Below, in pieces: positions 1 to 64,000 of a stretch of 64,000 bases of DNA. The DNA comes from a virus. Its lineage: Duplodnaviria; Heunggongvirae; Uroviricota; Caudoviricetes. The stretch lies in IMG/VR virus record IMGVR_UViG_3300027776_000001, positions 23,746 through 87,745 of that record. One strand, 5' to 3'. Both the position numbers and the translations under genes were made by a program. The notes under the pieces are model-generated. The model did no database searches. It worked only from the letters and a program-made list of their open reading frames with translations, and was not told the origin of the DNA. Position 1 is the stretch's first letter, and each line of letters begins with the position of its first letter.

Positions 1-3000
1 ATTCATTGAACTTAGTCAAAGCCTCTCCGACACTAACAGTAGCTTCGTATGTGCCTAGAGCAATTTCTAGCTGCTTCTTAGCGTTAGCCAGAATACCGTC
101 TAGATAAGCAACGTCAGCGTCATACTGCTTCTGGGCTGCTGCAATTTGAGCATCGATAGCGGCAAGACTTAGGTTGTACTGCTTGTCCAATGCGTCTAGC
201 TCAGATTGATAGAAAGCAGAAGTTGCTGCAGCATTTTCACGAGCAACAGCGCCAGCATTTTCCAGAGCAACAGCCATTCTCTCGGCTTCAGTCATTTGCT
301 TACCAGCAATCCCTTGAATTTCTTCTAGGTAATTGGCAGCAACTAACTGTTCACGAGCGAAGTCTTGAGCACTAGCGTAATTATCAGCAGTGTTTCCAGC
401 AAGAGTGCTAGTAACAGCACTAATAGCATCAGCAGTAGGCAATTGTCCAGCACGAGCAGCAGTTGCCATTTTAACCAAGTCACGCTTTGCAGCTTGATAA
501 TTGGTGTTAACAACTTCAGCAACAGTTCCACGTAATTGAACAATACCACTCTCAAGAGCATCGAAAATACCCTTCAGCGCATCGGCAGCTTCTCTAGCCT
601 TGGCTACTGCTTCTTCAGCAGCTTGAACTTGGGTGTCTGCAGCAGCTTGAGCACTAGCAGCTTCAGCTTCTATAGCACTCTTACGTTCGTCATAAGTGCC
701 CTTCAGAACTTCCTTCTCAGCATTCAGCACAGTGATATGTGCATCTAGCCTGCTCTTTAGCGCATCCTTTTCAGCATTAACAGACCGTTCCAGACCAGAC
801 AAAGCACTTTGAGCAGATGCTTTCAGTGCGTCAAGTTGTTCTGTCAACAGTTTAATTCTGTCAGCAGCAGCTTGTGCCGCAGGGCTAAGCTCACCAAGTG
901 GTGGAAGGATTTGATCCAAAGCTGGTGCAAGTTCAAGCAATGCTAGATACAGAGTACGTTGACCTTCATCGGCTAGATTTAGACCGTTAACAAGATCACG
1001 GAAACCTTGCCTTGTCGTTGGCATTGCTACGCCAAGTTGAGCAAAAGCTGCTGTAACTTGCTTAGTAACAATATCAATCTTTTCTGTGCCAGAGTAGAAC
1101 TTATCGAAGAAGAAATTAACCTTCTCGCTCAGTGCTTCTAGACCACCAGCCATTTCAATCAGGCTCATCTTAGCTTCGATAGCTGCCATTCCAGTAGCCT
1201 GAAAGACCTTGGAAAGATCAGCGCCCAATGCTGAGAATATGCCATCAATCGTGGCAATTGAAGAGGCCACACGCATTACTGTTTCAAAGTAACCTTCGCC
1301 AATCTCTTGGAATTGCTCGAAACCCGGAAGAGCAGCCTTAGCCATTTCATCGCCAAGCTTTGAGAACATGGTGGTGATTTGCTCTTGAATTTGAGCACCA
1401 CTCAAATCTTTTAGACTCATTTCACCAAAGTCAATAACCATGTTATTCAACACAGACATGATTTCAGTTTCACCCTTACCAAGAAGCTTACCAGCCTCAA
1501 CAACGCCTTGTGCAAGCGATTGAATAACTAGTGTGAATTGACGTTCAACTTCAGTGTCTAGATCGGCAGTTTGCTGAGATACAGACGTCTTCTTACTGAA
1601 TAGTCTCTTCTTGGTTGTTTCAATGTTGGCGTATGATAGACCTTGGAAACCATCCTTCAAGATTTGTGCAATGGTTTGTCCAGTGCCCTTGATACCAGTG
1701 TCTAGAAGAGTAGTCTTCTTACCAAACAAACTACCTAGGAATTTACCAACTGGATCGCCTAGAGGAGAGAACTTCTCAGCACCTGCAAAGAACTTACCAA
1801 CAGCATTCATTTGGAAGCCAGTTTGACCAGCTAGAGCTTCAGCAGAATCATTAACACCTGACTTCAGGATTTGCTTAGCTGTTCCTGCCAATGCCTTTTC
1901 AATACTGATCAGTGCCTTCAGCATACCTCTTTGGTACGTAGAAGAAATCTCAGAATTCTGTGCCACAATCTCTAGGGACTTAGTAATAGATTCTGACTTA
2001 GCGTCACTATCACCGAACACAGTGCCCTTACCAGCAGCTTCCTGATTCTGTTCTGCAGTATTGAATGAGCCTCCACCGCCTCCCTTAAACAAACCTAGAG
2101 AAGCCATAAGTGCCATAACGCCAGCACCGATCACAATACCAGTAAATGGCCCAGAGGCAAAACCAGCAGCAATAGCCTCTAGAGCATAGGCGGCACCACG
2201 AGACATAGCGCCAGCGATACTCTTAGCTGTCATGGCAGCTTCTGACGCAATCTTCTTGGCGTCTAATGCAAGCGAGGCCAGCTTGTAGGCCATTTCAATC
2301 TTTTGCAAAGCCTTGTAGCCCTTGCTACCTTCCTTGAAGAACATCTTCAAAGAGCTAGTCATATTGGCATACATTTCTAGATTTGACTTGCTAGACTTTT
2401 GCTGAATGTCAGCAAGTTTCTTAGCCTTATCTGCACCTTGTAGCTCTTGAGCTTCCTTCTGCATAGCAAGGATTTCTTGCTGCTGCGTGTAGTAAGTAGC
2501 CATAGTTTTAACAACACTGCCTAATGCCTTACCAACAGTACCAAAGGCATCGCCTAGGCCTGTGCTAATCGCATCAGCAAGATTGTTAACATTTTCAATA
2601 GCTTCCCTGCCAATAATCAAATCAAGTTCTTGTTGAAGCTTTGGGATTTCTTTTCTAAGACTATCAATTAGGCCTTGTAAAGCGCCTGCCTTGCCGGGAT
2701 CATTCTCTTTAGCAATCTTAGTCTGAGCTTCTGCTAGTTTTCTGTTAGCTTCTTCTAGCGCTACACGCTTCGTGGCACTTGCCACTTCGTGCAATCCTTG
2801 AGCGTATGCCTTTTCTTTAGCAATGCTTTGGTCAAGTTGGGCAATACGTTGGTTACCTGCTGTGATAGCACTTTCATAAGCATTAACCCAAGCATTTATT
2901 GCTTCTTCATGTTGCTTGATAGACTTTTGAGCGACACGATAGCTCTCTTCTTCTCGGATAACGAGTTCTAGCTCTTTTTCCTTAAGATGAAGCTTCTCAC

Positions 3001-5056
3001 GTTGAACTGCCGACATACGGATTTCAGAATCAGCAAGTGCATGCCTAACTTCAACCAGCTTACGTTCAGCAGTAGTCTGCTTTTCAGATTCAGCAATACT
3101 TTCACGAGTATTTTGAATAACCATCGAAGCCGAGTTAATAAGACTTGACATGTCCTTTAGCTCTTGCTTCTTGACACCAGCCTTCTTCTCAATAGCCTTG
3201 ATTTCGGCTTCATGGAAAGCTAGGATTTGCTTAGCAGCTTCGCTGCCATCATTAGCCTTTACACCAGCCTTTTCCAGTTCAGCAGTATAGCGAGCAACTG
3301 CATTTGTCTTCGCCTTCTCAATACCGACGATATCCGCACCAGACTTCAAGTAACGATCATTCAATTGAACACGATACTCACGCTGATCATTAGCCTTTTT
3401 CTCAGCTTCTGCTTCAGCATTCTTTAGTGAGATACCTCTTTGCAAATGTCGAAGATTTTCTTGTTCTGCAGCCAATTGACGCTCAGCTATTCTTAGTTGG
3501 CTTTCTTGAAACTTACTAAATCTTGCACCACCACGTTCAGCAGCAGCCTTAGCAGTTTGAAGACCAACCAGATCAGCCTGAAGAGCCTTAACCTTAGTCA
3601 TTGCTTCTAGGGATTTTTCACCCTCAGTAGCGTCTCTTCCCCAGTTGTGGAAGAAGTCAGATACCACCTTACCAAGAGACTTGAATAGGCCAAAAACCCA
3701 CTCATAATAGCGCTCTAGATATCCTCTTGAAGCAGAAGTAGATTGCTTAGTACCTTCATCAAGTTCCTTATTAAGAGCTACAATAGCAACTCTTAGAGCT
3801 TCACTCTGACGACCTTGTACTTGCAATGTCGAGATATACTTCAAGGTTTCTTCATCAACAGTACCAATTGCCATTGCCAACTTCAAAGGCTCTTCAGCTA
3901 GATCAGCAACTTTCTTCTGCACATCGTCGAAGTCCTTACCAGATAGCTTAGCCCACTTGGACGTAATTTCAGTAAGTCCTACAATCTCTTGTCCTGAGAA
4001 TCTACCAGCTTCTGTAAAGGAATCAAAACGATCCTTAGCTTCACTCAACGAGATATTCAGTTCAGAACCTAAAACAGAAGCAGCTTCTCTATACTGACTG
4101 TAAGTGTAGCCTAATTGATTTCCTGACAAGAAGACTTCATTGTTGAATTCTCTTTGTTGCTTTGATGCCATAATAATATTGGCACCATAAGCTAAGAAAC
4201 TCCCAGCCACAGCAATCACTGCACCCTTAAGAGTTAGCATAAAGCCAACAACAGGCTTAAGAGCATTCATGATTGTGCCCGGCAATCCCTTAACAGCAGC
4301 GCCGATACCACCATAAGCTTGACTTACTTGACCACCTTGTTGCATCAGAATAGTCAGTGGATTAGCACCAGAAGCTAGCGATGCAGCAACGTCATTGACA
4401 GTATATTGCAGGGTCAATAACTGGAAGCGCTGCTGATTACCTAGTTTGCGTACTTGCTCTTCTTCAAGCTTTTGAGCATCTGTTTTTCTCTTACTTACTA
4501 CAGCGGCTTGAGCAGTTGCTGCATTAGCTCTACGTTGAACTTGTTCATTCTGTGTTATGGCCTTGTATGCTCGCTCTTCTGCTGCAACTTCCAGATTCTT
4601 CTGTGTAAGAAGTCTAGAAGAATTAACTGCGCGAGAAGTAGCTAGATTATCCTCAATACGTTGAGTATTAGCAATAACTCCGTAAGCACGTTCTTCCGCT
4701 GCCATACTCTTAGCTCTTGCAGCAATAACCTTCTCTGTCATTAGGAGGTTTTGAGCAGCAGCTTTATCAATAATAGCCATAGCTGAAGCATATTTTTGCG
4801 CTGAGTCAGCTACTGCCTTAAATGTCCCTTCATTCGCCTTCATTGCGAGAGACAAATCATTCAGTTGGATAGCCAGTATCTTATATGTGCCAGCCACCAT
4901 CTTATTAATCGTGTCAAGGGTAGTTAGCGTACCCTTGAGTTTTGTAGCAGATTGCTCTGCCTTGTCCGAATTGACGACTAGTTTTTCTAGTCCTTCGTTC
5001 GTTTTATCAATACCCTTAGCTACTACATCTACCTGTAATTGTGTTAGCTCAATCAT
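1..5056 (-). CDS. tail tape measure protein, N-terminal ~1685 aa (C-terminus lies beyond window start)
   Basis: No minus-strand stop across 1-5056 (track lists only short + ORFs here); translation from ATG ~5056 begins MIELTQLQVDVVAKGIDKTNEG and continues as Ala/Gln/Lys-rich coiled-coil repeats; position downstream of chaperone-like ORFs. Confidence 0.75.
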   Translation of the reverse strand, partial: MIELTQLQVDVVAKGIDKTNEGLEKLVVNSDKAEQSATKLKGTLTTLDTINKMVAGTYKILAIQLNDLSLAMKANEGTFKAVADSAQKYASAMAIIDKAAAQNLLMTEKVIAARAKSMAAEERAYGVIANTQRIEDNLATSRAVNSSRLLTQKNLEVAAEERAYKAITQNEQVQRRANAATAQAAVVSKRKTDAQKLEEEQVRKLGNQQRFQLLTLQYTVNDVAASLASGANPLTILMQQGGQVSQAYGGIGAAVKGLPGTIMNALKPVVGFMLTLKGAVIAVAGSFLAYGANIIMASKQQREFNNEVFLSGNQLGYTYSQYREAASVLGSELNISLSEAKDRFDSFTEAGRFSGQEIVGLTEITSKWAKLSGKDFDDVQKKVADLAEEPLKLAMAIGTVDEETLKYISTLQVQGRQSEALRVAIVALNKELDEGTKQSTSASRGYLERYYEWVFGLFKSLGKVVSDFFHNWGRDATEGEKSLEAMTKVKALQADLVGLQTAKAAAERGGARFSKFQESQLRIAERQLAAEQENLRHLQRGISLKNAEAEAEKKANDQREYRVQLNDRYLKSGADIVGIEKAKTNAVARYTAELEKAGVKANDGSEAAKQILAFHEAEIKAIEKKAGVKKQELKDMSSLINSASMVIQNTRESIAESEKQTTAERKLVEVRHALADSEIRMSAVQREKLHLKEKELELVIREEESYRVAQKSIKQHEEAINAWVNAYESAITAGNQRIAQLDQSIAKEKAYAQGLHEVASATKRVALEEANRKLAEAQTKIAKENDPGKAGALQGLIDSLRKEIPKLQQELDLIIGREAIENVNNLADAISTGLGDAFGTVGKALGSVVKTMATYYTQQQEILAMQKEAQELQGADKAKKLADIQQKSSKSNLEMYANMTSSLKMFFKEGSKGYKALQKIEMAYKLASLALDAKKIASEAAMTAKSIAGAMSRGAAYALEAIAAGFASGPFTGIVIGAGVMALMASLGLFKGGGGGSFNTAEQNQEAAGKGTVFGDSDAKSESITKSLEIVAQNSEISSTYQRGMLKALISIEKALAGTAKQILKSGVNDSAEALAGQTGFQMNAVGKFFAGAEKFSPLGDPVGKFLGSLFGKKTTLLDTGIKGTGQTIAQILKDGFQGLSYANIETTKKRLFSKKTSVSQQTADLDTEVERQFTLVIQSLAQGVVEAGKLLGKGETEIMSVLNNMVIDFGEMSLKDLSGAQIQEQITTMFSKLGDEMAKAALPGFEQFQEIGEGYFETVMRVASSIATIDGIFSALGADLSKVFQATGMAAIEAKMSLIEMAGGLEALSEKVNFFFDKFYSGTEKIDIVTKQVTAAFAQLGVAMPTTRQGFRDLVNGLNLADEGQRTLYLALLELAPALDQILPPLGELSPAAQAAADRIKLLTEQLDALKASAQSALSGLERSVNAEKDALKSRLDAHITVLNAEKEVLKGTYDERKSAIEAEAASAQAAADTQVQAAEEAVAKAREAADALKGIFDALESGIVQLRGTVAEVVNTNYQAAKRDLVKMATAARAGQLPTADAISAVTSTLAGNTADNYASAQDFAREQLVAANYLEEIQGIAGKQMTEAERMAVALENAGAVARENAAATSAFYQSELDALDKQYNLSLAAIDAQIAAAQKQYDADVAYLDGILANAKKQLEIALGTYEATVSVGEALTKFNE

Positions 5057-5483
5057 TAGTTTTCTTCTTCCTGAAATTACCTAGGATATTCTTAAGTTTG
5101 TTGCTCACCTGTTCACGGGATAGCATTGCAGGAGCTACTGGAGCTGCTCTTAGTGGGTCAGATGCTTGAGAGTATTCTGAAGCATACACTCCACTCAATT
5201 CTCGGACTAATGTAGCTTCCCAACTGGAAAGCTTAAGTCCTACTAAATGGCACCAGTTGTAAATCTCTGTCCATGAAAGCGCAGAAGGCCCAAACCCGGT
5301 AAACGAGCATGGGCCAATCTCATTAAGATAAGCTATCAGGTAGTACGCATCACCAATATCTGGCATTATCAGTCTAGGGCTATCTTCACCATCAGACTCT
5401 AAAAACCTAGTGTATCGGCTACGTTTATCTGGCTCACCTTTAAACCCTTTAGGAGGATCAGGCACAGCAGCGAGCCATGCCAT
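5049..5483 (-). CDS. tail assembly chaperone-like protein (position-based)
   Basis: 144 aa ORF immediately upstream of TMP, stop overlaps TMP start (ATGATTGA). Confidence 0.35.
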   Translation of the reverse strand: MAWLAAVPDPPKGFKGEPDKRSRYTRFLESDGEDSPRLIMPDIGDAYYLIAYLNEIGPCSFTGFGPSALSWTEIYNWCHLVGLKLSSWEATLVRELSGVYASEYSQASDPLRAAPVAPAMLSREQVSNKLKNILGNFRKKKTND

Positions 5484-5512
5484 TTGCTTTACATAAAGGG
5501 TTGCGCTTTCTT

Positions 5513-5920
5513 TTACTGAGTCAAAAAATTCGCAAAATCGCTTACGGCTGCATCAACTTGGTCACGCACCCACTTATACTTTTCATTTGAATATAGATTA
5601 CGGAAATCGTCAGCAGTCTTGATAGGATTACCATTGAATGACAGATTCTCAGAATCAGCAGACAAAGCAACCATCAATTCCAGTTGGTCTTCACGAATAA
5701 CCTCAGCAGTTACATTCTTATTGCCCTTGGCTTGGCGTTTCAGGGTACGGTTCTGTAGAGCGCTGATTGCACGCTTATGTTGTTCACTACCCGGCCCATA
5801 GACGGTAATTGTTACTGGCTTGGTTTGCTTTGCATCGGCAAAAATCTTTTCACCAGTGTCTGGACGTTCCAGATGCAGTACAAATTGGTCGCGGGCTTCA
5901 ATAGAGGCTAGATCAAACAT
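5513..5920 (-). CDS. tail assembly chaperone-like protein (position-based)
   Basis: 135 aa ORF between major-tail-like gene and TMP. Confidence 0.35.
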   Translation of the reverse strand: MFDLASIEARDQFVLHLERPDTGEKIFADAKQTKPVTITVYGPGSEQHKRAISALQNRTLKRQAKGNKNVTAEVIREDQLELMVALSADSENLSFNGNPIKTADDFRNLYSNEKYKWVRDQVDAAVSDFANFLTQ

Positions 5921-5940
5921 TTAAATCTCCTTAGATTTGA

Positions 5941-6654
5941 TTACAAAGTTTGTGCTAATGAAAGCACAGTTGAAATTACCGAATTAATATCGGCAGTTAG
6001 AAAGCATTCAGTAGAACCGTCAAATATTTCTCGAGGTTGTTGGAATGTTTTCTTTAATTCTTGTAAAACTTTTATTTCAAGGTCTGCTATAAAATCACCC
6101 GTCCCATTTAGTTCAAACTTAATAGTAAAGTCCTTACCTGATGTGCGGGAGATTGGCTTTATTCTTTCAGTCACTTCCCGATTAGTGATTCCGATTTTGA
6201 CAACATTGTCTACAGCAATTATGTATAGAGTTCCGGGCTTGTATCGATTAAATCCGTGAGAGGCACACTTAGGACACCCTTTACCAGATGAATGGTTTGC
6301 AGCAGACTGAGAAAATACTCCATGAACCTTGCATTTAATGCTTATCTTACTGTGAGCATTTAATGGTTGCTCAGTCAGTGAGTAGTCATAAGTATCACCA
6401 TGTACAGTTTCAAATTTGTCTAACCAATCGGTTAGTGAACTTTGGCGAGCGAGGCGTTGTTTATCACTTTTACATAGAGGACAACCATTTCCTCTTAGAT
6501 GTGCGTCAGCAGTAACCTCCCAATCACCATGTTCTTTGCAAGTAACTGAAATCCTACTAATCGCAGATTTATAAACTACATTACCATAGTCATACAGGCT
6601 ACCATGGCGAAGTTTACACTGTGAGATATACTCCTCTGTTGTCTTTTTCTTCAT
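5941..6654 (-). CDS. homing endonuclease-like protein, T5orf172/GIY-YIG-like C-terminal domain with two N-terminal zinc-ribbon repeats
   Basis: Repeats CKEHGDW..H..GCPLC and CKVHGVF..H..GCPKC; C-terminal LYIIAVDNVVKIGITNR motif; paralog of 42380..43144; inserted inside tail module. Confidence 0.5.
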   Translation of the reverse strand: MKKKTTEEYISQCKLRHGSLYDYGNVVYKSAISRISVTCKEHGDWEVTADAHLRGNGCPLCKSDKQRLARQSSLTDWLDKFETVHGDTYDYSLTEQPLNAHSKISIKCKVHGVFSQSAANHSSGKGCPKCASHGFNRYKPGTLYIIAVDNVVKIGITNREVTERIKPISRTSGKDFTIKFELNGTGDFIADLEIKVLQELKKTFQQPREIFDGSTECFLTADINSVISTVLSLAQTL

Positions 6655-6684
6655 TCTTTTCCTTAAGTAACTGAAACAATTATC

Positions 6685-6713
6685 TAAGGAAAAGAGGGAG
6701 TAATCCTCCCTCT
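6685..6713 (-). terminator. rho-independent terminator downstream of major-tail-like gene
   Basis: minus-strand hairpin GAGGGAG-gatta-CTCCCTC followed by TTTTCC. Confidence 0.4.
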
Positions 6714-6720
6714 GATAATA

Positions 6721-7164
6721 TTAAGGGGCAGCAACCTCTAAAATATCATTATCAATCTCAAGTGTAGTCGAAGCAGCAGTGATCTGATCCACACCACCAA
6801 CATTCGTTGTGTACGACATAACTTGAGCAGTAAAGTACTGAGTAGTACCGTCCTGAAGAACTACCTTAACAGCAGAGGACACATCACTATTCAGGCGATC
6901 TACGATTTCGGCTTGACCAGCATCATCTGGCACACGAGCCATTTGAAGTTGCAGAGCACCATCGTTATATGAACCTCTACGCTTCACAGTACGACGATTA
7001 GCTAGTGGGTTGTGCGTTACAAGATTGTATTCACGACCAAACTCACCAGCGTCAGTAACTTCACCAATTTCAACCCAAACCACAGCTTCAAAACCAGCTT
7101 GGTTATATGTTACTGGAGCATCACCGATATAAAGACGGGTTCCAGCAGAAGTAAAAACAGCCAT
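6721..7164 (-). CDS. putative major tail protein
   Basis: 147 aa, position upstream of chaperones/TMP, followed by terminator; small beta-rich protein. Confidence 0.4.
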   Translation of the reverse strand: MAVFTSAGTRLYIGDAPVTYNQAGFEAVVWVEIGEVTDAGEFGREYNLVTHNPLANRRTVKRRGSYNDGALQLQMARVPDDAGQAEIVDRLNSDVSSAVKVVLQDGTTQYFTAQVMSYTTNVGGVDQITAASTTLEIDNDILEVAAP

Positions 7165-7180
7165 TTGTTAAATCCTTAAA

Positions 7181-7525
7181 TTAACCAATTAGAGAGGCAA
7201 CCACACCGACGCCGCCAGTGACTGCCACAGTGCCTAGCATAAAGGCAGAAATCTTATCTAGGTAAACCGCCACAACTGCGTTAGCGCCTACAGCAATAAG
7301 CTTACCTGTGGAAACATCCACAGTTCCACCATAACCCGGTGGAGTGATGGTCGTAGAACCCGAACCATCAATTGTTACGTTTACTGGTGCTCCAGTAGTG
7401 TTACGAAGAACTAAAAGTTGACCACTACCACTGATATATGTTAGTGTGTCAGATGCGGTCAGAGTTGTTTCAGTAACTGTGAACGCGCCATTTTGTTTCT
7501 TAGAAGTTTGAGCAATAACTGCCAT
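7181..7525 (-). CDS. hypothetical virion protein (Gly/Thr/Val-rich)
   Basis: 114 aa ORF in tail-head joining region. Confidence 0.3.
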   Translation of the reverse strand: MAVIAQTSKKQNGAFTVTETTLTASDTLTYISGSGQLLVLRNTTGAPVNVTIDGSGSTTITPPGYGGTVDVSTGKLIAVGANAVVAVYLDKISAFMLGTVAVTGGVGVVASLIG

Positions 7526-7534
7526 TTTCTATCC

Positions 7535-7930
7535 TTAGAATTCTCTTCTATATAAAACGGTTACAGCACATACGCGATAACCATTAACAGACTCGAAGCG
7601 AGATTTACTGGGAATTCTCTCAATACTGGTCTCGCCAAGTTTTGGTACTACAGGGAAAGCCATGACAATCTCGTTTACTAGAATGTCAGCTTCACCTTGC
7701 TTAAAATTTGTTTCAGGAATCCACAGATTGATCTGGTAAATTCCAAGTTCCCTACCACGTACACCATTTAGAGAGGCGTTAATAGTGTCAGCAGGGAGTA
7801 GAAGTGTTTCGACAAAATAACCAGAAGTTGGCTTTGTAAATTTAGAGCCTTCCCAAGCTACAGGAACTACTGGACTTTTTGTATCGGCCCAAGCTTTGAG
7901 CCTTTTGTCAAGGTCGATTCTTACTGTCAT
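7535..7930 (-). CDS. putative tail terminator / neck protein (position-based)
   Basis: 131 aa ORF in head-tail joining cluster. Confidence 0.25.
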   Translation of the reverse strand: MTVRIDLDKRLKAWADTKSPVVPVAWEGSKFTKPTSGYFVETLLLPADTINASLNGVRGRELGIYQINLWIPETNFKQGEADILVNEIVMAFPVVPKLGETSIERIPSKSRFESVNGYRVCAVTVLYRREF

Positions 7931-7934
7931 AATT

Positions 7935-8372
7935 TTACTTCAACTTTGCCTTGACAGCAGCAGTAGATATTGCTACCATCCGGTAAGGTTGGGCACCTTT
8001 CCAATTGTGACCGGGAGTATTTTCGGGCCATCCTAGGTATTCGACATGCCAGATATAATCAAGACCATTACACAAAGAAACTGTTGTGTCTTTCAGGAAT
8101 GTACCCTTCTTCACTGTAGCGTTAACTCTGCGAAGAGGCATTGTTCTGGTAGGAGAGGGAGTGTCTGTTGTAGCGAAGTTTGCACTATTGATCGAGACGT
8201 TCCAGTTATTAACTGCCACCCCTTGAGAGTAAACAGTTTCTCCCTTTGTTGGGGTATTCTGGATGATCAAAGTGAAGTAGTATCTGGTCAGATTGACAAG
8301 TTGCTGATCAACGCTTTTTTGGATTTTTGCGACAGCCATTTTCATCTGATCGCTAAATTTTTTTCTTGCCAT
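7935..8372 (-). CDS. putative head-tail joining protein (position-based)
   Basis: 145 aa ORF, own promoter upstream. Confidence 0.25.
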   Translation of the reverse strand: MARKKFSDQMKMAVAKIQKSVDQQLVNLTRYYFTLIIQNTPTKGETVYSQGVAVNNWNVSINSANFATTDTPSPTRTMPLRRVNATVKKGTFLKDTTVSLCNGLDYIWHVEYLGWPENTPGHNWKGAQPYRMVAISTAAVKAKLK

Positions 8373-8386
8373 TTCTTACTCCTTGT

Positions 8387-8414
8387 AGTATAACAGAAAA
8401 ACCCAATTTGTCAA
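8387..8414 (-). promoter_or_regulatory. sigma70-like promoter TTGACA-16-TATACT with AAAGTATTGACAA extended -35
   Basis: minus strand reads AAAAGTATTGACAAATTGGGTTTTTCTGTTATACT just upstream of ORF start 8372. Confidence 0.4.
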
Positions 8415-8424
8415 TACTTTTCTG

Positions 8425-8826
8425 TTATTTTCTCAGATAAAGTTCCCAGACACACGGATAGGCACTTGTAGGATTGATTTGTCTTACAGAAACTACCTTG
8501 TAAACTAAGTCTCCAATTACTACCTGATCTGTTTCCGGGTTGATATCATCAAGCAAGGATAGTGGCTCAGTAGTTGTCAAAGGAGGCTGAATAAACAACT
8601 GCTTATCGTCCTTTGAAATCAACGTGTTTGTGTGTGTTGCCTCACCATTACTTTTGAGAGGGTAATCAAACATAATCCCTCTGCAAATGAACTCAGATAT
8701 CACATAAGCTTGAGAACTGGTGTCTACATCGTATCCGCTTTCCACTTCTCTCTTGAGAACTAAGTCAAAGCCGCATCTGTTCATTTCCTTTGTGATAATC
8801 TTAACTATCCAATCCGTGGAACTCAT
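8425..8826 (-). CDS. putative head-tail connector component (position-based)
   Basis: 133 aa ORF. Confidence 0.25.
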   Translation of the reverse strand: MSSTDWIVKIITKEMNRCGFDLVLKREVESGYDVDTSSQAYVISEFICRGIMFDYPLKSNGEATHTNTLISKDDKQLFIQPPLTTTEPLSLLDDINPETDQVVIGDLVYKVVSVRQINPTSAYPCVWELYLRK

Positions 8827-9260
8827 TCTGTTGTGACTCCTGTAGTTGTCTGCATTTCATAGAACTCATCCATTTCTTCAGCGGCTGTTCCATTCGTATA
8901 CCCAGCATTCCAAGATTTTGCAAACTGAATAAGAGGATTAGTCTCAGAAGTATCTCCACCATAGGCGATAGGGTTATATGTCATGAAAGCAGGATTGTTA
9001 ACAGTGTCCAGTAAGAATTTCCTGTATTGCTCGAAAGCTTGATTATCGTAGCTCTCAATATACTGGAATTTCGATCTAGTACCGAAAGACAGAGTAGCTA
9101 AAATATACTGCGCACAAAGAATAGCAGAACGGTTTAGATTGTTACTATTCTGGTCAAGAGCGTCTTGATAGACTGCATCTGGTAGGATAACAGGATCATG
9201 CCAGTCACCTACCCTAAGTCTCAATTTAGAAATATCACTCGATAAGTCTAGCACTGGCAT
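8823..9260 (-). CDS. putative head completion/adaptor protein (position-based)
   Basis: Track start 9287 lies inside hairpin; internal ATG ~9260 (MPVLDLSS) has GGAGAA RBS. Confidence 0.25.
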   Translation of the reverse strand: MPVLDLSSDISKLRLRVGDWHDPVILPDAVYQDALDQNSNNLNRSAILCAQYILATLSFGTRSKFQYIESYDNQAFEQYRKFLLDTVNNPAFMTYNPIAYGGDTSETNPLIQFAKSWNAGYTNGTAAEEMDEFYEMQTTTGVTTE

Positions 9261-9271
9261 TCTGGTTCTCC

Positions 9272-9309
9272 AAATAAAATTACCCACCCACCTTGCGATG
9301 GATGGGTAA
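9272..9309 (-). terminator. terminator/attenuator hairpin after major capsid gene
   Basis: TTACCCA...TGGGTAA 7-bp stem followed by TTTTATTT on minus strand. Confidence 0.3.
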
Positions 9310-9323
9310 AGTATGTGTTACTA

Positions 9324-10373
9324 TTAGTTAGAAGTGAAAGCTTCAACGATAGTGTTAGGACGCATCACACAGTTCACGAAGTTCGATTCAGCGTGAATTT
9401 CATACTTGGTGCCGTCTTGAGCCATGTTCTCAAACATGTACATACGCTCACCCAGAGTATTCACGAACTCGAAACGTTCGGCTGGCGAGTAGTAAGTCTT
9501 GAAGCAGTCAGTACCTTGTGGCACGAAATATGCCTTGCCTGCAGGAAGCAGACGGCTACCAGTACCAGCGCCGATGGTGCCACCAAAGGTGTCGCGCATT
9601 TCGATGAATTGCACGCCCATGTAGAAGAACTCACGACGAACAGCGGTAGGCGAATTGCCAGCAGCTAGACGGTTACGCAGAGGCTCTTGGGTCGAAGCGT
9701 AGTATTGGTAAGCAGCCTTCACAGTAGCGTGAGAAATCAGCTTAGCAAACCATTCTGGTGAACACAGACAGATAATACCGGTCAGAACGCCGCCAGTACC
9801 AGTGTTGTCTTGAATGTGGGCCAGAGCTTCTTCGATCTTAGCGCCAATTTCTGTGGTGCCAGTACCGAACACAAAGTCCACGGTCTTACGGGTAACACCG
9901 AATTCAGTGTTCCAGTTTTGAACTACGGTGCCGCTTGGAGCGTACACAGTGCCAAGGGTAATTGCTTGGGCGCGGGCGTATTCCAGAGTCCATGCAAAGT
10001 TTTGAGCAATACGCTCCATCTTACGGGTACGAACCAGAGCCAACGTATCAGCGCTGTCAGGAGTGCCGTAAGCACGCTTACCTTGCACATCCTTTGGATA
10101 AATCGCATCTTCATGTGGGAAGTGAGGCACAGCGAAAGTGTGCAGCTTCGAGCCATAATCCTTGCCCACTGTGCCACGCTCACCGCGTACACGGTCAACA
10201 AGTAGAGCGCCGTCCTTGGTGGTTTCTTCAAAAGTAACAGTATGCTCGGCAACCGATTCTTCTTGGAACAGACCTAGCGAACCAATCGTACCCCATTGAT
10301 TAGGGATAACCAGAAGTTCTTCTGTCCAATCAGTAATAGCAAATTGGTTGCCATTAAACGAACGAGTAATCAT
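9324..10373 (-). CDS. major capsid protein
   Basis: 349 aa; order terminase-portal-protease-scaffold-decoration-this gene; AAGGAA RBS; terminator downstream. Confidence 0.6.
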   Translation of the reverse strand: MITRSFNGNQFAITDWTEELLVIPNQWGTIGSLGLFQEESVAEHTVTFEETTKDGALLVDRVRGERGTVGKDYGSKLHTFAVPHFPHEDAIYPKDVQGKRAYGTPDSADTLALVRTRKMERIAQNFAWTLEYARAQAITLGTVYAPSGTVVQNWNTEFGVTRKTVDFVFGTGTTEIGAKIEEALAHIQDNTGTGGVLTGIICLCSPEWFAKLISHATVKAAYQYYASTQEPLRNRLAAGNSPTAVRREFFYMGVQFIEMRDTFGGTIGAGTGSRLLPAGKAYFVPQGTDCFKTYYSPAERFEFVNTLGERMYMFENMAQDGTKYEIHAESNFVNCVMRPNTIVEAFTSN

Positions 10374-10410
10374 TTATTTTATTCCTTAATTAGTTGACAA
10401 AGAAACTGGA

Positions 10411-19227: not shown

Positions 19228-20034
19228 ATGGGCCGTTCAGCACGCTCAGAAGAAATTGAAGAAGCCATCAAACCACGCCGTGGTGCTAGCCGAAGGGCTA
19301 TCAAAGAAGCACCAAGGGCTATTAAAGAGAAGTTTGTCGAAGCAAGGCTGCAGAAAGTCTACACAATTTCAGCCAAGACAGAGAATCAGGCCAAGGCACT
19401 AGAAATGATGAAGAATCGTCAAGTTGTAGTGCTAAAAGGTAGTAGCGGAACAGGTAAGACATTCCTTGCGTGTGTACAAGCAGCGAATGAATACTTGAAG
19501 GGTAAAGTAAAGCGGATTGTTCTGATTCGTCCTTATGAACAGGTGGGTAAATCTATCGGTCTTCGTCCCGGTACAGGTGATGAAAAGCTGCGGCCTCTGA
19601 TGCAAAGTATGTTGCAAACCCTTGAACGTGTTTTCGGCAAAGCCGAGCTGGAGGCTAAGATCAATGAGGGTACGATTGTCCTTGAAGCCCTTGAAGATGT
19701 ACGTGGTCGCTCATATGCTGACGCATTCGTAATTGTAGATGAGCTACAAAACGTAGATGTGAAGGGTGTTAAGGCTCTGCTTACTCGACTTGAAGATACT
19801 AGCCGTTTGGTTGGTTGTGGTGATGGCAAGCAGAAGGATACTAAAGTCGAAAGCGGTATTGATTGGCTGGCAAAGGTAATGGACAAGGTCAAGAAAGAGC
19901 GCCCCCGTTACTTGAATGAAGATGATCTACGCCAAGCCTATGAAAACTTTGGTGTAGTAGAATTCAACAATGATGATATCGTCCGTGGTGGCTTCACTGC
20001 CCTGATGGTAAAAGTATTTGACGAAGAACAATAA
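19228..20034 (+). CDS. phoH: PhoH-like ATPase
   Basis: Walker A GSSGTGKTF, PhoH-type core (VLIRPYEQVG...VIVDELQN). Confidence 0.85.
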   Translation: MGRSARSEEIEEAIKPRRGASRRAIKEAPRAIKEKFVEARLQKVYTISAKTENQAKALEMMKNRQVVVLKGSSGTGKTFLACVQAANEYLKGKVKRIVLIRPYEQVGKSIGLRPGTGDEKLRPLMQSMLQTLERVFGKAELEAKINEGTIVLEALEDVRGRSYADAFVIVDELQNVDVKGVKALLTRLEDTSRLVGCGDGKQKDTKVESGIDWLAKVMDKVKKERPRYLNEDDLRQAYENFGVVEFNNDDIVRGGFTALMVKVFDEEQ

Positions 20035-20043
20035 GGAGAAATT

Positions 20044-20694
20044 ATGCGCAATAAGCAAATCAAAAACACACGTTTCGGTACAGAGTTTGATGGTGATAGC
20101 GCCCCATTCGCTGTACGTGCTCGTGGCTCAATGTCGTATAATTACGTAATTGACGTCTTCGGAGGTCTGGATAACCTGTCAGATATTCAGGATGCCATCT
20201 ATGCCCTGTCGATTGCTGAGGAAGATGACACTGTACAGATCAATTTGAACAGTCCCGGTGGCAGCATACACATTGCTGATACCCTGATCATGGCAATGAA
20301 GAAATGTCTAGCTCCAGTTCACATCATAGCTTCTGGCCAGATTTGTTCTGCTGCTACATTCATTATTCTCAGTGCAGATAGCTTTGAGATTAGCCCATTC
20401 ACCACTATCATGTGTCACTCTGCCTCTTATGGATTTGGTGGTAGTATGGAAGATGTACGGAATTACACAGAATTCCAGTTCAACCAGTGTATGAAGACCC
20501 TGCGTTACTACTACTTCGGCTTCCTGTCTGGTGAAGAAATTCACGATCTTGTTTACAATAAGCGTGAGCTGTGGATGGACAGCAAGGAGTTTGTGCAACG
20601 GTTTAAGAATCGTATGGAAGCAATCGAGAAGCTGAACTTGGAAGACACAGATGCAGAAGTATTGCAAGAAGTGATTGACAAAACCTACCAGTAA
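20044..20694 (+). CDS. ClpP-like serine protease (second copy, early region)
   Basis: NLNSPGGSIH, GQICSAATFI (Ser) and TIMCHSAS (His) resemble ClpP motifs. Confidence 0.55.
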   Translation: MRNKQIKNTRFGTEFDGDSAPFAVRARGSMSYNYVIDVFGGLDNLSDIQDAIYALSIAEEDDTVQINLNSPGGSIHIADTLIMAMKKCLAPVHIIASGQICSAATFIILSADSFEISPFTTIMCHSASYGFGGSMEDVRNYTEFQFNQCMKTLRYYYFGFLSGEEIHDLVYNKRELWMDSKEFVQRFKNRMEAIEKLNLEDTDAEVLQEVIDKTYQ

Positions 20695-20704
20695 GCGTAA
20701 TATG

Positions 20705-20737
20705 GCCCTACACGGTTTGTGTAGGGCTTTTATTTTT
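20705..20737 (+). terminator. rho-independent terminator
   Basis: GCCCTACAC-ggtttg-TGTAGGGC followed by TTTTATTTTT. Confidence 0.55.
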
Positions 20738-20749
20738 AGGAGAGACGAA

Positions 20750-21241
20750 ATGGCAAAATTTATTGTAGATTTTACACATGATGACATTCAGAGAGCTGCT
20801 GAGTTTGCAAAGAAACACCACAAGGATCAGATGTATGGTGATCGCCCCTACCATTATCATTTAGTTATGGTGGATATCAAAGTGCAAGAACTGTTTGGTC
20901 AGACTTTCAGGAATAGTGGCGAACTGTATTTCCTCCGTGTCTGTGCTTTCCTTCACGATGTTATAGAGGATACTGATGCTGATTTCAATGAGATTGAAAA
21001 TGAATTTGGACTAGCTGTAGCTGATACAGTTGCCCTCCTTACTCGTTTTGATGGCGAAACCAAAGAACACTATCTTGATGAACTTGTTCTCGATCCGTTT
21101 GCAGTGATGGTGAAGATCGCTGACACTCTATCTAATCTGGAACACAGCATCATGGCTGGTAACACTAGGCGTATCAACAAATATCGTAAGCAGCTTAGCT
21201 TCTTGCTCAAGCATCATAATCGTCATCTAGGAGCTGTGTAA
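20750..21241 (+). CDS. HD-domain phosphohydrolase, (p)ppGpp hydrolase-like
   Basis: HH...D and FLHDVIEDTD motifs of RelA/SpoT-type HD domain; ATG 20750 with GGAGAGA RBS. Confidence 0.6.
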   Translation: MAKFIVDFTHDDIQRAAEFAKKHHKDQMYGDRPYHYHLVMVDIKVQELFGQTFRNSGELYFLRVCAFLHDVIEDTDADFNEIENEFGLAVADTVALLTRFDGETKEHYLDELVLDPFAVMVKIADTLSNLEHSIMAGNTRRINKYRKQLSFLLKHHNRHLGAV

Positions 21242-21528
21242 TGAATGCTTCAGCATTGGCAGTGAGAATTCATTGTGACAAGCTTCTGAATGAATTTTAC
21301 GAAGCTGTTGACAAGCTTGACAGCATGGATGTATTCACGTACACTTTCTTTGTTGGAGATAGCGCAGAAGTATCTGACTATATGTTCAAGGAAATTTCCA
21401 AGAACAGCTTCTTCAGCAGCATTGAAGAGCTTGAGTCCGAAGATGACAATGGCGACACAGTGTTTTACATACATGTTAACTATGAACCAACATTGACACA
21501 GAAGTTGCTTGGTGCATTGAAAGGATAA
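21241..21528 (+). CDS. hypothetical protein
   Basis: 95 aa ORF, ATGA overlap with upstream gene. Confidence 0.35.
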   Translation: MNASALAVRIHCDKLLNEFYEAVDKLDSMDVFTYTFFVGDSAEVSDYMFKEISKNSFFSSIEELESEDDNGDTVFYIHVNYEPTLTQKLLGALKG

Positions 21529-21530
21529 TT

Positions 21531-21920
21531 ATGACTTTTAAGAAATTTAACACTTCTCTTTTCTATTGGTTCCTAGGAGCTTGCCTAGTAGCTTCTATAT
21601 TGTTCGGAGCTATGGCACTAGTGAAGAGCAATAGCCCTACACATCCAGATCAGCTTATGGAAACAGCAATCGAAGCTGTAAAGTTTAATTCCTACGACCC
21701 AGATTCTCTTCTGATAGAGGATATGTTGGTGAATTGGAACACACAATACAATCGCTACGTAGTGTGTGCTACATACAACGGCAAGAACCTCATGGGAGCT
21801 TATACAGGTAAGCAAGTGGTGGGTAGTGTGTTCTCTAAGGAAGGAGACTTCGAGAAGAATGTCTATGATGTAGACAATGTTCTTCATTATTGTATGGAAA
21901 ATGCGGAGGTGGTAAAGTGA
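21531..21920 (+). CDS. hypothetical protein with N-terminal transmembrane/signal segment
   Basis: 129 aa; hydrophobic N-terminus LFYWFLGACLVASILFGAMAL. Confidence 0.35.
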   Translation: MTFKKFNTSLFYWFLGACLVASILFGAMALVKSNSPTHPDQLMETAIEAVKFNSYDPDSLLIEDMLVNWNTQYNRYVVCATYNGKNLMGAYTGKQVVGSVFSKEGDFEKNVYDVDNVLHYCMENAEVVK

Positions 21921-22333
21921 AAGCTACGTATAGTCCTGACATAATCAAAGGAATCCTTGATCCTCTTCACTATACCTTGGCTCTAGCTGTTCTGGAAGCT
22001 CAACAGAAGTGTTTCCTAGAAATGGAGAAGCAGCTTGCTTCTGAACGTGCTCCTTTCTGGTATTCGCAGAGTAAGTGGGATAAGGTACAGAGTGAGAAGC
22101 TGCAGAAGTACAAGGACAGGATACAGAAGTACGGAGCTATCAGCAGTGCAGCTATGGCTGGTATCTGGACATACGCATATGCTCACGAAAATGAGCCTAA
22201 GCTTCATCGACTCTCTGTAACATGCGATCACATCACCAAACTAGCTAAATTGATTGCACAAAACCAAAGATCAGAGTATGTTACGTTGTCTGAAGAAGAT
22301 TTGAATCAGATACGACTAGCAAGAAGCTACTAA
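21890..22333 (+). CDS. hypothetical protein
   Basis: 147 aa ORF (start uncertain). Confidence 0.3.
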   Translation: MYGKCGGGKVKATYSPDIIKGILDPLHYTLALAVLEAQQKCFLEMEKQLASERAPFWYSQSKWDKVQSEKLQKYKDRIQKYGAISSAAMAGIWTYAYAHENEPKLHRLSVTCDHITKLAKLIAQNQRSEYVTLSEEDLNQIRLARSY

Positions 22334-22438
22334 ACCATAGGAATTACTGGGGAATTTGATAGGGTAAAGACGCTATCTCAATGAGGGTGGCACATACCCC
22401 TATCATGCCAAGTACGGAAGGAATTATAGGTCAAAAAC

Positions 22439-22807
22439 ATGAGTAATCTTACAAGACTGATCACACAGGAAGAAAGAGAAGCAGCAGCTACCACTAGAGC
22501 AGCTAACCATGCTAAAGCTAAAGTGACGTACAATCAGCATCTTCCTGAAGATTCCCTATGGCAGAGCTTAGCAAAGAAGCACAATGTCAAGCTAGCTAGA
22601 AGCACTAAAGCTCCTACACCAGTAGGACTTAAGAAATTTGCAAATGAATTAGGCTATACTGATGGAGAGTGGCAAACTGTGTTGTTTGGACACGAAGGAC
22701 TAACACTAAGCGTATCTAAGGCTATCAAGCTACAGAATGAACGGAAAGGAGAAGGCAAATGGGAATCACTGAGGGAACTGCAGGGGTATCTTCTGGAGGC
22801 ACTGTGA
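22439..22807 (+). CDS. hypothetical protein
   Basis: 122 aa ORF. Confidence 0.35.
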   Translation: MSNLTRLITQEEREAAATTRAANHAKAKVTYNQHLPEDSLWQSLAKKHNVKLARSTKAPTPVGLKKFANELGYTDGEWQTVLFGHEGLTLSVSKAIKLQNERKGEGKWESLRELQGYLLEAL

Positions 22808-22983
22808 ATGAAGTTCAAGCCAAGCCCTCGCCCCAAGTACTTTACTCCTGTACCTAGATGGTGGAGAGCTAAAGCTTGGTACATACTCAAGGCTAGGATG
22901 CCAGAGCATGCTCATCTGTACCTGTTGTATGAAGATAGGTATAGAGATATAATTTGGTGTTAAGATAAAATTAGGAGAACACA

Positions 22984-23169
22984 ATGAAGCCAAGCATCAA
23001 ATTGACACGTAATCCTTTTACAGGGGAAGCTCTCTATGAGTGTAGAGGATTTAAGCCGTATGGTGATGTCATCAGAGGGATGTATATAGTTGTTGGTTAC
23101 GGAAGCACTCCTGTAGAGGCTTACTATGACTGGAAAATAAATTCTCCTAAAGCTATTGACAAATGGTAA
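22984..23169 (+). CDS. hypothetical protein
   Basis: 61 aa ORF with AGGAGAA RBS. Confidence 0.35.
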   Translation: MKPSIKLTRNPFTGEALYECRGFKPYGDVIRGMYIVVGYGSTPVEAYYDWKINSPKAIDKW

Positions 23170-23374
23170 TCTTGTGGTAGGATAGAAATGAAATCCTCAG
23201 AAATGAGGTGGACAAGCTCAAGGGAACTCAGGGAGAAGCTCCTTAGACCACAGGACGGACAAGTCTTAGGGAATCTAGGGAGAAGCTATATGGGGTACTG
23301 CGTATGATATCTTGTAAAGTATCTTACAGAAGTCTTGTGGGGGGTAGGGGGGAGTATTGAAAAAGAATTTGTAA

Positions 23375-23405
23375 AGGCAGACTGTTGAGGTCTGCCTTTT
23401 ATTTT
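23375..23405 (+). terminator. rho-independent terminator
   Basis: AGGCAGAC-tgttgag-GTCTGCCT followed by TTTTATTTT. Confidence 0.6.
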
Positions 23406-23421
23406 GTCTAGAGGAGATAGA

Positions 23422-23811
23422 ATGGAAGACAGTAATTATTATGCAGATGATGCTGCCATCATTGATGCGTTGAGCAACGTGATGTACATACCTAGTGATT
23501 GTACAAAACTAACACTAGAACTAGAAGTGTATAAGCTCACTACTGAATGCCTACCTACCAGTCGTGTCCACTTAGGAGAGTCGGAGAAGAGCAGCAGCTT
23601 CAATATCGTGTTCACAGAAAAGGAACTTGCAGCTATTGCAGGAGCATTGTGGTTGGTGAGAGTGGATAACGATATCATCTTCGGAATCAACAATAAGCTG
23701 GGTGGTGTCCTAGAAGAATATCAAGATCGTATGTATGATCATGTACGTTGTAGCTATTCCCCAGATGAGGGACTCACTGTTGAACTGAAAGATTACGTAG
23801 ACAGCTTGTAA
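23422..23811 (+). CDS. hypothetical protein
   Basis: ATG 23422 (MEDSNYY) with AGGAGA RBS; 129 aa. Confidence 0.35.
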   Translation: MEDSNYYADDAAIIDALSNVMYIPSDCTKLTLELEVYKLTTECLPTSRVHLGESEKSSSFNIVFTEKELAAIAGALWLVRVDNDIIFGINNKLGGVLEEYQDRMYDHVRCSYSPDEGLTVELKDYVDSL

Positions 23812-23824
23812 AATAAATTATAGA

Positions 23825-23858
23825 AGCCCCTTCACAGAAATGTGTTGGGGCTTTTTCT
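23825..23858 (+). terminator. rho-independent terminator
   Basis: AGCCCC...GGGGCT stem followed by TTTTT. Confidence 0.5.
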
Positions 23859-23940
23859 ATTTCTGGACAGGACAACGTATTGTGTCATCTTGTAATGGCA
23901 TTTTGTCAAATTTCTATGAAAAATTTTTCTGTAGATGGCA

Positions 23941-23955
23941 TGTTACATTGTAACA
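23941..23955. repeat. 15-bp perfect palindrome TGTTACA-T-TGTAACA (operator-like site, copy 1)
   Basis: 7-1-7 inverted repeat in non-coding region. Confidence 0.5.
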
Positions 23956-24390
23956 AAATTGTAGGAGTGATTATAGAAGACTTTAGGAATAGCTTGGGGA
24001 GTAGGCTTACCAAGAGGTAAGGGATTGGGAAAGGATTATTAGGAAAATTGGTAATTTACTTATTCATGGTACTGAAAAATTACTAAATTACTTCTGTATG
24101 GTTTAATAGACCCGGAATGAGTCTTGTTCTCATTGCCCTCACAATCAAAATATCACGCTCTTGTCAAGTATCCCCGTCTAGTAGCCGATGAACGGTCATT
24201 GCATAATGCCTGTCAAATGCACCTTACTTTACATAATGAGTGTTATGCGAAGTCACTTTAGATACCGTCTGTCGGATAGTAATAGGCTTGCATCATGCTT
24301 ACAGAATGTCTTGTTCTAGCACTGATCCGTAGCATTAGCACGTATTTCCCATGCACAGAATGACATTCCACCAGTATTTGCATGATGTAA

Positions 24391-24405
24391 TGTTATAATG
24401 TAACA
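24391..24405. repeat. near-palindrome TGTTATA-A-TGTAACA (operator-like site, copy 2)
   Basis: one mismatch from copy 1, 450 bp downstream, same non-coding region. Confidence 0.45.
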
Positions 24406-24411
24406 TTTTGA

Positions 24412-24640
24412 GTGAACACTCGTTTACTGACTCGTCACACACCACACATTCCTTTCCCCTATACCCAAGCCCTGTACAAGTGCTTACACCATGCTTACAC
24501 AGTCCTTACAAGGACAGGGAGGAAGCCTCAGCCAACCCCCTTAGTAGCCACTCACACTAAACGTTGCACAGACACGTACAATTCCTCACATAAACACACA
24601 TACAAGGCACTATACACATACCCCCATGTAGGGGTGTAGC
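24412..24640 (+). repeat. CA-rich, G-poor low-complexity tract with 11-bp-phased GCTTACAC repeats
   Basis: strong strand asymmetry; GCTTACACCATGCTTACACAGTCCTTACAAGG; ACACATA repeats. Confidence 0.5.
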
Positions 24641-24793
24641 TCCCCCGTGGTAGGTAGTCTGTAAGACCCTTTAGAATGCCTGTAACAAAGCCTTCCATAA
24701 TAAGCCCTTAATAAGAACACTAATAATAATGCTTCTCATTCCTCTTAGCAGATAAAAGAAAAGGACAAGCCGTTAAGCTTGTCCTCCCTCGCA

Positions 24794-25069
24794 TTACACT
24801 GTCCGTGGTTTAATAGCTAGTCTGTAGCTGTACCTTATCCCCTTGAATGTACCCCTCTTATTCCACCCCTCAATAAGTCTCAGTGCTGCTGCTATTGGTA
24901 TACCCTTCTCTGTTAATACTTCATGTACAGATGATGCCTGAATCTCAGTGAAAGGGTATTCCTTAGTATGGCTTGACCCAGTGCTGTCATAGTAGACAGT
25001 GCATTCGTAGTGGGTATAGTGGTCAAACAAGCAACTTAGTAAGCGTTCTTCTTTAGTCTCAATAGACAT
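24794..25069 (-). CDS. hypothetical protein
   Basis: 91 aa ORF. Confidence 0.3.
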   Translation of the reverse strand: MSIETKEERLLSCLFDHYTHYECTVYYDSTGSSHTKEYPFTEIQASSVHEVLTEKGIPIAAALRLIEGWNKRGTFKGIRYSYRLAIKPRTV

Positions 25070-25250
25070 GGTTATCTTCCCCGTTCCAGCGCTTTATGAA
25101 TAATTCACAAGATTCCTTGCTCCCCTTATGTAATGCCTTATTATTAAGCATTACACAATACACCCCTTTAAGCAAGCCCGGCTTGATCGCCTTGATATTG
25201 CTGTTTGTCAACATACGCTAGTCTTTCTTGTTATTGAGGAAATGAGCTTG

Positions 25251-25934
25251 TTATATTGCCTTGAGCATAATGGCCTTGTCCATCTTCTTCTTGGATGTAC
25301 CATGGGCAGGGAATCCAACAATAGGCCTTGTTTCGCTATTGTTAGCACACAGCTTACAATCTAGGCATGTAATGTCGTCCTTAATCGTAGCTGGGCAAAT
25401 CACCACAGAATTACCTTGTGGAGTCTTGATATTCTCCTTTGTGTCGCTTGTCACCACTACCACAACAGGGCCGATGCCCAAGGCCTTGAGCTTATCAGCA
25501 TCACCCAATGACTTAGCAGAAAGGTTAACTGTGAACCCTGCTTCATTCATTTCCTTGATAGCCTTAGCATTGACTGCATTTTCTGGCCTGTAATGAGTGT
25601 ATGTGAATGCTTTCAGATGGCTTGAGGCTCTAGCCAATTGCTCACACATGTGGATATTGATCGTCTCACCATCCCCCGGTAAGTCTCCAGCTTGGTTATG
25701 GCGGAAAAGCCTATTAGGCTCGATTGCCTGTATCTGGTGCAAGAAACGATCCCACTCCACGCCACGCTTACCATTATCCACAGCACGCCAATGCATACCT
25801 AATGTGCCGACCTTTGCATAGCAGCCAGATTCTTTCAGCTCACAAGAATTTGGACAGGTGTCGCTGCTAGTGGTGGATACGACAATAGGGCCGGTCTTGG
25901 AATTGTTGCTAGCTGGGGTGAGGTGAAAGCGCAT
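25251..25934 (-). CDS. hypothetical Cys-rich protein (putative metal-binding enzyme)
   Basis: 227 aa; TCPNSC..GCY near N-terminus and ICPATIKDDITCLDCKLC (C-x10-C-x2-C-x2-C) near C-terminus. Confidence 0.35.
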   Translation of the reverse strand: MRFHLTPASNNSKTGPIVVSTTSSDTCPNSCELKESGCYAKVGTLGMHWRAVDNGKRGVEWDRFLHQIQAIEPNRLFRHNQAGDLPGDGETINIHMCEQLARASSHLKAFTYTHYRPENAVNAKAIKEMNEAGFTVNLSAKSLGDADKLKALGIGPVVVVVTSDTKENIKTPQGNSVVICPATIKDDITCLDCKLCANNSETRPIVGFPAHGTSKKKMDKAIMLKAI

Positions 25935-25972
25935 GGTGCTATCCTTTTGAATGTTGAGGGAGTGCTATTCTA

Positions 25973-26476
25973 CTAAAAGCGGGTTGTCTGTGCAAGCGCA
26001 TCAGCACAAAAGAAGCAATCCAGAAAGACAAGCTTACCATTGCTTACACGAACATTACGCGGGCTTATCTCAAAGCGCATGCTCTCATTGCAATAGTTAG
26101 CGAAATTGTCAACAAACTCTAGCAATGCTTCTTTTTCGTCTGATTCAGGGAGCGTTTCAACCATTTCCCTAATTTCATAGTATCCCCTGTTTTCACAGGA
26201 TACCTTACGCAAGGACTGATAAATCTTCCATGATTCAGGGCTGATACTGCCCTTGATGGCTGCAGAAGTCTTGCCGTAGTAGGGCATGGAATAGACATAG
26301 CCCTTAGAATCATCGTAATTCAGCTTACTCACCTTGGGGAAGTGTCCGCCATCAACAGGAAACATGGCAAGACAATCTTTGGCAGGGCATGAACTAACTA
26401 CTGTCACATTGTCGCTATCGCCATCACGATACACCCTTGAGAATGCACCCTTGCCGATCAGTTTGCCGTATTTCAT
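25973..26476 (-). CDS. hypothetical protein with possible degenerate protein-kinase-like motifs
   Basis: 167 aa; IGKGAFSRVY resembles glycine-rich loop; EISPRNVRV..KLVFLDCFF loosely resembles catalytic/DFG region. Confidence 0.3.
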   Translation of the reverse strand: MKYGKLIGKGAFSRVYRDGDSDNVTVVSSCPAKDCLAMFPVDGGHFPKVSKLNYDDSKGYVYSMPYYGKTSAAIKGSISPESWKIYQSLRKVSCENRGYYEIREMVETLPESDEKEALLEFVDNFANYCNESMRFEISPRNVRVSNGKLVFLDCFFCADALAQTTRF

Positions 26477-26571
26477 GTTAATACCCTGTTAGCGGTTATT
26501 CTACAATTAGCGCCTATTCCTAAGCGCTAATAATTGAATAACTGATGTGTTTCAACGCACGCTGTTATGCA

Positions 26572-26856
26572 TTAACGAATGTTAATGCTACCACAAAGCA
26601 TAGCGACATTGTAAATTGTTTCAGGCTTGATGGAGCAGAATTCTCCCTTACCCTTGCCGCTCATTACCTTGACCAACAGATTGCCATTCTTGTCAATGTA
26701 AGGGGCTGGCTTTCCTTCGCTATCCAGACAACCAAGGCGACAATTGATCTTGCGGCCTTCCCCATCTGATATTTTCTCGAATTGCACAGTGAAGAAGCGG
26801 CCCACGTTAGCCTGGATGATTGTAGCGTTGATACGGCTTTTCTCTTGACGATTCAT
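26572..26856 (-). CDS. hypothetical protein
   Basis: internal ATG (MNRQEKSR) chosen; 94 aa. Confidence 0.3.
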   Translation of the reverse strand: MNRQEKSRINATIIQANVGRFFTVQFEKISDGEGRKINCRLGCLDSEGKPAPYIDKNGNLLVKVMSGKGKGEFCSIKPETIYNVAMLCGSINIR

Positions 26857-27011
26857 GATTCTATCCTTATTGATGTTAGACGTTGCTTTGCCATTGGTTG
26901 CGCTTATCAAAGCGCTGTTGCTGCTGTGCCTTTGGCCTGTTGCTCTGCTGCTGTTGCCAAGTCTGCTTAGGCTTGGAGCTAGTAATCTTTTGCTTTGTGC
27001 TATTGCTGTGC

Positions 27012-27040
27012 ATTCTAAAGTCCTTTTGTTAGTCTGTCAA
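27012..27040 (-). promoter_or_regulatory. sigma70-like promoter TTGACA-17-TAGAAT
   Basis: minus strand TTGACAGACTAACAAAAGGACTTTAGAAT. Confidence 0.4.
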
Positions 27041-27042
27041 GC

Positions 27043-27399
27043 TTATTCAGAAGCTGACACAATAAACACGGTAGGCTTAGGGCCGCGCACCTTTGTTTCC
27101 AACTTCTTACTAGCCTTAATTTTGCCTGCTTTCTCCAAAGAGCGCAAGCAATTTGTTGCTTCCGGTGCTGTCAGGCCACAAGCTGCAGCTACATCCTTAG
27201 CTGTTGCGCTACTTACCTTCTGCATATGCTCATACACAGTATTGATACGGCTTTCTGTCTTCTCGCTGACAGAACGACCACTCTTAGGCACTGTGCCGAT
27301 AAGTTGGCAAGCAAATTGCGTAGCCTTGTCCTTACTAATCTTGTTGGCCTTAGCGAAGGCTTGAACAAGCGCGGCTTGGTTCTCATTGATAGTTTGCAT
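27043..27399 (-). CDS. winged-helix DNA-binding protein (putative transcriptional regulator)
   Basis: 118 aa; C-terminal wHTH-like segment VAAACGLTAPEATNCLRSLEKAGKI. Confidence 0.4.
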   Translation of the reverse strand: MQTINENQAALVQAFAKANKISKDKATQFACQLIGTVPKSGRSVSEKTESRINTVYEHMQKVSSATAKDVAAACGLTAPEATNCLRSLEKAGKIKASKKLETKVRGPKPTVFIVSASE

Positions 27400-27427
27400 T
27401 TGGGGTGTCCTTTCTTAGCTAAGGCTG

Positions 27428-27631
27428 TTAGTTGGCACGGATTACAACAATGTTAGAATCATACCCATCGTGATAGACAAACGATTCTTTGACATACTGA
27501 GCATCGCAGTCCCTGCTGTAGAACACTTCATCTATCAGATGCTTATTCAAATACACAAGCCACTTTTTCATGATAGTTCCTTGGGGTTTAGCTAACAAAC
27601 ACATTCTAAACAAAACCCTAACTAGTGTCAA
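27428..27631 (-). CDS. hypothetical protein
   Basis: 67 aa ORF. Confidence 0.3.
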   Translation of the reverse strand: MTLVRVLFRMCLLAKPQGTIMKKWLVYLNKHLIDEVFYSRDCDAQYVKESFVYHDGYDSNIVVIRAN

Positions 27632-27650
27632 GGCTTTGTATGGACGGTGC

Positions 27651-27806
27651 TTAAGAACGCTGGTATTTACTCAAGCTTGCAACAAGCGTAGCCTTCTCCA
27701 CCTGACGGGCATAACGCTTACCAACAGGAGCGCTTGCTCCCAAGTCTACCAACTTGCCGAATTTGGCGGAACGGGCTTGAGCGCGGGAAGAGAAAAAGAT
27801 ATTCAT
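27651..27806 (-). CDS. hypothetical small basic protein
   Basis: internal ATG (MNIFFSS); 51 aa. Confidence 0.25.
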   Translation of the reverse strand: MNIFFSSRAQARSAKFGKLVDLGASAPVGKRYARQVEKATLVASLSKYQRS

Positions 27807-27837
27807 GTTTGTTTCCTTGTTGGGGTTGATTAGTCTA

Positions 27838-28023
27838 CTACTGGCCGAGAGCCTGCAAGCGCGCTGCCTCTTTCTCGTACATTTCTGCTTCACGAGTGTG
27901 AATTCTGATTGAATCAACAGTCTTATATGGACGTTTTGCCCATGCCCTTTCATTTGCAGCGGCTGCCAGCCAATAGGCCGAAGTTTCTGATGGATGCAGT
28001 TGAGCGGTTTGCTTGGTGTCCAT
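27838..28023 (-). CDS. hypothetical protein
   Basis: 61 aa ORF downstream of promoter 28065..28093. Confidence 0.3.
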   Translation of the reverse strand: MDTKQTAQLHPSETSAYWLAAAANERAWAKRPYKTVDSIRIHTREAEMYEKEAARLQALGQ

Positions 28024-28064
28024 GGTGCTTCCCTTGTTGAGGTTTAACGTTTAACGTTACAGCT

Positions 28065-28093
28065 ATTCTAGAGCTTTAAAACAGGGCTGTCAA
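28065..28093 (-). promoter_or_regulatory. sigma70-like promoter TTGACA-17-TAGAAT
   Basis: minus strand TTGACAGCCCTGTTTTAAAGCTCTAGAAT. Confidence 0.4.
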
Positions 28094-28098
28094 GGGGG

Positions 28099-28290
28099 TT
28101 AGTAGCCGAGCCATGCCTCAACAGCTTCTAGGGTGGCTGGAATGACTTCTGAGCGTGTTACAGCACGGTACATACCATCGCCCGGAACAGACCACAGGCC
28201 AGTAACGATCAATGTACCATCTCCACCATCTTTAGCACTGCAATTATCATGGCTGTTGACGAAAGAAATGAGGCTATCAATGCGGGACAT
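28099..28290 (-). CDS. hypothetical protein
   Basis: 63 aa ORF. Confidence 0.3.
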   Translation of the reverse strand: MSRIDSLISFVNSHDNCSAKDGGDGTLIVTGLWSVPGDGMYRAVTRSEVIPATLEAVEAWLGY

Positions 28291-28463
28291 GGCGAGATTC
28301 CTTAGTGTTGTCTGTCTTACTGATCAATTTCGCTGGTAAGCTTCGCTGGTCTTCCCTATCATCTTCCATCCGCACTGTACTAGTGCCACTGTACTAGTGC
28401 CATTGGGCTTGAATCAGGTTCTTTCCTGCGACAGACATATAGTCTCACGCCTAGAATTTGCTG

Positions 28464-28763
28464 TCAAGCATTCTTTTCGGCATTTTCTGCCAGCACTATA
28501 GCCTCACGATACTTAGCTAGCATCATTTCGTAAGTGGTATTGTCGTCGTCGTTAAACTCAGGCCATTCGGAAAACAGCATTTCCAGAATAATACCTTTAT
28601 TCTCACGACTATAACCTAAGCGTTCCATTACACGCGAGACATTCAAGCAAATGCCTCTTTCTTTACAACTCGGCCCAGTAGTAGAAACCTGTTGCAAGGC
28701 TACAAGGACATGCTTCAAATCTCGGATAGGTACATTTTCCATGTCAATCCCCCCTGTTTTCAA
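28464..28763 (-). CDS. hypothetical protein, paralog family X (EFND..NTT..RAI.L.EN C-terminus)
   Basis: 99 aa; C-terminus EWPEFNDDDNTTYEMMLAKYREAIVLAEN similar to 28744..29118 and 44362..44730. Confidence 0.35.
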   Translation of the reverse strand: MKTGGIDMENVPIRDLKHVLVALQQVSTTGPSCKERGICLNVSRVMERLGYSRENKGIILEMLFSEWPEFNDDDNTTYEMMLAKYREAIVLAENAEKNA

Positions 28764-29118
28764 CTAGAGCAATTGCTCGGTCAAACAATGCCATAATATC
28801 ATTGTGTGTAGTATTTGGGCTATCGTTAAATTCAGGAATACTATTCCCCCAGTAAGCAGCAGGTAAGGAACGCTCCAAGGCAGCGCGGGCAAATTTATAA
28901 CCTATCCACTCGATATTATTATTGTAATCTTCCTGTTTATATACATTCCTCATTGCGCCCATTGTACAAAAACATTCAGCTTCCGGGTGAGTAGGGTCGC
29001 ATCCAACACCATAAGAAGTCTTAGCAAACTCTCCCCTGATCCATTTTTCAGGTGTATCAATCAAAGCCCTAGCTGCTTTCAGATGTTCGCTTGTTTTCAT
29101 TTCAGTATTCCCTTTCAC
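28744..29118 (-). CDS. hypothetical protein, paralog family X
   Basis: 124 aa; LKAARALIDTPEKWIRG..CFC..GA..PEFNDSPNTTHNDIMALFDRAIALVEN aligns with 44362..44730. Confidence 0.4.
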   Translation of the reverse strand: MKGNTEMKTSEHLKAARALIDTPEKWIRGEFAKTSYGVGCDPTHPEAECFCTMGAMRNVYKQEDYNNNIEWIGYKFARAALERSLPAAYWGNSIPEFNDSPNTTHNDIMALFDRAIALVENRGD

Positions 29119-29309
29119 AGCTCAGGCTGACGATTGCATTCGTAATTGAAGCAATAGAATAGCGCCGCCTCTTCACAAAAGCCAACAGCTAGTAAAGCAT
29201 TGACTAGGTTCATATGATTATTGTAGTGCGCTTCAATAGCGCCCGGAATGTGCATAAATTCGAGAGTCATGTTTGCTTCTCCAGATGTGTTGCGTTGTTC
29301 GATGGACAA
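29115..29309 (-). CDS. hypothetical protein
   Basis: 64 aa ORF. Confidence 0.3.
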   Translation of the reverse strand: MSIEQRNTSGEANMTLEFMHIPGAIEAHYNNHMNLVNALLAVGFCEEAALFYCFNYECNRQPEL

Positions 29310-29373
29310 ATATTCTCACACCTAGAGAAGCCTTGCAAGCGTTTTGTGTAGCTTGCTACTACCGTTCATCGGT

Positions 29374-29742
29374 TCAGGATTCAGGCCGCACAATCAAGCT
29401 TTCTATCAGCCACTCTAGCAGCTCCCAGCGCAACAGACCGTATTCTGTGGTCTTGTTCCACATAGAGCTAGAATATGATGCTATATTGTATTCTTGTTCA
29501 GCCCCCTTCATGCTACCGGGAATAGGGTATTCTGTAACCCCGCTAAACTTAGGCCATTGTACAAACATGTCTTTAAGCTTTTCTTTTAAGAGGAAACTAA
29601 TACTGCTTCCATAACCCCATTGTAAGCGACAAACATGCACCGACCAGCACAGCCCATTATGGTGCTGTCGGAAATGACTACAAGAATAAATCTCTTCCAG
29701 TAGGCTTAGTAGTATTGCAGAAATTTGGCGTTCAGTGTTCAT
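29374..29742 (-). CDS. hypothetical protein
   Basis: 122 aa ORF. Confidence 0.3.
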   Translation of the reverse strand: MNTERQISAILLSLLEEIYSCSHFRQHHNGLCWSVHVCRLQWGYGSSISFLLKEKLKDMFVQWPKFSGVTEYPIPGSMKGAEQEYNIASYSSSMWNKTTEYGLLRWELLEWLIESLIVRPES

Positions 29743-29960
29743 TGGTTATTCTCCTTAATCACAATCAGGCGTTTAGCCCCTTCGCACACCACTACCACTT
29801 CATCCATATGTTTCTGGCCGGCTGTGCCATTCTGTACGAACCAGATAGGACAACCCACAACTTCGCTATCGATATAGCCCGGATCAGCCATAATATCAAC
29901 GTAAGGGGCTGGCATGCCAAGCGAGGCCATAAGGCTAATCAGGAAGATTAGTGTGTTCAC
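29739..29960 (-). CDS. hypothetical secreted/membrane-anchored small protein
   Basis: 73 aa; N-terminal hydrophobic signal-like segment MNTLIFLISLMASLGMPAPY. Confidence 0.3.
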   Translation of the reverse strand: MNTLIFLISLMASLGMPAPYVDIMADPGYIDSEVVGCPIWFVQNGTAGQKHMDEVVVVCEGAKRLIVIKENNQ

Positions 29961-30151
29961 TACTTACCCTCCTTGAAGAAGGTTTCATACTGATAGCTGA
30001 ATGTCCCCCATGGCATTTCAATCTCTGCCATCTTTTCTTGCTGGTATTCAGCATAAAGGCGTGTATTGATTTCTTCTTCCACAGCCTTTTCACACACGTC
30101 AAGAGGGACGTTGGCATTCAGAATAAGGCAAGTGACAAGCATATTCAACAT
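29960..30151 (-). CDS. hypothetical protein
   Basis: 63 aa ORF. Confidence 0.3.
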   Translation of the reverse strand: MLNMLVTCLILNANVPLDVCEKAVEEEINTRLYAEYQQEKMAEIEMPWGTFSYQYETFFKEGK

Positions 30152-30308
30152 GATGTTTTCCTTTAGTTAGGGTAGGGCTTATCAGCCCCAAATAATCCCG
30201 TTATCTTCAATTAGCAAGTGATTGCTAACACCTTTTCCTAGAGTATCACAAACAACAACGCAGAACAACATAGTCTTGCTTGGATGTGGGAAACGTTGCG
30301 GCATGCTA

Positions 30309-30446
30309 TTATCCCTCAATCTTGTTCATCTGTTGCTCTATCTGAGCATGGCGCTTGCTGATTTGGCTGTCTGCAGCACTTGCCAGCATCATACCAACAG
30401 CGGCGACACTTGCGAAAACCAGAACAATGCTAAGAACCTTTGCCAT
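30309..30446 (-). CDS. hypothetical 45-aa single-pass membrane peptide
   Basis: MAKVLSIVLVFASVAAVGMMLASAADSQISKRHAQIEQQMNKIEG; AAGGGG RBS; below ORF-track size cutoff. Confidence 0.3.
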   Translation of the reverse strand: MAKVLSIVLVFASVAAVGMMLASAADSQISKRHAQIEQQMNKIEG

Positions 30447-30941
30447 TTTACTACCCCTTGTTAGCTGCTGCTAAGACCGTTGCGCTGTGTTCCGCGCTTC
30501 CATGAACATCACTATACGCGAGTATTTGAGAGTTGCCAACATATTTTTAGATTTATTTTCTAACGTTTGTTGCTGGCTGCTTAGAAAGAAACGGGCGCGC
30601 ATGCGTAGCAAGAACCATGCCAACATATGATGCAAAAACATGTTGCGCGAGTCGGATTGTTCCTGTAGTATGGCGCTTGTTGTATGTATGTATGTACGGT
30701 ATAGACTAGGTGCCTTGCACTCTTCGGAGTGGAGCGGCAGAAGGGAGCGACGGCGTTAAAAACGTGTAGCACGCTACTATTGGCACAGTTTTTGCTTTAG
30801 CTACTCGATAGCTTTTGACTATTACCTTTCGTTTTCTGACGAACGGTAGGGGCTTCCGTGCGCTTCCTGCCTATATGCGAATGAGAGCAATTCTCATTTG
30901 AAGAGGGAATTATTATATAATTCTGCTCCGTATTTTCGATG

Positions 30942-30966
30942 GCATACTTTTCGGTATGCTTTCTTC
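30942..30966 (+). terminator. terminator-like hairpin in 700-bp non-coding region
   Basis: GCATAC-ttttcg-GTATGC followed by TTTCTTCC. Confidence 0.3.
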
Positions 30967-31169
30967 CTAGAATATATTTTCAATTTGACCAACTAGGGCC
31001 ACCACTCACACTCACAAGGGCAAATACCCCCTACGTCGTTTTCGGAACCCTTTGGGCTAGGTAATTCTGCCATATAGGGGCTTGGGCTGGCCGTAGAATA
31101 TGCCCGCCGCTGTGTGGGGTATAGACGTAATAAAAGCCCATCCTAATATTTCAAGGAATGGGCTAATTT

Positions 31170-31520
31170 TCACTGATTATCTTGTGTGTAGTATATCTTA
31201 AGAGATTGAGGAGTAAGCCATCCGAGAAGTCTCCATCCTCCAGCCATTCCATAAGAGCCATCTGCTAGCAGCTTCCACTTCTTTGCATGCTCCAAGGCTT
31301 CTTCTTTATTAAGAAACTCACCCTCATTGGTGAGAAATCCCTCTTCATACCCTTCAACAAAGTTGTTGTATTCTTGCTCACGAACATGCTGGAGTATAAC
31401 ACTCCAATCTTTTGTAAAACGATCTAAAAAGAATATATCTGTTGAAGATAAATCCTTGAGAGCCATTCGTGTAATCTGTACACAATGGTCTTCCTCATTT
31501 AGAGATATTTGTCGGGCCAT
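31170..31520 (-). CDS. hypothetical protein
   Basis: 116 aa ORF. Confidence 0.35.
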   Translation of the reverse strand: MARQISLNEEDHCVQITRMALKDLSSTDIFFLDRFTKDWSVILQHVREQEYNNFVEGYEEGFLTNEGEFLNKEEALEHAKKWKLLADGSYGMAGGWRLLGWLTPQSLKIYYTQDNQ

Positions 31521-31945
31521 TATTTACTCTCCTTTTCAATTGACCAAGAGTGTGTTCCTTTGATCTTATCGACTTTCTTTTTAGCAATGAACACATGCAC
31601 TGGCTTATTCAGTGAACGCATATAGTCAATCATCCCCTTAGTTCCATTAGATTTTCCATCCCATATGGCAAGCAATACATCTGCATAGTCCCCCATTTGA
31701 CGGTTGCGAATATGACCAGCAGCCTTGCCATGCTTGTTCCAGTCAGCAGGAAATCGCTTTATTTTCCAGCCATATTTACATGCAATGTACTCCGCATGCT
31801 GATCAGGGCCAGTAGCCATGCCTGTAACAATCTCAAAATCTGGTGATTCTGTGTCCACAATGTTATCACATTCTAGGTTGAATATTGCCTCATCTGTTAC
31901 TGTCCAGTCTGAGATTTGCCGACTGCCTGCTACGATTAATTTCAT
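31520..31945 (-). CDS. DUF2493/SLOG-family Rossmann-fold protein
   Basis: MKLIVAGSR..GMATGPDQHAEYIA..GKSNGTKGMIDY pattern; ATG 31945 with AGGAGG RBS. Confidence 0.45.
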   Translation of the reverse strand: MKLIVAGSRQISDWTVTDEAIFNLECDNIVDTESPDFEIVTGMATGPDQHAEYIACKYGWKIKRFPADWNKHGKAAGHIRNRQMGDYADVLLAIWDGKSNGTKGMIDYMRSLNKPVHVFIAKKKVDKIKGTHSWSIEKESK

Positions 31946-32006
31946 GAGTCCTCCTAAATTGTTGATTTTTAAGGTGATTTGAATATTTTTGACAAAACAG
32001 CCCACC

Positions 32007-32723
32007 CTACTTCAAAATATCTACTATAACAGAGTTAAACTTTGGTTTACGGTTAGCGATTTCGACTCGTTCTATCCCTCTGGCAACATTGGTCGGTAAG
32101 TTTTTATGTGCAATCATAATTTCAACCTCTTCTTCTGAGAAGTGTAGCTTATTTAAATGATAGTTGTGCGAGGTTCCTGAAGTTACGTGTAGAACCCTGT
32201 TACCCTGTCCAGACCCTATGTAAACAATCTCATCATTGTATTTAACAAAATACACATAGCTTCTGTCTCCAACATCTAAGCTTGACGGGCTTTTTAGCTT
32301 CTCTCCGATTTCTTTAGCAGTTAAGTCACCATCCTCTGTACGAAATGCATAACCAAACCTAGAACTAAATCCAATAATTGTACCGTGTTCAGTTATTTCT
32401 CCAATCCTGCTCGCAGTTTTAGGAGACAAAAATTGACCAGACCACCCGCTGTAGAAATTCTCGGGTTTAATGAATGAACTATAAGACTGCTTTTCTCGGT
32501 CGTAGTAGGTAATTCCAAACCTTTCAGAAACATAAATTATCTCTAAATTCTTGAAGTTTTCGTACCTGTTAACATAGGTAGTGGCTCTAGTGGAATTAAT
32601 CGTTTCTATTTCTTCGCCGCTCCTAACCTCTACATCGAAACAAGAATTCACCTTCTCCACTACCCACTCTTTGCCTTTGTACAATAATCTGTCACCAGCT
32701 TTTACTCTACATCTATTGCCCAT
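32007..32723 (-). CDS. GIY-YIG nuclease domain protein (domain C-terminal)
   Basis: YVYFVKYNDEIVYIGSGQGNRVLHVTSG...EEVEI motif near C-terminus of 238 aa protein. Confidence 0.45.
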   Translation of the reverse strand: MGNRCRVKAGDRLLYKGKEWVVEKVNSCFDVEVRSGEEIETINSTRATTYVNRYENFKNLEIIYVSERFGITYYDREKQSYSSFIKPENFYSGWSGQFLSPKTASRIGEITEHGTIIGFSSRFGYAFRTEDGDLTAKEIGEKLKSPSSLDVGDRSYVYFVKYNDEIVYIGSGQGNRVLHVTSGTSHNYHLNKLHFSEEEVEIMIAHKNLPTNVARGIERVEIANRKPKFNSVIVDILK

Positions 32724-33067
32724 TACACTTCCCTCACTAAATACCTGCCATACGGAACAATATCAGCAGCAGCATACTTGTCAAGTATCCACTCGATAAT
32801 GCTATGATCCTCGATTTTGTGGGATTTAGTACTAATATACTCATATACCCACCCTTTGCCTAATACGCCCCATTCCCCAAAACACTTCAGTTTACTAGGG
32901 ATTTTAGCCCAGTTTAGCTCTACAGGATAGTTAAGCAACCCTACTGCCAAGTCCTTAATCTGAGAGCGTTTGATGATGAAATACTCCACGTTATCCACTG
33001 TTTCTATGGGGAAGTTTGCCTTGCCTATGTTGTAGCTCATCAGTTCTACCATTGTGTCTCCTACCAA
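32723..33067 (-). CDS. hypothetical protein
   Basis: 114 aa ORF. Confidence 0.3.
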   Translation of the reverse strand: MVGDTMVELMSYNIGKANFPIETVDNVEYFIIKRSQIKDLAVGLLNYPVELNWAKIPSKLKCFGEWGVLGKGWVYEYISTKSHKIEDHSIIEWILDKYAAADIVPYGRYLVREV

Positions 33068-33474
33068 GTGATTTCTAGAATAACGGTGTAATAACTTTCA
33101 GTAGGGAAACTTTTTACGCCATACCCTAATTCCCTGAGTCTATTAATACATGTATTAATAACCCCGTTACTTGCATCAAGTTGATATGATACGTATGGTT
33201 GTATGCCCATAGCACAACTGTTGTTAATGGTCTCTAGAATAGGTTCCAGATGATTCTTCAGAACCACTTGATCATACTTTTCACGAGCCTGAGCAGCAGT
33301 AGTGAGAGGTTCGTCGTTAAGTAGCCATGTACCAGAGGCAATTAAAGCATTGGCTTCGCTCAAAGAGTAAGAGGCTGACCCAAAAGTGTAGTGAAAATCA
33401 TGCCGACCTGTTTTCTCCGTTTGGTAATTAAACCTGAATTGCCTACCAATGAGTTGTTCTTTCGTGTATTGCAT
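33061..33474 (-). CDS. hypothetical protein
   Basis: 137 aa ORF. Confidence 0.3.
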   Translation of the reverse strand: MQYTKEQLIGRQFRFNYQTEKTGRHDFHYTFGSASYSLSEANALIASGTWLLNDEPLTTAAQAREKYDQVVLKNHLEPILETINNSCAMGIQPYVSYQLDASNGVINTCINRLRELGYGVKSFPTESYYTVILEITW

Positions 33475-33541
33475 TTGTGTCTCCTATTCTAGAGAAAAGC
33501 CCCTAACCATTTCTGGCATAGGGGCTTGTAGAAAATATCGC

Positions 33542-34510
33542 TTAGGCCAGTTCAAGCAAGCTGGTGTAAGCTTGTTGCTTCATCTTGTCATCAATCATGC
33601 TCTTCCACAGTTGGCTCGAAGGGCTGCTCTTACGACCTTGCTGGAAGCCGTGTGTACCAGCGTTAGTGATGGCATTCAGAACACCCCAAGCAGTACCGTA
33701 TGCTTCCATAGCACCTGCCCCGTTTGTGTACAGCCCTGCAAGTTCCTCAACACGATTCTTTGCAGTGGTGGATGCATCATCTTCACCCTTGTTACCGAGA
33801 ATAGTTTGACGGAAGAATTCGTATGCTTGCTCTTCATTCATCTTGATATTGGAAAGCTTCTCACAATTTGTCTTGAACTCAGCCCAGCCAGAATCCAGCA
33901 AGCCCATGTCAATCTTCACTTGCTTAGGGTTCCAAGCGCTCTTGTGGCTCACCTTGATCAAGGATTGTTTAGTACCGTTCTGGCTCAATTGCAGGGTGTT
34001 CATGCATACAACTCGGGTACTGGTGAAGTAGGCCTGAGTTGCCATAGTGCCATCAATGCTAGTAACCAGCAGAAGATTACCAAACACTTCATCATGACCA
34101 TTGAGCTTGAACTCGTTGCCAGTCTCTGCCAAAGCGAAGAAGCGCTTACCACCAAACAATGTACCTGCAGTGGACATTTTCAAGTCATGCAGACGCAGCA
34201 GGTCATCAAAGAAGCCAAGCACATCAGCAGGCTGTACCACTTGGAAGCCGCTACCAACAACGCTCATAGGCTGTAGCGTATCCGAACGGAACAACACCTT
34301 ATGACTTTGGAAGGAAGCTTGGTCTTGACCATTATCGTATGTAACAACACTGTCCTTAGCTTCCCAGTCCATTCCAGCAGCAACACGCCAATCTTCCAAG
34401 GAAGCACCTTCCTGCATTTCTTGGCCAAGACCGTGCCAAATGTTGTGACGCTCACCCAGAAAGGCGAATTCAGCGATACCATTTTCACGGATAGTCAGTT
34501 GATGTGCCAT
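33542..34510 (-). CDS. DUF932-like phage/plasmid-associated protein
   Basis: 322 aa; overall resemblance to the widespread phage/plasmid DUF932 family (from memory, not searchable here). Confidence 0.35.
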   Translation of the reverse strand: MAHQLTIRENGIAEFAFLGERHNIWHGLGQEMQEGASLEDWRVAAGMDWEAKDSVVTYDNGQDQASFQSHKVLFRSDTLQPMSVVGSGFQVVQPADVLGFFDDLLRLHDLKMSTAGTLFGGKRFFALAETGNEFKLNGHDEVFGNLLLVTSIDGTMATQAYFTSTRVVCMNTLQLSQNGTKQSLIKVSHKSAWNPKQVKIDMGLLDSGWAEFKTNCEKLSNIKMNEEQAYEFFRQTILGNKGEDDASTTAKNRVEELAGLYTNGAGAMEAYGTAWGVLNAITNAGTHGFQQGRKSSPSSQLWKSMIDDKMKQQAYTSLLELA

Positions 34511-34555
34511 GTTTGCTTCTCCTTAAGTTAGACAGCGTTTGCTGCGATGAAGTGA

Positions 34556-34583
34556 ATTATACATGACCCTCAGAGGCTGTCAA
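34556..34583 (-). promoter_or_regulatory. sigma70 promoter TTGACA-16-TATAAT
   Basis: minus strand TTGACAGCCTCTGAGGGTCATGTATAAT upstream of 34510 start. Confidence 0.5.
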
Positions 34584-34770
34584 GCAGTTTGTCCGTCTAA
34601 GGCCACCGATCACTGTGTACGCAGATGACAGGTTAAGCTGCTTCATGTTATCCATGTGCAACTCTGCAAACCCACGAGCTTCGGATTCTCCTGCAAATCC
34701 GCTTACAAGCGACATAGCTACGCTGCGTTCAGCTATGTTATCTGCTCCAGTTACTACAGTTATGTGAACA

Positions 34771-35064
34771 CTATACATGTTGTTTCCTTTCGTAAAAATA
34801 ATGGTAATCAGGCTCAAAGTCACCTTCCTTGGTAATAAGGTGAAAATCACCTGCATCTACGGGACGGCCTTTGGCTACACATACCCGATGAAATGTAGTA
34901 GGTTCCCATTCCTCTGGCTCAGGAAGAGCAGCCATCACCACTATTGGTTTATTGAAGAGTTCCTTCATGTGAAGTATCTCAGCATCTTTTGGGATACTGA
35001 TACTGCAAGTTCCATTAGGATTTTCTTTACACTTCTGGAGGTTGTACTTAAAAATACGTTTCAT
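34771..35064 (-). CDS. hypothetical protein
   Basis: 97 aa ORF. Confidence 0.3.
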   Translation of the reverse strand: MKRIFKYNLQKCKENPNGTCSISIPKDAEILHMKELFNKPIVVMAALPEPEEWEPTTFHRVCVAKGRPVDAGDFHLITKEGDFEPDYHYFYERKQHV

Positions 35065-35396
35065 TGCAGTTCCTCTTTCATCGCAAGATCAATACATTCT
35101 CGCATAGTATCGCCCGCAATGGCAATAGCACCATACTTCCCGTAGTACTCAATACGATTGGCAAAAACCGAATTGCCCGGCAGGAATTTCACCCCGTATT
35201 GAATACAGAATTCAAGGCGCTGAGTGTCGAACATGTAGTTGTCGAAACTGATACCCTCTTCCTCCACAGGCTTAGGTGGAACGTCTTTTTCTCGGGTACT
35301 TGACCAGTCAATTCCATCATACCCCCTCTTGTATTCCTCAGAAGAGGCACCAGAATGCATCCGATCACCTGTAATTTCATTGACAGTAGTACTCAT
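35061..35396 (-). CDS. hypothetical protein
   Basis: 111 aa ORF. Confidence 0.3.
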   Translation of the reverse strand: MSTTVNEITGDRMHSGASSEEYKRGYDGIDWSSTREKDVPPKPVEEEGISFDNYMFDTQRLEFCIQYGVKFLPGNSVFANRIEYYGKYGAIAIAGDTMRECIDLAMKEELQ

Positions 35397-35577
35397 TATT
35401 CGCTCTCCGGCTTAAGAAGGTCTTGAAGTGCCTCCACCTCAGCGTCGAGAAGGAGGACAATTTGCTTAGCAATAATCACTTCAGGTACAGAACTAGCTGG
35501 ACTGAGGGAAACAGCAAAAGCCTTTGAAGATTCTTTCTTCAAGAATTCAATGTGTTTTTCAAGGTCTTTACGTAGAC

Positions 35578-35853
35578 TCACTTTACTTCTCCTTTGTGTT
35601 GTTTTACTAAAGAAATCAACTCACTAATATTAATGTGCATTGATTGCCAATCTTTGGCTTTTCTGTCTTCGTCAATTCTTTCAACCAGTAATTGGATTTT
35701 TGCCAAGGTGTTTTGCTGCTTTGACTCATGTACGGAGACAATGTTTGTTGCTGCCTCTAAAAAGTTCGTCCGATCAATATGGGTATTTACGTAAGCCCCA
35801 CAATGACTTTTGATGGCTATTTCCATAATTTCCTCATCAGTCAAATGTGTCAT
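35578..35853 (-). CDS. hypothetical protein
   Basis: 91 aa ORF. Confidence 0.3.
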   Translation of the reverse strand: MTHLTDEEIMEIAIKSHCGAYVNTHIDRTNFLEAATNIVSVHESKQQNTLAKIQLLVERIDEDRKAKDWQSMHINISELISLVKQHKGEVK

Positions 35854-36179
35854 TTCTCACCTCCATAGTATTGATGGGCAAGCTTACACTTCTCAAGTTC
35901 ATGTATCAAGCTTGTACGAAGAATTTCCATGTCTGCCTTTGTCTGACTCACTGCTACATCCCCTTCATGCATTGCCCTGCGAATATTGGAAGCAGAGATA
36001 GCTCGCTGTTCTTGGATTTTCTCCTCAACAAGCTTATCAAAGTTTGCCAACTTCTTCTCAATCTCAGGGATACGGGACTCTGCCACATGTATCTCCAGAT
36101 CGATAGCAGCCTTCCGACTATATAAGCTTTTGAGGCTAAGAATGAAGGGGATATACTTTTTAATCATAAACGCAGTCAT
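35850..36179 (-). CDS. hypothetical coiled-coil protein
   Basis: 109 aa ORF. Confidence 0.3.
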   Translation of the reverse strand: MTAFMIKKYIPFILSLKSLYSRKAAIDLEIHVAESRIPEIEKKLANFDKLVEEKIQEQRAISASNIRRAMHEGDVAVSQTKADMEILRTSLIHELEKCKLAHQYYGGEK

Positions 36180-36397
36180 TTGGCACCTTTTTGTTTTGTT
36201 AATAACTAGATTATTCCAGAATCACTTATGCTTGTCAAGCTCTTTCAAGTACACACCAAGGGTACAACTATGGAAAGAGCTATGGCAATACCGCCATGGA
36301 ACGCTGCACCCATTGTTTCCTTCCTGCGGAAATGGTAGCCAGCCGTGAAGGCATTAGCACTTGCCATAAGCATACCTAGTATAATAAGCCAGCTCAT

Positions 36398-36589
36398 TTA
36401 CACCTCCGTTTTGAATTCTTTTAATGTACCACAATGCTTACACTGTTGCACATATAGTGATCCAGTGGTGAGAAGTTCACATCTTACTCGACAATACCGA
36501 TGAATATCCCTATTAGTAAGAGTTTCCCATTGGTGCTGACAATCACGCCTGAAGTCCCCTACGATCAGCTTCCAAAGCCATGCAATCAT
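36398..36589 (-). CDS. hypothetical zinc-ribbon protein
   Basis: 63 aa; CQHQ...CRVRC...CKHC cysteine pairs. Confidence 0.3.
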   Translation of the reverse strand: MIAWLWKLIVGDFRRDCQHQWETLTNRDIHRYCRVRCELLTTGSLYVQQCKHCGTLKEFKTEV

Positions 36590-36591
36590 AA

Positions 36592-36813
36592 TTAATCTCC
36601 AAATTGGTTTTCGACTATTTGCGACATTTTCTGTAGAGCCGCAGCGAATTTGTTTGCTGGGTTGGCACGAGTGCCTAGCTCTCCTTCAATTTCCACAGGA
36701 TAAATACTATCCCTAGTCTGTACCAATACCAGATAAGCGTCTTCTACAGGATCATACAAAAGCTCTGCTCGTTCAGAGACGTATGGTCGGTGGATGTATG
36801 TAGCAACTATCAT
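36592..36813 (-). CDS. hypothetical protein
   Basis: 73 aa ORF. Confidence 0.3.
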   Translation of the reverse strand: MIVATYIHRPYVSERAELLYDPVEDAYLVLVQTRDSIYPVEIEGELGTRANPANKFAAALQKMSQIVENQFGD

Positions 36814-36859
36814 TTCGTTTCTCCAAAAGAAAAGGACATGAATCGATTATAAATTAGTC

Positions 36860-37435
36860 TCAATGCTTTGTCAACCTCACAGTGCCATGACGTTCTGTAT
36901 AGCCGTCTGGTAAGTTATCTTCCCTGAATTCTATCGCCAACCGCATGGCCTCCTCTTGGCCTAATTTACCTATATTAAATTTCTTCTGTATTTTCTTACC
37001 TGAATCTAGGTAAACTGTAGAAACGTAATACTTAGCGTGCCTGTTGTTGCAGTTTTTACCAGTATCTTGTAGATAAATGCCCACAGGTAATCCTGTATCT
37101 TTTGAACGAGCTTTATTTCTTGAGTTTATTTTATTAGTTTCTGCCCTTAAATTGTTTATGGAGTTATTTAAAGAATTACCATCAATGTGGTCTATGACTT
37201 TACTGCTGATTTCCTTGTTGAAAATTTCCGCAATTACTCTATGAACCATATAAAGTTTTCTTTTATATTGTACTTGCCAGTATTGTTTACCATGGTGGTC
37301 TGTGTGAATACAACCTGCCGGCGTATTCTTCTTAATTGACAAAATTGTTAATCCCTTGCCTGACCAAATATCAATAGCCCACCTCAGACAAGATGGACTT
37401 GTCTCATCATAATAAAAAATTTCATCCCACTTCAT
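36860..37435 (-). CDS. HNH homing endonuclease (HNH_3-type), paralog of 47927..48466 and 63741..64000
   Basis: FYYDETSPSCLRW N-terminal motif; VIDHIDGNSLNNSINNLR HNH motif; ATG 37435 with AGGAG RBS. Confidence 0.6.
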   Translation of the reverse strand: MKWDEIFYYDETSPSCLRWAIDIWSGKGLTILSIKKNTPAGCIHTDHHGKQYWQVQYKRKLYMVHRVIAEIFNKEISSKVIDHIDGNSLNNSINNLRAETNKINSRNKARSKDTGLPVGIYLQDTGKNCNNRHAKYYVSTVYLDSGKKIQKKFNIGKLGQEEAMRLAIEFREDNLPDGYTERHGTVRLTKH

Positions 37436-37476
37436 ATAATCTCCTTTAGGGGCTCCATTGGAGCCCCTATTTATTG

Positions 37477-37734
37477 TCAAGTGTTGTTTTGCTTGTTGTG
37501 GCGCTTCACTGCGTAGTCTAGACCCTTTGCAACCATAGAGATTACAAAGTATGCTCCAATAACAACAGGCCACAACGCCGTGGTTATAATAACCACCAGC
37601 ATAGCTCCACCGATTGCCTCTTCTTTTTCCTGACCCTTTTCATAGATATCTACAAGAGACTGATGAATCCAGTCCTTGCCATATATCAACCACACCACAG
37701 CCAGAATCAGTCCTATAGTGAGATAACCTAGCAT
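37477..37734 (-). CDS. hypothetical two-TM membrane protein (holin-like topology)
   Basis: 85 aa with two hydrophobic helices and charged C-terminus. Confidence 0.3.
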   Translation of the reverse strand: MLGYLTIGLILAVVWLIYGKDWIHQSLVDIYEKGQEKEEAIGGAMLVVIITTALWPVVIGAYFVISMVAKGLDYAVKRHNKQNNT

Positions 37735-38642
37735 GCTTCACTCCTAACAATGTTACGGATTTCCTCTACGGTTTGGTAACGGATAAGCGTACCATCTTCA
37801 TACACCAGTTCCAGCTCACCAGTAGCTTCCTCTTCACGAGTGGCCTGATCCTTCAGGAACAGAACACCATTTTCGTCACGACCTACGTGTAGCAGACCCT
37901 TAGCACTCTTCTTCACACCCTTGTCAGTGGCTGGGTCTTTGAAGAGTTCTCGGCCCGTACCATTCACAACAGCATGTGTAGCCTTCATTGCCATGCCGTA
38001 GGTGTCACGAGTGATATATTGGTAGGTATAAGACCCAATACCAAACACTACATTACCGCTAGCAAAGTTCATCTTAGCCAGTCGCGTAAGAATCTCTTCA
38101 GCACGCTCCAGAGTGATGCTATCACCATAGATCAGGCCAACCCGCTCACTCAGCATGCGATAACCAGTGGACGTTTCCGTACCACCAAAGGTGTTCCACA
38201 GGCAACGTACAGCGCCAAGGGCTTCGGACTCAGTTATTTCCTTGAAATCTAGGTCATAACCATCAAAATCACCGTAGTAGTAGCGAGCGTACTTATCCAC
38301 TTCGTAATACTTGCCTCCTACCTTGACAACTTCACAATCATCACTTATGTCCCTTTCCTTTATATCATCCACATCAGTGTACTCCACGAGTTCATGAATG
38401 TCGTATCCGCAGATAATACGGAAAGGATCGCCACTATCAGGACGGAACACAGTCTTTGCCAGACCTAGAGCATTCGGGGTACGGGCCAATATCTCCTCTT
38501 TACAAGCTGGTGCAATTTTAGTAATCACATCCCAGAAATTGTAAGTGTCCGATACATAACTGCAAACACCACTAGGATAAATGTTAGTAATGTAGTGCCG
38601 GAAAAACATTGTCTCGGCAATAAGCTTTAGATCATTCTTCAT
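37728..38642 (-). CDS. NAMPT-family phosphoribosyltransferase, C-terminal half (separately translated fragment of split gene; Namat/NadV-like)
   Basis: Homology to NAMPT C-terminal region (VVSDSYD-like CSYVSDTYNFWD, RPDSGDP); own GGAGG RBS + ATG at ~38642 overlapping stop of inserted HNH gene (ATGA). Confidence 0.6.
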   Translation of the reverse strand: MKNDLKLIAETMFFRHYITNIYPSGVCSYVSDTYNFWDVITKIAPACKEEILARTPNALGLAKTVFRPDSGDPFRIICGYDIHELVEYTDVDDIKERDISDDCEVVKVGGKYYEVDKYARYYYGDFDGYDLDFKEITESEALGAVRCLWNTFGGTETSTGYRMLSERVGLIYGDSITLERAEEILTRLAKMNFASGNVVFGIGSYTYQYITRDTYGMAMKATHAVVNGTGRELFKDPATDKGVKKSAKGLLHVGRDENGVLFLKDQATREEEATGELELVYEDGTLIRYQTVEEIRNIVRSEAC

Positions 38643-39177
38643 AAAACCTCCATGTAAGTTTAGTGCCATCTGGCAAAGTTCCTGCGGATTTGAAACCAGT
38701 TTTACCTCTGCAACATGCTGAAATATTGGATTTCTTAAGACCAAGAATTTCTGCTGCCTCTCCAATCGAGTTAAAAACTTGACCAGTAGTAGTACAGACA
38801 ACACTTTTTCCTTGACTTTCTCGAATACCTTGCTTTCTTTTTGCAAAATCTTTTATTAACCTATTGTCCCAAGCGTGTTGAGTTTGTTCTGACCGAGTTG
38901 CCCATTCAAGATTAGAGACATGATTATTCTTTTTGTCCCCATCCTTGTGGTTCACAGTCTCTTTCTTTTCAGGGTTAGGAATAAATGTTTCAGCAACTAG
39001 ACGATGAATCCTTTTTGTGTACCTGTGCCCGTCATCACCTTGTAGTCTAACTACTGAATACCCATCTTTGTTTCTTTGTGGTACAAGAAATCTGTCCACT
39101 GTCAGGGCATATACCTTCCCTTCACAAAATATAAGGTATTTAGAGAAGTTTGTCAACTTCTTCGGCTGTGTAGCCAT
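38632..39177 (-). CDS. HNH homing endonuclease inserted within NAMPT-like gene
   Basis: NHKDGDKKNNHVSNLEWATRSEQ HNH motif plus C-terminal IENR/NUMOD-like VFNSIGEAAEILGL; start taken at MATQPKK (~39177). Confidence 0.6.
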   Translation of the reverse strand: MATQPKKLTNFSKYLIFCEGKVYALTVDRFLVPQRNKDGYSVVRLQGDDGHRYTKRIHRLVAETFIPNPEKKETVNHKDGDKKNNHVSNLEWATRSEQTQHAWDNRLIKDFAKRKQGIRESQGKSVVCTTTGQVFNSIGEAAEILGLKKSNISACCRGKTGFKSAGTLPDGTKLTWRFYEE

Positions 39178-39979
39178 TCCATTCTCCTTTATCCTTAAGC
39201 TCTTGTTCAATAAGTAAAATATTACAAGATGCAGTACTGTGTTCGCTTGCAGGAACAGAGCCACCAAGGAACGTACTACCACCATTGTAGAACTGCTCAA
39301 GATAATCCATAGCAGGAATCGTATCAGTGCCAAGGAAGCTTAGCAAATGACCAGCGCTATAACCAGTATCAGACACACCACCAACACCACGGAAGCTGAA
39401 GTCATGACCTTGCCACTCAGTGAATTCCACAGGAGTGCCAGTCTTTTTTGCGTAGTGTACCAACAGACGCTTGTATTCAGCGGCAATAGTTGCAACAGTG
39501 GTGGCCTTCCACAGCTCTGCAGACAGCAGAGTTTCTAGGAAATTTGTCACCCAAAAGAACTCAGGCAGGGTATTAGTAATCGTCAGCATAGGCACCTTAG
39601 AAGGAACGAAGCTGCCTTCCTTGATAGCCTTAATACGGATTGGCAGATAGCCTAGCTTATGCAGAGCTTCGATATGATCAAAGCCTACAGCACCCGGCCC
39701 AAGAGAGCTATCCATACGACGCTGCCATTGCGCTTTCACCACTTCGAGAGGTTTACCAAAGAAATTACGCAGGAAATCATCCTGAATAATGTTCAGCAGG
39801 AAGCCCTGCAAGCCAAAGAATACCACACCATCCTTGGCAAAGCTGCTCTTCTTAGCCAAACGGCTGGAACGTGGTGTAAGGTTGGAGTAAATATACTCAG
39901 TGCCTTCAGGGTATTGATTGATGTGATTTATTTTGTAAAAATCAACCGCAGTAATCGGATTATAATTAAACATGTTCAT
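39140..39979 (-). CDS. NAMPT-family phosphoribosyltransferase, N-terminal half (Namat/NadV-like)
   Basis: [16 protein letters not shown] matches NAMPT N-terminus; [25 protein letters not shown] and SVPASEHST match conserved NAMPT core; last ~27 aa non-homologous read-through. Confidence 0.65.
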
Positions 39980-40493
39980 AGTCTCCTATTGGAAAATTAG
40001 TTCTGGCAAATTTGCCGTGCATCTGTATTGCGGCTTTATCGTAAGCTCTAGCAGCTTCCTCTTTAGTGTCGTATCTGCCAAGCTTGTAGATTATACCATC
40101 TTTTCGGATATAGGAAAGCCACCTTATTTCTCGCCCTTTCCTTGTGACACCTTTGAAGCCTGATTTACTCCAACCTTCTCTGTTTGCACAGTTATTACTT
40201 CTTGTTGCAGGTCGAAGATTTTCAATCCTGTTATCGTTCTCTACCCTGTTTTCATGGTCAATCTCATGGTCAGGATACTTACCATAATGAAGAAGCCATA
40301 CTAAACAGTGCTCACGGTAATATACACCATGAATTTTCAAGGTCACATAACCATGAACCGGGTGAACACTCCCCGCCCGTTTTCCTACACAATCCTTGGC
40401 TCTGCCTTTAACCCAAGTCTTGAAATACAAGTGCCCATCAGTCCGGTACTCATACCTTTCGTTGAGCACTTGAAGTAATTCTTCGTCACTCAC
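39966..40493 (-). CDS. HNH-AP2 homing endonuclease
   Basis: [20 protein letters not shown] motif and AP2-like [40 protein letters not shown]. Confidence 0.6.
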
Positions 40494-41368
40494 TACGCCT
40501 CCTTAGTTGGTATGTACAGCAAAGCCTTAACATCTTCTTTAAAGTTCTGCGATGTGCAGGCACAGAAGATATTATCGTAGTACGGCTTCAGAATGTCAAC
40601 ACCTTTCGTGAAGCGACCATGAGAAACGTACAAGTCTAGCTTGAATTCTTCACCACACCAACCTTGAAGAAATTTTGCTAGCAGAACAAATGTGCCTCCA
40701 CCGTCGCACAGGTCGTCTACCACAAGAATAGAAGTGCCCTTATCCATGTAGTACTTAATATCCGTGCCATTACACTTCCTAACACCTTGATAACTAAGCT
40801 CTCCAGTCTTCTCATCACGAGTCTTGAAGCCCATCAACACCTTGTCTTGCGACATACCAAGCGCTTCTGCCACCTTGAATACCTTCTTCAAGGCTCCAGC
40901 ATCAGGGGCAAGAATGTAGTCATAAGCCAAGCTATACTTGTAGCTCAGCATCTTAACTGTCTCAGCTTGACTGGCATAAGTGAGACGATCAATCATTTCA
41001 CTAACGTCAGAGTGAGGATCAATAGCCTTAACTTGATCGAAGTTGAGACTATTCAACATCTTAGCAAATACCTTCAGCGCATTAGCATCACCAACACTGG
41101 TCTTACGATCCTGCCGAGCAAAAGGAATGTACGGCATTGTTAATACTAGTGAAATGATTTTACGGTATGGCTCAAACAGGCTTGCAATCTGCGCCACCTG
41201 AAAGAACTCTTCACTGCTTTCCCAGTACCAGAGGATTTCTACAATACTATCCTCATAAGAGGAAAGCATATCAAGAAACTCATCATCCAAGCGAGCAGCA
41301 GGCTCTCCACAAGGGAATACCCACAGATTCTGGCTCACCACTTCATCATTAATTTTAACAGAAATCAT
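40493..41368 (-). CDS. ribose-phosphate pyrophosphokinase family protein (PRPP synthetase-like; candidate ADPR-PP synthetase Adps)
   Basis: [10 protein letters not shown] ribose-5-phosphate loop and [18 protein letters not shown]-binding motif. Confidence 0.65.
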
Positions 41369-41676
41369 TTCATCCTCCCAAATTCTTTCATCATGTCTTC
41401 ATAGTCTTGCTCTATTCGCAACTCCAGCCGCAGCATCTTCAGGATATCTTTGTCATCCTTCTGACTAAGGCTTTCTTGCTTACGCATAGCTTTAGCTGTT
41501 CGATAGGAATGAACACACTCCATACGATCATCTGAGCCTTCTTCATAAGTTGGAATTCTGAGCTTACAATCGATAACGAAGTTATTTAGATCAGTGATAT
41601 CCCTAGCCCTTCGTGCTATACGTCCTTGTACACGACGAACAAGACCATCAAAATATTCCAGTTTTGTTTGTTTCAT
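41365..41676 (-). CDS. hypothetical protein
   Basis: 103 aa ORF. Confidence 0.3.
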   Translation of the reverse strand: MKQTKLEYFDGLVRRVQGRIARRARDITDLNNFVIDCKLRIPTYEEGSDDRMECVHSYRTAKAMRKQESLSQKDDKDILKMLRLELRIEQDYEDMMKEFGRMK

Positions 41677-41885
41677 TTGTACTCCTGTTCATATTGTTTA
41701 AATTTTGATAATGGTGGGCAGTAAGGTATTGGATTCCTGTCTGTAAACAACTTCCAAATTGCAAATGGAATCCACCCCACTGTTACCCACAAAACTGCAA
41801 AAGTGCCTCTTGGATCGTTCCACTCAACTATAGCAGGTAATTTCCAAAACCACAAGAACAAGTCCACTATTCCCACATCCACCAC
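41673..41885 (-). CDS. hypothetical membrane protein
   Basis: 70 aa, Trp-rich hydrophobic. Confidence 0.3.
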   Translation of the reverse strand: MVDVGIVDLFLWFWKLPAIVEWNDPRGTFAVLWVTVGWIPFAIWKLFTDRNPIPYCPPLSKFKQYEQEYK

Positions 41886-42038
41886 ACCATATAGTCCATG
41901 TCTTGTGCCCCGAAAATACGTTCCATAGCCCGCTAGAACTTACGCAGCGTGGTGTGACGTTCTTCATACTTTTGTCTCCTTGTTGATCAATGTCGCCATT
42001 GATCCACACTTCTTCTCGCATGTCAACCTAAATTTGTC

Positions 42039-42067
42039 TTGACAAAGCAGGATGTTTGGTGTATGCT
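42039..42067 (+). promoter_or_regulatory. sigma70-like promoter TTGACA-17-TATGCT
   Basis: TTGACAAAGCAGGATGTTTGGTGTATGCT at start of plus-strand block. Confidence 0.4.
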
Positions 42068-42260
42068 TGTGGGGTATCGTGAGGTACGGGGAGTGGTGTC
42101 TGGAATCGTGGCTCCGAAGTTGATCAGCAACATTGTTGGTCAGAGTCGTGATTCTCCCAGGCTTCTTCAGGGCTGTCAAGTCTTGAGGGGGCTAGGGGGA
42201 GTCGTGACTGAAATGTTCACCAAAGTTGATACTACTACATAGTACATAGAGATACTGTAC

Positions 42261-42325
42261 AAGAAGCTCCTGAAGATAGTTTGCAAGCTCATTGCAGATG
42301 TTCTTCAGGAGCTTCTTCGTTTTGT
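42261..42325 (+). terminator. long perfect hairpin (16-bp stem) followed by T-rich tract; terminator or processing/regulatory structure
   Basis: AAGAAGCTCCTGAAGA...TCTTCAGGAGCTTCTT with inner TGCAA..TTGCA palindrome, then CGTTTTGTG. Confidence 0.5.
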
Positions 42326-42379
42326 GCTTGACATAGGTGAAAGAAGACAGTAGGATGAAAGTACAACTGGAGAGGATAC

Positions 42380-43144
42380 ATGGGAAGAAAGGCAATTACA
42401 ACAGAAGAGTTTATTGAAGCAGCTAAAAAATTACACGGAGATACCTACAACTATTTCAAGACAAAATATACAGGAAGATTAAACAAGGTGTTGATCACTT
42501 GCCCTGTTCATGGTGATTTCATGCAATGGCCTGCTAGTCATCTGTCGGGTAGTGGGTGCAGGAAATGCTCTAGAAGTAGCAGAGCTAAGGGATTGGGAAA
42601 ATTCATAAACGAGTCTGTCTCCAAGTTTGGAAAGAAGTTTAGCTACAAAAATGTAGATTACAGGAATGCTCACTGTAAAGTAATCTTGGAATGTTCAATC
42701 CATGGAGAGTTTGAAATTATTGCACGAAAACACTTGCAAAGTCCTACAGGTTGCCCAAGCTGTGCTAAGACAGGTTTCAATCCCCATGCACCACAAGCTA
42801 CGTTTTATGTTTTCAATGTTATTGGTGAAAGAAGTTTTGTTAAGTTTGGCATAACTGGGAAATTAAATGACAGGCTAGCAACTCATAGAAGAAACCTGAA
42901 ATTACATGATTTAAGAATCTCTGGAGGTGTTTTATGTCTACATTTTTCAGCGAAAATGGTTCAAAAATTAGAGGCACATATAAAATCTAGTATAGTAGTT
43001 GAAAGGTCAGACATAAAGGGTTTCAAGACAGAGGTCACTACTTGTGTGCCAAAAGAAGAACTTCTCATGCTTTGCAAATATTGGTTGACTTCTAACGACG
43101 TTGCGTTTATAGTAACAGAACTTAAGAATAAGGAGTTAGTATGA
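42380..43144 (+). CDS. homing endonuclease-like protein, T5orf172/GIY-YIG-like with two zinc-ribbon repeats
   Basis: CPVHGDF..H..GCRKC and CSIHGEF..H..GCPSC repeats; FYVFNVIGERSFVKFGIT motif; paralog of 5941..6654. Confidence 0.5.
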   Translation: MGRKAITTEEFIEAAKKLHGDTYNYFKTKYTGRLNKVLITCPVHGDFMQWPASHLSGSGCRKCSRSSRAKGLGKFINESVSKFGKKFSYKNVDYRNAHCKVILECSIHGEFEIIARKHLQSPTGCPSCAKTGFNPHAPQATFYVFNVIGERSFVKFGITGKLNDRLATHRRNLKLHDLRISGGVLCLHFSAKMVQKLEAHIKSSIVVERSDIKGFKTEVTTCVPKEELLMLCKYWLTSNDVAFIVTELKNKELV

Positions 43145-43518
43145 CAAGAATTAATGTTGTTGATCCCTCTACGCTTCACTCTCGGCACCTTGTTGCAGAG
43201 TATCGTGAACTTCCTAGAGTTTTCGCGTTAGTTGCCAAAGCAAAGAAAGACTGGTACAAAAAGCAACCACAGTCCTATTGTATGAGAGAAGGTCATGCTA
43301 TCTTCTTCTACAATAAGCTCAAATACTTGGCAGACAGGCAGAAACTTCTTGTTGACGAAATGTTGAAGCGAGGGTATAGTCCACAGCATACAGAGTGTCT
43401 TGAGAAGCAATGGCGTGGTAAAATTCCAGATAACTACTGGTTCGATTATCAGCCAACAGAAGAAGCTATCAAGGTCAATCAAGAACGCATTGACACACGA
43501 CTTAAGGGGATGAAATAA
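43141..43518 (+). CDS. denV: pyrimidine dimer DNA glycosylase / endonuclease V (T4 DenV homolog)
   Basis: MTRINVV...HLVAEYRELPRVF closely matches T4 endonuclease V N-terminus; 125 aa. Confidence 0.8.
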   Translation: MTRINVVDPSTLHSRHLVAEYRELPRVFALVAKAKKDWYKKQPQSYCMREGHAIFFYNKLKYLADRQKLLVDEMLKRGYSPQHTECLEKQWRGKIPDNYWFDYQPTEEAIKVNQERIDTRLKGMK

Positions 43519-43763
43519 TGATTACAGCAAAAGAATTGTATGGTCTTGTACCGAAGGTGGACATGACTTCTATCATGGCAAAGCATGAAAATGCTTTCAG
43601 AATTGCCGCTGCCAAGGGCGATCTTGGTTGCCTTATTGAAGTGGATAGTAAACACAAAGAAATTGTTATTGACTATCTACGGTCTCTAGGATACACTGCA
43701 TACATCAGTTTACAAGGAATAAAACTGACTCGTATTGATGTTTCTTGGGGGAATATACGATGA
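43518..43763 (+). CDS. hypothetical protein
   Basis: 81 aa ORF. Confidence 0.35.
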   Translation: MITAKELYGLVPKVDMTSIMAKHENAFRIAAAKGDLGCLIEVDSKHKEIVIDYLRSLGYTAYISLQGIKLTRIDVSWGNIR

Positions 43764-44203
43764 TCATTTCTAAACATAGCTGGCATTACTGGGTGGCAAA
43801 GGAGTGGGGAGCAAGGTGGCAAGATTTAGGTGAATGCCGAGATTCTTGCACATACTTCTGGTATGTCATAAAGGGTTTGTTCTTGCTAACTGCAGCAGTT
43901 TTCGCGTTGCTGGTAATATGTATACCAGTGGCAGGGTTTGTACTGTATAGCACGGCAGATTTTATTGCTTGGCTCTGCTACGGATTTACCAATACTTGGG
44001 TGATGATTGAAGATGGGATCGCGGTGGCCTGTATGCTTGTAGCTGGAACTATCGTAATAACTATTGCGAAGATCGTAAGCTACTTGGAGAATCCTTATTT
44101 ACCACCTATAGTGGAGCGTAATACCAAATTCTTTGAAATATGGTCGGCTGTTAAGTCCAAGACATGTTTCCAAATCAAGTACAAGGAGGTAGATTATGAC
44201 TAA
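43745..44203 (+). CDS. hypothetical multi-pass membrane protein
   Basis: 152 aa with several hydrophobic helices. Confidence 0.35.
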   Translation: MGEYTMIISKHSWHYWVAKEWGARWQDLGECRDSCTYFWYVIKGLFLLTAAVFALLVICIPVAGFVLYSTADFIAWLCYGFTNTWVMIEDGIAVACMLVAGTIVITIAKIVSYLENPYLPPIVERNTKFFEIWSAVKSKTCFQIKYKEVDYD

Positions 44204-44399
44204 GGCTGAAAAGTACTACGCACAACTGACTGCCAAAGTGGATAGACTGCAGACATTAGTAGATTCAGCAGCATCTACAGATGCAACAAAACTTGCTAAG
44301 CAGGATGCTGATATGGTTGATTTTATTCACAATACTGCTCGCATCCTGATCAATGACTTGAATGAAATTATTGAAGAGGCCGAGGCTTGTCATGACTAA
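44196..44399 (+). CDS. hypothetical protein
   Basis: 67 aa ORF. Confidence 0.35.
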   Translation: MTKAEKYYAQLTAKVDRLQTLVDSAASTDATKLAKQDADMVDFIHNTARILINDLNEIIEEAEACHD

Positions 44400-44730
44400 G
44401 GCTGAAATCTACAAGAATATGACTACACTGCATATCCTTAAGAAAGCTAGGCATTTGATTTCTGATCCTAGTCGCTGGACAAAAGGCAACTATGCCCGAA
44501 ATAAGAATGGGGATGTGGTTCTTGCTAATGCCCCCTCTGCTACTTGTTTTTGTGCGCTTGGGGCAATACGTAGAGTGACTGGCTTTGATACGGATCAAAA
44601 TGTTGGGGCTGTTGCTTTAGGGGAAGTATGCCCACATAGAGTGCATGTGTACAACGACCATTGCTCTCATGAACAGATACTGGCCTTGTTTGATAAAGCT
44701 ATTGAAAAGGAGGAAGCTAAAAATGCTTGA
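44362..44730 (+). CDS. hypothetical protein, paralog family X
   Basis: 122 aa; aligns with 28744..29118 (KKARHLISDPSRWTKG..CFCALGA..ILALFDKAI). Confidence 0.4.
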   Translation: MKLLKRPRLVMTKAEIYKNMTTLHILKKARHLISDPSRWTKGNYARNKNGDVVLANAPSATCFCALGAIRRVTGFDTDQNVGAVALGEVCPHRVHVYNDHCSHEQILALFDKAIEKEEAKNA

Positions 44731-44932
44731 CTATATCGATTTCGGAACAAAGCTGAAAGTGTACTTCAACAAGCACTATGTCGGGAGCATTCAGCAAGAT
44801 AGTAGTGGTTTCTTCGTATACATCACGGCCTACGACACGATTGTCATGACACAGAATTTCATGGAAGAAATTGTCAACAAGCTGTCTGAGCTTAACCAGC
44901 AGTCTATCGAAGAGTTGCTTGAAGATGCTTGA
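44723..44932 (+). CDS. hypothetical protein
   Basis: ATG 44723 with AAAGGAGG RBS; 69 aa. Confidence 0.35.
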   Translation: MLDYIDFGTKLKVYFNKHYVGSIQQDSSGFFVYITAYDTIVMTQNFMEEIVNKLSELNQQSIEELLEDA

Positions 44933-45080
44933 TGAAGAATGCGTAGTTTTTGTTGACAGGATTGTTGATGAGTGGTATAGTGACGACCTTAACAATCAGA
45001 TAGCGGAAGCAGAGATTGAGGGCTTCGATGATGTTCCGCTTGACGGATCAACCTTGATAGGAGATAATGATGAAGTATAA
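44925..45080 (+). CDS. hypothetical small acidic protein (DEWYSDD motif)
   Basis: 51 aa from internal ATG; shares EWYS(S)DD with 57636..57815. Confidence 0.3.
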   Translation: MLDEECVVFVDRIVDEWYSDDLNNQIAEAEIEGFDDVPLDGSTLIGDNDEV

Positions 45081-45600
45081 GGAAGGTGATGTTGTGGTGG
45101 TTGTACGGAAACTGGATAAACCCTGCTCTCACCAATGGCCTATTGGCAGTTTGTGTACAGTTAAAAGTGTTTCTTACAAGGATTGGCCTTACCAATTAGA
45201 ATCACTTGAAGGATTTGTTCCTAGAAATAGCGGAGGCGATAAGTGTGAGTGGGCGTGGGAAGATGAAATTGAGCTTGCAGAAGAGATAACGGCTGCAGTA
45301 GAAAGTCCTGAATGGCATCAGCAACAGTCTGTAGCTTACAGCATTGTTCGAGAAGGTGCAGATTGCCTTGTTAATCGTGCATCAGAACGCGATAAGCCTA
45401 ATGGTGAGCGCTCTATGCAAACGACGATAAAGATTTTTGAGGCAACGTCTGGTGTCAAGCTTACAGAAGAGCAAGGTTGGCTTTTTATGGTATGCTTGAA
45501 GCTTGCACGTAGTCAAGGTGGAGCTTACAAGCGTGATGACTACGCCGATGGAGCAGCATACTTCGGTCTGATGGGCGAAGCAGCAGAACAGGAGAGATAA
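45067..45600 (+). CDS. hypothetical protein
   Basis: 177 aa ORF. Confidence 0.35.
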   Translation: MMKYKEGDVVVVVRKLDKPCSHQWPIGSLCTVKSVSYKDWPYQLESLEGFVPRNSGGDKCEWAWEDEIELAEEITAAVESPEWHQQQSVAYSIVREGADCLVNRASERDKPNGERSMQTTIKIFEATSGVKLTEEQGWLFMVCLKLARSQGGAYKRDDYADGAAYFGLMGEAAEQER

Positions 45601-45601
45601 A

Positions 45602-45874
45602 ATGGCTAAAGTCGAAATGGAAGCATTTGTAAAACCTCTGCCAAGTTTTGGTTTAGGTCAATTGTGGTTAGCAGTAACAGAAGAAGATAAAACTGAAGTG
45701 TATATGGTGGTCTTGTCTCGTTACGGCTATAATGCTATATGCCTAAATGATGGCAAGTACTGGGCTGAAGATAGTGTATCTGAGATATTTGCGCTATATC
45801 AGCGAATGGAAGTTCATCTACAAGAGCTTATTGTACTTCCTGAAGGTACAATCATAACCCTGAAGCAAGAATAA
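45602..45874 (+). CDS. hypothetical protein
   Basis: 90 aa ORF. Confidence 0.35.
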   Translation: MAKVEMEAFVKPLPSFGLGQLWLAVTEEDKTEVYMVVLSRYGYNAICLNDGKYWAEDSVSEIFALYQRMEVHLQELIVLPEGTIITLKQE

Positions 45875-46059
45875 TGATTAAATTAATCGCCCCTCTTGTT
45901 CTCACAGGAGTTTTCATGTGGTTCGTGCTGTATGGCCCAAAGGAAGCTAAAACGTCTGCAAAAAATGCTTGCATAAAGTTGCTCCCTGTAGTACTATTCG
46001 CTGTGTTGGGTGCTGCAATGTTTGTGTTTGTTGGAAGAAATTTCAACATAGGGTTCTAA
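45874..46059 (+). CDS. small two-TM membrane protein (holin-like)
   Basis: 61 aa, two hydrophobic helices. Confidence 0.3.
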   Translation: MIKLIAPLVLTGVFMWFVLYGPKEAKTSAKNACIKLLPVVLFAVLGAAMFVFVGRNFNIGF

Positions 46060-46100
46060 TAGAGCCTTTCTAATTAACAGTAATAAAGGAGAAATGAAAC

Positions 46101-46916
46101 ATGAAGAAGTTTATCGGTAGTGTGATGCTGGCAATTGGTCTGATGTTTACCACTGGCTGTACCATGATTGAAACTGGTAATGTTGGTGTAAGCAAGGCCT
46201 TCTCGAAGGTGAATATGGATGAGCTGCAACCCGGCTGGCGTGAGAGTGTTACCCAGACTGTGTACGAAGTGAATGGTAAAGAAATTACTCTGCCCTTCCA
46301 AGATATGCGTCCGAAGAGCAAGGACAACCTGACCATGCAAGACTTTGACTTTGATGTGAGCTACCAAGTCAATCCTGCCTTTGCTGCTGAGCTGTATGTC
46401 AAGTACATGGGTGATGCTGTTGAGCTGGAAGATGGTACTCTGGGTCTTGGTACTCGTGCTGTAACCCGATTTGCTCGTGAAGCTGCCTACAATGCAGTAG
46501 CCAAGCAAGAGTTCGCCACTATGCAGAATAAGCGTGACGAAATTGCTCTGGACATTGAGAAGGCTCTGCAGTCTGAGCTGGACACCAAGGTAGGTAAGAA
46601 CTGGATTACTGTGACCAACATTACTATTCGTAACATCACCACTGACAAGGCCTTGGAAGACAGTATCCGAGCTGCTGCACAAGTGGAGTTCCAAGTACGG
46701 AAGAAGAATGAGGAACTGGCGCTGGCTCAAGCTGAAGCAGATCGTCTCCGTGTAGAAGCAAAGGGTCAAGCAGATGCTAACGAGATTATCGCCCGCTCCA
46801 TCACTGCTGAGCTGCTGCGTATGAAGGAAATTGAAGCTTCGGCAGCATTTGCCAGCAACAAGGATGCCACTGTGATGGTGGGTATCTCGGCAACTCCGCT
46901 GATCGGTAGCAAGTAG
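46101..46916 (+). CDS. SPFH/band-7 domain lipoprotein
   Basis: lipobox LMFTTGC; long Ala/Glu-rich helical C-terminus typical of HflK/stomatin-like proteins. Confidence 0.45.
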   Translation: MKKFIGSVMLAIGLMFTTGCTMIETGNVGVSKAFSKVNMDELQPGWRESVTQTVYEVNGKEITLPFQDMRPKSKDNLTMQDFDFDVSYQVNPAFAAELYVKYMGDAVELEDGTLGLGTRAVTRFAREAAYNAVAKQEFATMQNKRDEIALDIEKALQSELDTKVGKNWITVTNITIRNITTDKALEDSIRAAAQVEFQVRKKNEELALAQAEADRLRVEAKGQADANEIIARSITAELLRMKEIEASAAFASNKDATVMVGISATPLIGSK

Positions 46917-46953
46917 TACTTTCAGCAGTACTAAAGTAGCACCACAAAATCAG

Positions 46954-46978
46954 AACCTCCCTTCGGGGAGGTTTTGTT
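46954..46978 (+). terminator. rho-independent terminator
   Basis: ACCTCCC-ttcg-GGGAGGT followed by TTTTGTT. Confidence 0.6.
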
Positions 46979-47177
46979 ACAGGAGAACCGAATGGAAATA
47001 GAAGAATTACGGGAATTTGGCAAGACTCTGATTGACGCAGCACAAAGGGTTCAGGATGCTGGAGGCACTGTATCCTTGTTGAAGCAGGAAGAAGTTCTTG
47101 ACTTTTTCTTATTGATGTACCAAAATAATATCCGTGTAGTGTTGGATAAACAAAATACGCATATCGTGGAGAAATAA

Positions 47178-47486
47178 ATGAGCAGTGATCTACCAATTCC
47201 TCACGGCACTAGGCAACTGAGAGACGTAATCCGAAACTCAATCTGCCTTGGTGATCGTGTTGCCACCACCCTACCATACAAGTCTAGCAGCAAGCTATTT
47301 CTAGGAACTGTAGTAAAGAAATACAAGTCATGGCTACTTGTACAGATCGACAACAGACCAGACTTCCCAGAGCCTATAAAGAGAGACCCAGATCAAGTGA
47401 TTGTTTTTGCTCGCGGAGCTGATACAAGTCCTGCTTGGCTTCAAGGCAAGAAGCCTCCACGTAGACCGTTGGTCAACAACGTTTGA
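47178..47486 (+). CDS. hypothetical protein
   Basis: 102 aa ORF. Confidence 0.35.
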   Translation: MSSDLPIPHGTRQLRDVIRNSICLGDRVATTLPYKSSSKLFLGTVVKKYKSWLLVQIDNRPDFPEPIKRDPDQVIVFARGADTSPAWLQGKKPPRRPLVNNV

Positions 47487-47535
47487 CATTTACTTGAAAT
47501 AATGGCATACTTTCCTCATCGAATATCAACTTGGG

Positions 47536-47952
47536 GTGAGTATGTCTAAAATCTTTTTGATCGCCTTCTTAGGCGTTTTGTCAGTCGTTTCGTGGGGTAC
47601 GACACATAATGTCGCCAGAGATAACCAATGCATGGCTGTAGCAATGTGGAAGGAAGCTAACACAGAGAGCCTGAGAGGGAAGCGAGCTGTCCTAGATGTG
47701 ATTGAGTACAGGATGAAAGTTCTTGACAAGACAGCATGTCAAGTGATACAACAGCCTAAGCAATTTTCCTTTTACAGGAAAGGTATGAGTTTAAAAGCCA
47801 CTGAAGCACAATTAAGAGCTATGGAGGCTGTTTACAGGAGTCCAAAAGTACTTTATGGGTACGCTTATTTTCACGCTAAGAGTGTCAAGCCAAAGTGGGC
47901 TGCTAAAATGAAGGGGAGGGTTGTAATTGGGAACCATGTATTCTATAAATAA
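47536..47952 (+). CDS. SleB-family cell wall hydrolase with N-terminal signal/anchor (candidate endolysin)
   Basis: CMAVAMWKEANTESLRGKRAVLDVIEYR...QPKQFSF matches Hydrolase_2/SleB core; hydrophobic N-terminus. Confidence 0.6.
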   Translation: MSMSKIFLIAFLGVLSVVSWGTTHNVARDNQCMAVAMWKEANTESLRGKRAVLDVIEYRMKVLDKTACQVIQQPKQFSFYRKGMSLKATEAQLRAMEAVYRSPKVLYGYAYFHAKSVKPKWAAKMKGRVVIGNHVFYK

Positions 47953-48466
47953 TTGGTGGGAATTCTTTGTTTATGATGAAACAAGTCCAAGCTGTTTGAG
48001 GCGAATTAGTGATGGCAAGCCTGCAGGATATATTTTTCTGGATAAGTGGTGGAGGGTTAGTTTTAAAGGAAAGAGTTACCTAGTTCACCGAATAATTTAC
48101 GAAATGATGACAAATACCCGTTTAGGGAATTATGTGATTGATCATAAAGACTTAGACGGGGCTAACAATGTAATAACAAATCTGCGAAAGACCACTTATA
48201 AAATCAACAACCAGAACAGACCAAAGCCTAGCAATAACACTTCAGGGTATGTCGGTGTTCGGTTACTGAAAGATAAATATTGGCAGGCACGTTGGCAAGA
48301 GAATGGTAAAGGGGTTTGCAAAAGTTTCAGTGTAGAGGAATTTGGAAACACCGCTCTGGAAATGGCTATCGAGTTTCGTAAACAAAGAATAATGGAACTA
48401 AATCTAAACGGACAAGACTACACAGAAAATCACGGTAAAGAGTACGCAAAAAGGAGAAACAAATGA
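47927..48466 (+). CDS. HNH homing endonuclease (paralog of 36860..37435)
   Basis: FVYDETSPSCLRR; VIDHKDLDGANNVITNLR HNH motif. Confidence 0.6.
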   Translation: MGTMYSINNWWEFFVYDETSPSCLRRISDGKPAGYIFLDKWWRVSFKGKSYLVHRIIYEMMTNTRLGNYVIDHKDLDGANNVITNLRKTTYKINNQNRPKPSNNTSGYVGVRLLKDKYWQARWQENGKGVCKSFSVEEFGNTALEMAIEFRKQRIMELNLNGQDYTENHGKEYAKRRNK

Positions 48467-48678
48467 ACGTTAAAGAATTGATTGAGTTGCTGCAAAAAAT
48501 GCCGCAAGATTTGCCTGTTTACGTCATGGCTGACCACGGACAACTGCCACAAGCAGCATATGCTGCTCCAGAAGTTTGTGTAGCAGAAGACTTGACCTAT
48601 TTCGTGGAAGACTATTGCACAGAGGAAAGTGGTGATGCTGAAGAATACGAATACGAAGAGAAATTTGTACTGATTTAA
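48463..48678 (+). CDS. hypothetical acidic protein
   Basis: 71 aa ORF. Confidence 0.35.
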   Translation: MNVKELIELLQKMPQDLPVYVMADHGQLPQAAYAAPEVCVAEDLTYFVEDYCTEESGDAEEYEYEEKFVLI

Positions 48679-48688
48679 AGGGAAACAA

Positions 48689-48949
48689 ATGAAAATACTG
48701 AAATTTGAGGCTGCATGGTGTCAGCCTTGCAAGCAAATGGACAAGGTGCTGGAGAATATCTTGTCCAAAAATCCGATTGCTGTTGTGCAGAAAATCGACA
48801 TTGATGTGTCGCCGGATATTGCTACGGAACACGGAATACGTGGGATTCCTACGTTGATATTTATGAATGATCGCGGTGATGAGCTTCTACGTCTTGTAGG
48901 AACCAAGACACAAGCCCAAGTTGAAGCAGCAATAAGTCAGATAGACTAA
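48689..48949 (+). CDS. thioredoxin-like protein
   Basis: 86 aa with WCQPCK active-site motif. Confidence 0.65.
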   Translation: MKILKFEAAWCQPCKQMDKVLENILSKNPIAVVQKIDIDVSPDIATEHGIRGIPTLIFMNDRGDELLRLVGTKTQAQVEAAISQID

Positions 48950-48959
48950 GGAGAATTAC

Positions 48960-49934
48960 ATGAAGATTGAAGGTAAAGGCGGTATTTCGGCGGAGATTGT
49001 GGCAGATTCTGTTTCTCCTTGGGGTAAGCGTATCACTACGTTTGTTCTGGAGTACCCACGATTCATTCATGCAGAATTCATGACACACCGGATGATTAGT
49101 AAGAACTCTGCTTCCAGTCGTGCTATTCCTGTGGCGAAGGTGATTGAGCAAGTAATGGAAAATGCTGCTATGCCGATTCATTGGGGTAAGAATCAAACAG
49201 GGATGCAGGCCAAGGAAGAGTTAGACACTTATGATAAACTCTTCGTACAAGAGGAATGGGATAGAGCAGCATCCCATGCAATTGACGTAGCTGATTATAT
49301 GAGTCGTGCTGGCGCTCATAAACAAATCGTCAACCGTATCCTTGAGCCTTTCCAATTTATGCGTGTGGTTGCTACGGCTACGGAGTGGGAAAACTTCTTC
49401 TGGCTTCGTGATCATCCAGATGCTCAGCCTGAGATTGCAGAGTTGGCACGAGTGATGCGTGAGGTTCAGGATAAGTCTATTCCAGTGAATCTGGAAACTG
49501 GCGAATGGCATTTGCCGTTTGTTTGGTGTAGCAGGGATGCCATAACAGATGAAATCGGCTATCACATTGGGGAGGTAGGCGAGGAAAGCCATAAGCAACT
49601 AACTGTAGAGGATGCCTTGAAGGTGTCGGCAAGCTGCTGTGCTCAAGTGAGTTTCCGTAAGAGTGACACAAGTCTTGAAAAAGCTCTTGCTATTTGGGAT
49701 CGTTTAGTGGATAGTGAGCCTGTGCATGCCAGTCCGTTTGAACATCAGGCGAAGGTGATGCAAAAAGAACACTGGAACACAGAAGATGAGTACGGTGTTA
49801 ACGACCACTCTCTGCCGGGTACTTGGGAAAGGGGCATCACCCACACTGATAAGGAGTGCAATCTGTGGTCTGGCAACTTCCAAGGGTGGGTTCAACATCG
49901 TCAACTGATTCCTAATCATGTAAGAAGGGGGTAA
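48960..49934 (+). CDS. thyX: flavin-dependent thymidylate synthase ThyX-like (variant THR motif, C-terminal extension)
   Basis: FMTHRMISKNSASSRA aligns to ThyX RHRxxSxxxxSxR; NFFWLRDHPDAQPEIAELA aligns to ThyX NLRADSHAQWEI; 324 aa. Confidence 0.7.
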   Translation: MKIEGKGGISAEIVADSVSPWGKRITTFVLEYPRFIHAEFMTHRMISKNSASSRAIPVAKVIEQVMENAAMPIHWGKNQTGMQAKEELDTYDKLFVQEEWDRAASHAIDVADYMSRAGAHKQIVNRILEPFQFMRVVATATEWENFFWLRDHPDAQPEIAELARVMREVQDKSIPVNLETGEWHLPFVWCSRDAITDEIGYHIGEVGEESHKQLTVEDALKVSASCCAQVSFRKSDTSLEKALAIWDRLVDSEPVHASPFEHQAKVMQKEHWNTEDEYGVNDHSLPGTWERGITHTDKECNLWSGNFQGWVQHRQLIPNHVRRG

Positions 49935-49935
49935 T

Positions 49936-50148
49936 ATGAGATTTGTTTTAACTATTCTACTTGTAGCTTTCCTCGCAGGTTGTTGGCAAGAAACTGAAGA
50001 GAAACGTTTTCCTCCAGATCGTTGGATCTGTACGAAGATCGAAACCTACGAATGGGCAAAGCGACGTGGAATAGCTGTAGATACCCATTGTGTAAGGTAT
50101 GAACGTTTAGTTGGCGATGTTGAGATTACCAGGCCAGTGAATAATTAA
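49936..50148 (+). CDS. small lipoprotein
   Basis: lipobox LVAFLAGC; 70 aa. Confidence 0.4.
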   Translation: MRFVLTILLVAFLAGCWQETEEKRFPPDRWICTKIETYEWAKRRGIAVDTHCVRYERLVGDVEITRPVNN

Positions 50149-50354
50149 AGAAAAGGAGATATCAAATGACTGAAGAAAAATTTCTCGAAATATTCAACGG
50201 AGCACCCTTGACATTTGAAGAAATAGCTCAAGAGGCATCCAATGTGACTGACAATAATGGCTTGATGTGTGCTGCAACTAGGTACATAGCAGCCATGGAA
50301 GACCTTTATTGTGAACTGAATGATATCGGCTACGAATTCGGTTAAGGAGGAAAT

Positions 50355-50555
50355 ATGGTATTGAACATTGAAGTATTGAAAGATAAGCTTCGAGCTTATT
50401 TTGAAAACAACAGTCAGACCTTGCGTGATGAGGGTGGATATTGTCCTACTTGCGCTTACAGCTACGATGTAGAAGCCTTGACAGAGGATTCGTTTGATTA
50501 TATGCTGGACGAAATTGATGCTTGGGTTAAAGAGCAATTTGAAAAGGAGCAATAA
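50355..50555 (+). CDS. hypothetical protein
   Basis: 66 aa ORF. Confidence 0.35.
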   Translation: MVLNIEVLKDKLRAYFENNSQTLRDEGGYCPTCAYSYDVEALTEDSFDYMLDEIDAWVKEQFEKEQ

Positions 50556-50956
50556 TGGCCGTACTACGCAGTAGTTTGAATGCGCTACACAACTGTCAGA
50601 ACCCAAACCAGACTTCTACCAAGAAGGTATTGTGCGTATGCTCTGCTGGCCTTCTTCGGAGTCCAACAGCAGCAAAGATATTGACAGAGAAGTTTGGTTA
50701 CAATACTCGTGCTGTTGGTGTGTACGACTATGCTCTGATCCAGATTTCTGAGGTGTTGGTGCAATGGGCTGATGAAGTCCTCTTCATGGAAGAGAATCAC
50801 TATGATTCTGTAGTATTTCGCAATTCGCAAGACTGGATAGACTCTCTCAATGCGAAGTGTCATATCCTAGGGATTCCTGATGATCACGACTGGGGAAGCC
50901 CAGAACTTGAGGCAATCATTCTGGAAAAGTATCTCCAGACTCAGAAAAAGACTTGA
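50555..50956 (+). CDS. low-molecular-weight protein tyrosine phosphatase / ArsC-like protein
   Basis: VLCVCSAGLLRSPTAAKIL fits CX5R(S) P-loop of LMW-PTP. Confidence 0.5.
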   Translation: MAVLRSSLNALHNCQNPNQTSTKKVLCVCSAGLLRSPTAAKILTEKFGYNTRAVGVYDYALIQISEVLVQWADEVLFMEENHYDSVVFRNSQDWIDSLNAKCHILGIPDDHDWGSPELEAIILEKYLQTQKKT

Positions 50957-51012
50957 CAATTAAAATAGGCCTGTGTAGACTAGCTTTCATCGTAACCAAA
51001 CGGAGAAACGCA

Positions 51013-51360
51013 ATGTTTGCATGGGCCTATTCGCTTTTCAAGACTGCTGAAGTGGTTAGTCCAGTGGAGGAAAGCAATATTGTAAGTATTTCTCTGCAAG
51101 ATGCTCAAAGGATATTGAAGCATGATACGCACTGTGCTATATTCCATGTGCGCTTCAGGACACGTACTACTGGTGAGATTCGTGAAATGCAGTGCAAGCG
51201 TCACATCACTTCTCACTTAGCTGGTGGTGTTCGTCACTACACTGATGAGGAAAAGAAGCTGGTCACGGTGTTTGATACATTTGTGCAAGATTATCGTTCG
51301 ATCCCTCTTGAAGGGATTCAACAAATAAGAATAAGCGGGAAAATATATAATGTGGTGTAA
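51013..51360 (+). CDS. hypothetical protein
   Basis: internal ATG 51013 with GGAGAAACG RBS; 115 aa. Confidence 0.35.
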   Translation: MFAWAYSLFKTAEVVSPVEESNIVSISLQDAQRILKHDTHCAIFHVRFRTRTTGEIREMQCKRHITSHLAGGVRHYTDEEKKLVTVFDTFVQDYRSIPLEGIQQIRISGKIYNVV

Positions 51361-51988
51361 AGAGGATTTTAAATTTGAGCTTGTTGATAATCTTTTAATG
51401 AAAACAGATACAGGTGATTATCTGAAAACATTTAAGGGAGATTCTGGCAGAAGAATCACTAGAGTAGGTTCATTATATTTTGCCATGATGGCCCGTTGTT
51501 TCAACAAGGAAGTTAGAGAGTTACATAAAACATATTTAGATGTTAGTTGTTCTGAAGATTTTGAGAATTTTAACACCTTTAGTGAATTTGTAATCAATGC
51601 TCCTTTCTTTAATGCAAAAAGTTATGACAAATTTTATGCTCTTGATAAAGACCTGCTAGTACCGGGTAACAGGATATACTCCAAAGACACAGTAGTATTC
51701 TTACCGGATTCTATTAATAAATTTCTAAGTGTGAATTTAAGGTCAAACAAAGGAAATTTAGTTGGAGTAACACTTAATGGAAATAAGTACGAGGCTAATT
51801 TATCTGTTAAAGGTAGATTAAAATATTTAGGCTTGTACCCGACTGAAGAAAAAGCTTTCCAAGCTTATCGGGAAAGCAAAAACGATATGGCAAGAACTAT
51901 AGCACTTTTGTCTGAAGGGGCTATTGAAGAAAGAGCAACTAAAGCTCTTAAGAACTATGATGTTAAACTTTACGTAAAGGAGATTTAA
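51350..51988 (+). CDS. AP2-domain putative homing endonuclease (paralog of 15353..15889)
   Basis: AP2-like GVTLNGNKYEANLSVKGRLKYLGLYPTEEKAFQAY; MARC motif. Confidence 0.45.
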   Translation: MWCKEDFKFELVDNLLMKTDTGDYLKTFKGDSGRRITRVGSLYFAMMARCFNKEVRELHKTYLDVSCSEDFENFNTFSEFVINAPFFNAKSYDKFYALDKDLLVPGNRIYSKDTVVFLPDSINKFLSVNLRSNKGNLVGVTLNGNKYEANLSVKGRLKYLGLYPTEEKAFQAYRESKNDMARTIALLSEGAIEERATKALKNYDVKLYVKEI

Positions 51989-52864
51989 ATGAACAAAGAT
52001 TTGATAGCTACTCGTGCTTGGATGCGTGATAATGAATCTGTTTCCGAATTTTTACTGAATAAGGCACTTCAAGTGGGTGACAAGGTTGTATTGAAAGCAG
52101 ATACAAGCTTCACTGACGAAGTGACTTACGTAGAACCAGATTTCTATGATGGTTGTGTGGCTGTTAAGTTGGTGCATGGTGGCTGGATAAGTGCTGATGA
52201 AGTTTATGTTACTGCCACTCTTCAAGCCAATGATAAGGCAGTGAGCTGGCTGAACAGTAGTATTCTTCAGTATCTTCAGCATGATAAGGACAATAAGGTT
52301 AGCTCCTCCCGTTACAAGGTTGGCGACAAGGTGAAGGTAGGTGAGAGAACTGGGGAGTTCTACATACACCCTGATTTCCTAGGTGAGGAATGTGAAGTTA
52401 TTGGCATTTATCCTTCAGATGAATTTAGGCAATGCATGAATTATGAATCGAAATGGGATCAAGATGACCCTTTCATGTACACTGTAAAAATCCTTAACAA
52501 GGATAGTGGTATAATCAATCAAAAGTGCTATGCATATTTCATGACTCCAGCAGCTACGGAAGCAACTGAGCCAGTGAAAGAGACTCCAACCAATATGTGG
52601 GAAGGTGTCGCATCTAAGATCACTGTGATGCACAAGTATGGCAAGAGCAAGACTGTTGAGACTGTTGTCAAGAAAGTTCCTGTTCTGCTTGGCAAGCAAA
52701 CGTTCTGGGTGAATGTGTACATGGACAATCAAGGGCAGCTTGTGACACCAAAGGGCCGTATGCACAAGTCTGAAGCTGAAGCCAAGAAATATGGCAAGGT
52801 GGGTGTTGACAGCAAGGGCTGGGTGTATGTACAATCTGTTCCTGTTGAAGTGAAGGGGAAATAA
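51989..52864 (+). CDS. hypothetical protein with tandem SH3/KOW-like repeats
   Basis: VGDKVVLKAD and VGDKVKVGER repeats; 291 aa. Confidence 0.3.
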   Translation: MNKDLIATRAWMRDNESVSEFLLNKALQVGDKVVLKADTSFTDEVTYVEPDFYDGCVAVKLVHGGWISADEVYVTATLQANDKAVSWLNSSILQYLQHDKDNKVSSSRYKVGDKVKVGERTGEFYIHPDFLGEECEVIGIYPSDEFRQCMNYESKWDQDDPFMYTVKILNKDSGIINQKCYAYFMTPAATEATEPVKETPTNMWEGVASKITVMHKYGKSKTVETVVKKVPVLLGKQTFWVNVYMDNQGQLVTPKGRMHKSEAEAKKYGKVGVDSKGWVYVQSVPVEVKGK

Positions 52865-52865
52865 T

Positions 52866-53417
52866 ATGGCAAGAAAAGATGAAACTGGCAACAGATATGG
52901 GAGATTAGTTGTCAAGGAGTTTTCCCATTCTGACGGTAGTTTTGTCTTTTGGAAGTGTATTTGTGACTGTGGAAATGAAAAAGTAACTCGTGGTCACACA
53001 CTCCGTATAGGTAAATGTAAATCTTGTGGAGTGTGTGATATTCAAGCTAAACCTGAGCCGGACAAACCAGAAAAACTGTGCTATAGGGGCCTGAAAGCAG
53101 GAGCTAAGTCACGTAACTTAGTCTTCGAGCTTAGTTACCAAGATTTTATTCGGTTAAGCCAGCAGAACTGCTTCTTCTGCGGGAAACCACCCTATGACAA
53201 GAGATACGGCTTCACAAAACGCAGAAAGAGTAAAGGTATTGAGCACGATGTTGTGTCAGTTTTTAATAGCATTGATCGTGTTGACTCAAGCAAAGGGTAT
53301 TTTAATGGCAATGTAGTTCCGTGCTGTATAATGTGTAACAGAATGAAGAGTGACTTTTCTCTCCAAGAATTTATGCATAAAATAGCCGAAATCTACAAAA
53401 ATTTACTAGAAAGGTGA
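52866..53417 (+). CDS. HNH endonuclease
   Basis: GRLVV..W.CICDCG...SCGVCD N-terminus and NSIDRVDSSKGYFNGNVVPCCIMCNRMKSD HNH motif. Confidence 0.55.
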   Translation: MARKDETGNRYGRLVVKEFSHSDGSFVFWKCICDCGNEKVTRGHTLRIGKCKSCGVCDIQAKPEPDKPEKLCYRGLKAGAKSRNLVFELSYQDFIRLSQQNCFFCGKPPYDKRYGFTKRRKSKGIEHDVVSVFNSIDRVDSSKGYFNGNVVPCCIMCNRMKSDFSLQEFMHKIAEIYKNLLER

Positions 53418-53421
53418 TGAA

Positions 53422-54711
53422 ATGAACCATCAAGCCATTGTAGCTGTTGTTACTGAAGTAATTGAAATTGAAAATGCAGACAAAATCCACATTGCCAAGG
53501 TTCTTGGTGAGACTTGTATTGTTTCCAAGGATGTAGGAGTAGGCCACATTGGCGTTCTGTTCCCAGAGGGTGTTCAACTCTCTGAGGAGTATTGCAAGTA
53601 CAACAACCTGTATAGAGACAAAAGCAAGAATACCAACCCTGAAAAGGCCGGCTTCTTTGAAGGCACTCGTCGTGTACGTGCTCAACCTTTTCTCAAGGTG
53701 CGCTCCACTGCATACTTTGCGAATCTGGATAGCCTTGCCTATACCAATTCCAGCGATTTTAAGCTTGGTTATAGCTTCTCTGAAATCAATGGCAAGGAAA
53801 TCTGTCGTAAGTATATCAGCAAGGCTACACAGGAGAGCTTGGCGAAAGCTAATCGTCCTAAGCAGGCGAAGATAGATTATGCTCCTGACTTCCTGAAGCA
53901 TGTTGATAGTGCTCAGTTCAAGCATGCTGCTGGTCAGATTGAGAAGGGCAGTCTACTGCATTTCCATGCTAAGGTGCATGGCACTTCTGCCCGTATGGCT
54001 CATACTAAGGTGGCTGTAGAGCTGAATGGTTTTCAGAAGCTGGTGAACAAGCTATTTGGCAAGGAAATCTTTGCTACGACCAAGTATGATTTTGTTGTGG
54101 GCACCCGTAATGTGGTTCTACACAATACTAACAAAGAAGGTTTCCATGGCTTGGAACAATTCCGTTTCGATGTAATGGAGCAGGTTAAGCCTTTCTTGGT
54201 CAAGGGTATGACTGTGTACGGTGAGATTGCAGGCTTTGCTAATAACAAGCCTATTATGCCAAGCCACTCTATCAAGGTGCTGAAGGATAAGGCTTTCATG
54301 GCTAAGTATGGTGATGAGGTGATTTACCGGTATGGCTGCGGAGATTACACCAAATACCGCTTCCACATCTACCGTATTACGTTGACGAATGGTGATGGTG
54401 TGACGATTGACTACACCCAGAAGCAGATTGATGATTTCTGTAAGAGTTGTCAGTTGCTCGCTCCGTTTGAAGTGCATCCACCAATCGTGTACGATGGTAA
54501 TGTACGTGATCTGCAAGACCTTGTAGAGAAGCTTACAGAGCGTCCTGAAGTGTTGACGGAAGACTATATTGATCCTTCCCATATTTCTGAAGGTATTATT
54601 GTTCGTGAAGATCATGGTGGATTGATTCCACGATTCTACAAGAGCAAGAGTTATGCTTTCCGAGCTATGGAAGGGATTTGTGAGGTAGAAGACCCAGAGG
54701 ATGCTGCATAA
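53422..54711 (+). CDS. ATP-dependent RNA ligase (Rnl2/Rnl5-like nucleotidyltransferase with N-terminal domain)
   Basis: motif I KVHGT (FHAKVHGTSARM), EGIIVRE (motif IV) and RFYKSKSY (motif V K-x-K). Confidence 0.6.
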   Translation: MNHQAIVAVVTEVIEIENADKIHIAKVLGETCIVSKDVGVGHIGVLFPEGVQLSEEYCKYNNLYRDKSKNTNPEKAGFFEGTRRVRAQPFLKVRSTAYFANLDSLAYTNSSDFKLGYSFSEINGKEICRKYISKATQESLAKANRPKQAKIDYAPDFLKHVDSAQFKHAAGQIEKGSLLHFHAKVHGTSARMAHTKVAVELNGFQKLVNKLFGKEIFATTKYDFVVGTRNVVLHNTNKEGFHGLEQFRFDVMEQVKPFLVKGMTVYGEIAGFANNKPIMPSHSIKVLKDKAFMAKYGDEVIYRYGCGDYTKYRFHIYRITLTNGDGVTIDYTQKQIDDFCKSCQLLAPFEVHPPIVYDGNVRDLQDLVEKLTERPEVLTEDYIDPSHISEGIIVREDHGGLIPRFYKSKSYAFRAMEGICEVEDPEDAA

Positions 54712-55052
54712 TGACAGACTATGCTGTAATCTGGCCTGAAGGACAGAAGCCATTATATCTAAGCAGAATTAAGGAGAATGACAATGGCTTCCTTACTAGC
54801 GGGTACATTATTAATGGTGCTTGGAACTACTCAGTTCGAATAGATCGTAACAGATTGGAGTGTAAGGACTGGGAAAACAAGATTATTGAGAAATTCCCTA
54901 TACCAACATGGTACGATGTAGTTAAATTCACAAGTCAGCAGATTACGCACTTAGGATTTCGCTGGGAAGATTACAACGACATTATTGAGTGGGCCAACAC
55001 TCAGCCTAAGACTCGTGTGTATCTGCAGCAGGAAGGAGAAAGTAATGAATAA
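54711..55052 (+). CDS. hypothetical protein
   Basis: 113 aa ORF. Confidence 0.35.
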   Translation: MTDYAVIWPEGQKPLYLSRIKENDNGFLTSGYIINGAWNYSVRIDRNRLECKDWENKIIEKFPIPTWYDVVKFTSQQITHLGFRWEDYNDIIEWANTQPKTRVYLQQEGESNE

Positions 55053-55311
55053 AGTAATGAATAAAGCAGAAGCAAATCAGGAAATTTCAGCTAAGCTAGC
55101 CAAAGCAAATGCACTGATAGAAGAATGCGAAGCTCTTGCAGACTTTTATGGTCTTAGATTTATGCTCCCATGGGGCGGAGAAGGTACACCGATGAGTGGC
55201 TTTGGCGGCAACTATGTCTCTAAGTCGCTTGCTTTGGAACGAGCTGAGAAGTGGCCTGTATCTTACAGTAAGCATGAGTACGGCTGGATGTCTAGTTCGG
55301 GAAGCTGTTGA
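55045..55311 (+). CDS. small protein family Y (ALADFYG core; C-terminal WMSSSGSC)
   Basis: ATG 55045 with AAGGAGAA RBS; 88 aa. Confidence 0.4.
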   Translation: MNKVMNKAEANQEISAKLAKANALIEECEALADFYGLRFMLPWGGEGTPMSGFGGNYVSKSLALERAEKWPVSYSKHEYGWMSSSGSC

Positions 55312-55366
55312 CACACCCTGATCATCCTGTTAATATGGCTTCATCGTAACGAACAGGAGGCACCTC

Positions 55367-55621
55367 ATGGCTTGTAACATGCAAGGCAAACACTATAGCT
55401 TGTACTCTATCCCTGATGACTATATGCTGGAATGGGGATATGGCTCTGCCGAAGGTGCTTTCGAGACTCGTTCTGGCTATGCCAACAGTCATCAGATTGT
55501 GGTAGTGGCTTGGAAGGGGAAGAAGTATCTGGGTCAGGTGGATCGTTGGGGAAAGATAACCAATAATCCGAAGGTCTGGAAGAGTAAGATTGTGAACAGC
55601 GCACGGAAGGTAGGACATTAA
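55367..55621 (+). CDS. hypothetical protein
   Basis: 84 aa ORF. Confidence 0.35.
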   Translation: MACNMQGKHYSLYSIPDDYMLEWGYGSAEGAFETRSGYANSHQIVVVAWKGKKYLGQVDRWGKITNNPKVWKSKIVNSARKVGH

Positions 55622-56109
55622 TGATAAAATTTCTGAAAGGCTTATTCAAAACTGTAACTGAGCCAGCCCCAGTCAGCTATCATTGCCAGTGTTGGTTGGA
55701 TTGGATGGCACAGGATGATGTGTCCTTTTGTAAAGTATCCTCTGACTTTTTTGATAGACAAAGATTGCTAACAAGATTAACTCCTAAACAGAAAGAAAAG
55801 TATCTCAAGGAGGAACTATTTGTTGACAAACGTCAGGATGGACTTTTATGCGCAATAAAAGTTTGTGAATTATTCATCTATAAGTATGGCAGACGAGGCT
55901 TATCATTATGGGATCAGGAAGCATATGTGAAGAAATGGCTAAGTAACACAACTATTCTTCTTCCTGTGGATTTCCTTGAAATGTTCGAGCCTCACGAACG
56001 ATATATCTTAGAGAAAGAGGCTACAAATAAGTACAGAGCAGAATTCATGGCAGCACGCCAAATAGGTAAGGAAATGAATGGCAAGAAGTACGGACAACTT
56101 TTATCTTAA
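55621..56109 (+). CDS. hypothetical protein
   Basis: 162 aa ORF. Confidence 0.35.
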   Translation: MIKFLKGLFKTVTEPAPVSYHCQCWLDWMAQDDVSFCKVSSDFFDRQRLLTRLTPKQKEKYLKEELFVDKRQDGLLCAIKVCELFIYKYGRRGLSLWDQEAYVKKWLSNTTILLPVDFLEMFEPHERYILEKEATNKYRAEFMAARQIGKEMNGKKYGQLLS

Positions 56110-56245
56110 CACAAAGGAGAAACAAATGAACAACACTGAACAACAAACTACCCTCGATCTGGCCTTGGTACAAGTTCCTAAGAAGACTGAGGCTGTGCCT
56201 CCGTTCAGCGCCAATCCTCCAGTGAAGCCTCAAGAGGCCTAAATA

Positions 56246-56485
56246 ATGGCAGAGGACTTGCAAACACTGGAGAAAACCTACAAGAAGGCTAAACGAGCAT
56301 TGGACAATGCTTCTAATAAGTATAGCAAAGCTTTGTCAGACCTACAATCTGCTTGTCCTCATACAAAGGTTGCTTGGAGTGAATGGAAGCGTAGTAATAG
56401 TGAATGGGACTACTACGCACATTACTCGCGTAATGGATATTGTGAACTTTGTAGAAAGTGGTTCACAGAGAGTAAGGAGAGATAA
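56246..56485 (+). CDS. hypothetical zinc-ribbon protein
   Basis: 79 aa; CPH...C..C pairs. Confidence 0.35.
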   Translation: MAEDLQTLEKTYKKAKRALDNASNKYSKALSDLQSACPHTKVAWSEWKRSNSEWDYYAHYSRNGYCELCRKWFTESKER

Positions 56486-57411
56486 TGCCAAAAGCAATCA
56501 TTACAATTGGTGTGTCAGCATCAGGTAAGTCTGCATGGGCCGATGAATTTGTCAAGACCAACAAGGACTATGTCAAAATTGAACACGATGAATTGCGTAA
56601 AGTAATCCTGTTGGAACAAGGAATAGACATTGGTGACGGTAATATCTGGCGTTTCTACGATTTCCGTAAGCATGAAGCTGCTACTCAGCGGTTGGCTGAT
56701 ACTGAGCTTGACCTGCATCTGCAGTATCAGAATTACAACCTTATCTTCTCTGACACCAACCTGAATCCAAAGTATCGTAACCAACTGGTTGACAAGCTTC
56801 AACGAGCAGGGTATGATGTGGAAATTAAAGAGTTCCCTATCACATTTGAAGAGGCTGTCAAGCGTAATGCCAAGCGTCAGCATGCTGTCGATAAGGAAGT
56901 GCTTTACAAGCAGTGGCAACGTTGGATTGATTATTTGAAGAGCAAGGGTGAATTCCCTAATGGGGCACTCATCCAGTCTCCAACTCCTCTTCATCATGCA
57001 GTATTGCTAGACATGGAGGGGACAATTGCTCTTCACACTTCTGGTCGCAGTCCTTTTGACGAAGATCGTGTGCATGAAGATAGTTGTGATTTGATTGTTA
57101 AGCATGTGATTGAAGGGTTGGATGCAAAGGGCTATACAATCATTGTCATGTCTGGTCGTACAGAAGGGTGCAAAGAAGCTACAGAAGAGTGGCTTCAGTA
57201 TTACGGCATTCCTTATGATGAAATTCACATGCGTAAGGTGGAGGATACACGAAGGGATTTTGAAGTAAAGAAAGACTTGTTTGTTGAGCATGTTCTCGGC
57301 AAGTTTCATGTGTATGCCGTGTTTGATGATCGGCCTCAAGTTGTAAGGCTGTGGCACGATCTTGGTATTAACAAAGTGTTTTGTGTTGGCAACCCTTGGG
57401 TGGAGTTCTGA
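56485..57411 (+). CDS. polynucleotide kinase-3'-phosphatase (T4 Pnkp-like)
   Basis: N-terminal P-loop GVSASGKS; C-terminal HAD-like LLDMEGTIA (DxDGT-type) phosphatase motif. Confidence 0.7.
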   Translation: MPKAIITIGVSASGKSAWADEFVKTNKDYVKIEHDELRKVILLEQGIDIGDGNIWRFYDFRKHEAATQRLADTELDLHLQYQNYNLIFSDTNLNPKYRNQLVDKLQRAGYDVEIKEFPITFEEAVKRNAKRQHAVDKEVLYKQWQRWIDYLKSKGEFPNGALIQSPTPLHHAVLLDMEGTIALHTSGRSPFDEDRVHEDSCDLIVKHVIEGLDAKGYTIIVMSGRTEGCKEATEEWLQYYGIPYDEIHMRKVEDTRRDFEVKKDLFVEHVLGKFHVYAVFDDRPQVVRLWHDLGINKVFCVGNPWVEF

Positions 57412-57635
57412 TCATGAAAGAACCTTTTGTCTATGAAGATCATAAGTTTATAAAGACAAAAGTGTTCGCTTGGATGTATTGTGCCAAATGTGGACTACTA
57501 ACATTGAAGAATGAGTTTTCCATATTTGCACAGAAGCAAGGATGTAATTGGAAGGATCATCCAAGGTACGAATTTGAACGATCCAAGACAGGAATTAACT
57601 ACAGGAAAACCTGACAGAATGTAAAGGAGATTTAA

Positions 57636-57815
57636 ATGGACAGAGCTAATGCAGTAAGTGAGATTGCTGGTCTGATTGAGGAAGCTAAGCAGAAGATGCG
57701 AGCAGCTAAAGAACTGGCTGATATTCACGATGTATATTTTAGCATTGACGATTTCAGCGCTGAACTGTATGATGAATGGTATTCCAGTGATGACTGGAAC
57801 AGCAGCAACTGTTAA
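57636..57815 (+). CDS. small protein family Y member (59 aa; C-terminal DEWYSSDDWNSSNC)
   Basis: ATG 57636 with AAGGAGA RBS; below ORF-track size cutoff; shares LIEEA..LADIHDVYF core with neighbors. Confidence 0.4.
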   Translation: MDRANAVSEIAGLIEEAKQKMRAAKELADIHDVYFSIDDFSAELYDEWYSSDDWNSSNC

Positions 57816-57827
57816 TAGGAGAAAATA

Positions 57828-58112
57828 ATGGACAAGAAACAAGCTATGGCTGAAATAAGTGCTCTCATTGAAGAGGCTGGCAAGGCTTATGATCAAATTC
57901 TGGCAAAAGCTAAGAACATCGCTGATAAGCATGCCATCATCTTCTATGCCGGTGAATATGGTTTGGATGGTAGATACTACGTCCCCAAAACCACACCTGA
58001 GAAGATTGTGAAGGCTGCTATGGAAGAAGGCTCGTTGGAGTATTTTCTCGGCTCTAACGACTCTGCTGAAACTTATGCTGGTGAGTGGATCAGCAGCAGC
58101 TCACTGTGTTAA
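57828..58112 (+). CDS. small protein family Y member (C-terminal WISSSSLC)
   Basis: 94 aa; ISALIEEAGKAY..NIADKHAIIFYAGEYG. Confidence 0.4.
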   Translation: MDKKQAMAEISALIEEAGKAYDQILAKAKNIADKHAIIFYAGEYGLDGRYYVPKTTPEKIVKAAMEEGSLEYFLGSNDSAETYAGEWISSSSLC

Positions 58113-58121
58113 GGAGGTAAT

Positions 58122-58361
58122 ATGGAAAAGCAAGAAGTCGTAAAAAAGATTCGTGAGATTTGCATCGACGCAGATAGGCTGTATGATGAGAAGCTGGCAG
58201 AAGCTGAAGCACTGGCTGATCAGTACGGTGTTGAGTTTTCTGTTGGCGATTACGGCTATGGTCGTACCTATTACCCCAACAACGACAAATGGCGGGCGGA
58301 AAATCCTAAAGTTGAGGGGTGGTACGGTCTTGATAACGACTCCCGCTGGTATCCAAAGTAA
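58122..58361 (+). CDS. small protein family Y member (divergent C-terminus)
   Basis: 79 aa; ALADQYGVEFSVGDYGYG. Confidence 0.4.
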   Translation: MEKQEVVKKIREICIDADRLYDEKLAEAEALADQYGVEFSVGDYGYGRTYYPNNDKWRAENPKVEGWYGLDNDSRWYPK

Positions 58362-58440
58362 TCCTGCCAAGCTACCATCATATCCAGAAGGATCAGGTGT
58401 TTTGGCAGGGCCATTGTTAAACGAAAAGGAGAAAATTGAA

Positions 58441-58830
58441 ATGAGTGAAATTATTATCGATGGTGTAAGCATCACTAAACTGGCAGCCTCCCAGCAGCAT
58501 CTGAAAAAGCACGGCAATGAATATATCTCTCAACAGCTTAAGGTGGCTGAAAGTATTATCAGCAACTTGGAAGAGATTACTGAGGACAAGGCAAAAGAAC
58601 TGTTGACAGCTTTGGAGAACACTGTTACAGTGAGTAGTGCGTTGGGTATTGAGTACTATATTCCTTGGAATGGTGAGTACGAAAGCACATGGCTGAGCAA
58701 GTGGGGAGACTTCTCTTATGATGAGGATAATCACCCCACTGTTCCAGAAGATATTTGTGATAGTGTATTTGGTGTTCTGGAAGACATGACTTCTACAAAC
58801 TACCAATGGCACAATAGCAATTGCTACTAA
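58441..58830 (+). CDS. small protein family Y-related (C-terminal QWHNSNCY)
   Basis: internal ATG 58441 with AAAGGAGAAAA RBS; 129 aa. Confidence 0.35.
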   Translation: MSEIIIDGVSITKLAASQQHLKKHGNEYISQQLKVAESIISNLEEITEDKAKELLTALENTVTVSSALGIEYYIPWNGEYESTWLSKWGDFSYDEDNHPTVPEDICDSVFGVLEDMTSTNYQWHNSNCY

Positions 58831-58842
58831 TTTAAGGAGAGC

Positions 58843-59784
58843 TTGATGAATGATTTTGCAATTGTTGGCAGTCGTAGCAAAGGAAATTGTGTAGCGACAC
58901 ACCGCCCGGCTTCTATTGATATGGACGTTATTTGCTCGTTTGACAATTGGAATTCATTCGTCAAGCGGCAAGCTCAACGTAAGGAGCTTGTACGTGCTGT
59001 CCCATTGTCTGGAACCAAGATGATGATGGAACTGAAACGTAATGACTGGGATGGGATACAGATTTATGAGGCAGAGGTGTGGTATAGTGAAGATGATCAT
59101 GCTTACAGGCTCTTCGACTATATTAAGCGTAACCATGAAGAAGAAGTAAGCGTGAGTACTGATACAACGGTCTACCATGCCAATTTAGACACGCTCTATA
59201 TGATGAAGATGAGCCACCGCTTCCTGAAGAACAGTCCTCACTTCCAGAAGACTCGCAAGGATATCTTGGCTCTCCGTGAAGCTGGTGCCAAGGAACCTGA
59301 AGGAGAATTGCTAGAGCTGTTTAAGGAACGTGAAGACCTCACCTATGTCTACAAGCATCCAAAGCTGAATGTAAGCAAGAAGGAGTTCTTTACAGATGAT
59401 GTTCCTTATGTTTATGACCATGACAGTATTCATCGTGCTGTCGCCATTGGTAGTACTCCTGCTTATACTCACTTTACTACAGGTGAAGTGATGTTCAGTA
59501 ATAAGCTGTTTAACGAAGCCCCGAAGGCTTTGAAACTTTTGTCTGGACTCGAAGAAGCAATGGTGCTGGCGTTGGAACGTTCTATTGTACCTTTCACCAC
59601 AGACCCGACTGCAGCATTTAAGATAGCTTTGGAGAAGGTATGTACTAGCATTACTAGTGGAGATTTTCGTAACTTCTGTTGGGAGAATTACGATACCATC
59701 ATGGCTATGTTTGACCCAGAGGGTATGATGAATTCCTTCAAACAGGGGTTGGCTAATGGTACTGTTACAGTACATAATAAATAA
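58843..59784 (+). CDS. hypothetical protein
   Basis: 313 aa ORF. Confidence 0.35.
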   Translation: MMNDFAIVGSRSKGNCVATHRPASIDMDVICSFDNWNSFVKRQAQRKELVRAVPLSGTKMMMELKRNDWDGIQIYEAEVWYSEDDHAYRLFDYIKRNHEEEVSVSTDTTVYHANLDTLYMMKMSHRFLKNSPHFQKTRKDILALREAGAKEPEGELLELFKEREDLTYVYKHPKLNVSKKEFFTDDVPYVYDHDSIHRAVAIGSTPAYTHFTTGEVMFSNKLFNEAPKALKLLSGLEEAMVLALERSIVPFTTDPTAAFKIALEKVCTSITSGDFRNFCWENYDTIMAMFDPEGMMNSFKQGLANGTVTVHNK

Positions 59785-59793
59785 GGAGTAAAC

Positions 59794-60051
59794 ATGCTAT
59801 TAATACTAACTTTTATTGTTTTGTATCTTGTTCCTGTGGCTTCTATCATTCACTGTGCTAGGGAAATGTATAAGAATCAGGACTGTGCAAGGCAGTTCGG
59901 TGTCCGAAGAAACGAGGATATGTTTGCTTTACTCCTCTTTGGCGTCATGCCTGTTGTCAACATAATTCTATCACTTCACATGCTAGCATTGCTCCCTACA
60001 GGACGTCCTGCGAAGTATTTCAAGAATGCTTCTTGGAATAAGGAGGATTAA
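59794..60051 (+). CDS. hypothetical two-TM membrane protein
   Basis: 85 aa. Confidence 0.35.
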   Translation: MLLILTFIVLYLVPVASIIHCAREMYKNQDCARQFGVRRNEDMFALLLFGVMPVVNIILSLHMLALLPTGRPAKYFKNASWNKED

Positions 60052-60053
60052 TC

Positions 60054-61103
60054 ATGGGCGGTAATGCTCTGAAAATAGCGGTTACACGCCGCTTTAATTC
60101 ACCAGAATTCAATGCTACGGTGGATAGAATCTTGGAAGAGTTGCAGAAGAAAGATATTGATTGCCGGCTGATCCTCTCCTATGAGGAGAAGGAAACCTTC
60201 GGTGATGCTGACATTCTTCTGCGAGCATCTACGATTCCTAACAACTTTAAGCAATATCTGCAGGAGACATTTTCTCCTACTGAAATAGTACAGAATGGTA
60301 GCGTCTACTCTATTGATATTGAGGAACTGCAGACAGACTTTATCATCTGCTCTGACAAGGACTATGACTCTAGCTTCTATTACTACGCATACAACGACCT
60401 TGGGAATCTTCTAGGCAGAATTGCCCACAAGATGGGATTTAAGCTAGGTCATAATGGTCTTTCAATTATTGTTAAGGAAGGTGATTATGTTATCAAAGAA
60501 GTCGAAATTGAGAAAGACTGGTATAAAATTCTGGAATTCCTTGATCTTGATTGTTTGCGTTACGCTTGTGGCTTTCGCACAAAAGAAGAAATCTTCGAGT
60601 ACGTTGCATCAAGCAAGTTCTTCAACAAGCAAATCTACCAATTAGACAATCGCAACCACAAGAGTCGTATTCGTGATCGTAAACGTTCAACGTACAATGA
60701 GTTCTTGGATTGGCTTAGCTGGCAAGAGAACCTGCCAAATGCCTATCTTTGGCCTTCGATGCAAGAGCAAGGTGGTCGTAGGCTGACAGATGAAATCCTA
60801 AGCTATGCTGAAGATTTCTTCCCCGGCATTGTGGACAATGTTCTGGAGCTGTACCGTATCCGTGGAATCACTGTAGCAAGCCACGCCAAGTGGAATGGTG
60901 ACATTCTCATGTCTCGCTGGCCCTACAGAGCCAAGGAGCTTGGTAACTTCATTGCTAAGTGCAAGAAAAATATCTCCGATAAGGCATTGACGGATGAGGG
61001 TTTACATGATACAATACTCCGTTTAACAGATGAAGAGCTACAAGAGGTAGAGCGTGAAGCAAACAGAGAGTTCGTATCCAGTAGGGAAACGTCCATGTCC
61101 TAA
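60054..61103 (+). CDS. hypothetical protein, possible pol-beta-fold nucleotidyltransferase
   Basis: 349 aa; LILSYEEKETFGDADILL and TDFIICSD resemble S-x9-DxD plus third acidic residue of NTase fold (weak). Confidence 0.3.
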   Translation: MGGNALKIAVTRRFNSPEFNATVDRILEELQKKDIDCRLILSYEEKETFGDADILLRASTIPNNFKQYLQETFSPTEIVQNGSVYSIDIEELQTDFIICSDKDYDSSFYYYAYNDLGNLLGRIAHKMGFKLGHNGLSIIVKEGDYVIKEVEIEKDWYKILEFLDLDCLRYACGFRTKEEIFEYVASSKFFNKQIYQLDNRNHKSRIRDRKRSTYNEFLDWLSWQENLPNAYLWPSMQEQGGRRLTDEILSYAEDFFPGIVDNVLELYRIRGITVASHAKWNGDILMSRWPYRAKELGNFIAKCKKNISDKALTDEGLHDTILRLTDEELQEVEREANREFVSSRETSMS

Positions 61104-62799
61104 GTGCCGTGCCAAGGGTAAGGATCGCTCAGGCGACAACCTAGTCTTGTATAGCAATCGTACCGCCTACTGTTTTTCCTGCGAGTACTATGTAGGGAAT
61201 TCAGGAAGCGGTGGCATGGAATTTGATGAAGAAGTGGAGAAAGAAGTGAGTACCAAAGAGGCCATCACACCAGAAGAAAATGATATCATAAAGGAAACCA
61301 CTACGATTGTAGACTTCCGTGGTATTAGAAAAGACACTGCCAAATTCTTTGGTGTTCGTTATGAAATGAACACAGAGACTGGCGAGATTGCAAGACAACT
61401 CTACCCTACCACAATTGGTGGGAAATTAGTAGGGTACAAATCCAGAGACATGCCGAAGGACTTCTCAAGACCAATTGGTATTGTAGGTAAGGAATGTGAC
61501 CTAGCAGGACAGCATAGATTCCGAACTGGCGGAAGAATGGTAATGATTGTTGGCGGAGAAATAGATGCTCTGTCAGCTTACCAGATGCTGAAAGACAACC
61601 AGACTCGCCGTGGTAAGGATGAATACGAGTCTGTAGCTGTGGTTAGTAGCACAGTGGGCGAGAAGTCAGGTTGGAGACAAGTACAGAAGCAGTATAACTT
61701 CTTTGATTCCTTTGAGAAGATTATTATTGCTCTAGATAACGACGAAGCAGGACGAGAAGCAACAGAGAAGTATATCGAAGCTCTCCCTCGCGGAAAAGTG
61801 TTTGTTGTCAATTGGCGCTATAAAGACCCTAACAAATACCTGACAGATGGTAAAGAAGCAGAGTTTATCCAAGACTTTTGGAAAATGCGAAAGGCTACTC
61901 CTGCTGGTGTTACTGCGATTGATGATCTTTATAATAAAATCATTGAACGCGCATCAACAGATAAGGTAGCATTTCCTCCATTTTTAGAAGCATTAAACAG
62001 AATGCTCGCTGGCGGGGTTCCTCAAGGTTACTTGGTGAACATTGTTGCAGGCAGTGGTAGCGGTAAAACTACGGTCATTAATGAGATTATCTCTGATATG
62101 ATTTTTCATTGCCCATACAAAGTAGGAGTAGTTTCACTTGAAGCAGATGCTGGTGAGTGGGGTGAAAATCTTCTTTCCCGTTATATTGGTAAAAAGATTG
62201 CGCTAATCCCTACTAAAGAAGAGAAACTGGCATTCCTGAATCAAGAAGATATTAAGGCCAAGGCTGAGGAGCTTTTCAAATCACCAGATGGTGATTCTAA
62301 GCTGTTTCTGTTAGATGATCGAGGAGATTTTGAGAGCATCCAAGATAAAATTGAGGAAATGATCATTAGTAGTGGTGTTAAGGTAATCATTATTGACCCT
62401 GCTAGTGACTTGTTCGCAGGTAATACGAATGAGCAAGTAGAAGAGTTCATGGCTTGGGAGAAGAAGATTGCCAAGGCCTACGGTGTCATTATCTTTAATA
62501 TTATGCACGCTCGTAAAACAGGCTCAGGAGAGAAATCATATTCACAAGGTGGTATGATGACAGAAGAAAGCATCCAAGGCTCGTCTAGTCAATATAAGTC
62601 TGCCGGTATTATTATATTGATGGGTAGAGATAAGTTGGCTGAGGATGAGGTGGAACGTAATACTCTACATATTTTCTTGTCAAAGAACCGTGCATGTGGA
62701 TTGACAGGAAAGGTGTGTGAACTGTACTATGATAACGCAACACACAAGCTTTGGGATAAGGAGGAGTATTTTGCAACACACGGGCCAACTGAATTCTAG
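61054..62799 (+). CDS. DNA primase/helicase (T7 gp4-like: zinc-binding domain, TOPRIM, DnaB-like helicase)
   Basis: CPKCRAKG...CFSCEYY zinc ribbon; MVMIVGGEIDALSAYQ..ALDNDEAGREA TOPRIM; Walker A NIVAGSGSGKTT; apparent GTG start overlapping upstream gene by 50 nt. Confidence 0.8.
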   Translation: MKQTESSYPVGKRPCPKCRAKGKDRSGDNLVLYSNRTAYCFSCEYYVGNSGSGGMEFDEEVEKEVSTKEAITPEENDIIKETTTIVDFRGIRKDTAKFFGVRYEMNTETGEIARQLYPTTIGGKLVGYKSRDMPKDFSRPIGIVGKECDLAGQHRFRTGGRMVMIVGGEIDALSAYQMLKDNQTRRGKDEYESVAVVSSTVGEKSGWRQVQKQYNFFDSFEKIIIALDNDEAGREATEKYIEALPRGKVFVVNWRYKDPNKYLTDGKEAEFIQDFWKMRKATPAGVTAIDDLYNKIIERASTDKVAFPPFLEALNRMLAGGVPQGYLVNIVAGSGSGKTTVINEIISDMIFHCPYKVGVVSLEADAGEWGENLLSRYIGKKIALIPTKEEKLAFLNQEDIKAKAEELFKSPDGDSKLFLLDDRGDFESIQDKIEEMIISSGVKVIIIDPASDLFAGNTNEQVEEFMAWEKKIAKAYGVIIFNIMHARKTGSGEKSYSQGGMMTEESIQGSSSQYKSAGIIILMGRDKLAEDEVERNTLHIFLSKNRACGLTGKVCELYYDNATHKLWDKEEYFATHGPTEF

Positions 62800-63346
62800 G
62801 ACAATTTTCGGAATTGGTGTCAACGATGTACCAGATGCTATAGGATCAAAACTATATACAGTTTGGTCTTCCATGTTGAGGAGGTGCTATTCTGAAATTT
62901 ACCAGAAGAATAAGCCCAGTTACAAGGAATTTAGTGTCTGTGAACAATGGCTAAAATTGTCAGGTTTTCGTGAGTGGTTCATAGACAACTATTTAGAAGG
63001 TTTTGAGCTGGATAAGGACATTCTTATTCCAACTGCCAGAATATACTCACCTGAAACTTGTTGTTTTGTTCCAAGGGAAGTTAATAGTTTGTTGATAGCC
63101 CGAAATGGAAAGGGAGGTAAGCTTGGTGTTTACTACAAAACTAAAAACAAAGCTTGGTGTGCTCAGGTTCAAAATCCGATAACTAAAAAGAACCAGTACC
63201 TCGGGCTTTTCCTTGATGAGCACAGCGCCAGTCAGGCCTACTACAAGGCCAAACAAATAATTCTTGATCATTACGCAGATAAGTACAATGAGGTACTACC
63301 TGCTAAAGTCACAGAATCTTTGAGAAAATACTTTAAGGAGTTTTAA
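62717..63346 (+). CDS. AP2-domain putative homing endonuclease (paralog of 15353..15889 and 51350..51988)
   Basis: WSSMLRRC motif; AP2-like GVYYKTKNKAWCAQVQ...YLGLFLDEHSASQAY; start uncertain (overlaps primase-helicase end). Confidence 0.45.
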   Translation: MNCTMITQHTSFGIRRSILQHTGQLNSRTIFGIGVNDVPDAIGSKLYTVWSSMLRRCYSEIYQKNKPSYKEFSVCEQWLKLSGFREWFIDNYLEGFELDKDILIPTARIYSPETCCFVPREVNSLLIARNGKGGKLGVYYKTKNKAWCAQVQNPITKKNQYLGLFLDEHSASQAYYKAKQIILDHYADKYNEVLPAKVTESLRKYFKEF

Positions 63347-63347
63347 C

Positions 63348-63554
63348 ATGACACGGATTGTTTATTCTGCAGTGGAAGAACTAGAAAGGAATCCTCGATA
63401 TCAGCAACTGATAAAGGACTCTAACAAATTATTTCGTTTCACTTTCAATGGAAAGACTGACTACGAGATATTTGCTGAAGGGTTCTTTGCAGGGTGTAGA
63501 GCCTACGAAAGGCTTATGAGCAAGACAAGCAAGGAGGTTACTTCAGATGATTAA
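63348..63554 (+). CDS. hypothetical protein
   Basis: 68 aa ORF. Confidence 0.35.
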   Translation: MTRIVYSAVEELERNPRYQQLIKDSNKLFRFTFNGKTDYEIFAEGFFAGCRAYERLMSKTSKEVTSDD

Positions 63555-63732
63555 ATATCAACACAGCTACGCTGCTTTCCCTAAAGTTATTGTAGTTGAA
63601 TCGGAAAAGTATGCAGAGGATAATGTATTTAGTGATCAATCCTATCACAAACGGGATGTAGAAGATGCGTTTCAGGCTGGTGTGAAGTGGGCACTTGAAC
63701 AAATAGAGAATGGGAACATTCAATTAGACTAG
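63547..63732 (+). CDS. hypothetical protein
   Basis: 61 aa ORF. Confidence 0.35.
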   Translation: MIKYQHSYAAFPKVIVVESEKYAEDNVFSDQSYHKRDVEDAFQAGVKWALEQIENGNIQLD

Positions 63733-63740
63733 GAGAAGCT

Positions 63741-64000
63741 ATGAAAACTACTGGAATAACGTATGAAATTTTAAATGAATGGTTTTACTACGACCCCAGT
63801 AGTCCTAGTTTTCTACGCTGGAAACGTGATGTGTCGAATGGCAGGTATAACCGTTGTCTAGCAAAAGACATTACTGGAAGCCTAGCTAGAAATAAAAACG
63901 GGTATAATTACTGGCTAGTTACGTTGTTTGGTATTAGGTTGAAGGCACATAGAGTAGTCTGGATGTTGCACAACAAGCAAACTTTAGACAGATTTACATA
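63741..64000 (+). CDS. HNH homing endonuclease, N-terminal fragment (continues beyond window)
   Basis: FYYDPSSPSFLRWKRD matches N-terminal motif of 36860..37435 and 47927..48466. Confidence 0.5.
   Translation, partial: MKTTGITYEILNEWFYYDPSSPSFLRWKRDVSNGRYNRCLAKDITGSLARNKNGYNYWLVTLFGIRLKAHRVVWMLHNKQTLDRFT

Follow-up and report, generated by a model that had tools for sequence, protein, structure and literature searches.

A gene-free convergent junction as the likely terminal-repeat region of a Vandenendeviridae-related phage

Terminal repeats (DTRs) have been located in several phages of Pakpunavirus and Otagovirus (family Vandenendeviridae). Run-off sequencing of the Pakpunavirus PaP1 gave a DTR of 1190 bp (PMC3652863), in a junction syntenic with the one described here; the terminal repeat of Adele measures 1165 bp (PMC12846349), and PhageTerm yielded a DTR of 526 bp in the Otagovirus phiPsa374 (PMC9796965). 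A repeat_region of 1165 bp stands at both ends of the Ab02 record, and the JG004 and EPA1 records begin at most 10 bp from the same boundary. Across Pakpunavirus and Otagovirus the cut position is conserved, with ..TA/AGCGA on the left and ..TGGTT/AA on the right (the slash marks the cut). In the general model of T7 and other DTR phages, the repeat is duplicated after terminase cutting. In SPP1 (pacL-pacC-pacR), lambda (the cosB R sites), and T7 (the concatemer junction), protein-binding repeats are arranged around a specific cleavage position. To our knowledge, the cis signals for terminase-made long DTRs are essentially unknown in myoviruses.

We studied a gap of 982 bp (23812 to 24793), the largest gene-free stretch in a 64-kb window (the whole stretch of DNA analyzed) from a distant relative of Pakpunavirus and Otagovirus. 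The first-pass annotation had outlined a noncoding region at 23860 to 24660 that separated oppositely oriented gene blocks, and had read it as a candidate replication origin or a repressor or activator control region. No genes lie inside it, but its true limits are those of the 982-bp gap. The blocks are indeed opposite in orientation, but they converge, with their 3' ends and terminators facing each other: the plus-strand block (PhoH, ClpP-like, HD, and others) stops at 23811 and the minus-strand block (a 91-aa gene, DUF7227, and others) at 24794. Convergent and enclosed by two terminators, the junction thus does not separate divergent operons as a repressor or activator region would. What did hold was the description of a noncoding hub with protein-binding-type repeats (Table 1). 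The ORFs inside the gap resembled shadow ORFs by hexamer coding score, with one exception of 48 aa, and searches of the gap for tRNAs and Rfam families returned no matches.

By tblastn, the surroundings of the gap are syntenic with those of the PaP1 junction. On one side, a ClpP-HD block, diverging from tRNAs-TerL-portal-MCP, reads toward the junction; on the other side, a gp128-like gene followed by DUF7227 does the same. The orientation of the junction relative to the flanking genes is unlike that in PaP1, and NAMPT/PRPP-synthetase and the replication module are rearranged. Equivalent gene-poor junctions were seen in NoPa, PN09, and PAK_P5 (stretches of 0.9 to 1.4 kb at the same junction) and in two relatives, the contigs L154 and L158. 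The best characterized TerL matches were phages of the Pakpunavirus, NoPa, and Otagovirus groups at 40 to 42% identity, and because this identity is low, TerL kinship gives weak support for DTR ends. At the nucleotide level, the region had no match among 50,697 phage records, and neither exact-protein look-ups of window genes nor TerL scans of IMG/VR and metagenome contigs found a close relative. DUF7227 was set aside as a lineage anchor, the domain being present also in unrelated T7-like and SU10-like phages.

Judging from the sequence, we lean toward reading the gap as the concatemer junction, where the genome termini lie, of a Vandenendeviridae-related myovirus whose genome is linear and terminally redundant. 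Most likely, the region comprises a terminal repeat and DNA-packaging signals rather than a replication origin or a divergent promoter hub. A genome end of this kind would be expected in this phage group. The termini could instead lie in the second convergent junction that the genome must have beyond the window.

Table 1. Sequence features of the gene-free gap and its edges (window coordinates)
Feature	Position	Strand	Remarks
Hairpin terminator with T-run	23827..23858	+	Closes plus-strand block; inverted repeat I1; usable on both strands
Palindrome 1, CATGTTACATTGTAACAAAA	23939..23958	.	Core TGTTAC-ATT-GTAACA at 23941-23955; ~150 bp outside predicted left boundary
C-poor, GGA-rich tract	23956..24050	+	Base composition
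AT-rich segment with AATTACT-type direct and inverted repeats	24045..24095	.	~76% A+T
Boundary-like motif copy A, tatGGTT/TAATAGacccggaat	24099..24109	+	Predicted left end, cut near 24103/24104
Conserved noncoding block GTAGCCGATGAACGGTCAT	24181..24199	+	18/19 positions identical to L158 17102-17084 (minus strand)
TTRCATNATG cluster, cores GCAT-N-ATGC	24199, 24229, 24288, 24378; 24381-24390	+ (first four); - (last)	Within 24199..24390
Palindrome 2, TGTTAT-AAT-GTAACA	24391..24405	.	~290 bp inside predicted repeat
C+A-rich, G-poor tract	24410..24650	+	Composition; sub-motifs conserved in L158
AAGCCCTGTACA	24467-24478	+	Motif in C+A-rich tract
48-aa ORF	24552-24698	-	Exception in hexamer coding scores; not conserved in L158
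ACACATAC...TAGGGGTGTAGCTC	24611-24645	+	Motif in C+A-rich tract
Intrinsic terminator	24759..24788	-	Closes minus-strand block
Boundary-like motif copy B, cGTGGTT/TAATAGCTagtc	24806..24816	+	Predicted right end, cut near 24810/24811

The predicted ends coincide with a motif, TGGTTTAATAG, that occurs twice on one strand, at 24099 (copy A) and 24806 (copy B), 707 bp apart. Copy B is an exact 11-mer repeat of copy A and overlaps the last codons of the 91-aa gene. Aligned without gaps to the right-boundary 15-mer of PaP1 and Ab02, CGTGGTTAAGTAGCT (CGTGGTT/AAGTAGCT), it matches at 13 of 15 positions. Allowing up to 2 mismatches, this 15-mer had two matches in the 64 kb, against ~0.12 expected, although the match was spotted by eye before the statistics were computed. 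An 11-mer in two copies within 1 kb is not rare by itself. The distance of 707 bp falls within the DTR range of the family (526 bp in one case and 1165 to 1190 bp, including an HNH gene of ~600 bp, in the others). Copy A resembles the Pakpunavirus right boundary, cgtGGTT/AAGTAGctcggaaat; its immediate flanks are like the right boundary of the relatives and unlike their left boundary, and no TA/AGCGA-type left-boundary sequence was found. The true repeat could therefore end at one of the motifs only, or elsewhere.

The closest relative with this region available is L158, of which 20.5 kb was examined and whose neighboring 167-aa protein is 57% identical. Its gene-free junction (2.35 kb) is collinear with that of the window in reverse orientation. 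The sequence CTAAGTAGCT occurs twice in the 20.5 kb, at a spacing of 1529 bp, both times in the junction and on the strand corresponding to the window plus strand. One copy (minus strand, 17221) is collinear with copy A and likewise lies between palindromes; the other lies at the far end by the 167-aa-side block, like copy B. In L154 (TerL 61% identical), the PhoH/ClpP block ends with a homologous terminator, beyond which no gene lies for at least 375 bp, and the terminator was all that aligned between L154 and the window region. Within the region, this hairpin (23827 to 23858) alone gives a clean alignment to both L154 and L158. The contig L159, with a neighboring 167-aa protein that is 41% identical, shared no motifs.

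With the Pakpunavirus junctions (PaP1, Ab02, JG004, and Adele), the locus shares a gene-poor stretch between converging blocks, ClpP/HD on one side and a gp128-like gene plus DUF7227 on the other, and a TGGTT/AAGTAGCT-type boundary sequence. In both, GGA/GT-rich sequence (TTGTAGGAG) precedes the left boundary and TTGCAT sites cluster just inside it, and both contain palindromes of the GTAACA type along with a tract rich in C/A. The differences are that the proteins are only ~40% identical and nucleotide similarity is not alignable beyond motifs, that the window repeat contains no HNH gene and is predicted at 707 bp rather than 1165 to 1190 bp, and that the window junction runs the opposite way with respect to part of the surrounding gene order. 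The Pakpunavirus ends, with their left-boundary TA/AGCGA, are mapped, whereas those of the phage studied here, for which that sequence was not found, are predicted. The Otagovirus phiPsa374 has the same junction, a repeat of similar size without inserted genes and full of short repeated cis elements, and the right boundary TGGTT/AA. It differs from the window in having its own GAAAGC-N-GCTTTC palindromes, a triple TATATAGTGCAACGGTAAT repeat, and a host-type parS, and it is not enriched in TGTAAC.

The perfect palindrome at 23941 to 23955 and its near copy 450 bp away at 24391 to 24405, both listed in the first-pass annotation, are present (TGTTACATTGTAACA and TGTTATAATGTAACA, respectively). 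They are the only exact matches to TGTTAY-N3-GTAACA in the 64 kb; a copy with one mismatch lies within a coding sequence at 17732. In L158, the pattern was found three times, only in the junction, with two copies ~390 to 405 bp apart (versus 450 bp in the window). The L158 palindromes at 17432 and 17450 occupy positions collinear with palindrome 1, and palindrome 2 with its flanks is identical to L158 17041-17066 at 23 of 26 positions. The preservation of the palindromes in a relative whose surroundings have otherwise diverged argues that they have a function; the conserved palindromes of this region are newly pointed out here. The half-site TGTAAC is enriched in the window junction (4 observed versus 0.36 expected; P = 5e-4) and numbers 7 in the PAK_P5 junction (0.24 expected). 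The palindrome arms are absent from Otagovirus and NoPa, which have other palindromes and parS sites. Apart from its central W, the palindrome 1 20-mer is also found in the IMG/VR contig L031. In public scans, matches to the palindrome 16-mer were mostly single and attributable to chance, and the 20-mer was found in the viral contigs L031 and L145 only, plus four bacterial-genome matches that, being scattered and single, carry no host signal.

The TTGCAT(A/C/G)ATG repeats reported at first pass were also recovered. Written as TTRCATNATG, five copies occur in the 64-kb window, all within 24199 to 24390, and their cores are small palindromes (GCAT-N-ATGC) with spacings of 30, 59, and 90 bp. The ACAGAATG repeat has two copies inside the same interval, and the sub-block at 24228 to 24253 (TTTACATAATGAGTGTTATGCGAAGT) is partly conserved in L158. 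TTGCAT is enriched in the window cluster (3 observed versus 0.48 expected; P = 0.013) and just inside the PaP1 DTR (7 observed versus 1.33 expected; P = 5e-4); the enrichment of TTGCAT and TGTAAC varies by lineage. The AATTACT repeats are there as described, together with inverted repeats, at 24045 to 24091.

Such repeats might instead belong to a replication origin, in which an initiator would bind at TTRCATNATG and the palindromes, with the AT-rich stretch at 24045 to 24095 as the unwinding element. Four same-strand repeats confined to 190 bp would fit, as would the adjoining segment of 76% A+T with inverted repeats (24050 to 24099), although such stretches are not origin specific. In L031, four copies of the palindrome at spacings of 128 to 138 bp beside an (AT)n run have an origin- or centromere-like look, and an origin could coexist with a terminal repeat in the same region. 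We nevertheless consider an origin unlikely. The supposed short iterons are palindromes of 9 to 15 bp spaced 30, 59, 90, and 450 bp, not tandem iterons of 17 to 22 bp; the flanking proteins include no Rep/initiator gene or Rep-like domain; the DnaA box TTWTNCACA is absent from 23812 to 24793; the primase/helicase lies at 61 kb, far from the junction; and the homologous junction in relatives is a mapped genome end. The GC-skew check suggested for an origin points away from one, as the cumulative skew peaks locally here and reaches its minima at ~17 to 18 kb and 42 kb, although GC skew in phages mostly follows transcription. The wHTH protein (27043 to 27399) that had been named as a possible binder gave HTH matches near threshold, with only FaeA of the six listed above it (21.7 bits versus a cutoff of 20.7), and neither this protein nor the 48-aa ORF has a detectable counterpart in the 20.5 kb of L158. 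It is very improbable that the palindromes are parS-type sites, at which a host or phage ParB-family protein would position or condense the phage DNA. Relatives do hold perfect parS of the host type (TGTTNCACGTGNAACA) in intergenic DNA, among other places in this junction and in the mapped DTR of phiPsa374, with copies in NoPa (three), PN09, XD2 (two), and, with 2 mismatches, L158. The window palindrome is also a 15-bp AT-rich inverted repeat like parS2 of Vibrio chromosome II (half-site TGTAAA; PMC3688505), and the core TTACA-N-TGTAA is common to both. However, the canonical 16-bp TGTTNCACGTGNAACA is absent from the window at up to 2 mismatches, there are only two palindrome copies, and their half-site TGTAAC differs at a position invariant in ten of ten functional V. 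cholerae parS2 sites (PMC3688505). No ParB-like domain was found in ~50 window proteins scanned (Pfam and PHROGs), about a quarter of the genome lying outside the window.

We also doubt that the region is a transcriptional control or noncoding-RNA locus with the palindromes as operators overlapping extended -10 promoters. Under that proposal, TGTTATAAT would drive rightward transcription from 24391 and TGTTACAAT leftward transcription from 23955, giving a ~380-nt C/A-rich RNA and a ~100-nt RNA ending at the 23827-23858 hairpin. Palindrome 2 indeed holds a perfect extended -10 element on the plus strand (TGnTATAAT, within TGTTATAAT), and palindrome 1 read on the minus strand is an extended -10-like element (TGnTACAAT, within TGTTACAAT). 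Sigma-70-type promoters are clearly used elsewhere in the phage (TTGACA-17-TATAAT at 18113), the palindrome 1 20-mer occurs once in L145, in a gap resembling a divergent promoter, and the related PAK_P3 makes abundant noncoding RNAs from intergenic DNA (PMC4933390). Yet a consensus promoter scan returned 4 sites against 4.8 in shuffled sequence, and there is no -35 element. The predicted RNAs had no excess structure (for the C/A-rich tract, z = -0.3 on the plus and -1.8 on the minus strand), and Rfam 15 gave nothing at gathering score, the best match at the E-value threshold (20 bits) being a terminator hairpin. In PAK_P3, moreover, the predicted terminus gene is the sole untranscribed feature of the genome (PMC4933390). 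The L158 spacer AAC gives TGTTACAAC or TGTTATAAC, so that the -10 is spoiled while the arms are kept, which implies selection on the palindrome arms and not on the -10 hexamer.

For the terminal-repeat reading that we prefer, the DTR would be ~707 bp (24104 to 24810), lying between two direct copies of TGGTT/TAATAG that are putatively homologous to the Pakpunavirus right boundary. In concatemeric DNA, terminase would recognize the junction and introduce cuts or nicks at both boundary motifs, after which duplication of the repeat would give every virion a copy at each end. The palindromes on either side of the left boundary are candidate packaging-recognition sites, which by analogy may be bound by the small terminase subunit (its candidate gene lies upstream of TerL, at 15353 to 15889) or by another protein involved in packaging or end binding. 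Inside the repeat, the CATNATG cluster, the conserved blocks, and the C/A-rich tract may be further cis elements or early-transcribed noncoding DNA. The likeness to SPP1, lambda, and T7 (repeats on both sides of a cleavage position, here a predicted one, and a noncoding concatemer junction) is a functional analogy, with no sequence or protein homology, and terminase binding to the window palindromes is proposed.

More tentatively, TGGTT/(T)AA(G)TAG and a lineage-specific palindrome pair straddling one boundary might act in the Vandenendeviridae and their uncultured relatives as a conserved module for packaging initiation, one that sets where terminase makes DTRs of 0.5 to 1.5 kb. Some lineages would also have captured host parS sites, a hint that phage genome ends recruit host ParB. 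If the terminal-repeat reading is correct, the physical ends and repeat length of an uncultured phage could be predicted from sequence alone, and metagenomic phage genomes would be easier to orient and complete. The boundary motif and flanking palindromes would be candidate cis signals for studying how long DTRs are generated in a therapeutically relevant phage family, and such regions would cease to be misread as origins or operator hubs.

The gap also stands out in base composition. Among 230-bp stretches of the window, the one that begins at 23877 is the poorest in C (8.7%). The TTGTAGGAG of the GGA-rich tract is common to PaP1, where it lies ~100 bp before the left DTR boundary; short motif sharing with PaP1 by blastn is not significant alone. 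As for a CsrA sponge in this tract (23956 to 24050), GGA is dense there, though not uniquely so, and the fold shows nothing remarkable. The downstream tract at 24410 to 24640 had been called almost devoid of G, which overstates the case (15.6% G versus a window mean of 21.7%, and not the window minimum); it is instead the 230-bp stretch with the highest C+A content in the window (65.7%). The GCTTACAC repeats ascribed to it at 11-bp phasing were confirmed as GCTTACAC-like units at 24482, 24493, and 24504 (span, 24482 to 24510). An Hfq/Crc sponge was rejected for this tract because AANAANAA is unenriched (89 versus 78 expected in the window, with 2 in the region) and the RNA has no excess structure. 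The junctions of PaP1, NoPa, PN09, PAK_P5, L031, and L159 contain similar C/A-rich tracts.

The largest gap of the 64-kb window extends over 982 bp (positions 23812 to 24793) and holds no credible gene. The first-pass annotation had described the flanking gene blocks as oppositely oriented, which holds: with the left block on the plus strand and the right block on the minus strand, both converge on the gap and do not diverge from it. A hexamer model agrees that the region is noncoding, as the ORFs in the gap score like shadow ORFs with one exception, and neither tRNAs nor Rfam families gave a match in the gap. The exception is a 48-aa ORF within the C/A-rich tract, whose hexamer score (0.27) is like that of a gene and which is preceded, 6 nt upstream, by AAGGG, resembling a Shine-Dalgarno sequence. 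The closest relative (contig L158) lacks a counterpart, and the low C content of the minus strand may be all that the score reflects. Both palindromes lie exactly where they had been placed; the GCTTACAC, ACAGAATG, and AATTACT repeats are present; and TTRCATNATG has five matches in the window, none of them outside positions 24199 to 24390. The tract said to be almost devoid of G (24410 to 24640) still contains 15.6% G (mean, 21.7%), but its strong C+A bias was borne out, as no other 230-bp stretch in the window has more C+A. C is scarcest in the left part of the gap. The gap is a real, functional noncoding cluster of cis elements, best explained as the region for terminal repeats and packaging that this phage family is known to have.

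Positions of features in the window and in compared sequences (a slash marks the boundary position)
Feature	Position	Strand	Description
tRNA genes	15916-16610	-	Thr, Asn, Ser, Glu, Tyr, Leu, Pro, Phe
Small RNA candidate	23156-23410	+	noncoding gap 23170-23403; terminator 23373-23399
Left gene block	ends 23811	+	PhoH, ClpP-like protease, HD hydrolase, several ORFans
Hairpin with T-run	23827-23858		after left block
Palindrome 1	23941-23955		TGTTAY-N3-GTAACA
Boundary motif, copy A	24099	same as copy B	TGGTTTAATAG
Predicted terminal repeat	24104-24810		putative
Palindrome 2	24391-24405		TGTTAY-N3-GTAACA
48-aa ORF	24552-24698	-
Intrinsic terminator	24788-24759	-	closes right block
Right gene block	ends 24794	-	91-aa gene, DUF7227, 167-aa phrog_11084 protein
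Boundary motif, copy B	24804-24818		cgTGGTT/TAATAGCTagtc
Nicotinamide phosphoribosyltransferase	37728-39979	-	ORFs 39140-39979 and 37728-38846
HNH-type genes	36860-37573, 39966-40493, 42380-43144, 47927-48466		first two adjoin the preceding gene
Left boundary			..gtgtta/agcgacagc (Ab02); ..atacta/agcgaagcg (phiPsa374)
Right boundary			..cgtggtt/aagtagctcgg (Ab02); ..cattggtt/aaacacctc (phiPsa374)
L158 palindromes	17045, 17432, 17450		TGTTAY-N3-GTAACA
parS	L014 15682, 17714, 21557; L015 19356; L003 11083, 11695; L158 16911		L158 site with 2 mismatches
parS, phiPsa374 (L152/L153)	record ~98150		in direct terminal repeat
PAK_P5 repeats (L151)	4500-4900		ATTGTGTAAC(A/C/G)
L031 palindrome array	2896-3658		four TGTTACAWTGTAACA-type palindromes

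No nucleotide match to the phage was found among 50,697 phage records. Its large terminase (TerL), portal, and capsid proteins share about 40% identity with their counterparts in Pseudomonas myoviruses of the Pakpunavirus/Otagovirus/NoPa group (Pakpunavirus is placed in the family Vandenendeviridae, subfamily Skurskavirinae), and metagenomic relatives with 55 to 65% TerL identity are found on contigs of 80 to 94 kb. Eight tRNA genes lie just upstream of the terminase gene, where Pakpunaviruses also have a tRNA cluster. In the Pakpunavirus PaP1, the ClpP-plus-HD block reads divergently from the tRNA-TerL-portal-capsid module and reaches the left physical end, and the block with gp128 and DUF7227 (gp135) reaches the right one. 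In the window, these genes lie on either side of the gap with unchanged polarity. NAMPT/PRPP-synthetase is rearranged, as is the replication module. The terminal redundancy of PaP1 is 1,190 bp by run-off sequencing (PMC3652863), the terminal repeat of Adele is 1,165 bp (PMC12846349), and PhageTerm gave 526 bp for that of phiPsa374, which is annotated at either end (PMC9796965). Ab02 has 1,165-bp repeat_region features at both record ends, and the JG004 and EPA1 records begin no more than 10 bp from that boundary. The experimentally determined ends of all these phages fall within a gene-poor junction equivalent to the window gap, and gene-poor stretches of 0.9 to 1.4 kb occupy the corresponding position in NoPa, PN09, and PAK_P5. 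The simplest interpretation of the gap is as the concatemer junction of a genome with terminal redundancy; a further convergent junction must exist beyond the window. The junction of PAK_P5 (Nankokuvirus), C rich and gene poor over 1.4 kb, contains at least six direct repeats that share the TGTAAC half-site of the window palindromes, together with three ATTGCAT motifs.

The annotated boundaries are alike at nucleotide resolution in Pakpunavirus and Otagovirus. A window motif spotted by eye before being tested (copy B) agrees with the right-boundary 15-mer of Pakpunavirus in 13 of its 15 positions; with up to two mismatches, this 15-mer has only two matches in 64 kb (about 0.12 expected). The 11-mer of copy B recurs identically 707 bp upstream (copy A), with flanks nearer to the relatives' right boundary than to their left boundary. 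No TA/AGCGA-type left boundary was found. Together, the two copies would delimit a terminal repeat of about 707 bp, a predicted length that fits the family (526 bp in Otagovirus; 1,165 to 1,190 bp in Pakpunavirus, of which an inserted HNH gene takes up about 600 bp). The palindromes would lie on either side of the left repeat boundary, one about 150 bp outside the repeat and the other about 290 bp within it, as candidate terminase-recognition sites around the cleavage position, with terminase as the putative binder and a presumed mode of cutting. Recognition sites flanking a cleavage position are a typical terminase layout, as in SPP1 (pacL, pacC, and pacR) and lambda (cosB); the likeness is one of layout, by analogy and not homology. 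The conserved boundary motif with its flanking palindromes makes a modestly interesting, directly testable prediction.

The elements are conserved in L158, an 80-kb contig found by a protein search with the neighboring 167-aa gene (57%-identical homologue). The two blocks converge there on a 2.35-kb stretch without called genes, which is collinear with the window gap, in reverse orientation, by local alignment. Shared elements are the terminator, the palindrome, the block GTAGCCGATGAACGGTNAT (18 of 19 identical), TTTACATA..TATGCGAAGT, AAGCCCTGTACA, and ACACATAC..TAGGGGTRTAGCTC. In both phages the palindrome is confined to the junction; its arms are kept and its spacer varies, with a separation of 450 bp in the window and 387 to 405 bp in L158. 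The L158 sequence CTAAGTAGCT is the same as the core of the Pakpunavirus boundary; its only two copies in 20.5 kb are both in the junction, on the strand that corresponds to the window plus strand. The first copy lies between the palindromes, collinear with copy A, and the other lies at the far end beside the 167-aa-side block, like copy B. In a second relative, contig L154 (TerL 61% identical), the homologous terminator closes the PhoH/ClpP block, and the next 375 bp or more are free of genes; apart from the terminator, nothing there aligns with the window gap.

Alternatively, the palindromes could be operator or promoter sites: palindrome 2 holds a perfect extended -10 element, TGTTATAAT, palindrome 1 holds TGTTACAAT on the opposite strand, and sigma-70 consensus promoters are used elsewhere in the phage. 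However, the spacer changes in L158 destroy the -10 element while the arms are kept, a promoter scan yields no excess over shuffled sequence, and the predicted RNAs are unstructured and without an Rfam match. Another alternative is a parS-like function, given that relatives have perfect host-type parS in the equivalent junction and, in phiPsa374, within the mapped repeat. The window palindrome is similar to the Vibrio parS2 of 15 bp but differs from it at an invariant half-site position, and there is no ParB among the approximately 50 window proteins scanned. Perfect host-type parS, TGTTNCACGTGNAACA, occurs in intergenic DNA of the Pseudomonas phages NoPa, PN09, phiPsa374, and XD2, the L158 version has two mismatches, and none is present in Pakpunaviruses or the window. 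The sequences suggest that host ParB may be recruited to phage DNA in some lineages.

A replication origin, a candidate in the first-pass annotation, is a further alternative and could sit inside a terminal region. Clustered same-strand repeats adjoin a 76% A+T segment, and an unrelated IMG/VR contig (L031) has the same palindrome four times, at 128- to 138-bp spacing, beside an (AT)n run. Against an origin, the repeats are short palindromes, neither an initiator gene nor a DnaA box was found, and cumulative GC skew peaks at the gap, with no minimum there. In L031 (IMGVR_UViG_3300019784_005052, a 4.4-kb viral contig), two of the four palindromes share the 20-mer CATGTTACAWTGTAACAAAA with palindrome 1. 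The array is enclosed by AAGTTATAACCTTATAACTTT repeats and sits between a G-rich and a C/A-rich tract, upstream of an RHH+HTH protein.

Elsewhere in the window, a second noncoding gap resembles a stand-alone small RNA gene. Its candidate promoter (TTGACA-16-TGgTAGGAT) extends over the stop codon of the gene before it, and the predicted transcript of about 215 nt has a strong terminator, an internal repeat of about 50 nt, a fold z-score of -3.2, and a GGA density unmatched elsewhere in the window (8 GGA per 100 nt, for the most part AGGGA). The embedded 39-aa ORF scores as noncoding, and the candidate has no Rfam match. Its composition appears reminiscent of CsrA/RsmA-sequestering RNAs. The gene for nicotinamide phosphoribosyltransferase is interrupted, its two ORFs lying about 290 bp apart. 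The second ORF has about 70 extra N-terminal residues, and HNH-AP2 homing-endonuclease genes adjoin the gene; the split may be due to an intron or to insertion of a homing endonuclease. HNH-type homing-endonuclease genes number at least four within 12 kb. Three were confirmed as HNH_3+AP2 in Pfam, and the one starting at 42380 matches PHROG endonuclease/HNH endonuclease families only. Some relatives' TerL genes hold inteins (e.g., P0128, 844 aa, with LAGLIDADG/Hom_end domains).

What the first reader, a model, noticed from the sequence alone, without database searches (positions are those of the whole stretch)
37728..41368. PRPP-synthetase-like gene next to a NAMPT-like gene: candidate NARP1-type NAD+ reconstitution module
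A Prs-family gene ([22 protein letters not shown]) lies immediately upstream of a NAMPT-family gene. This pairing matches the reported phage NARP1 pathway: Adps (ADP-ribose pyrophosphate synthetase) plus Namat (nicotinamide ADPR transferase). That pathway rebuilds NAD+ after depletion by defence systems such as Thoeris, DSR, SIR2-HerA or SEFIR. The alternative is a NadV-type salvage route using host NMNAT; no NMNAT or Nudix gene is visible in this window. The locus also holds two HNH homing endonucleases, one between the two pathway genes and one inside the NAMPT-like gene.
Basis: partly seen in the sequence, partly recalled or inferred. Interest (0 to 1): 0.8.

Follow-up and report, generated by a model that had tools for sequence, protein, structure and literature searches.

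The report
Phage NAD+-rebuilding genes, one split
This uncultivated phage carries a divergent copy of the already-described two-enzyme NARP1 pathway that rebuilds NAD+ after bacterial defences destroy it, invaded by two selfish endonuclease genes, one of which cuts the second enzyme's gene cleanly into two separately translated pieces.

Summary
On the minus strand lie a 291-aa Prs-like gene (40493-41368), an HNH-AP2 endonuclease gene (39966-40493), the N half of a NAMPT-like gene (39140-39979), an HNH-NUMOD endonuclease gene (38632-39177) and the C half (37728-38642).

The NARP1 reading is supported by every sequence-level test I could run.
- The Prs-like protein fails all curated Prs models, as validated Adps proteins do. 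It sits in a 100%-supported clade with SPbetaL1 and FADO Adps, apart from Prs of five phyla and archaea.
- The NAMPT-like protein matches the Namat crystal structure best. It carries the Namat motif (GSYTYQYITRD) and Arg40, and separates at 100% from NMNAT-linked phage Nampts.
- No NMNAT or Nudix domain was found in about 73.6 of about 87.7 kb.

The interruption is not an intron or an intein. It is a seamless 542-bp free-standing endonuclease insertion, and deleting it restores a 569-codon ORF. It lies in a surface loop, and each fragment has its own ribosome-binding site.

NARP1 is already known, so this is a new, divergent member. The two-piece Namat is the only unusual feature: 0 of 80 nearest relatives have it. 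Whether it is active is untested.

The parts
40493..41368 (-). Adps-like gene (ADP-ribose pyrophosphate synthetase candidate), 291 aa
   Evidence: phrog_619 at 203 bits. It is below the cut-off on all Prs models: TIGR01251 at 64 bits against a cut-off of 113, and PF13793 at 17 bits. Validated Adps score 96-106 and 18-20 bits on the same models; E. coli Prs scores 423 and 180. It sits in a 100%-supported NJ clade with SPbetaL1 and FADO Adps. Lys182 aligns with the catalytic Lys162 of SPbetaL1 Adps.
39966..40493 (-). Free-standing HNH_3+AP2 homing endonuclease gene (HEG1) wedged between Adps and Namat, 175 aa. Its GTG start overlaps the Adps stop codon, and its 3' end overlaps the Namat start.
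   Evidence: PF13392 at E=2.9e-11 and PF00847 at E=1e-9. Sequence of both junctions read. It is 37% identical to Felix O1 ORF305, which occupies the same junction. GC3 is 0.38, against 0.44-0.46 in the pathway genes.
39140..39979 (-). Namat N fragment, 279 aa (277 aa from the second ATG at 39973). Residues 1-268 are native (39176-39979). They are followed by an 11-aa tail, [11 protein letters not shown], read from the 5' end of HEG2.
   Evidence: 258 bits to the Namat structure 9w5w, against 131 bits to mammalian Nampt. It carries D13, Y15, R40, F194, S195, R197, D219, A244 and the catalytic EHS histidine. Junction mapped.
38634..39175 (-). 542-bp insertion that interrupts Namat between Asn268 and Asp269. 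Its boundaries are ambiguous within a 4-nt GAAT repeat.
   Evidence: Removing it restores a single 569-codon ORF. That length matches the uninterrupted homologues P0121 and P0122 (568 and 569 aa), and the sequence aligns across the junction.
38632..39177 (-). HNH_3 + I-HmuI/NUMOD-like homing endonuclease gene (HEG2), 181 aa, with its own AAAGGAG ribosome-binding site. Its ATG uses the AT of the Asn268 codon, and its TGA uses the GA of the next Asp codon.
   Evidence: PF13392 at E=1e-10 and PF22083 at E=7.9e-7. Sequence read. It is in a third reading frame relative to both Namat halves. GC3 is 0.30.
37728..38642 (-). Namat C fragment, 304 aa: Met-Lys-Asn followed by 301 native residues. A GGAGG ribosome-binding site lies 4 nt upstream of the ATG, inside the 3' end of HEG2.
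   Evidence: PF04095 at E=1.6e-23. 195 bits to Namat 9w5x, against 73-76 bits to Nampt. It carries R67, D69, G173-D174-S175 and the clamp motif G203-S-Y-T-Y-Q-Y-I-T-R-D213. Three long assemblies carry exactly this 304-aa product, and a gene caller calls it on the one shown.

Best explanation
The locus is a divergent NARP1 (NAD+ reconstitution pathway 1) module of an uncultivated phage of about 88 kb with a Felix O1/PAK_P1-like terminase.

**Proposed mechanism, inferred from homology with the published pathway.**
1. Host NADase defences (SIR2-, TIR- or SEFIR-based) split NAD+ into ADP-ribose and nicotinamide.
2. The 291-aa Adps-like enzyme uses ATP to pyrophosphorylate ADP-ribose to ADPR-PP.
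3. Namat then joins nicotinamide to ADPR-PP and releases NAD+.

**Selfish passengers.** Two HNH homing-endonuclease genes have invaded the operon. One sits at the Adps|Namat junction. The other is a seamless 542-bp insertion in a surface loop of Namat.

**Consequence for Namat.** It is made as two polypeptides: an N fragment of about 279 aa and a C fragment of 304 aa, each with its own ribosome-binding site. They would have to associate non-covalently, because the active site uses residues from both. The precedent is the 'genes-in-pieces' NrdA of phage Aeh1.

**Shown:** gene structure, clade membership, signature motifs, exact insertion boundaries, and the absence of intron or intein features.

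**Inferred:** the enzymatic activities, assembly of the two fragments, and anti-defence function.
For: **Adps side**
- Sub-threshold on every curated Prs model, like validated Adps and unlike E. coli Prs.
- BLAST scores: 154 and 126 bits to phage Prs-likes that sit next to Namat, 62-75 bits to validated Adps, and 38 bits to E. coli Prs.
- NJ clade with SPbetaL1, FADO and Felix O1 proteins supported 99-100% against Prs from five bacterial phyla and archaeal class III Prs.
- Clade-specific PHSDV and DGGGTF motifs, and the catalytic Lys is conserved.
- The three nearest homologues examined all have a Namat-like gene immediately downstream.

**Namat side**
- Best sequence and fold match is the Namat crystal structure 9w5w/9w5x.
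- GSYTYQYITRD fits the Namat consensus GSXphiXphiXphiTRD, and Arg40 is present (PMC12774641).
- All 21 ligand-contact residues mapped are conserved or carry a state seen in other Adps-linked Namats. At the six positions where Namat and Nampt differ, the window has the Namat state.
- 100% bootstrap split from NMNAT-adjacent phage Nampts.
- 77 of the 80 nearest IMG/VR relatives have an Adps-like gene upstream.

**No NARP2 partner**
- No NMNAT or Nudix domain in the window or its right flank.

**The split**
- Deleting the 542 bp restores a 569-codon ORF.
- There are no premature stops in either half, and both have a Shine-Dalgarno site plus ATG.
- The split site is a loop (residues 264-269) between two helices in a model with pLDDT 92.7.
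- The same allele occurs in three long assemblies.
- Fragmented genes that still function are documented for Aeh1 nrdA (PMC3045599).
Against:
- The Adps-like protein is only about 31% identical to validated Adps, over 165-176 aligned residues. At most 43% identity links it to anything among 5.8 billion protein clusters. Substrate choice therefore rests on clade membership and synteny.
- The trees are neighbour-joining only, and the archaeal Prs sequences used were partial.
- The split may have inactivated Namat. No endonuclease-free allele and no second split example was found, so there is no comparative evidence that a split Namat is maintained by selection.
- About 14 kb of the genome, likely tail genes, was not screened for NMNAT.
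Confidence: 0.62

Rival explanations
1. The locus derives from NARP1 but is decaying. The endonuclease insertion has inactivated Namat, so the phage no longer rebuilds NAD+, or only makes ADPR-PP. The two half-ORFs are recent, not-yet-degraded remnants.
For: The active site needs residues from both fragments. No other split Namat was found among the 120 best protein hits, a spread sample of 60 GenBank phages, or the 80 nearest IMG/VR loci. No endonuclease-free allele is available for comparison.
Against: Neither half has a stop codon or frameshift, and all catalytic and clamp residues are intact. The C fragment has a GGAGG-ATG start exactly at the junction. The break lies in a surface loop within a lineage-variable helix pair. 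The identical allele appears in three independent long assemblies. A functional precedent exists in PMC3045599.
Confidence: 0.25
2. The locus is conventional salvage. The Prs-like enzyme makes PRPP, the NAMPT-like enzyme makes NMN, and a host or unseen phage NMNAT finishes NAD+ synthesis (NadV or NARP2-like route).
For: Pfam, PHROG and NCBIfam names say Prs and NAMPT/NAPRTase. Published Namat retains some PRPP-dependent NMN activity in vitro (PMC12774641). About 14 kb of the genome was not screened.
Against: The Prs-like protein misses every Prs cut-off by a wide margin and lies in the Adps clade. The NAMPT-like protein is separated at 100% from NMNAT-linked Nampts and has the adenine clamp. 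No NMNAT or Nudix domain was found in about 73.6 kb. [quoted passage not shown]
Confidence: 0.07
3. The interruption is removed after transcription or translation, by a group I or II intron, an intein, or split inteins, so that a single Namat polypeptide is made.
For: HNH endonucleases of this type are often encoded in phage group I introns (background knowledge). One tblastn hit lies in an intron-containing gene of a Staphylococcus phage.
Against: No Rfam intron match, even at E<=10. The 542-bp insert is essentially all ORF (546 nt including the borrowed bases), leaving no room for a ribozyme core. The three ORFs are in three different frames, which excludes an intein. The fragment tails are 11 and 3 aa, too short for split-intein halves (compare PMC2677866).
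Confidence: 0.02

Closest known systems
NARP1 (Adps + Namat) of phages Bas63, SPbetaL1 and FADO (Osterman et al., 10.1101/2024.02.11.579819; Namat structures 9w5w/9w5x, PMC12774641)
   Same: Same gene order, with the Prs-like gene directly upstream of the NAMPT-like gene on one strand. Same clades for both proteins. Conserved catalytic Lys in Adps. Conserved Namat catalytic core, SCH motif and SCL arginine. No NMNAT found.
   Different: Very divergent: the Adps-like protein is about 31% identical to SPbetaL1 Adps, and Namat is 42-43% identical to SPbetaL1 Namat. Two homing-endonuclease genes lie inside the operon. Namat is encoded as two ORFs. Namat also carries a helix pair after the catalytic His and a beta-rich insert of about 60 aa; both also occur in some other Adps-linked Namats but are absent from the crystallised enzyme.
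Felix O1 Adps-HNH-Namat arrangement (AF320576 ORF301-ORF305-ORF308)
   Same: An HNH+AP2 endonuclease, 37% identical to HEG1, sits at the same junction between the Adps-like and Namat-like genes. The Adps-like proteins are 33% identical.
   Different: Felix O1 Namat is one uninterrupted ORF of 593 aa. The window's phage has the additional internal endonuclease.
Genes-in-pieces NrdA of Aeromonas phage Aeh1, split by the free-standing endonuclease gene mobE (PMC3045599)
   Same: A free-standing homing-endonuclease gene is inserted in a conserved enzyme gene without an intron or intein. This gives two separately translated fragments that carry short tails derived from the insertion.
   Different: The host gene and the endonuclease family differ. 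The tails here are very short (11 and 3 aa). Activity and assembly are shown for NrdA but are untested here.
NARP2 / NadV-NatV salvage of Vibrio phage KVP40 and relatives
   Same: A NAMPT-family enzyme is used by a phage to restore NAD+.
   Different: NARP2 Nampts form a separate clade with GG.L.Q..(D/N)RD in place of the aromatic clamp. They lie next to, or in the same genome as, an NMNAT. KVP40-like Nampts are only about 28% identical to the window protein. No NMNAT was found here.

Membership tests
Adps (NARP1 step 1) | Prs-family protein that falls in the phage Adps clade, separate from cellular Prs | tested here: met
   NJ bootstrap support of 99-100% for a clade holding the window protein, SPbetaL1 Adps, FADO Adps, and the Felix O1, phiEa21-4 and 05F01 homologues. 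The outgroup was Prs of Gamma- and Alphaproteobacteria, Bacillota, Bacteroidota and Actinomycetota, plasmid paralogues, and archaeal class III fragments. The score profile on curated Prs models matches validated Adps, not Prs.
Adps (NARP1 step 1) | Namat homologue within ten genes (97% of Adps-clade members in the defining paper) | tested here: met
   The Namat halves start 514 bp downstream on the same strand. The nearest homologues P0002, P0004 and P0017 also have Namat directly downstream.
Adps (NARP1 step 1) | Catalytic lysine (K162 of SPbetaL1 Adps) | tested here: met
   Lys182, in the sequence GFKTR, aligns with K162 in GHKQR.
Adps (NARP1 step 1) | Pyrophosphorylates ADP-ribose, not ribose-5-phosphate | not testable with these tools
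   Needs purified protein with ADPR or R5P plus ATP, and LC-MS.
Namat (NARP1 step 2) | Nampt-like catalytic core (D13, Y15, F189, R192, D215, catalytic His, R306, D308, G360-D361 in SPbetaL1 numbering) | tested here: met
   All are conserved. They are distributed over both fragments.
Namat (NARP1 step 2) | Selectivity-clamp helix motif GSXphiXphiXphiTRD with aromatic X at positions 3 and 7 | tested here: met
   The window has GSYTYQYITRD and SPbetaL1 has GSFTYQYNTRD. By contrast, HdNadV has GAQTYQRNTRD, Xcc Nampt GGALLQKVDRD, human NAMPT GGGLLQKLTRD, and NMNAT-linked phage Nampts GG.L.Q..(D/N)RD.
Namat (NARP1 step 2) | Selectivity-clamp loop with an Arg, Lys or Tyr stacking residue (R40 in SPbetaL1) | tested here: met
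   Arg40, in TPRSSRL, aligns with R40. The loop is 5 residues longer than in SPbetaL1.
Namat (NARP1 step 2) | Clade of Adps-associated proteins distinct from Nmnat-associated Nampt | tested here: met
   100% NJ bootstrap split. Phmmer scores are 258+195 bits to Namat, against 131+73 bits to mammalian Nampt. Foldseek ranks Namat first.
Namat (NARP1 step 2) | Prefers ADPR-PP over PRPP and yields NAD+ directly | not testable with these tools
   Needs an enzyme assay. Here it must also be shown that the two fragments assemble.
NARP2 (Nampt + Nmnat) | Nmnat gene in the same genome (94% of NARP2 phages) | tested here: inconclusive
   No PF01467 or Nudix hit in any ORF of at least 90 aa in the window, nor in 9.6 kb to the right. 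About 14 kb to the left of the window could not be fetched.
NARP2 (Nampt + Nmnat) | Protein belongs to the KVP40-type Nampt clade | tested here: not met
   One search places it outside that clade. It is about 28% identical to KVP40-like phage Nampts.
Canonical ribose-phosphate pyrophosphokinase (Prs) | Reaches the curated Prs family thresholds (TIGR01251, NF00xxxx, PF13793/PF14572) | tested here: not met
   TIGR01251 at 63.9 bits against a cut-off of 113. The best equivalog scores 69 bits against a cut-off of 296. PF13793 scores 17 bits against 25, and there is no PF14572 hit. E. coli Prs scores 423, 533 and 180 bits on the corresponding models.
Group I/II intron carrying a homing endonuclease | Conserved ribozyme core flanking the endonuclease ORF | tested here: not met
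   No Rfam hit at the gathering threshold or at E<=10. The 542-bp insert is filled by the 546-nt ORF.
Intein / split-intein 'fractured gene' | In-frame insertion, or intein halves on the fragment ends | tested here: not met
   The three ORFs are in three frames. The non-native tails are 11 and 3 aa.
Genes-in-pieces (free-standing endonuclease splitting a gene, Aeh1 nrdA type) | Free-standing endonuclease ORF inside a conserved gene, with both fragments having their own translation signals | tested here: met
   The endonuclease has its own AAAGGAG-ATG start. The C fragment has a GGAGG-N4-ATG start. The N fragment terminates 11 codons into the insert.
Genes-in-pieces (free-standing endonuclease splitting a gene, Aeh1 nrdA type) | Fragments assemble into an active enzyme | not testable with these tools
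   The only support is indirect. The break lies in loop 264-269 between two helices of a confident model.

The most novel reading that the evidence does not exclude
Namat works here as a non-covalently assembled two-piece enzyme, giving a three-polypeptide NARP1. It was created by a seamless homing-endonuclease insertion that supplies the stop codon, the ribosome-binding site and the start codon for the fragments. The short insertion-derived tails ([11 protein letters not shown] and MKN) may help assembly, as in Aeh1 NrdA. If so, this would be the first anti-defence enzyme shown to tolerate fragmentation by a selfish element. It would also mark a natural split site for engineering Nampt-family enzymes.
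Probability: 0.5. Interest if true: 0.45.

Novelty: new member of a known kind. Interest (0 to 1): 0.33.

Why it matters
The locus extends NARP1, a published counter-defence pathway, to a very divergent, uncultivated phage lineage. Its Adps-like protein has no relative above 43% identity among 5.8 billion protein clusters.

It also shows that published sequence signatures, namely the Namat clamp motif and the Adps clade, let such loci be told apart from ordinary Prs/NadV salvage without experiments.

The only feature beyond the known system is the clean fragmentation of Namat by a homing endonuclease. If the pieces still work, it is a natural example of an immune-evasion enzyme surviving invasion by a selfish element. 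It also points to a permissive split site in Nampt-family enzymes. If they do not work, the locus shows selfish elements eroding a phage's counter-defence. Neither outcome changes the picture of NAD+ warfare.

Tried and rejected
**Searches that led nowhere**
- Megablast of the locus against 50,697 phage records found no match, so the phage has no close cultivated relative.
- I tried to fetch the rest of the genome to screen for NMNAT. IMG/VR and JGI metagenome scans with the tape-measure C-terminus returned only distant relatives. Exact-protein look-ups returned only 2-kb contigs on the left side. The right side worked.
- I tried to obtain Bas63 by guessing BASEL accession numbers, which gave Bas27 and Bas51 instead. 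Felix O1, phiEa21-4, SPbetaL1 and FADO were used in its place.
- The genome-contig scan with E. coli Prs gave only gammaproteobacterial Prs at 80% identity or more. Broader Prs sequences were then taken from chromid and plasmid records.
- The first Biopython bootstrap run timed out and was replaced by a numpy implementation.
- A literature search for a split phage NAMPT or Namat found nothing relevant.

**Ideas considered and rejected**
- A group I or II intron.
- An intein or split intein, on the grounds of reading frames and tail lengths.
- PDB entry 9ke8 as a phage protein. It is Haemophilus ducreyi NadV.
- A macro-domain phosphatase or RyR-domain partner of 'extended' NARP1 operons. No such domain was found in the flanking small ORFs.

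Full report
**Observation.**
Reading the minus strand from 41368 down to 37728 gives five ORFs:
- a 291-aa Prs-like ORF (40493-41368) that contains [12 protein letters not shown] and [13 protein letters not shown];
- a 175-aa HNH_3+AP2 endonuclease ORF (39966-40493);
- a 279-aa ORF matching the N-terminal half of NAMPT-family proteins (39140-39979; PF18127; phrog_448 positions 9-262);
- a 181-aa HNH_3+NUMOD endonuclease ORF (38632-39177);
- a 304-aa ORF matching the C-terminal half (37728-38642; PF04095; phrog_448 positions 262-496).

All neighbours overlap or abut. An independent gene caller on a public assembly of the same phage produced the same five genes.

**Source.**
The window has no close relative among 50,697 deposited phages. 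Its large terminase is at most 42% identical to Pseudomonas PAK_P1-like and related myoviruses. The same sequence occurs as contigs of about 87.7 kb in at least three metagenome assemblies. The window carries lambda-E-type capsid, portal, terminase, five tRNAs and many homing-endonuclease genes.

**Is the Prs-like protein a Prs or an Adps?**
- *Curated models.* It fails all of them. PF13793 and PF00156 each score about 17 bits, below the gathering thresholds. TIGR01251 scores 64 bits against a cut-off of 113. The best NCBIfam equivalog scores 69 bits against a cut-off of 296.
- *Calibration.* This is the behaviour of validated Adps: SPbetaL1 and FADO score 96-106 bits on TIGR01251 and 18-20 bits on PF13793. 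E. coli Prs scores 423 and 180 bits.
- *Pairwise BLAST.* It gives 154 and 126 bits to phage Prs-likes that lie next to Namat-like genes (Klebsiella 05F01, Erwinia phiEa21-4). It gives 62-75 bits to validated Adps and 38 bits to E. coli Prs.
- *Trees.* In neighbour-joining trees with 200 bootstraps, the window protein falls in a clade with SPbetaL1 Adps, FADO Adps and the Felix O1, phiEa21-4 and 05F01 proteins. The clade is supported at 99% and at 100% with a broader outgroup. That outgroup held Prs from Gamma- and Alphaproteobacteria, Bacillota, Bacteroidota and Actinomycetota, three plasmid paralogues, and two partial archaeal class III Prs.
- *Motifs.* The clade shares (D/E)PHSDV, where class I Prs has DLHAxQIQGFF. 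It shares DD(L/I)CDGGxTF or SSFGGTF, where Prs has D(T/S)GGT. My inference is that loss of the Thr in the 5-phosphate loop makes room for the ADP moiety.
- *Catalytic residue.* The lysine mutated in the defining paper (K162) is conserved as K182.
- *Synteny.* The three nearest metagenomic homologues examined each have an uninterrupted Namat-like gene immediately downstream.

**Is the NAMPT-like protein a Nampt/NadV or a Namat?**
- *Solved structures.* Both halves match the SPbetaL1 Namat structure best: 258 and 195 bits. Haemophilus ducreyi NadV scores 201 and 168 bits. Mammalian Nampt scores 131 and 73 bits, and Xanthomonas Nampt 92 and 76 bits.
- *Clamp signature.* The structure paper defines a Namat-specific selectivity clamp: the helix motif GSXphiXphiXphiTRD with aromatic X, and a loop with a stacking Arg, Lys or Tyr (PMC12774641). 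The window has GSYTYQYITRD and Arg40. NadV and Nampt proteins have GAQTYQRNTRD, GGALLQKVDRD or GGGLLQKLTRD.
- *Contact residues.* All 21 ligand-contact residues mapped from the crystal structure are conserved or carry a state seen in other Adps-linked Namats. At the six positions that separate Namat from Nampt, the window has the Namat state.
- *Tree.* A neighbour-joining tree separates Adps-linked proteins, including the window, from four phage Nampts with 100% support. Three of those four lie next to an NMNAT gene.
- *Relatives.* Of the 80 nearest relatives in IMG/VR, 77 have an Adps-like gene upstream on the same strand. Two of the three exceptions lack upstream sequence.

**NMNAT.**
Pfam scans covered every ORF of at least 90 aa in the window plus the small neighbours of the locus. 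They found no cytidylyltransferase-type NMNAT, Nudix, macro or RyR domain. Precomputed Pfam calls for 9.6 kb to the right of the window also show none. About 14 kb to the left, downstream of the tape-measure gene and probably tail genes, could not be fetched.

**Nature of the interruption.**
- *Frames.* The two Namat halves and the inner endonuclease ORF are in three different frames. This excludes an intein.
- *No intron.* Rfam finds no group I or II intron, either at gathering thresholds over the whole window or at E<=10 in the locus.
- *Exact junction.* Alignment with uninterrupted homologues of 56% identity places the break between Asn268 and Asp269...ELKDKGEWN|DLKLIAETMFF. In homologue P0124 the same stretch reads ...QLKEQGFLG DTKLEAEKIFF.
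- *Restored ORF.* Deleting window 38634-39175 (542 nt) restores a single 569-codon ORF. The best homologues are 568 and 569 aa.
- *Seamless fit.* The endonuclease ORF is 546 nt. Its ATG uses the last two bases of the Asn268 codon, and its TGA uses the first two bases of the Asp codon. No room is left for a ribozyme core.
- *Fragment ends.* The N fragment runs 11 codons into the insert ([11 protein letters not shown]) and stops. The C fragment starts at an ATG eight bases before the end of the insert, preceded by GGAGG, which adds Met-Lys-Asn. These tails are far too short for split-intein halves (compare PMC2677866).
- *Foreign origin.* The endonuclease genes have GC3 of 0.30-0.38, against 0.44-0.46 for the pathway genes.

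The architecture is that of a free-standing homing-endonuclease insertion producing a gene in pieces, as described for nrdA and mobE of phage Aeh1 (PMC3045599).

**Can the pieces work?**
An AlphaFold2 model of the rejoined protein is confident (pLDDT 92.7, pTM 0.90). It puts the break in a six-residue loop (264-269) between helices 247-263 and 270-286. This helix pair is missing from SPbetaL1 Namat, FADO Namat and several of the closest homologues, so it is a lineage-variable, presumably peripheral element.

Both fragments are free of stops and keep all functional residues. The same allele occurs in three long assemblies. On the other hand, the active site needs both fragments. I also found no second example of a split Namat:
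- 0 of the 120 best protein hits;
- 0 of a spread sample of 60 GenBank phages;
- 0 of the 80 nearest IMG/VR loci.

PHROGs does contain half-length 'nicotinamide phosphoribosyl transferase' families (phrog_16547 and phrog_15800). Fragmented annotations therefore exist somewhere among deposited phages. Activity of the split enzyme remains an inference, which I put at roughly 0.5-0.6.

**The outer endonuclease is ordinary.**
Felix O1 has a homologous HNH+AP2 gene (37% identity) at the same Adps|Namat junction. About 30 of the 77 IMG/VR loci have more than 240 nt between the two genes, some with HNH-like hits.

**Comparison with the known, and verdict.**
NARP1 was described in 2024 and found in 859 phage genomes, about 4.3% of those analysed (10.1101/2024.02.11.579819). 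Namat structures and a signature motif followed (PMC12774641). The window's locus passes every sequence-level membership test for Adps and Namat that I could run. It fails those for canonical Prs and for NARP2-type Nampt.

It is therefore a new, strongly divergent member of a known system, not a new system. The fragmentation of Namat by a seamless endonuclease insertion is the only unusual aspect. Its functional consequence is open. Interest is modest.

Noticed in passing
window 36860-37435, 38632-39177, 39966-40493, 47927-48466, 5941-6654, 42380-43144; L089:10394-10972, 15293-15775, 18810-19376: The genome is unusually rich in free-standing homing-endonuclease-type genes (HNH_3/AP2 and DUF723 types). 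At least six lie in the window and three more just to its right. Those checked have lower GC3 than their neighbours.
   Followed up: partly
L108 (Felix O1 AF320576) 3950-4441: Felix O1 ORF305, annotated only as 'T7 gene 3.8-like', is an HNH+AP2 protein 37% identical to the window's HEG1. It sits at the same Adps|Namat junction, which suggests a recurrent homing site at this gene boundary.
   Followed up: partly
window 31520-32005 (minus strand): A 161-aa protein with a YspA/SLOG domain (PF10686, E=9e-8) lies 5.7 kb downstream of the NARP1 locus on the same strand. From background knowledge, SLOG domains bind cyclic-ADPR-type signals in Thoeris ThsA, so a role as a signal sponge is conceivable. 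This was not examined.
   Followed up: no
window 56485-57411, 58843-59784, 15919-16609; L089:16226-17599: An RNA-repair-like gene set is present: polynucleotide kinase-phosphatase (AAA_33 + HAD_PNKP), DUF7275, five tRNA genes, and a TROVE/Ro60-like protein just outside the window.
   Followed up: no
window about 38040-38220 (joined Namat residues ~345-405): Namat carries a beta-rich insert of about 60 aa (strands 370-401 in the model). It is present in most of the nearest homologues examined and absent from the crystallised SPbetaL1 Namat. Its function is unknown.
   Followed up: partly
window 39156-39128 (minus strand): A near-consensus sigma-70-like site (TTGACA-17-TATATT, 11 of 12 matches) lies inside HEG2, downstream of its start codon. 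It could drive a transcript for the Namat C fragment alone. Overall, promoter-like hits in the region are only slightly above shuffled expectation (21 against 13.2 +/- 4.0).
   Followed up: no
window 43141-43518, 48960-49934, 19228-20034, 20044-20694: Other auxiliary genes are present: a DenV-type pyrimidine-dimer glycosylase, the flavin-dependent thymidylate synthase ThyX, a PhoH-like ATPase and a ClpP-like protease.
   Followed up: no
L126 (IMGVR_UViG_3300005264_000064): This is one of the 80 nearest Namat homologues. It has no detectable Adps-like gene within 3.5 kb upstream, unlike 77 of the others.
   Followed up: no

Follow-up and report, generated by a model that had tools for sequence, protein, structure and literature searches.

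The window analysed here, a 64,000-nt stretch of a tailed phage genome, has a GC content of ~43%. Its genes include those for PhoH, a ClpP-like protease, a two-gene NAD salvage set, an RNA ligase, a polynucleotide kinase and a primase-helicase, along with many for HNH or DUF723 endonucleases, and eight tRNA genes lie at 15.9-16.6 kb. Only distant relatives of the phage could be identified, and these at the protein level: the large terminase (TerL) reached at most 41% identity, with PAK_P1-like and Otagovirus-like Pseudomonas phages as the best matches. When the 42-kb region and 25 kb of the window were compared by DNA similarity with 50,697 phage records, no match was obtained. Domain searches with the small flanking proteins were uninformative.

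Genes point leftward from ~41.97 kb and rightward from 42.38 kb and, because the two blocks part there, the element described here lies in a divergent control region. Perfect-TTGACA -35 sites are frequent across the window and are oriented as their genes, which suggests that the host sigma-70 polymerase is probably used by the phage throughout. Given this genome-wide co-orientation, the promoters of the two units discussed below look real. The cumulative GC skew has its minimum near 42 kb; as the skew tracks gene orientation everywhere in the window, it is uninformative about a replication origin.

The 42-kb unit opens with a plus-strand promoter, P_A (TTGACA-17-TATGCT, 42039-42067), which matches the consensus at 10 of 12 positions and has a predicted RNA start near 42074. 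Both this promoter and the G-rich leader behind it (42069-42096) had been part of the original prediction and are confirmed. Downstream, a small hairpin of 10 bp including G-U pairs (H1, 42120-42143, predicted fold) lies directly 5' of a long 30-bp hairpin with a GUCA loop (H2, 42144-42209), and a terminator-like hairpin, T_A (42261-42325), closes the unit on the same strand. P_A and T_A thus bracket a predicted non-coding transcript of ~250 nt (42074-42325, plus strand). The RNA from 42074 to 42330 (257 nt) folds with a minimum free energy (MFE) of -121.1 kcal/mol (z = -10), and the only ORFs in the predicted transcript, none of them credible, lack a ribosome binding site.

Two further promoters in this region had been overlooked. 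The first, P_B (TTGACA-17-TAGGAT, plus strand, 42328-42356), sits between the 16-bp stem of T_A and the first rightward gene, which it serves and which has its ribosome binding site at 42369 and its ATG at 42380. The element does lie upstream of this gene, as had been stated, but since the gene has a promoter of its own after the hairpin, the element is not simply its leader. The second, P_L (TTGACA-17-GAGAAT with an upstream TG, minus strand, 42151-42179), is directed leftward and has its -35 hexamer in the H2 loop and its -10 hexamer in the H2 5' arm. P_L faces P_A, with predicted starts ~69 nt apart, and reading the sequence from 41967 to 42380 revealed no better leftward promoter.

The G-rich motif, AAGTCTTGAGGGGGCTAGGGGGAGT (42178-42202, plus strand), is present as described, but the string is 25 nt long and not 26-28. 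It had been seen as a free-standing site beside a terminator and is instead the 3' arm of the G-U-rich H2. It contains two Shine-Dalgarno-like sites, and its predicted pairing with the 16S 3' end (-9 to -11 kcal/mol) exceeds the median of -7.9 kcal/mol for the phage's real ribosome binding sites. In degenerate form the motif occurs four times in the window, always intergenic and on the plus strand, and only at the 42-kb and 23-kb loci. The two-copy repeat, taken alone, is no better than chance: it ranks 8th among the direct repeats of the window with 31.5 bits, and block shuffles reach 29.5-37.2 bits. The context of the motif (loci, strand, hairpins) is beyond chance. A search of the window for complementary targets of the G-rich strand gave nothing convincing, and a literature search with the motif string returned unrelated primers only.

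A canonical G-quadruplex was considered for this strand and rejected, G5-CTA-G5 and G6-TA-G6 each offering two tracts only. The sole G-quadruplex possibility is a two-quartet form (GG-N-GG-N3-GG-N-GG), whose tracts are base-paired in H2.

Four copies of (A/G)TCGTG(A/G) had also been reported and are found at 42076, 42105, 42145 and 42201. The TCGTGR core occurs 23 times on the plus strand of the 64 kb, so that ~0.05 copies would be expected per 130 nt, and the local enrichment is ~80-fold. The view of these copies as iterons or operator repeats was nevertheless rejected: the enrichment is real, but half of it is explained by the hairpin, two of the four copies being the two strands of the H2 base, where GUCGUGA pairs with GUCGUGA through G-U. 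The repeats are missing from the corresponding hairpin of L029, a metagenomic contig described below.

The pair list of H2 comprises 13 G-C, 7 A-U and 10 G-U pairs, with one A/A mismatch and no A-C. As a third of its pairs are G-U, H2 would form only as plus-strand RNA. Its predicted folding energy is -45.2 kcal/mol (z -7.8) for the plus-strand RNA, against -14.2 kcal/mol (z -0.5) for the minus-strand RNA and -11.2 kcal/mol (z -2.3) for the plus strand as DNA. In 80-nt sliding folds over both strands of the window (128 kb), H2 and the 16-bp hairpin ranked first and second (-45.2 and -42.2 kcal/mol; background -14.6 +/- 4.7). The strand asymmetry of H2, -31 kcal/mol, lies 6.5 sd from the mean, and the runner-up in the window reaches -17.7 kcal/mol. 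Had a DNA palindrome decayed neutrally, a split of ten G-U to zero A-C would be expected with a probability of ~2^-10. Taken with the folding predictions, this is good evidence that the plus-strand RNA structure of H2 is under selection. No U tract follows H2.

The perfect 16-bp inverted repeat of T_A, already noted in the original prediction, has its arms at 42261-42276 and 42302-42317. It encloses an inner stem of 5-8 bp (8 bp in the predicted fold) and is followed by CGUUUUGUGCUU, with a CGTTTTGTGCTT tail. T_A folds with -39 kcal/mol on the plus strand and -32 kcal/mol on the minus strand, and the U-rich tail is found on the plus strand only. As a terminator it is atypical, since its loop measures 25 nt and its longest run of U is four; the size of the loop explains why T_A was not called by a terminator pattern scan.

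The second copy of the motif, reported at 23 kb, is present at 23330-23355 and agrees with the first at 23 of 26 positions, one gap being needed. Its pairing with a terminator holds, and the arrangement is again a promoter-to-terminator bracket, as at 42 kb. A plus-strand promoter (TTGACA-16-TAGGAT with an upstream TG, consensus match, 23156-23183) and a canonical intrinsic terminator (23373-23399, 11 pairs and a 5-nt loop, then a U tract to 23408 with the tail TATTTTGT) delimit a predicted non-coding unit of ~215 nt (23190-23408). This unit has a predicted fold with z -3.5 and holds no ORF. The gene that follows, at 23422, has a ribosome binding site and an ATG and is without a promoter of its own after the terminator. 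By consensus matches only, then, each of the two loci has its own promoter and terminator, as a trans-acting small RNA would. An accessible seed with complementary targets, another mark of such RNAs, was not found in the window, and the motif is buried in H2 at 42 kb.

Three copies of the motif lie within the 23-kb unit: the partial copy R1, R2 and R3. R1 and R2 make up the repeat family D13, and R2 is part of a hairpin that we regard as a smaller paralogue of H2 (23239-23282, plus strand). The apical stem of this hairpin (AGGAC/GUCUU) is that of H2, a G-to-A change leaving the pair intact, and its lower stem is formed by CUCCUUAGA and UCUAGGGAG. It has just 16 pairs, with internal loops, and folds with -20.8 kcal/mol (z -3.9) on the plus strand and -13.0 kcal/mol (z -1.2) on the minus strand. 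R3 (23330-23355, plus strand) is a free G-rich arm outside any long hairpin. The motif had been placed 20-30 nt upstream of a terminator hairpin at both loci. Such proximity applies to one copy only, R3, which ends 18 nt before the terminator stem; at 42 kb the distance is 56-59 nt.

Neither locus belongs to a family described in Rfam 15: at gathering thresholds, only five tRNAs were detected in the window. Searches of both loci and L029 at E-values up to 10 returned generic hairpin noise, for example microRNA precursors that scored 13-21 bits where 57-100 would be required. A group I intron was considered as the cause of the split in the Nampt gene of the window and likewise had no match in Rfam. 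The same phage was encountered in another sample, in which the 42-kb region is identical (L001 and L002, 100%). As the L029 region, too, was met only in copies (L045-L047) with 100% identity, neither lineage offers any covariation.

More distant relatives were approached through two genes. PhoH led to syntenic relatives with 60-72% identity in this protein; the parts of their genomes that were fetched lack the motif and have no sequence similarity to either locus. They also contain no hairpin of comparable strand asymmetry, except for a different repeat hairpin in one of them, L021. The PRPP-synthetase-like gene led to a nearest relative with 42% identity that is not syntenic. Conservation of the motif in related phages, as the original prediction envisaged it, is thus not seen in the available parts of these relatives, but the motif does recur, in a like hairpin, on the unrelated contig L029.

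No match to the exact 22-nt pattern was found in IMG/VR, and looser patterns gave mainly coding or chance matches there. A Streptomyces match, the sole one to the exact pattern in the genome collection, was judged to be due to chance. In metagenomes the exact pattern matched twice, in L029 and in L030, the latter being rejected as G-rich junk. L029 is a 2.2-kb phage-like contig with a GC content of 55%. The 22 nucleotides that it shares with the motif make up the 3' side of a hairpin of 28 bp, 10 of them G-U, and the register is that of H2; the basal stem has another sequence and is still paired. This fold is again specific to the plus strand (z -5.2 versus -0.4). The hairpin lies on the coding strand in a 354-nt gap, ~65 nt before the next gene, and no terminator follows it.

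Several observations limit what can be concluded from L029. Similarity between its flanks and the 42-kb locus is not significant (p 0.36 and 0.63). A covariance model built from the single H2 sequence recovers the L029 hairpin weakly, at 19.7 bits, and by our estimate a database this large would yield ~1 match to the 22-nt pattern by chance. What ties the L029 hairpin to H2 is thus that motif, hairpin and register coincide, and their relationship is suggestive, not proven.

A looser scan pointed to a third phage (L033, L035, L040 and L041), in which the 3' arm of a hairpin of 31 bp reads GUCUUG-G8-UAG7. This hairpin has GUCUU in its loop, occupies a divergent gap that precedes an HNH-like gene and is barely recovered by the H2 covariance model; it is a possible analogue of H2. 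No proteins are common to the window, L029 and L035. By our own grouping, 2 of about 7 distinct pattern matches elsewhere sit as the 3' arm of a hairpin of 28-31 bp.

We interpret the 42-kb interval as a small gene for a structured non-coding RNA, a reading to which we give a probability of roughly 0.55. The RNA is a predicted transcript and would most probably be a new phage non-coding RNA outside the described families. The original choice between a regulatory RNA and a protein-binding element is narrowed accordingly: an RNA element between a promoter and a terminator-like hairpin fits the locus, but a free-standing G-rich site does not. In the mechanism that we propose, the sigma-70 host polymerase would start at the 42039 promoter, make a structured RNA of ~250 nt and stop at the hairpin with the U-rich tail at 42261-42325. 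The long hairpin would be the functional module. Its G-rich, Shine-Dalgarno-like strand would be the part constrained in sequence and recognised by a partner, which may be a protein, a pyrimidine-rich RNA or the 16S 3' end, and the pyrimidine strand, constrained only to pair, would mask it. That the hairpin presents or masks a recognised strand is suggested by the conservation of the G-rich strand in sequence and of the partner arm in pairing only, together with the predicted 16S pairing. Counting against the reading as a non-coding RNA, the supposed recognition strand is buried at 42 kb in a stem of -45 kcal/mol.

How such an RNA would act can be narrowed to a set of candidates: processing, attenuation, antisense control or mimicry of a Shine-Dalgarno site. 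An antitermination or processing role had been proposed for the motif, and it is possible. A duplex of ~30 bp would be a substrate of RNase III, and double-stranded stretches of at least ~20 bp on the transcribed strand, as expected of a site for this enzyme, are predicted for both H2 (30 bp) and the L029 hairpin (28 bp). The H2 duplex being long enough, processing of the predicted 42-kb RNA by RNase III into stable fragments is likely.

Phage RNase III sites are long double-stranded hairpins in leaders or between genes, as in T7 (R0.3-R1.3), among the early sites of SP82 and in the lambda N leader; the SP82 sites adjoin a polypurine, Shine-Dalgarno-like stabiliser, and in the T7 sites an internal loop interrupts the stem and a single cut is made. 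The element studied here resembles them in its long duplex on the transcribed strand, which is repeated in the genome with related sequences. Unlike the T7 sites, H2 is an almost uninterrupted 30-bp duplex, and its cleavage is a prediction; a further difference is that the predicted transcript holding the 42-kb copy ends before any gene.

A wider reading concerns the hairpin and not the 42-kb unit as such. The G-U-rich hairpin with its conserved GUCUUG-N-G5-N-UAG5 strand might constitute a new RNA module that travels among unrelated phages and presents or masks its Shine-Dalgarno-like strand to a conserved host partner (the 16S 3' end, RNA polymerase or an RNA-binding protein). It would then be a context-dependent switch, serving as the core of a small RNA, as a leader element or as an anti-antiterminator, and would represent a new class of phage riboregulator. 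We consider this conceivable but doubtful.

Attenuation in cis is less probable still, and we regard it as unlikely. Under this alternative H2 would be an anti-antiterminator: a factor on the emerging G-rich arm would free the H2 5' arm to pair with the terminator 5' arm, so that polymerase reads through into the rightward genes, and at 23 kb the same factor would bind R3, the free G-rich arm that lies 18 nt ahead of the terminator. A pairing of this kind is predicted at 42 kb. Between the 5' arms of H2 (42160-42175) and T_A its energy is -18.4 kcal/mol, which places it among the top 0.03% of window 16-mers (local probability ~0.04), and once the G-rich arm is blocked the antiterminator is the MFE structure of the nascent transcript to 42300. 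T_A, however, with its -39 kcal/mol, thermodynamically far outweighs this alternative pairing, and the consensus promoter that follows it at 42328 makes read-through unneeded at 42 kb. The gene at 23422 lacks a promoter after the terminator, which favours this alternative, but no antiterminator pairing was found at 23 kb (the best reaches -9 kcal/mol, top 7%), and behind the L029 hairpin there is no terminator to be overcome. The constraint on the two arms, sequence in the G-rich one and pairing ability only in the other, is what a factor-binding attenuator would also produce.

Two known types of element can be set beside this alternative. Leaders that switch between terminator, antiterminator and anti-antiterminator resemble the 42-kb region in its three mutually exclusive pairings and in the conserved strand as a possible factor site; they differ in that the design is not repeated at 23 kb or in L029, and Rfam contains no matching riboswitch or leader. 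The put RNAs of HK022, of ~70 nt and with two short stem-loops, act in cis on the transcribing polymerase. Here the likeness is one of position only (promoter, element, terminator, in two related copies), whereas at 42 kb nothing upstream needs read-through and a new promoter follows the terminator.

We hold it equally unlikely that the region serves mainly for antisense control and transcriptional interference, in which P_A would control the leftward early operon through transcription across P_L and through an RNA whose sequence is complementary to the opening ~70 nt of that operon's mRNA. Face-to-face promoters are known from coliphages 186 and P2, and the sar/ant pair of P22 is a comparable case to P_A and P_L. 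Under the preferred reading, too, the layout has a necessary consequence, provided that both promoters fire: polymerase starting at P_A traverses P_L, and the 42-kb RNA overlaps the initial ~70 nt of the leftward early transcript in antisense. No leftward promoter in the gap is better than P_L, with its perfect -35, a 17-bp spacer, the upstream TG, and A2 and T6 of the -10 hexamer. It faces P_A at the distance given above, and the P_A transcript is predicted to be non-coding and to stop short of the rightward genes. Yet this arrangement is missing at 23 kb, and the reverse complement of L029 contains no credible promoter, so that the shared hairpin would be left unexplained. Antisense control is compatible with the preferred reading of a structured non-coding RNA, and both can coexist. 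As neither the facing promoters nor attenuation recurs at 23 kb or in L029, we rank them as rivals or as additions to that reading.

That the region holds nothing special, only a gap rich in promoters with hairpins of the usual terminator or stabilising kind and a chance low-complexity match in the G-rich string, appears very unlikely. The repeat score inside the shuffle range and the database matches, which fit chance for the motif alone, agree with such a view, but it does not account for a hairpin without a U tract that surpasses all others in the 64 kb in both fold and strand asymmetry, for four motif copies that are all intergenic and on one strand, or for the share of distinct pattern matches elsewhere (2 of about 7) that form the 3' arm of 28-31 bp hairpins. 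Least probable of all is a set of protein-binding repeats acting as DNA (an operator or a replication origin, with AGGG repeats and TCGTGR as the sites and the hairpins incidental). In its favour, the AGGG cores of R1, and likewise those of R2, follow each other at intervals of 10 nt, eight intergenic TTAAGGGT repeats at 10-12 nt spacing are present in the relative L021, and the GC skew minimum lies near 42 kb. Against it, the skew follows gene orientation, TCGTGR is not conserved in L029, H2 is paired (bar one A/A) only if G-U is allowed, being weak as DNA and absent on the other strand, and the 10:0 excess of G-U over A-C would be left without a reason.

Small RNAs with a promoter and a terminator of their own have been described in the phage PAK_P3, in which sRNA1 and sRNA2, of ~100 nt, are late transcripts encoded near tRNA genes (PMC4933390). 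The predicted 42-kb RNA is like these RNAs, and like the band C/D RNAs of T4, in being a short intergenic RNA of a virulent-type phage without an assigned function; in the present case the transcript itself is predicted. From the PAK_P3 RNAs it differs in that no relationship in sequence or structure was found and that it has no match in the phage collection.

To our knowledge, the small RNAs of virulent-type phages for which a structure or a role is known are few. If the 42-kb unit is expressed, a well-defined and easily testable RNA would join this short list; if it is not, the locus would be a compact hub of promoters and a terminator. A 30-bp hairpin predicted to form only as RNA, with a conserved G-rich strand, sits where early transcription diverges, and the like arm and hairpin in an unrelated phage hint at a shared partner or at the exchange of a small RNA module. 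Either could show how phages tune early transcription or engage the host RNA machinery.

The right-hand end of the region recalls another arrangement, the promoter-early stem-loop (PeSL) cassettes of the T4 type, in which phage hairpins are combined with promoters. At 42261-42356 the 16-bp hairpin is directly followed by a TTGACA promoter before a free-standing endonuclease gene, a likeness that covers this end only and not H2 or the motif.

A conserved non-coding block, TAGAATGGCTCTAGGAGCGGCTTCCAGAGGAGTTTTTT ... CCCCATATGGAAGAG, lies 3' of the ClpP terminator and is common to the closest syntenic relatives, the contigs L021 (12356-12660), L010 (9646-9963) and L007 (12242-12725), all of which were reached through PhoH. 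This post-ClpP block is absent from the window. L021 also carries eight TTAAGGGT repeats, spaced by 10-12 nt, that form a 29-bp G-U-rich hairpin specific to the plus strand (-27.9 versus -10.1 kcal/mol, z -5.5). Downstream of it lies a gene for a 442-aa protein of unknown function (phrog_4756). This repeat hairpin may be a functional analogue of the 23-kb unit, the non-coding promoter-to-terminator unit at 23190-23408 (+).

Within the 23-kb unit, a five-codon mini-ORF (AUG GGG UAC UGC GUA UGA) was found at 23290-23307 (+), starting 7 nt past the Shine-Dalgarno-like GGGAG of the hairpin R2 (23239-23282); it may encode a leader peptide or have arisen by chance. Further downstream, following the terminator at 23825-23858, about 700 nt (23860-24550) between convergent transcription units are devoid of a convincing ORF and contain G-rich runs on both strands.

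At the 42-kb locus, two contigs of the same phage from an independent assembly (ENA ERZ27257522) end at 41986 and 41994, inside the gap between the divergent gene blocks. With lengths of only 2.0 and 3.3 kb, the contigs may stop there simply through low coverage; alternatively, the genome may have a physical end here, or the structured region may have disturbed the assembly.

Genes for HNH or DUF723 endonucleases occur at least seven times in the window (starts at 5941, 15353, 36860, 39966, 42380, 47927 and 51350). The gene at 42380 is served by a promoter of its own, which lies directly 3' of the 16-bp hairpin, the terminator-like element at 42261-42325 (+). Another, an HNH gene at 39966-40493, sits between a PRPP-synthetase-like gene and the nicotinamide phosphoribosyltransferase gene, which is itself in two pieces (37728-39979, minus strand). 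Its N-terminal ORF (39140-39979) covers profile positions 9-262 and its C-terminal ORF (37728-38846) positions 262-496, with 293 nt between them. The Rfam search of the split gene gave no intron match; the interruption may be due to an intron, to a frameshift or to a gene that is truly split.

An RNA ligase (53422-54711), a polynucleotide kinase (56485-57411) and eight tRNA genes (15916-16610) make up a set for the repair and supply of tRNAs, as is typical of phages countering anticodon nucleases. Finally, leftward promoters of one family, near-identical in sequence (AAAAGTATTGACAAATTG...TGgTATAGT), precede genes of the structural module on the minus strand at 8387-8421, 13687-13722, 16657-16692 and 17988-18015. 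This suggests that the late genes too use sigma-70-type promoters.
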